Virus record (IMG/VR): IMGVR_UViG_2751185969_000015
Location: 1-37,691 of that record
Direction: 5' to 3' (one strand)
DNA from: a virus
Taxonomy: Duplodnaviria > Heunggongvirae > Uroviricota > Caudoviricetes
Length of the DNA: 37,691 nt
The notes beneath the pieces were generated by a model, which saw only the letters and a list, made by a program, of their open reading frames with translations, searched no databases and was not told the DNA's origin. Every line of letters starts with the position of its first letter. The stretch's first letter is position 1. Made by a program: the position numbers and the translations under genes. Positions 1 through 37,691 of the stretch are shown here, in pieces.

Positions 1-702
1 AAACGTTTTATCCTGCGTCCAGGCGTTGTACCACGGTGTATCTGTAATTTTAAATAACTCTCCCTGGATAAAATCTTCAGAAGCATAAAAAAGAGGCTGA
101 CCCGGTATTCTCTCAAATAAAAAACGAGCATTTTTAAATCGACTGACATCTGGAAGAGTTGATACTTTAAAAGTAAGCCCTCGCCCATCTATCTTTTCAC
201 CACCTGTTGCAACAGAAAGTAATTCTGATAGAGCTGATGTATCATCATGAACACCATCACCAATAGCCCCCCAACCTCTTACATCATAACTGTCTCTCCA
301 TCTTGCTATCTGAAGTTTTGGGTATTTATTCGCTCCATCTGGGTCTTCTAATTGCTGCCGTAGTTGATCAGGGTCATACTTCAGCACATTAGGAAAATAG
401 AACTGCTGCGCACCATACGCATCATAAACAGCCATAGAATGGCCTTGCACGGTAACGAATTTGGCAATCTGTCCGTTATATACAGAATATCCAGCAGCGT
501 TAATGATGATTGGTTGCGAAACAGGAACGTGAGAACCGTCTTCATTCTCCACATAAACCTGAATCTGGTTTTCAGGATTTACTGGGTCAGTGTCAATTTT
601 ACCGATATAAATTTTGCCATTGGCTACGGCTTTAAAAGAACGCGCCATAGTGAAGAGTTGCGAAGGCATCGATACGATCACATTGGCTGTAATGTCTGTC
701 AT
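1..702 (-). CDS. Tailspike protein, N-terminal head-binding domain (3' end truncated by window edge)
   Basis: Minus-strand translation from the ATG at 700-702 gives [46 protein letters not shown]..., which I recognise as the conserved head-binding N-terminus of P22/Sf6-family tailspikes. GGAG RBS about 9 nt upstream. The ORF runs in frame to position 1. Confidence 0.9.
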
Positions 703-760
703 TTAATTTGCTCCAGATACAAGGAATCGCCGAAGCATGGCTACGGTGAATTTTGGGCAT

Positions 761-783
761 AAAAAAACCCAGCCGAAGCTGGG
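761..783 (-). terminator. Rho-independent terminator downstream of ant
   Basis: Perfect hairpin CCCAGC-cgaa-GCTGGG (768-783) followed on the minus strand by a 7-nt U-run (complement of A-run 761-767). Confidence 0.7.
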
Positions 784-802
784 TCGTTGCGTTGGTTATC
801 TG

Positions 803-1705
803 TCAGTAGTTATGTACTGAAGGAGGTAATTCTTTATTCTTAAGTCTCATCCATGCGGAAAGATTCGTTGGTCCGTCTGGCTCATTAATATCAACATCTC
901 GTGTATGGTTGATTAAAACATCTCTCGCCATATCGATAATACGGGAGAACTCATAACCGCAGTCATGACATCTGCCGGAATAGTTCGATTGAATTTGTTT
1001 TAATGCCGGATACAGTTCGCGGAATAATGCCTGTGAACGGTTGGCATAATCCCATAACCATACAAGGCTGTTTGCTTCTTTTGCAGAAAGCTCGTTGGTT
1101 TTCTTCTCTTGTTTGCCGATAAACTCACCTTCAAGCACTACCCTGTGGATGTACTCTACGGCTTGCGGTATCTGAGATGCATCAAGCTCTTCAATACTTT
1201 CCACATTGAAACGCTGATGAATCATTGCATAAGCTTCTGGGTACATTAGATGCTTTTTGCTGACCAGCATATTTACAGCATCACGAAGCGGAGTCCTGTC
1301 ATCAACAGATGTTTTCTTACGTGCATTTTCTGCCTTTCCCTTTGTCCAGTAGTCATGCAGTACAGTAAAGCATTCTTCCTGGTACTGAATCAGTTTATCA
1401 CGGATGTCAGCACGAACTTTCTCAGGGTTGATGCTGAACAGCCATCCATTTAACTTCTTCAGCGGGATGCATAAAAGCTTACGTAACTTGCCATCAGCGG
1501 CAACCATAGAGATATCTCTACAGTTGAATTTGTCCTTCATTTTACGCAACTTAACAGATTGACCAGTCCAGTCGATACCAATGTTTTCCACAATTTGACG
1601 CATCGCTACATAAGTCACTCCGGCAGCCATAGCGGTTAAAATCTGCTGACCATTGAAAGGCACGTAAGAGGTGTTCACTGCTTCTAAAATTGCTATACTA
1701 TTCAT
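803..1705 (-). CDS. ant: Antirepressor Ant (P22 immI type)
   Basis: Translation from the internal ATG (1703-1705) begins [37 protein letters not shown]..., matching P22 Ant as I recall it. GGAG-like RBS upstream. The track ORF start at 1771 is an upstream in-frame extension. Confidence 0.85.
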
Positions 1706-1767
1706 GTTGGTTTTTCTCCACGGATTTACCGACAACCGAAGCCCTGACTGTTCCCGCAGTTGGGGCT

Positions 1768-1989
1768 TCACTGTTTTTGTAAGTCACTGTAGCTATAAAG
1801 CCACTGACCACTCATTTTTGATTTGATTGACTCTACTGAATCACGGCAAGGAATGATTCCGCCTGACATCATTCTGATCTCCGTAAATTCACCACTCCTT
1901 ATCGATTCAATGCCATCAATGTTAACTAAAGATTTACCTCTACCAAGTGCATTCTCATAGCCAATCTCATCAACCTCAATAAACCTCAT
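1768..1989 (-). CDS. Hypothetical 73-aa protein inserted between arc and ant
   Basis: [29 protein letters not shown]...; its ATG overlaps the arc stop (ATGA), suggesting translational coupling. No family recognised. P22 has no gene between arc and ant. Confidence 0.5.
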
Positions 1990-2144
1990 ACCGTTATCCC
2001 CTCTCTCTTCAGGCTGTCCAACACTCGCTTGTAAATCTCAGAGTTAACAGATCGCCCGTTCTCTTCCGCCACCTTACGCACCAAATCCAATACTTCTTTA
2101 GGCCACCGCAAATTGAACTGCGGCATTTTGCTCATTCCTTTCAT
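1986..2144 (-). CDS. arc: Arc repressor (ribbon-helix-helix)
   Basis: Translation from ATG 2142-2144: [52 protein letters not shown], near-identical to P22 Arc as I recall it. Confidence 0.9.
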   Translation of the reverse strand: MKGMSKMPQFNLRWPKEVLDLVRKVAEENGRSVNSEIYKRVLDSLKREGITV

Positions 2145-2159
2145 ATTTACCTCACAATA

Positions 2160-2207
2160 TAGATCCACCGTGGACCTATTGAGAATATAGTAGAGTGCTT
2201 CTATCAT
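2160..2207. promoter_or_regulatory. immI divergent control region with Mnt and Arc operators (Pant/Pmnt)
   Basis: Imperfect palindrome GATCCACcGTGGACC (about 2163-2179) resembles the P22 Mnt operator. ATAGTAGAGTGCTTCTATCAT (2187-2207) matches the P22 Arc operator. Both lie between divergent arc and mnt. Confidence 0.7.
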
Positions 2208-2234
2208 GTCAATACACTAACTTGGGGTGATGGC

Positions 2235-2483
2235 ATGGCTAGAAACGATCCGCACTTTAACTTCCGTATGCCTTTGGAAGTAAGAGAAAAATTGAAATTA
2301 AGAGCAGAGGCTAACGGAAGGTCAATGAACTCTGAGTTATTACAAATCGTTCAGGATGCTCTCTCCAAACCATCACCTGTAAGCGGGTATCGTGATGAAG
2401 AAGAGAGGCTGGCCTCATTAATCTCGGAACGAGTAAAAGAAGTTGCGGCTGATATCCTTAGAAAAGAAAAAACCCGCGATTAA
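2235..2483 (+). CDS. mnt: Mnt repressor
   Basis: MARNDPHFNFRMPLEVREKLKLRAEANGRSMNSELLQIVQDALSKPSP..., closely matching P22 Mnt. Confidence 0.9.
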   Translation: MARNDPHFNFRMPLEVREKLKLRAEANGRSMNSELLQIVQDALSKPSPVSGYRDEEERLASLISERVKEVAADILRKEKTRD

Positions 2484-2489
2484 GCGGGT
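2461..2489 (-). terminator. Terminator between convergent mnt and the minus-strand operon (bidirectional; stronger on minus strand)
   Basis: Hairpin ACCCGC-gattaa-GCGGGT (2472-2489) with a long U-run on the minus strand (complement of 2461-2471); only a weak T-run on the plus strand. Confidence 0.6.
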
Positions 2490-2497
2490 TTAGTTGG

Positions 2498-2719
2498 TTA
2501 GTTATCAAAAAGTCCGTACGTTTCTTCTTCTTCAGGTGTAAGGGGAAGAATCTCTACTCTATCTATAGATACCTTTTCAATGTACCCATGAGGTCTACTT
2601 AAAATTAAAGCTCTCTCATGCCACAGAACTCCAAGAATGTGATACCTCCCAGCATCGCCTTTTACCCTGGCTCTTCCTTTGATTCTTGGCGACATAATGC
2701 CATATTTTTTCTTTGCCAT
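2498..2719 (-). CDS. Hypothetical 73-aa basic protein, last gene of the RHH/Bro-N operon
   Basis: ORF MAKKKYGIMSPRIKGRARVKGDAGRYHILGVLWHERALILSRPHGYIEK...; its ATG overlaps the stop of the upstream gene. No family recognised. Confidence 0.5.
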   Translation of the reverse strand: MAKKKYGIMSPRIKGRARVKGDAGRYHILGVLWHERALILSRPHGYIEKVSIDRVEILPLTPEEEETYGLFDN

Positions 2720-3447
2720 TATGCAACATTACTCCCATGAATCAGGTGTTGTAGTGCTTTAACACCTTCCGCATTGTAGCGGAATACTTCCACCTGTTTG
2801 CTGGAATGCGCAGATTTATCCAGGAAGAACTTACCGTACTGCTCAGTTTTGAGGTTGTTTGCGTTAGCAATGCGACCAATCTTGTTGGCCGTTACTCCAA
2901 GCTGCTCTGCAACCTCCCCTGCTGAGTAGTAATGCTCTTCTATTGCTGGAAGAGGTATTGCATTAAAACCAACGATCGGGTTGATTATGCTTGCTGCCGC
3001 AGTCTGCTTTGCTTCCGGCGCAAGATTTGGCATCAAATCGAACAGATTGGTAACAGCTTCAACCGTCATTTTCAATGTTCGCGCCTGGCGATACTCAACA
3101 AGTCCACTCGACGATTTACCGCTTTTAATGTGCGCTTCTTGCATACTTTCAAGTTGGTCTACAAGTGAGCGGCGAACAGCTTTAGATTCACGAGCAGCCA
3201 CTCGAAGGGCTTGCTTAATTGACATAACAACTTTTTCAGAAGTTGTCTTGTTTGATTTTTGAACTACGAAAATTTCGTAGTGCTCACCTTCAAGTTCATC
3301 CTTAATGCGTGCAATAAAGTCGTTATTTCGGACTTCTTTTTCCCCGCACTGTCTACGAGCATGATTGACCATCTCTAACAGGTACTGGCTATCAATGGTT
3401 TTATCCGTGACAACGGATCCGATGTTTGCTACATTCTTAAAAGTCAT
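2719..3447 (-). CDS. Antirepressor-like protein (KilAC / P22-AR-C type C-terminal domain)
   Basis: Start taken at internal ATG 3445-3447 (MTFKNVANIG...) with an AAGGA RBS. C-terminal segment YYSAGEVAEQLGVTANKIGRIANANNLKTEQYGKFFLDKSAHSSKQVEVFRYNAEGV resembles phage antirepressor C-terminal domains. Assignment from motif recall only. Confidence 0.5.
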   Translation of the reverse strand: MTFKNVANIGSVVTDKTIDSQYLLEMVNHARRQCGEKEVRNNDFIARIKDELEGEHYEIFVVQKSNKTTSEKVVMSIKQALRVAARESKAVRRSLVDQLESMQEAHIKSGKSSSGLVEYRQARTLKMTVEAVTNLFDLMPNLAPEAKQTAAASIINPIVGFNAIPLPAIEEHYYSAGEVAEQLGVTANKIGRIANANNLKTEQYGKFFLDKSAHSSKQVEVFRYNAEGVKALQHLIHGSNVA

Positions 3448-3535
3448 TAGGCATTCCTTATGTGGTAGTAAGGGTGTGACATAGGCCGCCAGCAGCACAC
3501 TGGCGGTTTTCTTTTTGCGCAGTCCGGCGCACCAA

Positions 3536-4162
3536 TCAATGAATCCATTCCTCGCCGCGAAGTTTTGCCAGCATTGGCTGAGCGTTCTTTACGACAAAAT
3601 TGTTGGTATCAAGATTCTTCATTTCACGAAGAAGTGATTTCTTGGTTTCTTCTGACATGTAGCGAGTCTCATATGCAATATCGTAAATCCTTCCTGAAAG
3701 CTCAGAACCAATTTGCTTCATTCCTGGGTAGATGTGTTTGCACGTTTGTTGACTCTTCTCCATCCACAATTGTAAGTAGCAGAGATTAACCAGTTCTTCG
3801 TCAGTAAACTGTTTTGCAATCGGTGAGCATTCTGCCTGCCGATCCAAAATATCCAGCACCCAGCGGCGGAACTCTTTGGCTACCGGAGTGCGAGCAAACA
3901 TCGCGATTAGGTGGGCACCGCGTAGTGAGAAAACTCGCACTTTTTTGCGATAATTTCCTGAGGTACTCACTTCGAGTACCTGAGTCATTCCGGCGCTAAA
4001 CTCATCGCTATACTTGTTATAAATCATTGTTACTGCACGACTATTTGCGTATTTAAGTGCAGATGCAATATTAGATGATGTAAACCAAACACCATGCATA
4101 TCACGGGTGGGCACCAACTCAACTCCGTGGAAGTTGTAATCTGATTTTGCTACAATACTCAT
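3536..4162 (-). CDS. Bro-N domain protein (putative antirepressor)
   Basis: Start at ATG 4160-4162 (MSIVAKSDYNFHGVELV...) with an AAGGAAA RBS. Clear Bro-N signature: ...WFTSSNIASALKYAN...RVFSLRGAHLIAMFARTPVAKEFRRWVLDIL. Confidence 0.7.
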   Translation of the reverse strand: MSIVAKSDYNFHGVELVPTRDMHGVWFTSSNIASALKYANSRAVTMIYNKYSDEFSAGMTQVLEVSTSGNYRKKVRVFSLRGAHLIAMFARTPVAKEFRRWVLDILDRQAECSPIAKQFTDEELVNLCYLQLWMEKSQQTCKHIYPGMKQIGSELSGRIYDIAYETRYMSEETKKSLLREMKNLDTNNFVVKNAQPMLAKLRGEEWIH

Positions 4163-4235
4163 GTTAGTTTCCTTGCATACGGTTACTGACATAGAGGCCC
4201 GGTTTGTGTTCGCGCACTGCCGGGCTTCACTATTT

Positions 4236-4409
4236 TTATTGGATGACAACATCGCCCTTTGCCTCAAGTTTCATCAATAACTCCATTCGATAAGCTATCT
4301 CTGCCTGAATTGACCTATGGCATCTTTTTGCTGATTCGCGGATATGTGAATCAACCTTTTCTGTAAAACGAACCTGACGCGGCTTGATGGAAGATATCTT
4401 TTCAGTCAT
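4236..4409 (-). CDS. Small ribbon-helix-helix-like regulator (57 aa); not in the ORF track because it is under 60 aa
   Basis: Hand translation: MTEKISSIKPRQVRFTEKVDSHIREAAKRCHRSINAEIAYRMELLMKLEAKGDVVIQ. Strong AGGAG RBS. Beta-strand then helix pattern typical of Arc/MetJ/CopG-type RHH proteins. First gene of the operon divergent from the S24-like regulator. Confidence 0.5.
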   Translation of the reverse strand: MTEKISSIKPRQVRFTEKVDSHIRESAKRCHRSIQAEIAYRMELLMKLEAKGDVVIQ

Positions 4410-4508
4410 TATGCACTCCTGTTTTTAAAAAACTCATAATCTCACTTTTTGTAGTTTGATTATTCACTCACACTCAGTATGAGTCAATGAATTTTTTATG
4501 GTGAACTA
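4410..4508. promoter_or_regulatory. Divergent intergenic control region between the RHH operon and the S24-like regulator
   Basis: 99-bp AT-rich spacer between two divergent start codons; expected to hold divergent promoters and operators. No specific boxes assigned. Confidence 0.4.
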
Positions 4509-5150
4509 ATGAATTTTGACGATCAATTCCCATCAAGAGTATCTCTGGCAAGACAGTCCAGGGGTATGACGCAGGCGCAGTTGTCAAAATTAGCTGGTGT
4601 TGTTCAACGTCAAATAGCTGCATACGAGGGTGGTGAGGCTAAACCACGGCTTCGGGTATTGCAGGCATTAGCCAACGCATTAGGTACTACAGCTGAGTGG
4701 TTAGCTCTAGGTGAAGGTCAGGGTCCGGGAACAAAAAACGTCATGCCTGACGTTCTGGTAAAGCAAATACCAATCCTCAAACTAGATGAAGTTATGCATT
4801 ACCTAAACACAGGTGAACATTCATCGTCTAGATTTCATCCGGCAATATACAATGTTGGTGACTCTGCATTTGCATTGACTATTGAAGGTGAAGCTATGAC
4901 TACAAGTTCAGGTATTAGCTTTCCCAGAGGATCGGTTGTCACGTTCAGCCCTCTAGTAAAAGCTAAAAGCAAAGATTATGTAATAGCATCATTGGATAAA
5001 GAGCAAATATTGAGCTTCAAACAGGTTTACATTGGTGAAATAGAGACAAACCTAGTATCCCTAAACCCAATGTATCCTAATATTCTTGTTAGAAATGAAG
5101 ATGTTAGTATTTTGGCAACCGCAGTTTACCTTGAAATCCCGTTGCTTTGA
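4509..5150 (+). CDS. CI/LexA-like regulator: XRE-family HTH plus S24-peptidase-like domain with Ser to Ala at the nucleophile position
   Basis: N-terminal HTH (GMTQAQLSKLAGVVQRQIAAYEGGEAKP). C-terminal domain aligns with the lambda CI C-terminal domain: AFALTIEGEAMTTSSG vs lambda [16 protein letters not shown], and SFKQV vs TFKKL. The Ser of the G-x-S-M motif is Ala; the catalytic Lys is retained. Confidence 0.75.
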   Translation: MNFDDQFPSRVSLARQSRGMTQAQLSKLAGVVQRQIAAYEGGEAKPRLRVLQALANALGTTAEWLALGEGQGPGTKNVMPDVLVKQIPILKLDEVMHYLNTGEHSSSRFHPAIYNVGDSAFALTIEGEAMTTSSGISFPRGSVVTFSPLVKAKSKDYVIASLDKEQILSFKQVYIGEIETNLVSLNPMYPNILVRNEDVSILATAVYLEIPLL

Positions 5151-5210
5151 TATCCTTTAGGAAGCGACACATTATCATCTGGTATCCTGCTCAAAACTAA
5201 GGAGGTTGGT

Positions 5211-5660
5211 GTGAGTGAAAAATTATCAGTTGAGATTTACAGGGATGCCAAAAAATTGATTAAAAAGGCATTGCTGATTTCCCTATCTTTGTTAGCCATT
5301 GCCATTGTTTATTTTGTGGCAGACAAAATCTATACAGAACAAAAAAATAGCAAAAAAAGCGCTGAACTGATTATGCGAGCCGAAAATGCTGTCAAGGGTA
5401 CCCAACCTAAGGTGTTCAATAGAACAGACCTTGGCGAAAGTCACTCTATTTCCATTTGGTTTATTAATGATTCAGATAAGCACATTCTTGTAGAAAAAAA
5501 CGGTGAAAAATCGTTGTTTTCTACAGGAGGATATGTATCCGGTGATATCCATGCATATCATCAGGCCGGAAAGGCATGCGAAACCCTGTCTTTTTCTATG
5601 GATTCAAGTTCTGTGATATCCGCTTCTTGCGATTTTGATGATTATTACCTTAAAAAATAG
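5211..5660 (+). CDS. Single-pass membrane-anchored protein (moron at the P22 sieA-equivalent locus); GTG start
   Basis: GTG start with AAGGAGG RBS 5 nt upstream. N-terminal hydrophobic helix LLISLSLLAIAIVYFV followed by a roughly 110-aa soluble domain. AT-rich. Lies downstream of the S24-like regulator on the same strand. Confidence 0.55.
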   Translation: MSEKLSVEIYRDAKKLIKKALLISLSLLAIAIVYFVADKIYTEQKNSKKSAELIMRAENAVKGTQPKVFNRTDLGESHSISIWFINDSDKHILVEKNGEKSLFSTGGYVSGDIHAYHQAGKACETLSFSMDSSSVISASCDFDDYYLKK

Positions 5661-5677
5661 CCATCCATGGCGTCACC

Positions 5678-7813
5678 TCAATCCTGTGCCATTCCGCTTA
5701 GCGATGCCACAATCCCAGCCCTCGACAAACGCTGGAACTCTTCGTTTCCTAGTGCATCGCGAATTGCTTTTACGGCGGCCTTATTTGCCATAAATCTGCG
5801 TTCCGCCGCCGCTAATGCGCCATCACTTGCCCCAACTTTAACTGCCTTTGTCGCCTCTTGAACAGCCTTTTCAATAGCGTAACGACCACTTCTGGTTGCG
5901 GATAATTTCGCTATCGATCCTTTTGCTATTGCATCAATTGCTCCACCTGCAGCGCCACCCACTATTGCTCCAATAACACCTCCTCCAGAGAACCCTGCGA
6001 TAGCGCCAGCGGTTGGAAAAGCGCCAGACAATACGCTCTCTAAAACTGGATGAAGGCCATTCTCAAGAGTGCTAATGGCTGGCATAGAGCGCCCTGTTTG
6101 TTCAACATATCGAAGTGGCTTTGTTGCTGCTCTTGCAAGTTCTCCAAACCCCCTGGCAATCCTACCAAGCTCTGGAGAATATCGACTAATTGCCTTCACG
6201 TTTTGTGGGGTAAGAATAGTCGCGATATGCTTAATTCCAGCCTCTTCAGACTTACCTCCGCGTACCCCTTGCGATACCGCATCTTGTAATATTGATGCAA
6301 TTGCTGGCGCGCGTTCCGACTCAGGTAGGGCGCTTATTATTTTATGGAACTGACCTGTTCCACTTTTTGCTGAACCCTGCAACGCCTTAGAGCCATTAGT
6401 TACCAACTGATCAGTTGCAAGGTCTCTACCAAACGCTGCTTCAGCCTGTTCTTGTGCTGTAAATCTTGCCTTTGACAGATCATTAGCTTTTTGCCAGTCA
6501 TCAAGAAAACCACCATTTTGAGCCATTATGCGCATATCTTCCGTTGCTGCATCACGAAGCTCAGCCATGCGCCTTGCCGTATTTGCCTCACCAGACCTTA
6601 TATACTTCTGCTCTGCGTCAGCAAGTTTACTTCGCCATGCCTTCATGGCATCAAACGTGATTCCTTTTTTACCAGTTTTAGCATAAGCAGATGCGAATTG
6701 TTTCATCTCAGGAGTTAGCGGCATGCCAGCCAAAATATCACCCTGAATTGTAGCGTTCAGGTTTGACATTCTGGCCTTTGCGTCAGGCATCGTGGAGCGA
6801 ACGCTATCCCATGCGGCCTTTTCTGAATTTTTCATTTTATCAATACTTGCCAAAACCCTTTGTTTTATGGCTGCACTTTTTTCTGATGCAGTTCCTGCTT
6901 CAGCCCCAAACTCATCCAATGCTGAGTTAAATTTCGACTCTATTTCACTGAATGCTTTGGTGTGTGCATCCTGTGTAATTCCGGGCTTTGACGCCAGAAT
7001 CCCCTCCGCCTGAGCAAGACCACGACTACCTGATCTCATGCCAGGAGTTAATGCGTTGATATCTATTCCAGCAGTATCTGCTGCTTTTGCTATTTCGTCT
7101 GACACATTAGCTGACTGTCTGGCGATAATCTCTCTTCCTGTACCAGACTTTGCCATTTTCGAAACATCAGCAGCGGAATTTATTGCCCCGCCACCAAGAA
7201 CTTGAGGTGATTTAGAGGTTAAGATCCTTCCAGCCCCAGAAAGTATCCCCTGAGCACCAATATTGATACCACCGTTAATGGCAGCATTTTGTGCAAAGTC
7301 GCCCTCCTGATTTGCAGCATCAGCAAGAGAACCTGCAATCATGTTTCCTGCGGAACCGATATCTCCAGCGAGCTTTGCTGGCGCTCCAGCAGCTTTTGCC
7401 GCTGTGCCAATTGGCAGGAGATACCCCCCAATTGTTTCACCGGCTTGCGCGTAAGGGTCTGTCGGTCGATCGACTGGACGATAGACATCATCCAATACTT
7501 TTGGCCCACCAAGCCCCTGACTGATTGCATTAATCAGACTTGCGCCACCCTGCAATACGTCAAATGGTATGTTTACCAGACCACGACCAGCCTGTTCTGC
7601 AATTTGCCCTGCACTTTGACCACCAGTGAGCCAATCGCCAGCTTGTTGCATCAATGATGGTTCTTCACGCGCTGGTTCATTATTGGCCTGATTAACTGTT
7701 TGTTGCTGAACAGCCTGACCAGCAAAATACTCATCAATGGCGGTGCCAATATCTTCCGTGCTCGTACCATCAGGAAAGGTAAATGTCTTACCATTTGCAG
7801 TTACTTTCATCAT
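5678..7813 (-). CDS. Ejection (injection) protein, P22 gp16-like
   Basis: 711-aa Ala/Gly-rich protein in the P22 gp16 position (downstream of the gp7 and gp20 homologs); overlaps the upstream gene by 4 nt. Confidence 0.7.
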
Positions 7814-9189
7814 TCCACCGTAAATTGAATGCCTGATTTTGACGTGTAGCTACCTCCTGCTGATTGCTGAGTAGCTGGCTGTTGCCTTGATGATTTCTTC
7901 CCGCCATTACCAACATTAACGTTATATTGCTGGTTGTAATTGTCGGTATATTGCTGAATGTCGCGCATTGATTGTTGCAGCGCTTCAGGACTTGAGAAAT
8001 CAACCTGTGGCATACCTTGAAAATACATCTTTGCTTCTGCAACGGTGTTGATACCGGATGCCCCCATGTCTCTGGCTGCTGCAATGCCCTGATTCTGCAT
8101 CTTTCCTTGGATTCGCTGTGCAGCGTTGTATAGTTTCCTCTCCTCAACACCAGATGCCCTGCTACGAATATCTGCACCAAGAGCAAAAGAACCTGAAGAA
8201 CCTGTAATACCTGTCATGAAGCCAAGATCGTCAATTGATGCGCCAGAAATTGCATCAAGATCTTTCTTCATTGCGTAATTCTGCGCGCTTGCTGCCGATG
8301 TAGCTGGAGCGGCAATAGAACCAGCAGGAACGCGAACCATATTCCCCTCGTTGTCGATACCTTCGTAGAACGCATTAGCCCCAGCGCCGTGAAGCTTCCC
8401 GCCTACCGTTACAGTTCTGCCATCTGCTAACTGAACTGTACGCTCATTATTCCCAACCGCCCCTTTCATTGATGCTCTCTGCATCGATAAATCCTGACCG
8501 CGCATCGTGATATTCTGACCACGCGCTGTTAGCGCCTCGCCAGCCTGATTGCTGCGGATTGTCTCTGCCAACTTGCCACGCTCAATATCCCGACCTTCCA
8601 TTTGATCTTTGATATCGAAATACTTCTCATGACCGAGAGAAAATAGTGCCAGATTACCTGTGAAGTGCTGGAAGCCCTGCGGGTCATTAACCTGCATTTC
8701 CGCAATAGTTTCTGGAGGGATACCTAAACGACGCATCTCCTTTTCGTTATCCATCATGAACCTGCCAAATGCACCCGGACCAAGCGACGAAGCGACCTGA
8801 GCCTTAAGCGCCAGATTGCCAAAATCATCCCGCTGGGCGTCATCGACATACCCCATGCCTTTACGGACTTCCTCAAACTCTTCGGGGAATGCTGTAATAA
8901 GATTACGCATCTGCTCCCTGTCGCCGGACGCATAAGCATCCGCATAACCTTTCTGGAATGCCGCTTTACGTTCCTGCTGTTGCTGCTGCTTATAAATATC
9001 AGCAACTCCAGCCAGACCACGTAACGCGGTCAGACCAACGTTATTTGCACCTGAACGAGCCAGTTCATTGTTTTCGCGAATCAGACCAAGCGTTGCGTTA
9101 ATGTCGCTTGCCTTTGGCGCATTCTCATTTTGCGTACCGATGCCAGCCAGAAAACCACCAGAATTAATACCCTGTTGCCAAGTAGCCAT
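7810..9189 (-). CDS. Ejection protein, P22 gp20-like
   Basis: 459-aa protein in the conserved gp7-gp20-gp16 order of P22-like phages. Confidence 0.65.
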
Positions 9190-9199
9190 TGATTACCCC

Positions 9200-9892
9200 T
9201 TAAAACAACGAGCCAAGCAGACCAAGACCAGCACCGATACCAGCACCCCACGGAGTTGATAGCTCGAGAGCACTGGCTATGCCACCACCCAAAAGCGCAC
9301 CGGATGCAGCACCACTAACACCCTGCCGCAATGCTGACGGTCGGTTGGCGTTTGCCGCTGCAAGAGCCGCGCTTTGCTGTGAAATCTGGCTCATGTTGTT
9401 GGCATATGTTTGCCCGGCGTTTGCCTGCCCCTGAAGAGCGCCAAGACCGATATTTGCCAGGTTGTTGTAATTGTTCATTTGTCCAGACAGCCATTGCTGA
9501 CCAAGCGTTGGTGCGATTGTTGCTAACTGATTACTGGTTGCGGTGGAACCCAATCCACCTGTTGCTTCCGCTGCCGCCAGACTCTGATAGCGAGCCTGAC
9601 CTGCAAGGTCTTTATACTGCTGAGAGTTGTAATACTGGTTAAGTGCCTGACCTTGCCCTTCCAGAGACGATAAGTTCTCAAGGCTGCCGACATACTTCCC
9701 AGCCAGAGGAGTAAACGGCTTCAGGTTGTTCATGATGGTGTTGAACTGCTGATTTTGCAGGTCTGCGGCATACTTCTGAGCTTCTGCGGCATACTTTGCA
9801 CTTTTATCAGAACTGCCACCTTTCCCGCCTTTTTCAGGGCAATACGGTTCCTCGCCGCGCAGTTTTCTGCCCAGCTTAAATGCATATAACAT
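9200..9892 (-). CDS. Ejection protein, P22 gp7-like
   Basis: 230-aa Gln/Ala/Gly-rich protein with a hydrophobic C-terminus (GALLGGGIASALELSTPWGAGIGAGLGLLGSLF), following the gp14 homolog. Confidence 0.65.
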   Translation of the reverse strand: MLYAFKLGRKLRGEEPYCPEKGGKGGSSDKSAKYAAEAQKYAADLQNQQFNTIMNNLKPFTPLAGKYVGSLENLSSLEGQGQALNQYYNSQQYKDLAGQARYQSLAAAEATGGLGSTATSNQLATIAPTLGQQWLSGQMNNYNNLANIGLGALQGQANAGQTYANNMSQISQQSAALAAANANRPSALRQGVSGAASGALLGGGIASALELSTPWGAGIGAGLGLLGSLF

Positions 9893-9894
9893 GG

Positions 9895-10350
9895 CTATCT
9901 CCCGTGATTCAGGAAGTCGATTAGTTCTTCACGTGTGGCGCTGTAAAACGTCACGTCATCCACGCCCTTGAAGTATTTCTTGATGGTTCCGACACGCTTA
10001 AGGCCAATCATTGCGCAGTACATCTGCCCGTGGCGGAATTTGCGTGCAGCGAACGATGTGACGCACTGAACGGTGGTGTTAGTCAGAATGTATCGCCAGA
10101 ACGCCAGCCCGATTTCCTTGCTGAATCCGCGAACCTCTGGCAGGTACATGGCGTGGCAATCGAATGTAAGCGGCTGAATCTCCTGATAGTAAACAATGCC
10201 GCCAAACTGACCGTGCACGTTAACCTCAAAGTAACGGCATTCAGGCTTGTAGTCGTATCCATCACCGTTGTTGCTCCCGGCAATAATGTCAGGGTGATTT
10301 CCGACTGCTTCTATCAGGTCGATGTTTCGCGTTGGTTTGAATGTAATCAT
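9895..10350 (-). CDS. Head/tail assembly protein, P22 gp14-like
   Basis: 151-aa ORF immediately after the tail-needle gene, in conserved synteny. Confidence 0.55.
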   Translation of the reverse strand: MITFKPTRNIDLIEAVGNHPDIIAGSNNGDGYDYKPECRYFEVNVHGQFGGIVYYQEIQPLTFDCHAMYLPEVRGFSKEIGLAFWRYILTNTTVQCVTSFAARKFRHGQMYCAMIGLKRVGTIKKYFKGVDDVTFYSATREELIDFLNHGR

Positions 10351-11051
10351 CAGTCAATCAGCCCATGTAATCTAAGTGCTGTTTCAAGCGCCAGAATACG
10401 CTGCCGCGCCTGCTGCAAACCTGTAGCGAGAGCTGCGACTTCGGATTGTGTGTACGTAGTGCCGACCGTGTATGACTGGTTAGCGTTGAATGAGCCAAGA
10501 AGAGGTGTACCTGTGGCTGCAGTCCATCCGGTATTTCTTGCTCCAACAACCTGAATTCCATCAACTGAATATGATGTTTTTACATCCAGCGGTGACGCAA
10601 GAGACTGCAATTTGGTTACGGTTTTCGATACGTAATCACTCTTAATGTCAGATACATCGCTTTCTACGCCATCCAGTCTTTTGTCAACAGTGACCAGATG
10701 CGCCTGAATATCGATAACCTCATCCAGCAAGTAATCAACATCGCTACGCAGTACGACTATCTTCCCTTCGGCGGTTGTTAACCTGACCTCAAGGAGATTT
10801 ATCGCTTTTGTGTTTGCGGTGATTCTTGAATCGTGATCTGCCAGTTCGACGTCCTGTTCATCGTTTTTCACCTGAGCATCGTAAGCGCCCTGACCAGCCT
10901 GATTTGCCTTCCCGGCAATTGCGCCGACATCAGCCCCCTGATTAATGACATACAGCAGGTAAGACTGGCTGAATATATTGCGTGGAAGGATTGATGTATC
11001 GAGCCGCGTCGCCTGCACAATAACAGGGGTGTTGAGATTCGAATCAGCCAT
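10350..11051 (-). CDS. Tail needle protein (P22 gp26-like)
   Basis: Start taken at internal ATG (11049-11051), overlapping the gp10 stop. [73 protein letters not shown]... closely resembles P22 gp26 (N-terminus and ...LRLHGLID C-terminus). Confidence 0.85.
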
Positions 11052-12469
11052 TACTCGATCCTTATCTGAGCGCCAGACAGAGTGACAGGTGACTTCGTGA
11101 TAACGCGCAATTTGAAGCCGACATTTTTCCTGATGCGCCCTACTCGCTTCCACAAAACGCGTTTGTCGTAAACGAACGGTTCATTCTGCTCAATCATCTG
11201 CTCACGTCCGTAATTGATGCCGTCAGTGGTTGCAGAGAGGAACAGGCGGTCAGCGTACTGAGCAACACCAGTCGATGATTCAACTTCCAGATCAAAACAT
11301 CTGGCGTTCTCAGCTTTGAAGAGTGGTGTAAACAACAGGTGTTCTTGCTGTAGCCCATACTGGCTGCTGATATCGAACTGCAATTTGCCGATAACCGATT
11401 CCAGCTTATCGCCGCACGTTATCTGATTGCCTTCGTAAATGAAGTCGATAGCGCGGTACACATCGTCATACAGGCCTGTTTTCAGCACACACCATTGCGG
11501 ACCATTGGCGCTTGAAGATGCGTCGTACACGAGAACATGGCGCGGAAGGTGGATAATCAGCAACTCATGAGCATCAAAGCGCAACGATTCCATCACGCCA
11601 TCAGCCAGTTCATCAGCAGTGTAGGAGCGGAGGGTTTTCTCAATGCTCGCGCTGGCGATTGGTGACACCTGACCGGAGCCGATGATGTATACAGACGGCG
11701 CACCTGTTGCCGGATTGCTGATGAACGCATACGAATCAGCAAACGGCGTTTTGCAGTAGGTTCCGGCGATGCCTTTCTGCACCATCAGCGATGGCTGGGC
11801 GACATACAAAGCGGCACCAACAGTGGTTGCGCCCGTCAGGGAGAAATATTCAATCGTCGATGAGCCAAAGCAGACGATGAAGTCTCGCCATGTTCCGATA
11901 CCGATGATGCCGTCCGGCTGAGACTCGGCACGATATTGTGCGCTGTAACGGTCAGGATGCGATTCGTCTTCAAGGTCAGTGATAAACCATGAATCAGTGC
12001 CGTCTTTTGACCACGCATAACGCCCACGCAAGCGCGTAATGTCGCGGACTGAGCCTAACTCATACTGCGTGAATCCACTGTCTGTAGGCCAGTTTGAGAC
12101 GGTTTTAACCGTGCCATCATAGCGATACTCGACCAGTTGACCATTAACGCCTACAGCCTGAGATGTTCGACCATGCGCCATTGATACGCGACCACTTCCG
12201 GCGACGTCACCGACTTCACTTTCTCCTTTGTACAGCTTACCACCACATACGCGATAAACAGCATTCTGCGCCATGTTGTACTCGACGCCGCGAGATACAC
12301 CGTTCACATCAGAGCGTTTGGCAATGCCAGGGAATGAGCGAAGATATCCGCTGCTGTTCAGGATTTCTTTGGGTGTAGCCAACATATTCATTGGCAGATA
12401 GTCGATATAGTCGGCGTTTCTAAAGTCTTTGCCGACACCTTTCATAAGCGGAAGTTGCTGAATCGGCAT
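11051..12469 (-). CDS. Tail accessory / head-completion protein (P22 gp10-like)
   Basis: 472-aa ORF between the gp4 and gp26 homologs. Confidence 0.7.
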
Positions 12470-12478
12470 TTATTCACC

Positions 12479-12940
12479 TCACGTACTCGGATCATCTTTC
12501 TCGATGTAAAACCGATTCCACGTAAACGCGCTTTTTAACCCCGCCCCGCGAGGCATATCATTTCGCCGCTCAAGTGGTGGTATTTTGGTTAAAGCGATAC
12601 AGATTGTTTGATATGCACTGTCAGCAGCGGTAAGGAGAGCGTCTGACGGCTGAATGACGTTATCCATGCACACTTGCACAGCGAGTTTCAAAGCGACGCC
12701 ATCATTTGCCCATGCAGGGATACCTGAATCATCGTCAGGTAACGGCATGATGCCGTTTTCTGTATCAGCAAACTGATATCCAAGCTCGATACCTTTAGCC
12801 TGCCATGCTGCCATCATGTCTTCGAGGTCATTAATGGCATCTTCAATTGCCTGAGGGTCAGCATCTGTCAACGTGGCATTGGAATACAGCCCGGCTTTTC
12901 GTAAAGCCTTTAGAACGAGATCACCCTTCGTTTTCGCCAT
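12479..12940 (-). CDS. Tail accessory protein (P22 gp4-like)
   Basis: 153-aa ORF in the gp4 position, downstream of the coat gene. Confidence 0.65.
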   Translation of the reverse strand: MAKTKGDLVLKALRKAGLYSNATLTDADPQAIEDAINDLEDMMAAWQAKGIELGYQFADTENGIMPLPDDDSGIPAWANDGVALKLAVQVCMDNVIQPSDALLTAADSAYQTICIALTKIPPLERRNDMPRGAGLKSAFTWNRFYIEKDDPST

Positions 12941-13109
12941 CTTCTTCCGCCTTAGCCACTTTTTGCTTCGTTGCGGTTTCTTCAGGAGTTTTTACCCAGC
13001 CTTTTTTCAGGTGAGATTTAACTTCTTCGTCATCAACGATGATGTAATCGACAGCAAACTGACCACAGGTGATCATGTTGCCAGGCTTATAGAGCATTGT
13101 TCGTGCCAT
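12921..13109 (-). CDS. Small hypothetical protein between coat and gp4 genes
   Basis: Start at ATG 13107-13109 (MARTMLYKPGNMITCGQFAVDYIIVDDEEVKSHLKKGW...) with GGAGAA RBS. The track start at 13145 is an upstream extension. Confidence 0.5.
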   Translation of the reverse strand: MARTMLYKPGNMITCGQFAVDYIIVDDEEVKSHLKKGWVKTPEETATKQKVAKAEEDGENEG

Positions 13110-13124
13110 TGTCTTCTCCCAATA

Positions 13125-13145
13125 AAAATGGGGCCGAAGCCCCAA
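13125..13145 (-). terminator. Terminator/attenuator downstream of the coat gene
   Basis: Hairpin GGGGC-cgaa-GCCCC (13129-13142) followed by a U-run on the minus strand, immediately after the coat stop. Confidence 0.55.
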
Positions 13146-13150
13146 TAAAA

Positions 13151-14416
13151 TTACTGCCCGGCAATAACGATGCCCGTATATTCAGGAACAAGTACAGAGC
13201 AACCGTACAGAGTGGTGAAACGCGCAGTGGTTACGCCTTTGATGTGGTCGAAGGCGTAAGACATGATCAGCGTAGCGCCCTGCTCGGTGGTTGCAGTCAT
13301 TACCTGTGGACCCTGACCAGTCGGGAACGCCAGTTTGCCGTACATCAGCTCAACAGAACCATCAGCCCAGAACAGGTTAGCCGGTGCGGCTTTTTTGTTG
13401 AGAATGGTGATTACTGCATTATTTGCCGCATTAGCATCAACGTTTGCATATGGACGGCTGGCGGTATCCGTGTTGTTAGGCGGCAGAATTTTCGGAGAGA
13501 TTGTTACGGTGGTTCCTGCTGTGTCTACTGCCAGAACGCGGAATACCTGCGGTTGCCCGGTGGTATCTTTGGTGATCTGGTGTACGGAATTCACACCTGC
13601 GATGGTAAACGCATCGCCAACCTGCAAACCCGCAGCAGATACCTTAATTGTCCCCTGTCGGTTATCAACAGGCATACCATTAACATCTTTCGCTTCAACC
13701 TTGTGCTTAGGTTCTTCAGTCAGCTTAATGCCATTTTCTACAGTCTTACCCTCCGGAACACGACCGGAAATATCGGTCTTGTAGCTATCAAAGGAAGCAA
13801 CCGGAGGGATCTGCGCTTTTTCGTATGCTGTCAGGGTTGCGCCCTGAGCATAGGCACGGTGACCAAGCTCGCCAGCAAGGTCTTTGTAGTTGAAGGGGTT
13901 CCAGAAAGAGCGACGATTGATACCCTGCGGTACACCAATCGCCGTCATGGTGGCATCAATACCTGCCGCACAGTTCCACAAATCACGGCCCTGTGTGCCT
14001 GTGGTTGAGTCAGCCATCGTGATCACGTTAGTAGCACGCTGCGTGACCATGGAAATCAGGTCCGAGTCAATCTGTGCAGCAAGGCGCATACCTGCGGCGC
14101 GACCAGCTTCAGTTTTATGTTCCGGGTCACGCATTTCACGCGCATCCAGAGTGTACAGAATGTTTTTCGGCTCCTTGAACACAGAAGGAACAAGGCGCTG
14201 AACCAGTGCTGTTGGCGTTTTGCCGCTGAGGTCTAGGCCCTCCTCAATGTTCATGTGGTAATGCTGCGGACGATACAGAACATCACCTGCTCGCTGCATT
14301 GCTGTATCACCGGGACGGAATTTTTTAGCGTTACGGGAAACTACGCAGGCGGCCTCAAAGCCTTCAACGTAGTTTTCGAACATGATTTCAAGGTCTTTTG
14401 CTAATTGGTTAGCCAT
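13151..14416 (-). CDS. Major capsid (coat) protein, Sf6/P22-like
   Basis: 421-aa ORF immediately downstream of the scaffold gene. Confidence 0.85.
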   Translation of the reverse strand: MANQLAKDLEIMFENYVEGFEAACVVSRNAKKFRPGDTAMQRAGDVLYRPQHYHMNIEEGLDLSGKTPTALVQRLVPSVFKEPKNILYTLDAREMRDPEHKTEAGRAAGMRLAAQIDSDLISMVTQRATNVITMADSTTGTQGRDLWNCAAGIDATMTAIGVPQGINRRSFWNPFNYKDLAGELGHRAYAQGATLTAYEKAQIPPVASFDSYKTDISGRVPEGKTVENGIKLTEEPKHKVEAKDVNGMPVDNRQGTIKVSAAGLQVGDAFTIAGVNSVHQITKDTTGQPQVFRVLAVDTAGTTVTISPKILPPNNTDTASRPYANVDANAANNAVITILNKKAAPANLFWADGSVELMYGKLAFPTGQGPQVMTATTEQGATLIMSYAFDHIKGVTTARFTTLYGCSVLVPEYTGIVIAGQ

Positions 14417-14434
14417 GCTTAATGCTCCGATAGG

Positions 14435-15328
14435 TTATTTTTTTGCCTTTTTAGCGGCGAAATACGGCGTCCAGTCACCAGTTTCCAGCGCCTTGGCTTT
14501 CAGTTTGTCGAGGTTATTGATTACTGCGCCGTTGCTCCCCTTAACTGTCGGGGTTGTGGCTGCCGTGGTTTTTGCTTTTGGCATGATTCTGGCCTTCGAT
14601 TCGATACGTTCCAGCAGACGACCAATTGCTACGGGGTTGGTAGCTTCTGCCAGTTGCTTGCGCAGTTCAGCGTTGCGACCGAGTGCCAGAACAACGATTT
14701 CCGGCTTCTCTGACTCAAACAGGATCGCGTTTTGTGTCTCGATGGGGATTTCCTCGAGTACGGCCTGCTCAGCTTCCTGATAGCCAGGAACTTTGAGAGC
14801 CTTAACACGTTGCTGATATTTGGATAATCGCTCTTGATAGGCAGCCTGAAGCTCCTGCTCCTTCTGCTTGCGAGCCATCTCCTGTTGCTGGTACTTGCCG
14901 TTATCCTCTGCCCACTTAGCCATGCGTTGCTGGTAGATTTCTTCATCGAAACCGATGTCCTCATCATCCAGTTTTGGCATTCGCGGTGGTTGAGTGATTA
15001 CCGGCTGCTGCTCGACGGGTTTCTGAGACTGACGCATCAGCTCTTTCAGCTCGCGGTCTTTCTCTTTAATCGTCTTGCGCAGGTGTTTTACCAGTCCATG
15101 CTCTGCGCCATCTTCGCTGGTTGGCGAATCCAGCTTTTCGTCACCAAAGTAGAATTCCTGTTCTGATTCGTCGTCATCAGTTTCAGTAGCTTCCTCTGCA
15201 TCATTGCCGGAGGACTCACTGCCATCTTCTGTTTCGACTTCTTCAGCCAGTTCGACATCATCAGGAATCTGCTCTGACGCGTCGGTTTCGATTTCAACTT
15301 CTGGTGTGTTTTCTGCCATCTGGTCCAT
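14435..15328 (-). CDS. Scaffolding protein
   Basis: 297-aa highly acidic, coiled-coil-rich protein (MDQMAENTPEVEIETDASEQIPDD...) between portal and coat. Confidence 0.8.
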   Translation of the reverse strand: MDQMAENTPEVEIETDASEQIPDDVELAEEVETEDGSESSGNDAEEATETDDDESEQEFYFGDEKLDSPTSEDGAEHGLVKHLRKTIKEKDRELKELMRQSQKPVEQQPVITQPPRMPKLDDEDIGFDEEIYQQRMAKWAEDNGKYQQQEMARKQKEQELQAAYQERLSKYQQRVKALKVPGYQEAEQAVLEEIPIETQNAILFESEKPEIVVLALGRNAELRKQLAEATNPVAIGRLLERIESKARIMPKAKTTAATTPTVKGSNGAVINNLDKLKAKALETGDWTPYFAAKKAKK

Positions 15329-15418
15329 TTGTTACCCCTGTTTACTCGATGTTCAGCCCATCGGAAGGCAATAGGGTGCCAGGCCTCATAAAGACAGCCA
15401 TTGCACGTTATTGGTTAA

Positions 15419-17617
15419 TTACTGCTGTGGTTGTTGCTGGGTTGATTTTTGCAGGATGCTGCTGATGTCCATTCGTTGTGCATGGCCCTGTGCCTGACTT
15501 TTCAGGACAAGCTCTGCATCAGCACGGGCATTGTCTCCTTGCTGTTGCTGGAACTGTCCGAGCAGTTTCAGCGCCTCACGGATATCAGATTTTTGCTGGC
15601 TATCGGCAGATGCGAGGATTTTCACAACATTTGCCGCAGCAACCTGAGCATCCGTCTGTGCCTGGAATGCTTTAACCTGAATGGCTGCTTGTTCGTTCTG
15701 CGCTTTCTGCAATTCAGCCTGACCAGCAAGAAGCTGACCTTGCGCAGCAACCATAGCCGGATCTGGCTGACTGGCCTGTTGTTGTTTCGCTTGTTCAACC
15801 ATCTGCTGTTCTTCAGGCGTTCTCGGCTTGATAACGCCAGACAGAAGCAACTGATTGCGGTTGTATTCTTTAAGGTCGTCCATCCCTTCGCCGTCCATAT
15901 TGTCGAGAATCATCGACGATACAAGGTCGTGCTTCTGCGTTCCTGGTGGGATAAGTGCCAGCATGGAAAGTAACGACTTAACCGTTGCATCACGGCGAGT
16001 AGCAAACGACTGACCAACATCGACAGTCACTTCATAGTTACCCTGCGAAAGGTCGTTAAGAGCGATAACCTGCCCTGTCTGACGGTCAACCACTTCACCA
16101 GTCATCAGCGCCACGTCATCGCTGCCGTCCTCATTAACGATACGCATCGGCGTATCACTTCCATAGACCTCACGCGCCATAGAAAGCCACACAACGCCAG
16201 CGCGACGCATGGATTTAGCCATGTTGTCCATGTAGATATAGGACTGCGTGTCCATCCGGTTAAAGATGCTATCAACGGTATCGGTGGCGACGTTGCTCGG
16301 CATGTTCTCAAGCTGCGACGCACCTGTAATTTGCTGAATAGCCGTTCCGGTGTACTGTAATAGCCCGGCAAGAGCAGGAGGCATTTGTGTTGGAGGTGTA
16401 TAACTGCTGACCTGAGCCTGCGCAGTAATATCTCCATTTTTGTTTTTCAGACTGACCATCGGCAGGAACGCCGGGCGCTTTTTGTTGCGCTCCGCCCAAT
16501 GAGTGGCGAGAGGGCCAGGAATCATGTCAACATCAACTACAGGAATGCCATCACCGCCAGCCTGAGTGGCGTTATCTGCAATCATGGAAACCATCAGGTT
16601 CTCAAGACGCTGTGCATCCATCGCTTTTGCTGCGTGGCCTTCGATTCGCTCCTGATTATCAACAAATGAACGACGCCCATATACCGGGATGAGTGGAATA
16701 TGTTCGCCAGGAATACGCTTCGGTTCTTCCAGCCATTCAGCGCCAGACAGAAGGCCGCAATAAACGCGGCGTTTCTTCACCGTTCGCTCACCAATCAGTT
16801 CGAATGCGCCATCGGTCAGCTCGTCGACAATATCTTTGATTTGCTCTTCATCATAGATTGCCGTTTCTCCGCTGACAGGATTGCGCCACGCCGTGAGCTT
16901 CACCTTCTCTATGCGAACTTCGTAGTAGCGTCCAACATAGATGGCATCTGGCGTTGACCAGTCATACTGAGTACCAGTGTCATCACGAGAAAGGCTTGCC
17001 GCGATGGAATCAGGGTATTCAGCCTCGAACGCTTTAGGCGTCATGGAGAACATTTCCATAGCCCACATAGCATCAGAGCGGTCATATTGCTTGCTGTCCT
17101 GATCGAAGAAGACGCATGTCGCTGGGTCGTAAACAGGAAGAAGGCTGATGCGTCGCTGCTCGTTACTTGGGTCCATTTCATCTTCGTAATCGGCACACAT
17201 GCGGAAACAACCGAATCCGCCTGTTACAGCATCATCAAATGCGTTATCACACGCTTCGCCACCGGATGTTTCCTGATAGTCAGCGCGGAATTTGCCGTTC
17301 ATCTTTTCGGCTAACGCTTCCGATGCCTTATCGTCCTTCGGCCTGAATTTAACGCTGATGCGATTCTGTCGATACTCGCCAATGATGCGATCACATTCAC
17401 GGGCAATCTTATTCAGTTCAAAGCGCGGGTAATGCTCAAACCTGCCTTCATCAAATGAGTAACCAGCGTTTGTGCTGCCTTCCCACTGTGCGCCGGACAC
17501 CCGGACGAAACGTTGAGCCTCAATAATCTGCTCACGCATATCCTGCGTTGCTGACCAGGCATTATCAAAGTTGCACAGCACCTTGCGATGCCAGTCAGTC
17601 ATCTTTTTTTCTGCCAT
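15419..17617 (-). CDS. Portal protein
   Basis: 732-aa ORF immediately downstream of the large terminase gene, with the Gln-rich C-terminal barrel-like tail typical of P22-family portals. Confidence 0.85.
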   Translation of the reverse strand: MAEKKMTDWHRKVLCNFDNAWSATQDMREQIIEAQRFVRVSGAQWEGSTNAGYSFDEGRFEHYPRFELNKIARECDRIIGEYRQNRISVKFRPKDDKASEALAEKMNGKFRADYQETSGGEACDNAFDDAVTGGFGCFRMCADYEDEMDPSNEQRRISLLPVYDPATCVFFDQDSKQYDRSDAMWAMEMFSMTPKAFEAEYPDSIAASLSRDDTGTQYDWSTPDAIYVGRYYEVRIEKVKLTAWRNPVSGETAIYDEEQIKDIVDELTDGAFELIGERTVKKRRVYCGLLSGAEWLEEPKRIPGEHIPLIPVYGRRSFVDNQERIEGHAAKAMDAQRLENLMVSMIADNATQAGGDGIPVVDVDMIPGPLATHWAERNKKRPAFLPMVSLKNKNGDITAQAQVSSYTPPTQMPPALAGLLQYTGTAIQQITGASQLENMPSNVATDTVDSIFNRMDTQSYIYMDNMAKSMRRAGVVWLSMAREVYGSDTPMRIVNEDGSDDVALMTGEVVDRQTGQVIALNDLSQGNYEVTVDVGQSFATRRDATVKSLLSMLALIPPGTQKHDLVSSMILDNMDGEGMDDLKEYNRNQLLLSGVIKPRTPEEQQMVEQAKQQQASQPDPAMVAAQGQLLAGQAELQKAQNEQAAIQVKAFQAQTDAQVAAANVVKILASADSQQKSDIREALKLLGQFQQQQGDNARADAELVLKSQAQGHAQRMDISSILQKSTQQQPQQ

Positions 17618-17618
17618 A

Positions 17619-19034
17619 TCAACCTACACCACAAGGAATTGAGTAACTGGAATAGTCGGGTTGCGCAGCCGACTCCGGGCAATGCATACACATCATCAGT
17701 GCATCAGCCAGGTTAGGAGATGGAATACCGAGCTTCTGCTTCATTTCGACCTTAGTCATAAGCTCCAGCTTCCCGTTATTATTGAATTTGCGCTGAATCT
17801 GCGTCAGTTCTGCAAACAGCTTCTCCAGCATCTTCTCGCCTATCACTTCTTTGTCGAAACTCAGCATGTCGTCGGGGTCTGCATACTCACCGTGGACAAC
17901 CGCCCGATATGTCAGATACAGCCTGTCAGCCAGCGCGTAATAGAATTGCGCTCGCTTATTGCGGAATACATCGCCAATAGTGCGAACGTTGTCGCCCTGT
18001 ACGACTTCATCAGCCCATGCTCCGGCCTGATACGGAGCATCTTCATCGAATGGCGATTCGCTGCCCTTGAACATCGTGGCGGTGATTTTCTTGCCGGAGA
18101 ACGCTTCCGTTGTCTGTCTGCGTAGCCCGGCACCGACACCATCGCCATCCCACAGGTAGTGGTCAGCGCCGTCTTCAATCGCCAGCGAAGTAGCCCAGTC
18201 AGCACCCTCGTTGATGTCCATCAGCAGGCCTTCGGCAATGCGCTTAACCACCGAACCGTGACGCGATGCGTAACCTTTAGCATCTGGCCCTGTATCTGAC
18301 GGGTCATGCGCAGAGACAACCGCGCCTTTCGCTTTCCATCCGAGTTTCTTGTGCGCATCGGTTGCGGCTTCAAGCCATTCACGTTTGATGATTGCCATAT
18401 CACTTGCGCTTACTGGCTCACCAAGCCAGATGTGACGATACAGTGTCGGATTTCTGCGTTTACACTCTTCCATCTCCAGACGGAGAACTTCAGGAAAGTG
18501 CGGGTTGTCGGTGTAGTTCACCGTCAGCAGACAAATATCATCAGGAGGATTTACGACGAATCGCTGATAGGTATCGTCGAGGATGTTCTTCGGGTTAAAG
18601 CTCACCCATATTTCGGAAAACGGCTTGCGGATGGTTGGTATCAGGATATCCCACGATTCCTTTGTTACCGCTTCCGCTTCTTCCACCCAGCAGATATCAA
18701 TGCCTTCGAGCGATTTAATCTTCGTCGGGTTGTTTTTGATGCCGTAGAACATGAATTCAGCATTCGTTCCGAGATGACGAATCATTGAACGCTGAATTTC
18801 AAACTCAGCCGAATACCCTTCACGCTCGATGGTGTCTTCAAGCAACCTGATTACCGAATCGCTGATACTGTTTTGCAGCTCACGAGCGCAAAGAATACGC
18901 ACAGGCTGCCGACGCGCCGCTTCAACAAGAAGCCTCGCAATTGCCCATGACTTACCGCTACCTCGACCGCCTTTGGCGACTTTGTAGCGATGCGCCTCAA
19001 TGAACGGTTCAAAGATAGGATTAATCGAGGTCAT
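17619..19034 (-). CDS. Terminase large subunit
   Basis: 471 aa; Walker A P-loop VAKGGRGSGKSWAIAR near the N-terminus. Confidence 0.9.
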   Translation of the reverse strand: MTSINPIFEPFIEAHRYKVAKGGRGSGKSWAIARLLVEAARRQPVRILCARELQNSISDSVIRLLEDTIEREGYSAEFEIQRSMIRHLGTNAEFMFYGIKNNPTKIKSLEGIDICWVEEAEAVTKESWDILIPTIRKPFSEIWVSFNPKNILDDTYQRFVVNPPDDICLLTVNYTDNPHFPEVLRLEMEECKRRNPTLYRHIWLGEPVSASDMAIIKREWLEAATDAHKKLGWKAKGAVVSAHDPSDTGPDAKGYASRHGSVVKRIAEGLLMDINEGADWATSLAIEDGADHYLWDGDGVGAGLRRQTTEAFSGKKITATMFKGSESPFDEDAPYQAGAWADEVVQGDNVRTIGDVFRNKRAQFYYALADRLYLTYRAVVHGEYADPDDMLSFDKEVIGEKMLEKLFAELTQIQRKFNNNGKLELMTKVEMKQKLGIPSPNLADALMMCMHCPESAAQPDYSSYSIPCGVG

Positions 19035-19456
19035 TTTCCGAATAGAGTGCTCATCGGTGATGTTTCAATCTGGATTGCGCCGCCGTCTTTGCCGACAAGC
19101 TCATTAGTTACCTTGTCGCCATACTTACGGGGATTCATTCTGGCCAGCGCCCATTTGCGGGTATCAACGCGAAGTCTTGCCTTTGCCACCTCGGCAGCAT
19201 CAGGGATTACGTCGTCAGCAATTTCGAATATCTCTTCGAAAATAGAGTCGGCCCGAGTCTCTGTTGCCTTCGCGTACTGGTCACGAAACTCCTGATGTTC
19301 AGCCAGCCAGCGAAAAACTGATGTTTTGCTCGGCATTCCTGGGCGTTCGCAAACTTTGCGCAGACTCTCACCGGAGGAAAGCAATGCGCAAATGTCATTA
19401 GCCACCTCCGGCATATAATCAGAGGGGCGACCACCTTTCTTTTTCTCAGTCGCCAT
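19031..19456 (-). CDS. Terminase small subunit (Sf6 gp1-like)
   Basis: MATEKKKGGRPSDYMPEVANDICALLSSGESLRKVCERPGMPSKTSVFRWLAEHQEF... matches the Sf6-type small terminase as I recall it; overlaps the large terminase start. Confidence 0.8.
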   Translation of the reverse strand: MATEKKKGGRPSDYMPEVANDICALLSSGESLRKVCERPGMPSKTSVFRWLAEHQEFRDQYAKATETRADSIFEEIFEIADDVIPDAAEVAKARLRVDTRKWALARMNPRKYGDKVTNELVGKDGGAIQIETSPMSTLFGK

Positions 19457-19535
19457 ATTGATTATTTCCCTTCTGCTTGCTTATCCCATTCATCGCGGAA
19501 TTTGGATGGGTTGTCGAAACCTTGAGTTGCCATGT

Positions 19536-19778
19536 TTACGCTCCGGTAGTGAACAGGTCTAACGCTTCCTTCGATTTACGCACCGCTTCGATAGTGCGGG
19601 TCGTGATATCCGAATTAGCGCCGCCTGACTGGAAGTGAATTTTGAATAGCTCAAGCTTCAGTTCGTCAGTGCCAATGAATTGAAATGCTTCTTCTGCGGC
19701 TGCGTTCTGGTTCATGACCAGTTTGTAAATCTCTAACTGGAATTTCTGTTCTTCAGTCATGGGAATAATCTCTGCCAT
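19536..19778 (-). CDS. Hypothetical protein upstream of terminase
   Basis: 80-aa ORF MAEIIPMTEEQKFQLEIYKLV... with GGAG RBS. Confidence 0.5.
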   Translation of the reverse strand: MAEIIPMTEEQKFQLEIYKLVMNQNAAAEEAFQFIGTDELKLELFKIHFQSGGANSDITTRTIEAVRKSKEALDLFTTGA

Positions 19779-19884
19779 TGTTGGCTCCGTTTATCCGTTA
19801 AAAGGGATATCAGTTAAGTTATCCCGTGTAGGGTATAAGCCATTATCAAAGCCACTCAGTAAGGAATGGCTTTTGTGATAGCAA

Positions 19885-19908
19885 TAAAAAAGGCCGCCTG
19901 GGCGACCT
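19885..19908 (-). terminator. Rho-independent terminator between the lysis-distal ORFs and the packaging genes
   Basis: On the minus strand, hairpin GGUCGC-ccag-GCGGCC (one U-G wobble) followed by UUUUUUUAUU (complement of 19885-19891). Confidence 0.6.
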
Positions 19909-19917
19909 GTTAGTTGT

Positions 19918-20103
19918 TCACAACTTCCATTGAAGGTCCAGTATGTCGAAAAATGATCCGCATTTAGGGGGATTTTCCATTCTTGCCCTCTCTTCAGCCG
20001 CTTTGTAATAAGCCATTGGCCTTTTCACACCATCAGCACCAGTGATATATTCAACGCCTTCCTTCTGGTCTTTGTTTACGGAAACCATCGCAACATCTTC
20101 CAC
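19918..20103 (-). CDS. Hypothetical small protein (GTG start)
   Basis: 61-aa ORF MEDVAMVSVNKDQKEGVEYITGADGVKRPMAYYKAAEERARMENPPKCGSFFDILDLQWKL; GTG start, weak evidence. Confidence 0.35.
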   Translation of the reverse strand: MEDVAMVSVNKDQKEGVEYITGADGVKRPMAYYKAAEERARMENPPKCGSFFDILDLQWKL

Positions 20104-20316
20104 TTGTTCGTTATCGATTCAGCGGATGTCTTTCCATCAGTCCGCCACCACAAAGAATCTTTTTTGCCATAAGGCAGGAGGTTCATCTTTCAGTGGCTGC
20201 CAGTGTTATTTCCCCACTTACTGGCTTGGGTTGTTTCGCGGTACTGCCGTAACTGGTTGCCCAGAATAAATTCCGGTTTCATTATCAAGCCCACCCATTG
20301 ATGGGCTTTGTAATGA

Positions 20317-20592
20317 CTACAGTAACGAACTGCACAATGCGCCTGTATTTCGAGGATGACGTCCAAATACGTTAATCTTCTCGCGAACGCTCTCACTACA
20401 CATTCGCTCTACAATTCGCCAAACAGCCTTTTCAGGTAAAAATTTCGGCGCTAGTGCTGAAATAGCACGCCACATACCCCGACTAAGCGAGCATGCTGTG
20501 CTACCGAAACTAAAGATGGCGAACGAAATAGACGTGATAAACGCCCAGCACCCAGAGAGAAAAGTTGAGATGCGGTGATAAAGCTTAGTCAT
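20317..20592 (-). CDS. Hypothetical Ser/Cys-rich hydrophobic protein downstream of Rz
   Basis: 91-aa ORF with a strong AGGAG RBS 7 nt upstream of the ATG; hydrophobic segment WAFITSISFAIFSFGSTA. Confidence 0.5.
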   Translation of the reverse strand: MTKLYHRISTFLSGCWAFITSISFAIFSFGSTACSLSRGMWRAISALAPKFLPEKAVWRIVERMCSESVREKINVFGRHPRNTGALCSSLL

Positions 20593-20627
20593 ATATTGCT
20601 CCTGTTTTTTTGGTTTTCATCGCCCGA

Positions 20628-21065
20628 TCATTTCAGGCATTGCGTCCTGATGTATTCCTGCAGGTAGCTAACCTGCGCGGTTATCCTGTCGATTCCACTT
20701 CTGAGACGGTAATAATTGAGTTCAGCATCTGCTGTAAGTCTTGGGCTTTCTCCATCGCCCATGCTGCTGGCTCCGGTCGTTGGCTTTGCACAGGTGGCGG
20801 CGACTTGCAGGCGCTTACGACCAGCAGAAACATCAGCACGGAGGCTTTCGATAGTCTCGTTAGCATCAGCAAGCTCCTTTGTGTATCTGGCGTCGAGTTC
20901 TTCTACATCACGTTGACGCTTCTGCATGTCAGCAATTGTGGATGCGGCCTTATCGCGCTGCTCTTTGTAGGCGATGGCGTTATCACGGTAGTGATTAACA
21001 GCCCATGACAGGCAGACGATGATGCAGATAACCAGAGCGGAGATAATCGCGGTGACTCTGCTCAT
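20628..21065 (-). CDS. Rz: i-spanin Rz
   Basis: [39 protein letters not shown]..., N-terminal TM anchor and coiled-coil; lambda Rz-like. Confidence 0.85.
20681..20872 (-). CDS. Rz1: o-spanin Rz1 (lipoprotein embedded in the +1 frame of Rz)
   Basis: ORF wholly inside Rz in another frame; lipobox LVVSAC followed by a Pro-rich region ([13 protein letters not shown]). Exact start among the in-frame Met codons is uncertain. Confidence 0.7.
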
Positions 21066-21538
21066 ACCTCAATCTCTCTGACCGTTCCGCCAGCTTCTTT
21101 GAATTTTGCAATCAGGCTGTCAGCCTTATGCTCGAACTGACCATAACCAGCGCCCGGAAGAGAAGCCCAGATATTGCTGCAACGGTCGATAGCCTGACGG
21201 ATATCACCGCGATCAATCATCGGCAAAGCGCCACGCTCTTTAATCTGTTGCAATGCCACAGCGTCCTGGCTTTTCGGAGAGAAGTCTTTCAGGCCAAGCT
21301 GCTTACGATAGGAATCCCACCAACGGGAAAGAAGCTGGTAGCGCCCGGCTGCTGTTGATTTGAGTTTCGGATTTAGCGTGACAAGTTTGCGAGGGTGATC
21401 AGAGTAATCAGTGAATAGCTCACCACCTACAATGACGTCATAACCATGATTTCTGGTTTTCTGACGTCCGTTATCTGTTCCCTCTGACCACGCCAGCATA
21501 TCGAGGAACGCCTTACGTTGATTATTGATTTCCACCAT
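21062..21538 (-). CDS. R: Endolysin R (lambda-type lytic transglycosylase)
   Basis: [53 protein letters not shown]..., matching lambda R. Confidence 0.9.
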
Positions 21539-21845
21539 CTTCTACTCCGGCTTTTTTAGCAGCGAAGCGTTTGATAAGCGAACCAATCGAGTCAGTACCG
21601 ATGTAGCCGATGAACACGCTCGTTATATAAGCGAGATTGCTACTTAGTCCGGCGAAGTCGAGAAGGTCACGAATGAACCAGGCGATAATGGCGCACATCG
21701 TTGCGTCGATTACTGTTTTTGTAAACGCACCGCCATTATATCTGCCGCGAAGGTACGCCATTGCAAACGCAAGGATTGCCCCGATGCCTTGTTCCTTTGC
21801 CGCGAGAATGGCGGCTAACAGGTCATGTTTTTCTGGCATCTTCAT
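21522..21845 (-). CDS. S: Holin S (lambda S107/S105 dual-start type)
   Basis: [67 protein letters not shown]..., essentially lambda S, with the Met-Lys-Met dual-start motif. Confidence 0.9.
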
Positions 21846-22087
21846 GTCTTACCCCCAATAAGGGGATTTGCTCTATTTAATTAGGAATAAGGTCGATTAC
21901 TGATAGAACAAATCCAGGCTACTGTGTTTAGTAATCAGATTTGTTCGTGACCGATATGCACGGGAAAAACGGCATGAGGTTGTTAGCGCGACCTCCTGTC
22001 ACCCGCTTTCACGAAGATCATGTGTAGAAGGCCGCAGCATAACTATCACTGATGAATTCAGGATAGCCAGTGGCTACGGCTCAGTTA

Positions 22088-22163
22088 TGGTGCTGGTTAA
22101 CGGACTTGAACCGCTAGCCATTCGCTTACAAGGCGACCGCTCTACCATTGGAGCTAAACCAGC
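22088..22163 (-). tRNA. tRNA-Thr (anticodon UGU), 76 nt with encoded CCA
   Basis: Hand-folded reverse complement GCTGGTTTAGCTCCAATGGTAGAGCGGTCGCCTTGTAAGCGAATGGCTAGCGGTTCAAGTCCGTTAACCAGCACCA. Perfect 7-bp acceptor stem, D-arm GCTC/GAGC, anticodon loop CUUGUAA, T-loop UUCAAGU, discriminator A. One mismatch in the anticodon stem. Confidence 0.6.
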
Positions 22164-22168
22164 ATGTT

Positions 22169-22243
22169 TGGCGGGACAGCGTGGACTCGAACCACGATAA
22201 GAAGGTTAACAGCCTTCCGTAATGACCTTTATACGACTGACCC
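22169..22243 (-). tRNA. tRNA-Asn (anticodon GUU), 75 nt with encoded CCA
   Basis: Hand-folded reverse complement GGGTCAGTCGTATAAAGGTCATTACGGAAGGCTGTTAACCTTCTTATCGTGGTTCGAGTCCACGCTGTCCCGCCA. Anticodon loop CUGUUAA and T-arm GGTTCGAGTCC as in E. coli tRNA-Asn. One mismatch each in the acceptor and D stems. Confidence 0.6.
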
Positions 22244-22306
22244 AAATAAAAAAAGCCACCGTTGCAACTTAAGAGTCACTAACGGCAGCTTACCTTCTAA
22301 TTATGG

Positions 22307-22825
22307 CTAAATGGATAATTGCATGTCAAGGCTTTTAACAGCAACATGCTTAACTTTCTCAACACGTTTACGCATTTTGAAAGCATTTTGCATTGGCTGG
22401 TACAAAACAAATAACGACGCTTTCAGGATGTCGTCAATTTCGTTTCTACAGGTTGCCATTGAAGGTTTTCTCCATCCCTCGCCACCACGTCCACACATCT
22501 TGCGTGGCTTTGCAGTCGCGTGATAGTAGGATGCAATTGCTCGCTTAGATGAACCATGAGCGTAGTAGCTGAGGAGGATGCCAAAGGCTTTTTTGTCAAT
22601 GTACATGACGGAATCGACGACCTGAGAAATCAACATTCCATCATCATCATTGCACATTGGCCTTGTCATAACTCTTCCCGGCTCTACGCTCTCCATGAAC
22701 TTCGCTATTACGCTGCTCATACGCTTTTCAAGACGACCTGAATAAACCCATGCGCCCCACAGTTCAAGCCAGCCATTCAGCCACTCGTGCTGTTCTTTGG
22801 TGAGGTTTAGCTCTCTTATGCTCAT
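22307..22825 (-). CDS. Q: Late-gene antiterminator Q (phage 82 / P22 gp23 family)
   Basis: Motifs WLELWGAWV, RPMCNDDDGMLI and LLSYYAHG match the 82-type Q family signature; sits at the end of the nin region, upstream of the lysis genes. Confidence 0.75.
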   Translation of the reverse strand: MSIRELNLTKEQHEWLNGWLELWGAWVYSGRLEKRMSSVIAKFMESVEPGRVMTRPMCNDDDGMLISQVVDSVMYIDKKAFGILLSYYAHGSSKRAIASYYHATAKPRKMCGRGGEGWRKPSMATCRNEIDDILKASLFVLYQPMQNAFKMRKRVEKVKHVAVKSLDMQLSI

Positions 22826-23010
22826 CGTCTTCCCTTTTTGCCTGGCGTGACCATCAGGACGCCGTTAACTATTACGTGACGCTCGCCTTTGCTGTCTCGG
22901 TTGTACTTGAGCACTGTTCCTCTTGCGCAGGAAAGCATCCTCGCCACTTCGGTCTGATTGCCTCGTGTCTGGATAAGAAGCTCTGGTATCGTTTGAATTG
23001 TGGCGTTCAT
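22822..23010 (-). CDS. ninH: NinH-like protein
   Basis: MNATIQTIPELLIQTRGNQTEVARMLSCARGTVLKYNRDSKGERHVIVNGVLMV resembles lambda NinH (GNQTEVAR...RGTV.KY). Confidence 0.7.
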   Translation of the reverse strand: MNATIQTIPELLIQTRGNQTEVARMLSCARGTVLKYNRDSKGERHVIVNGVLMVTPGKKGRR

Positions 23011-23369
23011 GCGTTCTCCAGTTCGGTGATTTTTATTCCAAGCCGTCCGCCTGGTACTTTCACGCCACGAATTACGCGAATGTCATCGAATTGCTCGTCA
23101 TCTTCCGCAAATCCGGCGTGGATAAGGGAGTCGAGTAAACCCTTCAGGATGTTGTCGAGGTCGCGGCGGCGGGAGTCTGGAACGTCTGCGATGACTTTGA
23201 TGCGGAGTCGTGATTTGGTGAAAATGTCTAACTTGAGTTGGCGGATGATTTGCTGAACGTCTTTTCGGTATTTCTGGCCTTTATCGCTTATGTAATATTG
23301 GCTTCCCCGTCTTCGCCAGTAGGTATTCACCGACGGCGGGTAAGGAAGCACAAACTGATATTCGTTCAT
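23007..23369 (-). CDS. rusA: Holliday junction resolvase RusA
   Basis: MNEYQFVLPYPPSVNTYWRRRGS...DVPDSRRRDLDNILKGLLDSLIHAGF...GGRLGIKITELE: the RusA catalytic motif pattern. Confidence 0.85.
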   Translation of the reverse strand: MNEYQFVLPYPPSVNTYWRRRGSQYYISDKGQKYRKDVQQIIRQLKLDIFTKSRLRIKVIADVPDSRRRDLDNILKGLLDSLIHAGFAEDDEQFDDIRVIRGVKVPGGRLGIKITELENA

Positions 23370-23656
23370 GGCTTAATCTTTCCCTCCTTCAGCAGTATCG
23401 CCTGCGTCCTGATCACGCCTTCGAGGTGGTAAAGTCTGGCGTCTTTGTTGTCGAGATTATGGGTGCGTCGGTCGATTTCATCGTGACACGCGCTACAAGC
23501 CCATGCGCCGATCAGGTCGTCAGGCTTCATTCCCGTTCCGCAAATTCCAGCCATCCGGTAATGTGCCAGAACTGTAGTTTCAGGATTACCATTGCATACG
23601 CCGTAAATACGTACCTGACATTCTCTGCCGCGCGCTTCTTTGCGTAGGTTAGCCAT
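23366..23656 (-). CDS. YbcO-like / DUF1364 family protein (putative nuclease)
   Basis: 96-aa Cys/His-rich ORF (CQVRIYGVCNG...CSACHDEID) resembling prophage YbcO-type proteins; assignment from recall. Confidence 0.55.
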   Translation of the reverse strand: MANLRKEARGRECQVRIYGVCNGNPETTVLAHYRMAGICGTGMKPDDLIGAWACSACHDEIDRRTHNLDNKDARLYHLEGVIRTQAILLKEGKIKP

Positions 23657-24378
23657 TAAGCAGCCTCCCCTGTTACTTTCAGCATTCCGTTATCGAGCAG
23701 CTTTCTGGTCAGCCACTGTTGACCACGCCCAGTGATTTTTGTGGTGAACGATATCTGTATTCCGTGATTTGTGTTGACCGCTGTTTCTTTCACTGTGAAA
23801 TAGCCGCGATCCATATATTCCTGCATTGGCACATTGCGCCGGGAACCTGAAGCAATAAGGATTTTGTGATCGCGCATCCACGCAAACAGTTTGTTTGGAC
23901 CAATTCCAACAACCTTTGCAAAGTTTCCAATCAAAATTCCGCTGGCCTCGCCAACGCGATCGGCAAACTCAACTTTAGGTGCGGCAATTGCGAGCTGGTT
24001 TTCCAGTTGCATTTTCTGCTCAGCAAGATCAGCAGCAAGGCGCAACGCTTCCGGTAGCGTTTTGGGGATATTAACCGCAGCTTCTTCAAGCTCTCGCCAG
24101 CGGTCAACAAGGCGAGCGGTGAACTCTGGCGACAACTGGGCAACAACGACAATACTGTCTCGCTTACCTTGTTCGCCTTCGAAGACGTAATGCTCGTACT
24201 GAACATTGAACCCTAAGTTATTGATTCTTCCGGAAACCTCAATTTGAGGAAGCCGGATAACACCATTTTTAGCCAGCGTTTCGATGGTACGTTTCACATT
24301 GTCATGACGCTTACCAACCAACTCAGCAATTTCAATGCTTGTCATTTTGATGGCATTGCCATTTATTAACTCATTCAT
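23656..24378 (-). CDS. Rha-like phage regulatory protein with KilAC-type C-terminal domain (antirepressor family)
   Basis: N-terminal ...MTSIEIAELVGKRHDNVKRTIETL... and C-terminal ...GNFAKVVGIGPNKLFAWMRDHKILIASGSRRNVPMQEYMDRGYFTVKET... are typical Rha / AntB-KilAC regions. Confidence 0.65.
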   Translation of the reverse strand: MNELINGNAIKMTSIEIAELVGKRHDNVKRTIETLAKNGVIRLPQIEVSGRINNLGFNVQYEHYVFEGEQGKRDSIVVVAQLSPEFTARLVDRWRELEEAAVNIPKTLPEALRLAADLAEQKMQLENQLAIAAPKVEFADRVGEASGILIGNFAKVVGIGPNKLFAWMRDHKILIASGSRRNVPMQEYMDRGYFTVKETAVNTNHGIQISFTTKITGRGQQWLTRKLLDNGMLKVTGEAA

Positions 24379-24541
24379 CGTCTTCTTCCTCGTACATTGA
24401 GCTATTCGGATCGCTCATCAGTTCTGCGCAGCAGTGCTCACACACGTGAACTTCCAGCACATGCAGCTTCTGACCGCAGTTAGCGCACGTTAAAGCCCGC
24501 TCAACGCTTTCTTGTTCGTAACTTCGATTTGGGTCAATCAC
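24371..24541 (-). CDS. ninF: NinF
   Basis: From a GTG (24539-24541) overlapping the ninE stop: (M)[48 protein letters not shown]..., matching lambda NinF. Confidence 0.75.
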
Positions 24542-24720
24542 CTTGTTTTCCTCGCACGATGTCTTAGCCACCGGATATCCCACAGGTGAGCCGTGTAGTT
24601 GAAGGTTTTTACGTCAGATTCTTTTGGGATTGGCTTGCGTTTATTTCTGGAGCGTTTCGTTGGAAGGTATTTGCAGTTTTCGCAGATGATGTCGGTGATG
24701 CTTCGTCGCTGTCGCCTCAT
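24538..24720 (-). CDS. ninE: NinE
   Basis: Start at internal ATG: [60 protein letters not shown], matching lambda NinE. Confidence 0.8.
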
Positions 24721-25127
24721 TCGTACCTCCTGTCGGTAAATCTGACACCCTGACCAATAGCCCATGCTGTTGTGTACTCAATCAGGCTTGCCATGCGCTT
24801 CACGCTCATCTGCGCGCTGCTTTCGCGAATGTTGACGTATTCGCCTTCAAGCCCGGGCAAAACATCAGCTTCCTGCTTTGTTGCCACTGCATGACCGCTG
24901 ATCAACAAAACCTTCCATTGTTCTGGTTTTAACCATTTGCCGCACCATTGAACCTGACGTGCGATATCCGCCAGCATCGCGTGAAATTTTGCGTTCTGGT
25001 CAAGGTTGCGCTTGTAGTCAGTAATGCGGATGGTGACTGGCTTGTCTTTATCGAGTGGTGTTGCGAGGATGGCATTTATTGCAGCTTGCTGTTGTTGCTT
25101 AGTTCGGAGGAAGATTGTTTGCTTCAT
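24717..25127 (-). CDS. ninB: NinB-family recombination protein
   Basis: 136-aa ORF ...[41 protein letters not shown]... resembles the NinB/Orf family. Confidence 0.7.
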
Positions 25128-25129
25128 CG

Positions 25130-25450
25130 TTACTCCTTCACTTTGACTCCAGCAGCGCGGATGTTTTCCTCATAAGCATCCATTGCATCACCGAAGCCAT
25201 TGGAATAATCAACAGTAAACCCTTTGGCTAATGCTTCTCTGCTGTCGATAAACTTTGGCGCGGTTATTTCAATAGCTGATCGCGATGCCTGCCACGTTTG
25301 CCAGTGGCCTTGAACATCGTCCATCACGTATTGACCACCAATATTACCGCTGCCAATTTCATGGTGATTTTCAGGGTAACGGATAAGGTATGAAGATTCG
25401 CCCCCACGTCGCAACCAACTTTCTTCAAACTGCTTTCTTGATTCGTCCAT
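25130..25450 (-). CDS. Hypothetical nin-region protein
   Basis: 106-aa ORF MDESRKQFEESWLRRGGESSYLIRYPENHHEIG...; 2-nt gap to ninB; family not recognised. Confidence 0.5.
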   Translation of the reverse strand: MDESRKQFEESWLRRGGESSYLIRYPENHHEIGSGNIGGQYVMDDVQGHWQTWQASRSAIEITAPKFIDSREALAKGFTVDYSNGFGDAMDAYEENIRAAGVKVKE

Positions 25451-25467
25451 CGATACTTATCCTCAGT

Positions 25468-25674
25468 TCAACTCAAAAAACGCCACGCCATTTTTGCTAC
25501 AGCGACAGGCATAACACCGATAATCACCCACAGAAAAATGCTACCGAAAAGCACACCAACCAGGTCTTTACCTTCGCCTACCAACCGGACAAAACTGCTG
25601 GCAACCACAATGAACGTCGCCACCATCCACATAGCACCGAGAATCCTCAATGCAGAAAAAATCAACTCAACCAC
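25468..25674 (-). CDS. Small two-helix membrane protein (GTG start)
   Basis: 68-aa ORF MVELIFSALRILGAMWMVATFIVVASSFVRLVGEGKDLVGVLFGSIFLWVIIGVMPVAVAKMAWRFLS with two hydrophobic helices. GTG start preceded by a GGGGGAGGG RBS-like run. Confidence 0.45.
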   Translation of the reverse strand: MVELIFSALRILGAMWMVATFIVVASSFVRLVGEGKDLVGVLFGSIFLWVIIGVMPVAVAKMAWRFLS

Positions 25675-25746
25675 GATTTACCCTCCCCCAAATAAAAAGG
25701 CCTGCGATTACCAGCAGGCCTGTTATTAGCTCAGTGATGTAGATGG

Positions 25747-26037
25747 TCATCTTTTAACTCCATATACCGCCAATATCCGTTTCATCGTGGCACTCTGGCG
25801 ACACTCCTTAAAAATCAGGTTCGTGCTCATCTTTCCTTCCCGTTCTTCCTTGGTAGCAAACCGGTAATACACCGTTCGCCAGACCTTACCTTCGATAACC
25901 AGAAGACCTGCCCGTGCCATTTTAGCCGCGGCCTGATTTATGCTGGTTACTGTTGCGCCTGTTAGCGCGGCAACGTCCGGCGCACAGAAGCTATTATGCG
26001 TCCCCAGGTAATGAATAATTGCCTCTTTGCCCGTCAT
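25747..26037 (-). CDS. ren: Ren protein
   Basis: MTGKEAIIHYLGTHNSFCAPDVAALTGATVTSINQAAAKMARAGLLVIEGKVWRTVYYRF... matches lambda Ren; overlaps the P stop. Confidence 0.85.
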   Translation of the reverse strand: MTGKEAIIHYLGTHNSFCAPDVAALTGATVTSINQAAAKMARAGLLVIEGKVWRTVYYRFATKEEREGKMSTNLIFKECRQSATMKRILAVYGVKR

Positions 26038-26735
26038 ACACTTGCTCCTTTCAGTCCTAACTTAGCTTTAATTTCTGCGATCTTCGCCAGCGCCTGAACA
26101 CGATTTAGAGGTCTGCCGCCCATGACAGGAAGTTGTTTTACTGGTTCAGGTATCGTCTCACCACGGTTAATTCGCGCTGTCATACAGGTCAGTTCATCGG
26201 CAGCCTTGCGTCGTAATTCCGCGTCAGTCAGCGCATTGGCCCGCATGTTCTGGTACAGGTTGGTAACCAGCCAGTAGTGCGCGTTCGATTTCCACGGATA
26301 AGACTCTGCATCCGGATACAGGCCTCGCTTCCGGCAATACTCGTAAACCATATCAACCAGCTCGCTGACGTTTGGCAGTCCGGCGATAACGGATGCTTCT
26401 TCCCGGCACCATGCAACAAACTGCCCGGGTGATGGCAGAAATGGTCGATTCTGCCGACGGGCTACGCGCATTCCTGCGTTAACCTGTTCCATTGTGGTGA
26501 TCCCGTTTTCCCGGAAAGCCAGAACCCACTGGCGGCGGATTTCGTTCAGTTCGTTCTGGTCACGGTTAGCCAGACTCGCCGGGAAAGTTGCCAGTAACTG
26601 GCTGAACACACCGTTGATGATCTGCGCTACCTGCTGTACCTGCGGCTTTTCGTCGTACTGTTCCGGCATGTTGTTGGCGATCCGACGCATCTGCTCACGG
26701 TCAAAATTAACCATCTGTGCGGCGATGTTTTTCAT
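26034..26735 (-). CDS. P: Replication protein P (DnaB helicase loader)
   Basis: MKNIAAQMVNFDREQMRRIANNMPEQYDEKPQVQQVAQIINGVFSQLLATFPASLANRDQNELNEIRRQW... matches lambda P. Confidence 0.9.
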   Translation of the reverse strand: MKNIAAQMVNFDREQMRRIANNMPEQYDEKPQVQQVAQIINGVFSQLLATFPASLANRDQNELNEIRRQWVLAFRENGITTMEQVNAGMRVARRQNRPFLPSPGQFVAWCREEASVIAGLPNVSELVDMVYEYCRKRGLYPDAESYPWKSNAHYWLVTNLYQNMRANALTDAELRRKAADELTCMTARINRGETIPEPVKQLPVMGGRPLNRVQALAKIAEIKAKLGLKGASV

Positions 26736-27631
26736 AAATCCACCCCGTAAATCCAGTCAGTGTTTGTCAGGTCGAGTTTTGGTTTGCAGGCTGTCACACC
26801 TGCCTGTTGCTTGTTACGGTTGATTTCGAGCTGGGTCCACTTGTCGCGGAGTTTGGCCGGGCTCAGCACGTTACCGGACCAGAAGTTGTCCTGGCATGCC
26901 CAGCGGAACAGTACACACATGTCGCGATGGTTACGTCCGTCACGTTCACGCATCAGGCGGATATCGTTAGCCCACCCTGCAAAATTCGGTTTTCTGGCTG
27001 ATGGCGCGATGGTCTTCACCATGTCAAACATCCATTCTGCGGCGGTCAGGTCTTCTGCTGTCCCCCACTTGCTGCCGCTCTGAATTGCAGCATCCGGTTT
27101 CACCACAGAAAGGTCGTTTTCTGGCTGGTCAGAGGATTCGCCAGAATTCTCTGACGAATAATCTTTTCTTTTTTCTTTTGTAATAGTGTCTTTTGTGTCC
27201 CCCTGTTTTGAGGGATAGCAATCCCCCAATTTGAGGGATGTTTTATCCCTCGTTTTAGGGGATTTTCCCTCGTTTTGAGGGATACACCATTCTGAGATGT
27301 TTTTATTTGGTCCAAACATGCCGCCTTGCTGCTTGATAATATTCATTCTGACGAGTTCTAACTTGGCTTCATTGCACCGTTTGACGGGTAACTTTGTAAT
27401 CTCGCTAAGTTGAGAATCGGTGATTCTGTCCATTGGTTTATTCCATCCATAGGTTTTACGCAGAATGGCAAGCAGCACTTTAAACTGTCGCTTGGTCAGA
27501 TCTGCGCCTGAATAAGCCTCAAGCAGCATATTTGATAGTCTGGCGTAACCATCATCGAGATCTGCCACATTACGCTCCTGTTTGGCAAAGTTACCTCTGC
27601 AGAAGTTGAGTATTTTTGCTGTATTTGTCAT
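26732..27631 (-). CDS. O: Replication initiator O
   Basis: MTNTAKILNFCRGNFAKQERNVADLDDGYARLSNMLLEAYSGADLTKRQFKVLLAILRKTYGWNKPMDRITDSQL... matches lambda O; contains the ori iterons. Confidence 0.9.
   Translation of the reverse strand: MTNTAKILNFCRGNFAKQERNVADLDDGYARLSNMLLEAYSGADLTKRQFKVLLAILRKTYGWNKPMDRITDSQLSEITKLPVKRCNEAKLELVRMNIIKQQGGMFGPNKNISEWCIPQNEGKSPKTRDKTSLKLGDCYPSKQGDTKDTITKEKRKDYSSENSGESSDQPENDLSVVKPDAAIQSGSKWGTAEDLTAAEWMFDMVKTIAPSARKPNFAGWANDIRLMRERDGRNHRDMCVLFRWACQDNFWSGNVLSPAKLRDKWTQLEINRNKQQAGVTACKPKLDLTNTDWIYGVDL
27197..27286. repeat. ori-lambda: four iterons inside the O gene, with adjacent AT-rich region
   Basis: Four approximately 18-bp repeats of the type CCCTCAAAACGAGGG (plus-strand forms CCCCTGTTTTGAGGGA, CCCCCAATTTGAGGGA, CCCTCGTTTTAGGGGA, CCCTCGTTTTGAGGGA), flanked at 27150-27185 by an A/T-rich tract. 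Confidence 0.85.
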
Positions 27632-27663
27632 AATGACTCCTGTGGATTGATCCAGTAATGACC

Positions 27664-27960
27664 TCAGAATTCCATCTGGATTTGTTCAGAACGCTCAGTT
27701 GCCGCCGGGCGTTTTTTATTGGTGAGTCCATCAAGCGCATACTTAAAAGCCCTGCTAATCGGACTGATGTCTGATGCCATTCCGAAAGCACACAAGACCG
27801 AAGCAATAAATCTCCAGTCCGTTCTGCTTATCTTCGATTCATGACAGCCAATCATCTTTGCCAGACCGCGCTGGGTAATAGCTGACAGATTGATAAGTAA
27901 ATCTGTTTCTGCGCGATCAACGTCACGCTGTGATAGTTTGCTGTAACTTGTTCTTTCCAT
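27664..27960 (-). CDS. cII: CII-like transcriptional activator (hybrid: lambda-type C-terminus, divergent N-terminus)
   Basis: C-terminus ...LTNKKRPAATERSEQIQMEF matches lambda CII; the N-terminal 75 aa differ. Located between cro and O. Confidence 0.75.
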   Translation of the reverse strand: MERTSYSKLSQRDVDRAETDLLINLSAITQRGLAKMIGCHESKISRTDWRFIASVLCAFGMASDISPISRAFKYALDGLTNKKRPAATERSEQIQMEF

Positions 27961-28045
27961 TTCTTAAGATTTCCAATAGTGAATAGTTAGTTGAAAGGTA
28001 TGCGTGGAAACGCATATGGCCTTAGTTGGTCAGATATCTTGGAAC

Positions 28046-28092
28046 TCGCTTTTCAGCGACGTAGGACGAATGTCCGTTGTTACAAAGAGCGG
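28046..28092 (-). promoter_or_regulatory. nutR candidate (boxA plus boxB)
   Basis: On the minus strand, downstream of cro: boxA-like CGCTCTTTGTAA (28081-28092), then about 20 nt later a hairpin TCGCU-GAAA-AGCGA (28046-28059). Its core matches the nutL hairpin. Confidence 0.55.
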
Positions 28093-28101
28093 ATCCGCTT
28101 A

Positions 28102-28317
28102 TTAAGCGGCTTTGTGTTCCGGCGGGAACACGTCATCAAGACTGACTTTTGCGCCTAACTTGTTTAGGCACGCAACAAGAGCACGGCATGTTTTAAGGTC
28201 TGGGAAGCGACGACCAGATTCCCAATGTCCGATAGCTCCCTGTGTGCATCCAACTGCCTTAGCAAGTGTTGTTTGAGAGATATTCAGTGACTCTCGATAT
28301 TTTCGTAGGTTGCTCAT
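28102..28317 (-). CDS. cro: Cro-like repressor (XRE-family HTH)
   Basis: Start at internal ATG (28315-28317) with GGAGGG RBS: MSNLRKYRESLNISQTTLAKAVGCTQGAIGHWESGRRFPDLKTCRALVACLNKLGAKVSLDDVF... Divergent from cI. Confidence 0.75.
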   Translation of the reverse strand: MSNLRKYRESLNISQTTLAKAVGCTQGAIGHWESGRRFPDLKTCRALVACLNKLGAKVSLDDVFPPEHKAA

Positions 28318-28434
28318 ATGCCCTCCATAGTAAACACGAATAAAAAAATACAATATGTACTTTGCGAATACAAGTAAAAATACACATTGTGCATGGATGG
28401 TTCCAGTACAGAGCGTAATAATAAGGACATGAAA
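28318..28434. promoter_or_regulatory. cro-cI intergenic control region (OR with PR/PRM)
   Basis: 117-bp AT-rich spacer between divergent cro and cI. Contains TACA...TGTA-type near-palindromes (for example TACAATATGTA), similar to motifs in the PL region. Confidence 0.6.
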
Positions 28435-29088
28435 ATGAAATGGTATGAACTGGCTAGATCCAGAATGAAAGAGCTCGGCATAACTCAAGAGAAGTTAGCC
28501 GAAGAGCTAGGTATGACGCAGGGTGGGATTGGACACTGGTTGCGCGGATCTCGTCATCCATCTCTTAGTGATATTGGTGTGGTGTTTAAATACCTTGGTA
28601 TTGATAACATATCATTCAACCACGACGGGACATTTTCACCTGTTGGCGAATACTCATCGGCCCCAGTTAAAAAACAATATGAGTACCCTGTATTTTCTCA
28701 TGTTCAGGCTGGGATGTTCTCTCCAGAACTCAGAACCTTTACCAAAGGCGATGCGGAGAGATTGGTAAGCACAACCAAAAAAGCCAGTGACTCTGCATTC
28801 TGGCTTGAGGTTGAAGGTAACTCAATGACCGCACCAACAGGTTCCAAACCCAGCTTTCCTGACGGGATGTTAATTCTGGTTGACCCTGAGCAAGCTGTTG
28901 AGCCCGGCGATTTCTGCATAGCCAGACTTGGTGGTGATGAATTTACCTTCAAGAAACTGATCAGGGATAGCGGTCAGGTGTTTCTACAGCCACTAAACCC
29001 ACAATACCCAATGATCCCATGCAATGAGAGTTGTTCCGTTGTGGGGAAAGTTATCGCCAGCCAATGGCCTGAAGAGACGTTTGGGTGA
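28435..29088 (+). CDS. cI: CI repressor (hybrid: novel N-terminal HTH domain, lambda-type C-terminal S24 domain)
   Basis: C-terminal roughly 130 aa match lambda CI ([135 protein letters not shown]), including catalytic Ser and Lys. The N-terminal domain ([42 protein letters not shown]...) is unrelated to lambda CI. Start chosen at the second ATG (28435) for RBS spacing. Confidence 0.85.
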
Positions 29089-29127
29089 TGAAACCACTTT
29101 TATCTACAATTTACAGGGCGGTAAACA

Positions 29128-29685
29128 TTGGCAAAAATAGATGATTATCAGCCAAGCCAAGTAGAAGTTGATAAAGTACTTTATTGTAAAAAAATAGTTA
29201 ACTTTTCTGGCGTTAAATGGAAACAGAAACCAAGTCGCTCTGATATGTGGCTACAAGCCCATATCATCCCCTTGGATGAGGATTGTATACCTATACAAGG
29301 GCTAAAGTTTGAACTGAAATGGAAACCAGATCAGGATTCAGAACCTGATGACCCGATTTCTTACCCTAAAATAAATATTATTGCTTTCTATCATAACAAG
29401 AGGGTTTTCGCGGTAGATACCTATCACTTTGACAAACACACGAATAGTTACAAGGTCGATCATCCGAAGTACCAAGATATCATTTACGGTGCTCACTACC
29501 ATGTATACTATGAAGAAGCTGGATACTATAGTGATAGAATAGCGTTTCCAATCGAAGATGACATAAACCCAGATGACCTGGTAGGGTATTGGAATTACTT
29601 CTGTAAACATCTGAACATAACTTACTCTGGGAGAATACCTTTACCGCTTGAAGATGAGTCGGGGCAAATGGGGTTTGGAATATGA
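29128..29685 (+). CDS. Hypothetical protein A of the cI-linked two-gene cassette (TTG start predicted)
   Basis: 185-aa ORF (MAKIDDYQPSQVEVDKVLYCKKIVNFSGVKWKQ...YHVYYEEAGYYSDRIAFPIEDDINPDDLVGYWNYF...), AT-rich. Starts 40 nt after the cI stop with no intervening terminator. Tyr/His/Asp-rich; no family recognised. Confidence 0.55.
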   Translation: MAKIDDYQPSQVEVDKVLYCKKIVNFSGVKWKQKPSRSDMWLQAHIIPLDEDCIPIQGLKFELKWKPDQDSEPDDPISYPKINIIAFYHNKRVFAVDTYHFDKHTNSYKVDHPKYQDIIYGAHYHVYYEEAGYYSDRIAFPIEDDINPDDLVGYWNYFCKHLNITYSGRIPLPLEDESGQMGFGI

Positions 29686-30434
29686 TGTGCTCAACAGTGA
29701 TCTCACAACTAGGTTTCGAATGCCATCCAATAGGCAAGACCTTGAGAATTATCAGTCCATTCACTTACTGTGATGATGGAGAGCATGTCGGTGCCTTTAT
29801 CCGTGAAGTCAATGGTAGGTATTTAGTTAGTGACAGATGCGATGCCTTAATGAATATGGAGGCAAGAGGGATCTCGCTTACCAAAAAACGACTTGATGAG
29901 ATACGACAATTACTGCTTAAAGAAGGCGCAGAACTCAATGCTCGAGGAGAAATCATTGCTTGGGCAACAGAAAAGGATGTCGGTGCGATTACATCGAACA
30001 TAATTAGAGCTGGTATACTCGCATCAACTTTGTCGTTAGACTGGTATCAGCCAGTTCAAGCTGAAAAGTTTGAAAGTATGGTTATTGATTATCTATATCA
30101 CACAGAGCTTAGAGACGCACTTTCTCTTCGTGAAAACGTATATGGCTTGAGTGGACATCAAATTACCGTCCCTGTAACAATAAAAACCGACATACCTAAA
30201 TACGTTTTTACATCAAGCGTGAAACACGGAGGAAGCTGGAATAGTGCTTACTCATTGCTTGGGAAACTAATTGATCTTAAAGCTTCAAGTGAGGAGTATA
30301 ACAACAGATTTGTTGTTATAGACAGCGAAGCAATTGGTGATCAAATGCAACAACTCTCCTTACTCTTCCATGAATCAAGCCAAGTTCTACCATTCTCCAA
30401 AAGAGAGACTTGGGTTAAGAGACTTGCAGCATAA
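29682..30434 (+). CDS. Hypothetical protein B of the cI-linked two-gene cassette
   Basis: 250-aa ORF whose ATG overlaps the stop of protein A (ATGA); AT-rich; no family recognised; followed by a strong terminator. Confidence 0.6.
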   Translation: MMCSTVISQLGFECHPIGKTLRIISPFTYCDDGEHVGAFIREVNGRYLVSDRCDALMNMEARGISLTKKRLDEIRQLLLKEGAELNARGEIIAWATEKDVGAITSNIIRAGILASTLSLDWYQPVQAEKFESMVIDYLYHTELRDALSLRENVYGLSGHQITVPVTIKTDIPKYVFTSSVKHGGSWNSAYSLLGKLIDLKASSEEYNNRFVVIDSEAIGDQMQQLSLLFHESSQVLPFSKRETWVKRLAA

Positions 30435-30439
30435 TACAA

Positions 30440-30465
30440 CCCGGCCTCAGCGCCGGGTTTTCTTT
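30440..30465 (+). terminator. Rho-independent terminator closing the cI operon
   Basis: Perfect hairpin CCCGGC-ctcagc-GCCGGG followed by TTTTCTTT. Confidence 0.8.
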
Positions 30466-30638
30466 GCCTCACGTTCGCCCACCTAAAAACACATAACCAA
30501 TTATATTTATTGAAAAATAAATAGATGCAACCCACTAAACCACGCAATTCTGATCTCTCCTTACATCGCCGAGGCAATACATCCACGCTAAAAAACAACA
30601 CTATTAAATACAAAGCGTTATAAAAAACCACGCCAACT

Positions 30639-30681
30639 TACAACAAATTGTATTGATCTTGTAAAGTACATATCGTACTAT
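30639..30681 (+). promoter_or_regulatory. PL-like early leftward promoter with OL-like operators
   Basis: TTGATC (30653-30658), 17-bp spacer, TACTAT (30676-30681). Overlapping palindromes TACAACAAATTGTA (30639-30652) and TTGTAaagTACAA share half-sites with the cro-cI region. Confidence 0.55.
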
Positions 30682-30726
30682 TTAACCGTCAGCAGGACGC
30701 TGGAAGCCAAATGGAACAGACTGGCA

Positions 30727-30772
30727 GGCTCTTTAAACAACGTCGACTCTCGACTACGTGGCTGAAAAGCCA
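30727..30772 (+). promoter_or_regulatory. nutL candidate (boxA plus boxB)
   Basis: boxA GGCTCTTTAAACAA (30727-30740), then a hairpin TGGCU-GAAA-AGCCA (30759-30772), upstream of N. Confidence 0.6.
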
Positions 30773-30870
30773 GATCACCCAACCACATAAGCTGTGGGAT
30801 GCAATGCCGAAGCAACCGTCTCAGGAGGAGCTTCGAGATTGCATCGCCAAAGTTTATTCGGGAGGAATCC

Positions 30871-31143
30871 ATGTCCAGAAAAACAGAATTTAAAGGCACC
30901 GCAGCTTCTCGCCGTAGAGCTCGTCGCGCAAATCTGCAAAGTCAGGAGGCGATCAGCTCCGACAAGCTACACAGGCCAACCCCTTCACGAGTGGTCTTGC
31001 AATGCAAGCTCAAACCAGCAATGAGAGCAGAAGTGATAACTCTGACAACGTTGACCAGAAAATATGAAGGTTCAACTTGTCTTCCGAACGTAGCTCTTTA
31101 CGCGGCAGGCTACCGGAAATCAAAACAACTGACGGCGAGATGA
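30871..31143 (+). CDS. N: Antiterminator N (P22 gp24-like)
   Basis: Start at ATG 30871 with GGAGG RBS. Arginine-rich motif near the N-terminus (TAASRRRARRANLQ). C-terminus ...LPNVALYAAGYRKSKQLTAR matches P22 gp24 as I recall it. Confidence 0.8.
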   Translation: MSRKTEFKGTAASRRRARRANLQSQEAISSDKLHRPTPSRVVLQCKLKPAMRAEVITLTTLTRKYEGSTCLPNVALYAAGYRKSKQLTAR

Positions 31144-31159
31144 TAAATTCATTTGCTAA

Positions 31160-31741
31160 TTACTTGTTTTTGCCATGCTTATCCTGAGCGATAAGTTCAT
31201 CCATAAGGCTGTCTGCCTTCCCGGCAAACCTAATGTAGCACTCATGTCTATAGCTTTCAGGGATAACGAAACGGTCGGTATCAGGATATCCAACAGCAGG
31301 AGGCCTTCGAACGAGGAGTCCTTTTTTGAGCAATGAAATTGATTCATGAGCGCCCTTTTCCGTTTGTAGCTGGTTATTAGCGGCTACAGCGAATGCCAAA
31401 TACGCTCTTTCTCCAAGAGTTAACGAATCAAACAAATCTTGCACATATTTTTCTTCTTTAGATTTGCGCTTCTGAGCAGCGAATACCTCAATTCTTTCAG
31501 TCACAGCGTGATAAGCGGAATTAACAACGCCGTTAAGCACATAGCTAACGCAAAACAACAGGATGTAATACATCCAGTAATGAGGAAGGATTTCTGGATT
31601 ATGCAGGTTTATCCATTCTTTTACGCTTACCGGCATAACAATAATCAATATGATCAGGATGATTAGCATATGAATCAACTGTTTAAGTGTCATTCCTTGC
31701 AGGAAAAAATGCATTAGTTCCTGCCACCATGAGTTGTTCAT
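31160..31741 (-). CDS. sieB: Superinfection exclusion protein B (SieB)-like membrane protein
   Basis: MNNSWWQELMHFFLQGMTLKQLIHMLIILIILIIVMPVSVKEWINLHNPEILPHYWMYYILLFCVSYVLNG..., which I recall as the lambdoid SieB sequence; two N-terminal TM helices; on the strand opposite to N. Confidence 0.65.
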   Translation of the reverse strand: MNNSWWQELMHFFLQGMTLKQLIHMLIILIILIIVMPVSVKEWINLHNPEILPHYWMYYILLFCVSYVLNGVVNSAYHAVTERIEVFAAQKRKSKEEKYVQDLFDSLTLGERAYLAFAVAANNQLQTEKGAHESISLLKKGLLVRRPPAVGYPDTDRFVIPESYRHECYIRFAGKADSLMDELIAQDKHGKNK

Positions 31742-31874
31742 CGGCGTTTCTCTTTTGCTCTCTGTAGGGGTGAATAGAGTTTATCCGATTTCTCGTTGTA
31801 GGGGTACACGAGAACCACCGAGCCTGAAGACAGGCACAATCTTTACTACCGCAATCCACTATTTAAGGTGATAT

Positions 31875-31961
31875 ATGGAAGAAGAATTTGAAGAGTTCGA
31901 AGAGCATCCTCAAGATGTGATGGAACAATACCAGGACTATCCGTATGACTACGACTATTGA
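31875..31961 (+). CDS. Small acidic peptide (lambda orf28-like), 28 aa
   Basis: Hand translation MEEEFEEFEEHPQDVMEQYQDYPYDYDY with AAGGTG RBS; overlaps the start of ral; not in the ORF track (under 60 aa). Confidence 0.4.
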   Translation: MEEEFEEFEEHPQDVMEQYQDYPYDYDY

Positions 31962-32145
31962 TACAAATCAATGGTGTGGACAATTCAAACGATGCAATGG
32001 ATGCAAGCTGCAATCGGAATGCATGGTTAAGCCTGAAGAAATGTTTCCTGTAATGGAAGATGGGAAATATGTCGATAAATGGGCAATACGAACGACGGCA
32101 ATGATTGCCAGAGAACTTGGTAAACAGAACAACAAAGCTGCCTGA
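31945..32145 (+). CDS. ral: Restriction alleviation protein Ral
   Basis: MTTTIDTNQWCGQFKRCNGCKLQSECMVKPEEMFPVMEDGKYVDKWAIRTTAMIARELGKQNNKAA, matching lambda Ral. Confidence 0.75.
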   Translation: MTTTIDTNQWCGQFKRCNGCKLQSECMVKPEEMFPVMEDGKYVDKWAIRTTAMIARELGKQNNKAA

Positions 32146-32371
32146 TAGTGGCCTTTATTTTTGGCATAAATAACAGAATAAACACTGCACTGTGTATTCA
32201 TTCCAACGAGTGAATACACGGAGCAATGTCGCTCGTAACTAAACAGGAGCCGACTTGTTCTGATTATTGGAAATCTTCTTTGCCCTCCAGTGTGAGGGCC
32301 TTTTTATATGCATACCAATAACGCTTCATTCGAGGCGTTTTCGTTATGCAATCAAATATAAGGAGTTACCC

Positions 32372-32506
32372 ATGATGCACTTTCAGCTCGCGGGTAGCGG
32401 CGTCATGTCCGCTTTCTACCCGCACGAATCTGAATTATCACGCCGAGTTAAACAATTAATCAGAGCAGCAAAGAAACAACTGGAGGCGTTATGCGCAATG
32501 AAATAG
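32372..32506 (+). CDS. cIII: CIII-like protein (FtsH inhibitor family)
   Basis: Start at ATG 32372 with AGGAG RBS: MMHFQLAGSGVMSAFYPHESELSRRVKQLIRAAKKQLEALCAMK; the central ES.L.R..K.L....K.L helix is characteristic of CIII. The track ORF at 32267 is an extension. Confidence 0.6.
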   Translation: MMHFQLAGSGVMSAFYPHESELSRRVKQLIRAAKKQLEALCAMK

Positions 32507-32643
32507 CCATCAATCACCAGATGCTTCGTGCAGCACAAAACAAAGCAGTAATAGCCAGATTTATTGGTGATTCAAAAATGTGGCTTGAAGCAAATAAAGC
32601 GATGAAATCAGCTATCAACCTTCCGTGGTATCACAGGAAATGA
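32491..32643 (+). CDS. Small protein, possibly Kil-like
   Basis: 50-aa ORF MRNEIAINHQMLRAAQNKAVIARFIGDSKMWLEANKAMKSAINLPWYHRK with GGAGG RBS. Position (after cIII) and the IA.FIGD.KM segment suggest Kil; weak. Confidence 0.35.
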   Translation: MRNEIAINHQMLRAAQNKAVIARFIGDSKMWLEANKAMKSAINLPWYHRK

Positions 32644-32798
32644 GTTTTACAGATAACTGGTCAGACGAAGAATTCATTCGTCAGATGAAAGAATTAATCG
32701 GTAACGAAGGAGATATTCATGTCACTTGCAACCACAGTGAAGGAGAGCAAGTTACAGAGACGCATGTACACGCAGAAAGCTCTCTGGTATCGCCATAA
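32640..32798 (+). CDS. Small acidic protein upstream of erf (arf-position)
   Basis: 52-aa ORF MSFTDNWSDEEFIRQMKELIGNEGDIHVTCNHSEGEQVTETHVHAESSLVSP; ATGA overlap with the preceding ORF. Confidence 0.35.
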   Translation: MSFTDNWSDEEFIRQMKELIGNEGDIHVTCNHSEGEQVTETHVHAESSLVSP

Positions 32799-32899
32799 TG
32801 GCGACCGCGAAGGAATGCGGGTATGCCTTAATTTGTCCCGAGTCGAAGTATTAAATCAGCGTTATTTCCTTGGGCCGTGTCCATTCTGAGAACAAACAT

Positions 32900-33505
32900 A
32901 TGAGCAAAGAATTTTACGCAAGACTGGCAGCTATTCAGGAGAATCTGAACGCGCCAAAAAATCAGTACAACTCATTCGGTAAATATAAATACAGAAGCTG
33001 CGAAGATATTCTTGAAGGCGTTAAGCCGTTACTGAATGGTCTGTTTTTATCAATCAGCGATGAAGTTGTGTTGATTGGTGATCGGTATTACGTGAAAGCC
33101 ACGGCAACTATTACCGATGGCGAAAACAGTCATACGGCAACCGCTCTTGCACGAGAGGAAGAAAGCAAGAAAGGAATGGATTCTGCACAAGTTACGGGAG
33201 CTACAAGCTCTTATGCACGCAAGTATTGCCTCAATGGTTTGTTCGGCATTGATGATGCAAAAGATGCAGATACCGACGAGCATAAACATCAGCAGAACGC
33301 AGCAGCAAAGCAATCAAAACCATCACCTACACCTGAACAGGTTCTAAAAGCATTCACTGACGCAGCATTGCAGAAAAACACCGTAGAAGAGCTTAAACAG
33401 GCGTTCGCCAAAGCGTGGAAGATGCTCGAAGGCACACCTGAGCAGCACAAAGCGCAGGACGTTTACAACATCAGACGAGACGAATTAGAAGGAGCGGCTG
33501 CTTAA
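32900..33505 (+). CDS. erf: Erf single-strand annealing recombinase
   Basis: Start at internal ATG 32900: MSKEFYARLAAIQENLNAPKNQYNSFGKYKYRSCEDILEGVKPLLNGLFLSISDEVVLIGDRYYVKATATITDGENSH... closely matches P22 Erf. Confidence 0.85.
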   Translation: MSKEFYARLAAIQENLNAPKNQYNSFGKYKYRSCEDILEGVKPLLNGLFLSISDEVVLIGDRYYVKATATITDGENSHTATALAREEESKKGMDSAQVTGATSSYARKYCLNGLFGIDDAKDADTDEHKHQQNAAAKQSKPSPTPEQVLKAFTDAALQKNTVEELKQAFAKAWKMLEGTPEQHKAQDVYNIRRDELEGAAA

Positions 33506-33888
33506 TGGCACATTCGATTACTGTAAGACTAAACAAGCCCGCAAGAGAGTTTCAGGCCGGGGAAAATATCGGATTCAACATCCGTGCTGGCGCTCAGTAT
33601 TACGATCGCCAGACAAAAAAGAAAGAATGGACAAACTACAGCGCCGTTGTATTTGCCAAGCCGGGAGCGCAAGCGGATTACTACCGTAGTGTTCTTGTTG
33701 AAGGTTGCATTGTGGAAATTACCGGAGAAAACATCAGGGTTGATGTTTATCAGGGGCAAAATGGTCAATCAATCACTCTTGAATTACTGAATGCAAAGAT
33801 TGGATTTGCAACTTCAGGAAACAGCCAACAGCAGCAAAGTAGCAATCATCAAAATAATCCTGAATACGACGATTCCATCCCATTCTGA
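33505..33888 (+). CDS. SSB-like single-stranded DNA-binding protein
   Basis: 127-aa ORF whose start overlaps the erf stop (TAATG). Gln-rich linker and C-terminal ...EYDDSIPF resembling the conserved SSB acidic tip (DDDIPF). Confidence 0.55.
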   Translation: MAHSITVRLNKPAREFQAGENIGFNIRAGAQYYDRQTKKKEWTNYSAVVFAKPGAQADYYRSVLVEGCIVEITGENIRVDVYQGQNGQSITLELLNAKIGFATSGNSQQQQSSNHQNNPEYDDSIPF

Positions 33889-33911
33889 TTTAGAAAAATA
33901 AGGATTTAATT

Positions 33912-34208
33912 ATGCCAGCGCCTCTGTATGGTGCGGATGACCCGCGCAACTGCTCCGGTAGCTCCAAGGCGGAGGTGCTGGAGAATATCAAAAACAATTT
34001 CGACGCGTTTCTTGCTCTGACACCAGAAACAAAAGCAGAACGGATGTACCGACGCGATATACAACTCGCGCTAAAACAGGAGAAGGACCGAACAAACGAA
34101 ACAGCAATGAGACCGTTGCGAAAAGCGACAATAGACAAACTCCCTGAATATATCGACCCGCGCCTGCGTAATTACCGCTCACGCTATGGCGCTACCAGTA
34201 ATGACTGA
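33912..34208 (+). CDS. Hypothetical early-left protein
   Basis: 98-aa [44 protein letters not shown]... with AAGGA RBS. Confidence 0.5.
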
Positions 34209-34218
34209 GGAATTTACC

Positions 34219-34383
34219 ATGAGAGGACTTGCATACAATCCCGGCATTCTTCCGGCAGAAATGATTATTCGCCAACGCGTAAAGCCAATGCCATCGAGAG
34301 AGGAATTACTTAAGAGAAATTCTTTTCCATCAGTGAATCAAAACAAATATCTGAATGCGATGTGGCGGAGTGGGAAGAAATGA
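34219..34383 (+). CDS. Hypothetical small protein
   Basis: Start taken at the ATG with GAGGA RBS: [54 protein letters not shown]. Confidence 0.4.
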
Positions 34384-34811
34384 AACAAATGTCACTAATT
34401 GAGATGGATGGATTTCTGAAAGGGAAATGCATCCCCCGAGATTTAAAGGTTAACGAAACAAATGCTGAATATCTTGTCCGTAAGTTCGGTGAACTTGAAT
34501 CAAAACTGGAAACGGCGTTGCGGGAGTGTCGTTCTGCTGGAATCACGATTGATAACCTTGAGGCTAAATGCGCGAAGATGGCTGCTGAAAATTCCTCGCT
34601 TAAGCAATCTGAGAAGGAATTTAATGACTTTTGTCGTGAGGAGTTTAGCGAATGGGAAGATGATATTACTGAAACCCAAGCCACCGATGCTTTTCTGGCT
34701 GAAGTACGGGCGCAGGGCGTGGAGATGTTTGCTGACCATCTGTTGTGCCCAGACCTTGATGACACTATCCGTGACTTTGCTGCCCAGCTTCGCAAAGGAG
34801 GCAACCAGTGA
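34380..34811 (+). CDS. Paralog A of a tandem early-left gene family (coiled-coil protein)
   Basis: ATG overlaps the upstream stop (ATGA). C-terminal ...[12 protein letters not shown] is shared with paralog B. The track start at 34362 is a GTG extension. Confidence 0.55.
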
Positions 34812-35440
34812 GCGAAATTAATTACCAGGCACTGCGTGAGGCGGCGGAACGTGCAATTCCAGCAATGGAACGCCTGTTAATGTTGCCAGCTGATGATGAT
34901 TTGTTAAGTGAACAGGAACTTAAAGATTACGGTGTGGATATTGATGCGCTCAACGCCTTCAAATTTCTGGCCGGACCAGAAACCGTGCTGGCACTACTGG
35001 ATGAACGGGAAAGAAACCAGCAATACATCAAATCTCGTGACCAGGAGAACGAGGATATTGCGCTAACGGTAGGGAAGCTGAGAGTTGAGCTTGAAGCCGC
35101 TAAAAAGTGTATTGCAGAGCTGGAAAGCAATTGCGGGGCGCTGGTGGCGGAATGCCAAAGCAAAAAAGCAGCACTTGAGGCAATTCTTAGCCATTGCCCA
35201 ATTAATCATCCAGATATAGACATCGCATGTATAGCGAACATCGCTCATAACGAATTAGGCGAGGCGAAAAGCAGTACATCTAAGGCATCCCTTGTAGAAA
35301 TACAGGCACAAGGGGTGGAGGCATTCGCTTTGACGATGCGCGATACAGGAGATGATCCATTTTTTGATTCCGTTGCTTCTGCTTGCGCGGATGCAGCTGA
35401 TAGGTTCGCTGCCCAGCTTCGCAAAGGAGGCAACCAATGA
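34808..35440 (+). CDS. Paralog B of the tandem family (GTG start)
   Basis: N-terminal 96 aa identical to paralog C ([36 protein letters not shown]...LRVELEA); C-terminus shared with paralog A. AAGGAGG RBS lies inside the conserved repeat. Confidence 0.6.
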   Translation: MSEINYQALREAAERAIPAMERLLMLPADDDLLSEQELKDYGVDIDALNAFKFLAGPETVLALLDERERNQQYIKSRDQENEDIALTVGKLRVELEAAKKCIAELESNCGALVAECQSKKAALEAILSHCPINHPDIDIACIANIAHNELGEAKSSTSKASLVEIQAQGVEAFALTMRDTGDDPFFDSVASACADAADRFAAQLRKGGNQ

Positions 35441-36003
35441 GCGAAATTAATTACCAGGCACTGCGTGAGGCGGCGGAACGTGCAATTCCAGCAATGGAAC
35501 GCCTGTTAATGTTGCCAGCTGATGATGATTTGTTAAGTGAACAGGAACTTAAAGATTACGGTGTGGATATTGATGCGCTCAACGCCTTCAAATTTCTGGC
35601 CGGACCAGAAACCGTGCTGGCACTACTGGATGAACGGGAAAGAAACCAGCAATACATCAAATCTCGTGACCAGGAGAACGAGGATATTGCGCTAACGGTA
35701 GGGAAGCTGAGAGTTGAGCTTGAAGCAGAAGAGAAAACATCAGCAGCTAGACTTGAGGCGCTCGACCGCACCCACAAAATGTTCCAACGGGAACAATGCA
35801 GGGCAGAGGCCGCAGAGAAGCGTATTGCTGAACTGGAAGCGCGGGAAGTTCAATTACCGACTCGCTACGACCTTCGATATGGACACCCGATAAATGCAGA
35901 TGAGCGACATGTCATGATACCTAAAGAAAATGGCAGTTGGCTTTACCTGATTGACCTAGAACACGCATTACGCGTCGCTGGCATTCGCATCAAAGGAGAG
36001 TGA
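35437..36003 (+). CDS. Paralog C of the tandem family
   Basis: Same N-terminal module as B, unique C-terminal module (...EEKTSAARLEALDRTHKMFQREQCRAEAAEKRIAELEAREVQ...). Confidence 0.6.
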   Translation: MSEINYQALREAAERAIPAMERLLMLPADDDLLSEQELKDYGVDIDALNAFKFLAGPETVLALLDERERNQQYIKSRDQENEDIALTVGKLRVELEAEEKTSAARLEALDRTHKMFQREQCRAEAAEKRIAELEAREVQLPTRYDLRYGHPINADERHVMIPKENGSWLYLIDLEHALRVAGIRIKGE

Positions 36004-36004
36004 T

Positions 36005-36154
36005 ATGGCTAAGTACATCGTGACTATCGAAGGATTTAATGATTGCAAGGTTGTTGAGTTTGAAGCAGACACGCCAGAGGATGCCGAAGAAATAGGCAGA
36101 GACATATTCTATGAAGAATGCAACTACGGCGTATCACCTGCTACAGAGGACTAA
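36005..36154 (+). CDS. Small hypothetical acidic protein (49 aa)
   Basis: Hand translation MAKYIVTIEGFNDCKVVEFEADTPEDAEEIGRDIFYEECNYGVSPATED with AGGAG RBS; not in the ORF track. Confidence 0.4.
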   Translation: MAKYIVTIEGFNDCKVVEFEADTPEDAEEIGRDIFYEECNYGVSPATED

Positions 36155-36235
36155 CACATAACCACTATTACCAAAGAACGTATTGAATTGTTCATTAAAA
36201 ATCCGCTTGAAAACGGGCTTACTCGTGGTGAACAA

Positions 36236-37165
36236 ATGGAACTGGCACGGATTGCACTGGCATCGCTGGAAGCAGAGCCTGTTCTGTATCAGTCCTGCAC
36301 TCGCCCCACTTGGAATAGCGGTGTTCCGTGGACGGAATGGAAAGAACGAAGTCGTGAGTGCTACGAAGACGATTTGCGCTTTACAGACACGCCTGACCAT
36401 GCCGGTTGGATATACAAATGTCGAAAATTATATACCACTCCGCCAGCGCCGATAGCGTTAGAGGCCATCGAAAACGCAATTGAATACATCCGCAGTATCG
36501 CTTTTCACATCGATGAAGACGATTACCACGGCAAACATATTGCGTATTTCATGCGACAAGCATTGGCCTGGCTGGAAGGGCATTCATGCAGCGACGACAG
36601 GCTGGGTAAGGCCGACAATCAACCCGCATCTGGTAACCAGGCTGCCGAATCCAATCGCGGTAATGAGTGGACCGGCAATCCTGATATTGATAACGCCATC
36701 ATCATGCTCGACCGCATAGATACGGCGGAAAGTTGCGATGATGACCGTATTGAGGCCGTTAAGGCTGTGTTGCGTAGACTGGCAGGCAACTATCCGGATA
36801 TTCCGGATGGTTTATCCACGGTATGCGCTGAGGCTTATCAGGTTGTAGGAGTTATGGCAGATGCGCTTGGTGTATTCGGTGATGCAGCAGTACAGAAAGT
36901 TCTGGATAACCTGTCACAGCAAAAACTTGTTCACAGAGATGTGCTGCCGTTCTCGCTTCCGGTGACTCCGGATGGTTGGATAAGCTGTAGTGAGCGAATG
37001 CCGAACGACGCGCAGTGGTGCGTAGTTGACGCCGAAGACGGGTATTACGTGCAATGCTGGTCTAAAGGTCAAGGATGGCTTGGAGATGACATCAGCCTAC
37101 GTAATTGCGATGTAATCAGATGGATGCCTCTACCAGAGCCGCCGCAGGAGGTTAACCGTGGCTAA
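36236..37165 (+). CDS. DUF551-domain protein
   Basis: C-terminal ...DGWISCSERMPNDAQWCVVDAEDGYYVQCWSKGQGWLGDDISLRNCDVIRWMPLPEPP is the DUF551 signature. Start taken at the first in-frame ATG (36236); the track start at 36188 is TTG. Confidence 0.6.
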   Translation: MELARIALASLEAEPVLYQSCTRPTWNSGVPWTEWKERSRECYEDDLRFTDTPDHAGWIYKCRKLYTTPPAPIALEAIENAIEYIRSIAFHIDEDDYHGKHIAYFMRQALAWLEGHSCSDDRLGKADNQPASGNQAAESNRGNEWTGNPDIDNAIIMLDRIDTAESCDDDRIEAVKAVLRRLAGNYPDIPDGLSTVCAEAYQVVGVMADALGVFGDAAVQKVLDNLSQQKLVHRDVLPFSLPVTPDGWISCSERMPNDAQWCVVDAEDGYYVQCWSKGQGWLGDDISLRNCDVIRWMPLPEPPQEVNRG

Positions 37166-37265
37166 CCTTCAACTTGCCGTCAAAGGTGAATAACAATCCT
37201 CGCACTCGCGGGGATTTCTTTTATCTGAACTCGCTACGGCGAGTTTTGTTTTATGGAGATGATAA

Positions 37266-37433
37266 ATGCACTTCCGAGTCACAGGTGAATGGAATGGAGA
37301 ACCATTCAACAGAGTTATCGAAGCAGAGAACATCAACGACTGCTATGACCACTGGATGCTGTGGGCGCAGATAGCACATGCAGACGTAACCGATATTCGA
37401 ATTGAAGAACTGAAAGAACACCAAGCCGCCTGA
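37266..37433 (+). CDS. Small hypothetical protein (55 aa)
   Basis: Hand translation MHFRVTGEWNGEPFNRVIEAENINDCYDHWMLWAQIAHADVTDIRIEELKEHQAA with GGAG RBS; followed by a terminator. Preferred over the overlapping track ORF 37174..37374. Confidence 0.45.
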   Translation: MHFRVTGEWNGEPFNRVIEAENINDCYDHWMLWAQIAHADVTDIRIEELKEHQAA

Positions 37434-37449
37434 TGGCGGTTTTTTATTG
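37423..37449 (+). terminator. Rho-independent terminator upstream of the excisionase gene
   Basis: Hairpin GCCGCC-tgat-GGCGGT followed by TTTTTTATT. Confidence 0.65.
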
Positions 37450-37490
37450 CCTGATTTGCAGGTTCGATTCCCTATTCGGAGATAGCACTC

Positions 37491-37691
37491 ATGCAACACG
37501 AACTACAGCCTGATTCACTGGTTGATTTGAAATTCATCATGGCCGATACTGGCTTCGGTAAAACCTTCATCTATGACCGGATTAAGTCCGGCGACCTGCC
37601 AAAAGCCAAAGTTATCCACGGGCGAGCAAGATGGTTATATCGTGACCATTGTGAATTCAAAAATAAGCTCTTAAGCCGCGCCAATGGGTAA
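37491..37691 (+). CDS. AlpA-family excisionase / transcriptional regulator (putative Xis)
   Basis: 66-aa ORF ...LKFIMADTGFGKTFIYDRIKSGDLPKAKVIHGRARWLYRDHCEFKNK..., the winged-helix pattern of AlpA/Xis proteins; last gene before the expected integrase beyond the window. Confidence 0.65.
   Translation: MQHELQPDSLVDLKFIMADTGFGKTFIYDRIKSGDLPKAKVIHGRARWLYRDHCEFKNKLLSRANG

Follow-up and report, generated by a model that had tools for sequence, protein, structure and literature searches.

A 319-bp direct repeat as the probable footprint of the recombination event that added a second Ea22-family gene to a P22-like Shigella boydii prophage

Introduction

How can a prophage come to carry two adjoining genes that are virtually identical in their 5' parts and dissimilar in the remainder? 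This question is raised by a locus in the early-left (pL) operon of a P22-like (CUS-3/HK620-type) Shigella boydii prophage, in which three translationally coupled accessory genes, here called A, B and C, follow one another. The window analyzed here is the whole 37,691-nt stretch of IMG/VR record IMGVR_UViG_2751185969_000015, and it is identical to MDDJ01000122.1 (GCA_001712575.1). A preliminary description of its sequence had proposed that either recent duplication or ongoing homologous recombination shuffles the modules of an accessory gene family at this site.

Lambdoid phages evolve in a modular (mosaic) manner by exchange at conserved boundary sequences, and both the Susskind-Botstein module theory and comparisons of HK97, HK022 and HK620 reportedly bear on this mosaic evolution. 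For the Ea22 family, mosaicism, variable C-termini and multi-copy arrays are already known. Ea22 of lambda and Stx phages is tetrameric, favors lysogeny and has variable C-terminal domains (PMC7093339, PMC10834534). HK446 gp27 (Oad2) is an EaE homolog that inhibits the P2 OLD defense nuclease, and fusions of EaE relatives to EaD/Ea22 proteins are noted in some cases (bioRxiv 10.64898/2026.07.10.737580). Gene flow between phage-plasmids of the P1/D6 group and integrated prophages has been described (PMC10879196). Here, we consider it likely, on the basis of sequence comparisons, that the 319-bp repeat in this locus was left behind by a single recent recombination event, through which the prophage gained a second Ea22-family gene without losing the resident one.

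Results

A near-perfect direct repeat spans the A/B and B/C junctions

Sequence comparison and a repeat search both confirmed the 319-nt direct repeat, the two copies of which (R1 and R2; Table 1) lie 629 nt apart from start to start. The lone mismatch is a G at 34808 versus an A at 35437, which distinguishes the GTG start of B from the ATG start of C; the stop/start overlap is GTGA in the first copy and ATGA in the second. As described previously, each copy takes in the end of the upstream gene with its AAGGAGG, the overlapping stop and start, and the next gene up to 2 nt past codon 96. At the left edge, 34776-34777 also match the second copy while 34778/35407 differs; at the right edge, identity ends at 35098/35727. 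A 319-nt match with one mismatch cannot have arisen by chance, and the 27-nt junction cassette within it had no matches in 100 shuffles. Toward their 3' ends, R1 and R2 have variants in common (TCT..T at 35033-35038 and A.A at 35081/35083), a combination absent from all of the more than 100 related loci examined.

The full cassette with GTG is present in 42 related loci, where it stands behind many different upstream genes. The full cassette with ATG was found elsewhere in one locus of 43, the IMG/VR contig L056. ATG starts are common in the family behind other upstream sequences and are rare (1/43) only in combination with the exact junction cassette.

Table 1. Coordinates of the features of the A-B-C locus in the window
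Feature	Position	Strand	Description
DUF2737 gene	34186..34383	+	PF10930, E 4.8e-31; TGA stop overlaps ATG of A (ATGA); directly upstream of A
Gene A	34380..34811	+	143 aa, ATG 34380; open frame reaches back to GTG 34362; assigned to EaE/Oad2 family
Repeat copy R1	34779..35097	+	Last 29 nt of A, Shine-Dalgarno/stop-start cassette, codons 1-96 (+2 nt) of B
Junction cassette 1	34785..34811	+	CAGCTTCGCAAAGGAGGCAACCAGTGA; Shine-Dalgarno AAGGAGG; GTG start of B overlaps TGA stop of A
Gene B	34808..35440	+	210 aa, GTG start; chimera of Ea22 N-module (residues 1-97) and X module
Tract perfectly identical to L056	35096..35661	+	566 bp, compared base by base: X, ATG-variant cassette, first 225 nt of second Ea22 gene
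Module X	35098..35407	+	B-specific second half of coiled coil and helical A/EaE-type C-terminal region
Repeat copy R2	35408..35726	+	Last 29 nt of B, cassette, codons 1-96 (+2 nt) of C
Junction cassette 2	35414..35440	+	CAGCTTCGCAAAGGAGGCAACCAATGA; ATG start of C overlaps TGA stop of B
Gene C	35437..36003	+	188 aa, ATG start; assigned to Ea22 family, N-module and Y
Module Y	35727..36003	+	C-specific coiled-coil extension and short C-terminal region ending ...AGIRIKGE
C end/next-gene start	35992..36007	+	AAAGGAGAG-TGA-t-ATG; K-G-E codons of C = Shine-Dalgarno of next gene
49-aa ORF	36005-36154		From the ORF list; phrog_1997 match

The ORFs adjoining the array are the DUF2737 gene, the 49-aa ORF and a DUF551 ORF. 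Neither a promoter-like site nor a plus-strand terminator-like site was found between 33400 and 37195. The prophage encodes its own Erf recombinase and an Abc2 anti-RecBCD protein.

B and C are assigned to the Ea22 family and A to the EaE/Oad2 family

Membership of B and C in the Ead/Ea22 family (PF13935) is indicated by profile scores above the gathering cut-off of 27: 106.3 bits for B (E 2.6e-30, residues 2-108 only) and 107.6 bits for C (E 9.9e-31). B matches phrog_368 end to end and C matches phrog_250. Residues 1-97 of the two proteins are identical, as expected from the N-terminal module that they had been said to share. The earlier label of a paralog array is, however, appropriate for B and C only. 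A has no Ead_Ea22 Pfam match in profile searches and, therefore, is not an Ead/Ea22 member. Rather, homology and gene order both place A in the EaE/Oad2 family: it matches phrog_614 (E 2.8e-58), is 57% identical to HK446 gp27 (E 5e-59) with near-identity over the first ~65 residues, and lies, like HK446 gp27, directly after abc2 and the DUF2737 gene. Moreover, its tblastn homologs are genes annotated as "EaE protein" in P22-like phages, and 143-aa homologs are annotated in E. coli relatives. NCBIfam searches gave nothing useful.

The idea that A and B share a C-terminal module holds only loosely. BLASTP aligns the two proteins over 147 aa at 29% identity (E 4e-9), and they agree fully in their last 10-11 residues. 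X is weakly homologous to the C-terminal half of A; nothing was detectable between A and C (E 3.2). Compared to Oad2 itself, B matches only in the last 11 residues, which correspond to the ribosome-binding cassette. B, a chimera, links an N-terminus of the Ea22 type to a C-terminus of the A type, and it is the sole member of its cluster at 90% identity among about 15 billion proteins. Other proteins that combine an Ea22 N-terminus with an X-type sequence (P0003-P0005) are 68-72% identical.

B ends in ...RKGGNQ and C in ...IRIKGE. In this region, the stretches encoding ...RKGGNQ and the published C-terminal K/R-G-E tripeptide are ribosome-binding sites for the next gene, and they also act as recombination linkers.

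Module X matches D6/P1-like plasmid prophages and module Y matches chromosomal Ea22 genes

Beyond the repeat, X and Y have no similarity to each other. X is 99.7% identical over 310 nt to E. coli plasmids of ~90-97 kb, and 52 of the 55 matching places in complete E. coli genomes are on plasmids. There, X is the 3' part of a 224-aa gene that is directly followed by an Ea22-like gene, and genes nearby include those for Ref nuclease, an Icd-like protein and Ash. Among the PLSDB matches to X, 42 of 43 are non-mobilizable. The plasmid prophage D6 matches X at 93.5%, and in L056 the identity is 100%. Judged by this near-identity, module X appears to be of D6/P1-like plasmid-prophage origin. The donor type also already has the 29-nt upstream-gene junction of the repeat. 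Because the perfect match to L056 runs on through the cassette, and because the ATG form of the cassette occurs elsewhere only in L056, the comparison suggests that C inherited its ATG start from an L056-type donor rather than by mutation after a duplication.

Y, by contrast with X, is 98-100% identical over its full length to sequences in five E. coli genomes, where it lies within genes annotated as ead/Ea22-like. The E. coli IAI39 ortholog of C, a gene consisting of N-module and Y, has 97% DNA identity over repeat and Y. C is probably the resident gene.

The tandem pair is present in a second assembly and is missing from relatives

A second S. boydii assembly, GCA_020341175.1, differs from the window by two mismatches and one gap over 7.2 kb and has the same tandem structure, including the G/A difference; because the two assemblies come from very closely related isolates, this agreement speaks for reproducibility at the assembly level and not for long-term stability. 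The comparison with related prophages called for earlier showed that those of E. coli GF4, E62 and 90-9281 have A and a single Ea22 gene, versus two here. In these three relatives, the N-module is ~95% identical and homology stops at the last bases of the repeat.

The full array was searched for in all 5,426 complete E. coli genomes and in GenBank phages, and no record reached ≥80% coverage (best, 71% at 95.9% identity). The 80 closest IMG/VR loci and 41 GTDB loci had no second N-module in the 3 kb to either side. The B-specific junction between N-module and X, AGCTGAGAGTTGAGCTTGAAGCCGCTAAAAAGTGTAT, had as a 37-mer no match in IMG/VR or the JGI metagenomes. The form that deletion would generate (A, one N-module, Y) was likewise not found, neither as a gapped exact pattern in IMG/VR and the JGI metagenomes nor in the complete E. 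coli genomes. Tandem arrangements of related genes do occur. The E. coli contig L134 has multi-copy Ea22 and EaE genes with 273-300-nt repeats of 93-96% identity, and L133 has an Ea22-N/X gene in tandem with an Ea22 gene, in which the N-termini agree at only about 75% of 57 nt.

Predicted architecture of B and C

Structure prediction of the modules agreed with a shared N-terminal part and distinct C-terminal parts. In AlphaFold2 monomer models, B and C have small helices at residues 6-55, one long helix (residues 57-128 in B and 57-138 in C; core pLDDT >90) and a C-terminal region of low confidence (pLDDT about 50-75 in B and below 50 in C). The part that B and C have in common is predicted to be a small helical domain at the N-terminus together with the first ~40 residues of the long central helix, and the C-terminal regions are predicted to differ. 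The fusion point lies inside the long helix, and the heptads of B stay in register across residue 97. This is also where the relatives diverge: the end of the repeat falls inside the predicted central coiled-coil helix. A fold search of the B model against the PDB gave no match (best E 1.6). In PDB sequence searches, C had no hit at E≤1 and B hit only a designed coiled coil (E 0.19).

[quoted passage not shown] The lambda-type C-terminal domain, a mixed alpha-beta dimer with an HRYYGVGG loop, was found in neither, and the motif HRYYG(I/V)GG is absent from both while present in other family members. This does not exclude membership because the C-terminal domains differ between members (PMC10834534). 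The C-terminal basic-Gly-Glu tripeptide is present in C (KGE) and not in B.

Discussion

Several lines of evidence argue that module shuffling by homologous and short-homology recombination, as proposed for the early-left accessory genes, has acted at this locus, and the 99.7% identity of the repeat copies argues that the event was recent. The proposal of a recent duplication did not hold up. X is unrelated to Y and matches a gene of D6/P1-like plasmid prophages at 99.7-100% identity; hence, B and C were not made by copying one gene. Had a single Ea22 gene been duplicated in place and had its copies then diverged in their C-terminal halves, two adjoining genes of the same family with a near-identical 5' part would be expected. 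However, the repeat has one change in 319 nt next to halves without any similarity, and no mutation process would remake one half of a gene completely and spare the other. The separate sources of X and of Y (the latter in chromosomal Ea22 genes of E. coli) and the reach of the repeat into the last 29 nt of the upstream gene, a junction that the donor type already has, also contradict simple duplication, which we reject as extremely improbable.

In the best reading of the data, unequal recombination or template switching combined a short-homology junction at the LRVELEA codons with a homologous crossover inside the repeat. The resident arrangement would have been A, cassette (GTG), N-module and Y, i.e., A plus C, a before state modeled on relatives of ~95-97% identity, as this arrangement with the prophage's own variants turned up in none of the collections searched. 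The donor would have been a D6/P1-like plasmid prophage in which a gene made of a zinc-ribbon-like N' and X is followed by the cassette (ATG) and an N-module. Copying or crossing over would have passed through the entire resident N-module and switched to the donor inside the LRVELEA codons at 35096-35097, where homology is short and imperfect. From there it would have run across X and the cassette into the beginning of the donor Ea22 gene. Ordinary homology in the first 225 nt of the N-module would have allowed the return to a resident template, now a second one. With the exit point downstream of the re-entry point, the N-module would have been duplicated. The 3' variants common to R1 and R2, absent from the more than 100 related loci, suggest that both copies derive from one resident template. 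Alternatively, an unsampled donor could already have carried the Ea22-N/X fusion, in which case the left junction would be older than this lineage; such an earlier fusion is conceivable because other Ea22-N plus X-type proteins exist, as shown by P0003-P0005 and by the end-to-end match of B to phrog_368.

The same pattern of identity would result if an older event had been followed by gene conversion between R1 and R2. An older B-C pair, inherited or imported as a whole, with N-modules kept identical by ongoing conversion (concerted evolution) would also fit the private variants of R1 and R2, the Erf and Abc2 proteins of the prophage, the repeats in L134 and the tandem pair in L133. We nevertheless regard such a history as unlikely, since no B-C tandem with this N-module was found in any of the 80 IMG/VR loci, the array is missing at ≥80% coverage from all 5,426 E. 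coli genomes, and the N-module/X junction is unmatched in IMG/VR and the JGI metagenomes. In addition, the perfect identity to L056 over 566 bp argues for a recent import, and the N-termini in L133 are far from identical.

That the structure is a product of assembly, with a chimeric or mis-resolved short-read path joining the prophage to a co-resident phage-plasmid or with the copy number miscounted, had to be considered because both source records are draft WGS contigs, the repeat is longer than typical short reads, and X-type sequence is normally on plasmids. We reject this as very improbable. The same structure is present in two independent assemblies of different isolates, and the N-module/X junction has the prophage's own variants (35081 and 35083) no more than 16 nt from X. 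This junction and the plasmid N'-X junction have at most ~8 exact bases in common, a match too short for a k-mer mis-join. Furthermore, X has an N-module before and after it and, thus, there are at least two copies, and perhaps more, unless X is on a 629-bp circle. Altogether, the second assembly and this junction logic largely remove the worry about an artefact. The 319-bp repeat is a risk for short-read assembly.

Finally, the conservation of the junction cassette and the N-module beside many different partners might bring to mind a programmed variation device in which the repeats serve as shufflon-like switching sites between C-terminal modules. We give next to no credence to this idea. There are no inverted repeats within the array; the sole inverted-repeat pair touching it (34316-34340/37511-37535) is 76% complementary and looks like chance. 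A shufflon, an invertible cassette and a DGR were rejected because the repeats are direct and the adjoining ORFs encode neither a recombinase nor a reverse transcriptase. Because the repeats are direct, recombination between the copies can only delete B, and irreversibly so, and the deleted variant was not found in the collections searched. The repeat is a likely site of deletion, and its description as a deletion hotspot is plausible.

The recombination event that we favor resembles lambdoid mosaicism in that homology with relatives ends at two fixed positions: at the Shine-Dalgarno/stop-start cassette, which is conserved after a dozen or more different upstream genes, and at the LRVELE(A) codons, beyond which at least eight different C-terminal parts are found. 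It differs from the usual lambdoid exchange in that the old and the new module were both kept, giving a tandem pair, and in that one of the boundaries is placed within a coiled-coil helix instead of at the border of genes or domains. The presence of plasmid-prophage sequence X inside a chromosomal P22-like prophage is in line with the gene flow between phage-plasmids and integrated prophages (PMC10879196). The transfer here would be a single sub-gene-sized one of about 0.57 kb, resolved to the base, and not an exchange of a whole gene or a whole module.

Like lambda Ea22, B and C are encoded in the early-left operon between recombination genes and xis; in their models, they share with Ea22 (PMC10834534, PMC7093339) the small N-terminal domain, the long central helix and the variable C-terminal region. 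C also ends in the K-G-E tripeptide of the family. By contrast, B has an EaE-type C-terminus with its own ending, neither C-terminal region resembles that of the solved lambda Ea22 by sequence, and lambda and the nearest relatives have one gene instead of two in tandem with identical N-modules. The combination of an Ea22 N-module and an A/EaE-type C-terminal region in B is reminiscent of the EaE-EaD/Ea22 fusions. The C-terminal half of A, on the other hand, diverges from that of HK446 gp27. An HK75 homolog that is 54% identical to Oad2, a value reproduced here, does not inhibit OLD (bioRxiv 10.64898/2026.07.10.737580) and, therefore, OLD inhibition is not transferable to A.

Extrapolating from the tetrameric, lysogeny-favoring Ea22 with its variable C-terminal domains and from the inhibition of OLD by Oad2, the likeliest function of A, B and C would be that of oligomeric scaffolds that present interchangeable C-terminal modules to host or defense targets. 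A bolder proposal, which we hold to be distinctly improbable, is that the cassette and the Ea22 N-module form a portable capture-and-display unit, that B and C form mixed tetramers, and that A and the EaE-type tail of B target OLD-type nucleases. The cassette and the first coiled-coil heptads would then supply the homology for stacking C-terminal effector modules in tandem, and the identical, oligomerization-competent N-modules would let B and C co-assemble. If true, one prophage would gain a combinatorial set of anti-defense or lysogeny-control specificities.

While the biology is ordinary, the locus is a very clean snapshot of mosaic formation, in which the two crossover points are located to within a few bases and the donor type can be identified as a plasmid prophage. 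The breakpoint inside the coiled coil indicates that an in-register fusion is tolerated, and the B/C pair offers a convenient natural system for asking whether Ea22 proteins with the same N-module form mixed oligomers.

Structure of the repeat and its operon

Aligning the window with itself base by base, shifted by 629 nt, confirmed the near-perfect direct repeat of the preliminary description: 34779-35097 (R1) and 35408-35726 (R2) are the same except at 34808 (G) versus 35437 (A), and a repeat search of the window recovered the same pair independently. At the right edge, identity ends at 35098/35727; at the left edge, two extra bases match before a mismatch at 34778/35407. Each copy comprises the final 29 nt of the upstream gene, whose codons there contain AAGGAGG, a stop/start overlap, and 96 codons plus 2 nt of the downstream gene. 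The overlap reads GTGA in R1 and ATGA in R2, and the single G/A difference thus lies in the start codon, as had been described. The three open reading frames concerned, A, B, and C, are co-directional, and the frame of A extends upstream to a GTG at 34362.

Accessory genes of the repeat region
Gene	Coordinates	Strand	Product	Start
A	34380-34811	+	143 aa	ATG overlapping the stop of the preceding DUF2737 gene
B	34808-35440	+	210 aa	
C	35437-36003	+	188 aa	

The sequence identifies the window as a P22-like prophage, closest to CUS-3, phiv205-1, and HK620-type and Kapi1-type phages. A strong Rfam match at 1706-1772 (+) to the sar RNA (RF00262, 87 bits), which in P22 immI regulates ant as an antisense RNA, agrees with this identity. 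The early-left order is N, (sieB), ral, cIII, kil, erf, a 127-aa ORF, abc2, DUF2737, A, B, C, a 49-aa ORF, a DUF551 ORF, a small ORF, and a TorI-type excisionase at the window end. The stretch from 33400 to 37195 lacks both sigma-70-like promoter matches and + strand terminator-like sites, the earliest + strand terminator-like hairpins being at 37195-37246 and 37423-37442; A, B, and C, hence, look like parts of a single long transcript, translationally coupled via the ATGA/GTGA overlaps.

The DUF551 ORF (36188-37165, 325 aa) has TTG as its first possible start and is absent from the gene calls of both source assemblies; it may be a 5′-truncated or otherwise damaged gene. Beyond the excisionase-like gene (37491-37691), host-type genes come next (LysR-type regulator, GntP-family permease, and PALP-domain enzyme), with no integrase in the sequence covered (L005, 7055-10567), and torI likewise lies beside host genes in the E. 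coli relatives L003 and L008. In KplE1-type prophages, the integrase is at the prophage end away from the excisionase, and here too it is probably at the opposite end.

Family assignments

The Pfam profile Ead_Ea22 (PF13935) matches B and C with 106-108 bits, in B over residues 2-108 only, whereas A had no PF13935 match in a Pfam profile search and matches phrog_614. For B, the match is phrog_368, over the entire length, and for C it is phrog_250; both are families of unknown function. In view of these assignments, the term paralog array is only partly apt: B and C do share an N-terminal module (residues 1-97; N-module), but pairwise comparison detected no similarity between A and C. The C-terminal module said to be common to A and B amounts to weak similarity (29% over 147 aa, E 4e-9) and identical last 10-11 residues.

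Homologs of A in P22-like phages are annotated EaE, and A is 57% identical (E 5e-59) to HK446 gp27, which occupies the same slot after abc2 and DUF2737. This protein, named Oad2, inhibits the P2 OLD defence nuclease, is related to P22 EaE, and is occasionally fused to EaD/Ea22 proteins, and an HK75 homolog 54% identical to Oad2 is reported inactive (bioRxiv 10.64898/2026.07.10.737580, July 2026 preprint); our comparison reproduced the 54% identity. The prophage also carries tRNA-Thr(UGU) and tRNA-Asn(GUU) side by side at 22088-22243 (- strand). Phage tRNA-Thr(UGU) counteracts the OLD tRNase, and HK446 has this tRNA plus Oad2 (bioRxiv 10.64898/2026.07.10.737580); like HK446, the prophage combines tRNA-Thr(UGU) with an Oad2 homolog.

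Mosaic breakpoints and the origin of B

In E. coli GF4, E62, and 90-9281, A is followed by one Ea22-like gene; DNA identity to the window is ~95% from abc2 to the repeat end, and divergence starts within a few bases of 35097. In IAI39, a 188-aa gene with 97% DNA identity to C consists of the N-module and Y, the C-specific part (35727-36003). In database protein alignments, at least eight C-terminal parts unrelated to one another, the lambda-type domain and DUF551 among them, follow the N-module (residues 1-95) after LRVEL(E), and X, the B-specific part (35098-35407), has at least four different N-terminal partners. At the gene junction, a cassette of Shine-Dalgarno sequence and stop/start overlap, AGCTTCGCAAAGGAGGCAACCA-GTG, precedes the Ea22 start in 42 fetched loci with many different upstream genes. 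Given this conserved cassette and the LRVEL(E) switch point, the repeat ends coincide with the two habitual mosaic breakpoints of the family. In E62 (NZ_CP022393.1; 3180-3833 of the fetched locus), the annotation marks the single Ea22-like gene as a pseudogene interrupted by an internal stop; translation places a stop at codon 56, within the N-module, and this lysogen can evidently do without the gene.

X is matched in 55 complete E. coli genomes with identities reaching 99.7%, 52 of these places being on ~90-97 kb plasmids; 42 of 43 X-bearing plasmids are typed non-mobilizable in PLSDB, and the plasmid prophage D6 has X at 93.5%. Plasmid NZ_CP085065.1 has X as the 3′ portion of a 224-aa gene whose N-terminus is different and rich in cysteine; this gene lies near ref, icd-like, and ash genes and has an Ea22-like gene directly downstream. 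The same gene pair occurs on the IMG/VR contig L056, where the second gene has the window-type N-module. L056 is 100% identical to window 35096-35661 over 566 bp, spanning X, the ATG cassette, and the opening 225 nt of the second N-module, and differs upstream of 35096 at 35077, 35081, 35083, 35092, and 35095. An ATG start with this cassette was found only in L056, versus GTG in 42 loci. Because ATG starts are common behind other upstream sequences, the ATG by itself is no proof of donor inheritance; together with the 566-bp identity, it suggests that the G/A difference was inherited from an L056-like donor and did not arise after duplication. R1 and R2 both have TCT..T (35033-35038) and A.A (35081/35083), at equivalent positions in copy 2, a combination found in no other locus examined.

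Proposed recombination history

The simplest history that we infer for these observed relationships is a four-element recombination model. The starting state would have been a resident A, cassette (GTG), N-module, and Y. A switch to an L056-like donor would have occurred at 35096-35097 through short imperfect homology (16 of 21 bases) in the LRVELEA codons; copying would then have run through X and the cassette (ATG) into the start of the donor N-module before a homologous return, between 35437 and 35661, to a second resident template. This return would be upstream of the point of exit, which would leave the N-module duplicated. Either unequal exchange among replicating genomes or template switching could have produced this outcome.

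An older tandem kept uniform by gene conversion is less likely, given that no other such tandem is present in the 80 closest IMG/VR loci, 0 of 5,426 E. coli genomes cover ≥80% of the array, the B-specific junction is without match in IMG/VR or JGI metagenomes, and the 90%-identity cluster of B has one member. An assembly artefact is very unlikely as the source of the repeat. The exact B and C sequences occur only in NCBI records named Shigella boydii. MDDJ01000122.1 (GCA_001712575.1) is 100% identical to the window at matching coordinates, and a second assembly, ABDAEY010000017.1 (GCA_020341175.1), has 2 mismatches and 1 gap across 7.2 kb and the identical tandem structure, G/A difference included. 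At the R1/X junction, the prophage's own variants lie ≤16 nt from X, and only ~8 exact bases are shared with the corresponding plasmid junction, too few for an assembler k-mer overlap to have made it. Moreover, because X is flanked by the repeat on both sides, at least two repeat copies must exist.

Protein architecture and embedded ribosome-binding sites

For both B and C, alignment-based AF2 models predict small helices as far as residue 55 and then a single long helix (57-128 in B, 57-138 in C) whose core has pLDDT >90; prediction of the C-terminal regions is poor. Residue 97, the fusion point in B, thus falls inside the predicted helix. By a simple heptad count, the register of B is unbroken across this residue, and the pattern in C is less regular. 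The B model had no fold match in the PDB, and neither B nor C has a sequence match to the solved lambda Ea22 C-terminal domain. Ea22 of lambda and of Stx phages favours lysogeny, and full-length Ea22 is a tetramer with C-terminal domains that vary among phages (PMC7093339, PMC10834534). By analogy, B and C probably serve as oligomeric scaffolds that carry different C-terminal modules, and, given their identical N-modules, mixed B/C oligomers are conceivable.

The Ea22 C-terminal K/R-G-E tripeptide has been described as a motif of unknown significance (PMC7093339). In C, KGE is encoded by AAAGGAGAG, directly before TGA and with the ATG of the next gene 4 nt on (the whole stretch lying at 35992-36007), a position that makes the KGE codons the Shine-Dalgarno sequence of that gene. 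Likewise, where A, B, and many EaE-type proteins end in ...RKGGNQ, the coding sequence is AAGGAGG, the Shine-Dalgarno sequence for the Ea22 start (34793-34811 and 35422-35440). Both "motifs," therefore, look like by-products of embedded ribosome-binding sites, which double as recombination linkers.

Other arrays

Approximately 35 GTDB species-representative assemblies of unrelated bacteria (genera including Shewanella, Pseudomonas, Streptomyces, Kingella, Prevotella, and Bacillus) have short or ~48.4-48.5 kb contigs with lambda-type ea22. These are lambda DNA contamination as judged from the one contig checked, that of Shewanella canadensis (48,542 bp), in which 6.2 kb match phage lambda J02459 with 100% identity.

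The presence of several copies of Ea22 and EaE genes is not unusual as such. X-bearing plasmids carry the pair of 224-aa gene and Ea22-like gene, and in locus L133, an Ea22-N/X-type gene (P0003, 72% identical to B) has another Ea22 gene directly downstream. A 6.7-kb stretch of E. coli GCA_027876345.1 (ABKBCD010000002.1: 97367-104089) contains four genes with the Ead_Ea22 domain, direct repeats of 273-300 nt that are 93-96% identical, and the junction cassette in four copies. This locus also has five copies of one 13-residue coding motif, and its mosaic array is far denser than that in the window. What is distinctive in the window is the 99.7% repeat identity at 629-nt spacing together with a fully traceable history. 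Altogether, the feature is real and well explained, and it provides a new and well-resolved example of a process already known, in a gene family that is likewise known and whose function is obscure.
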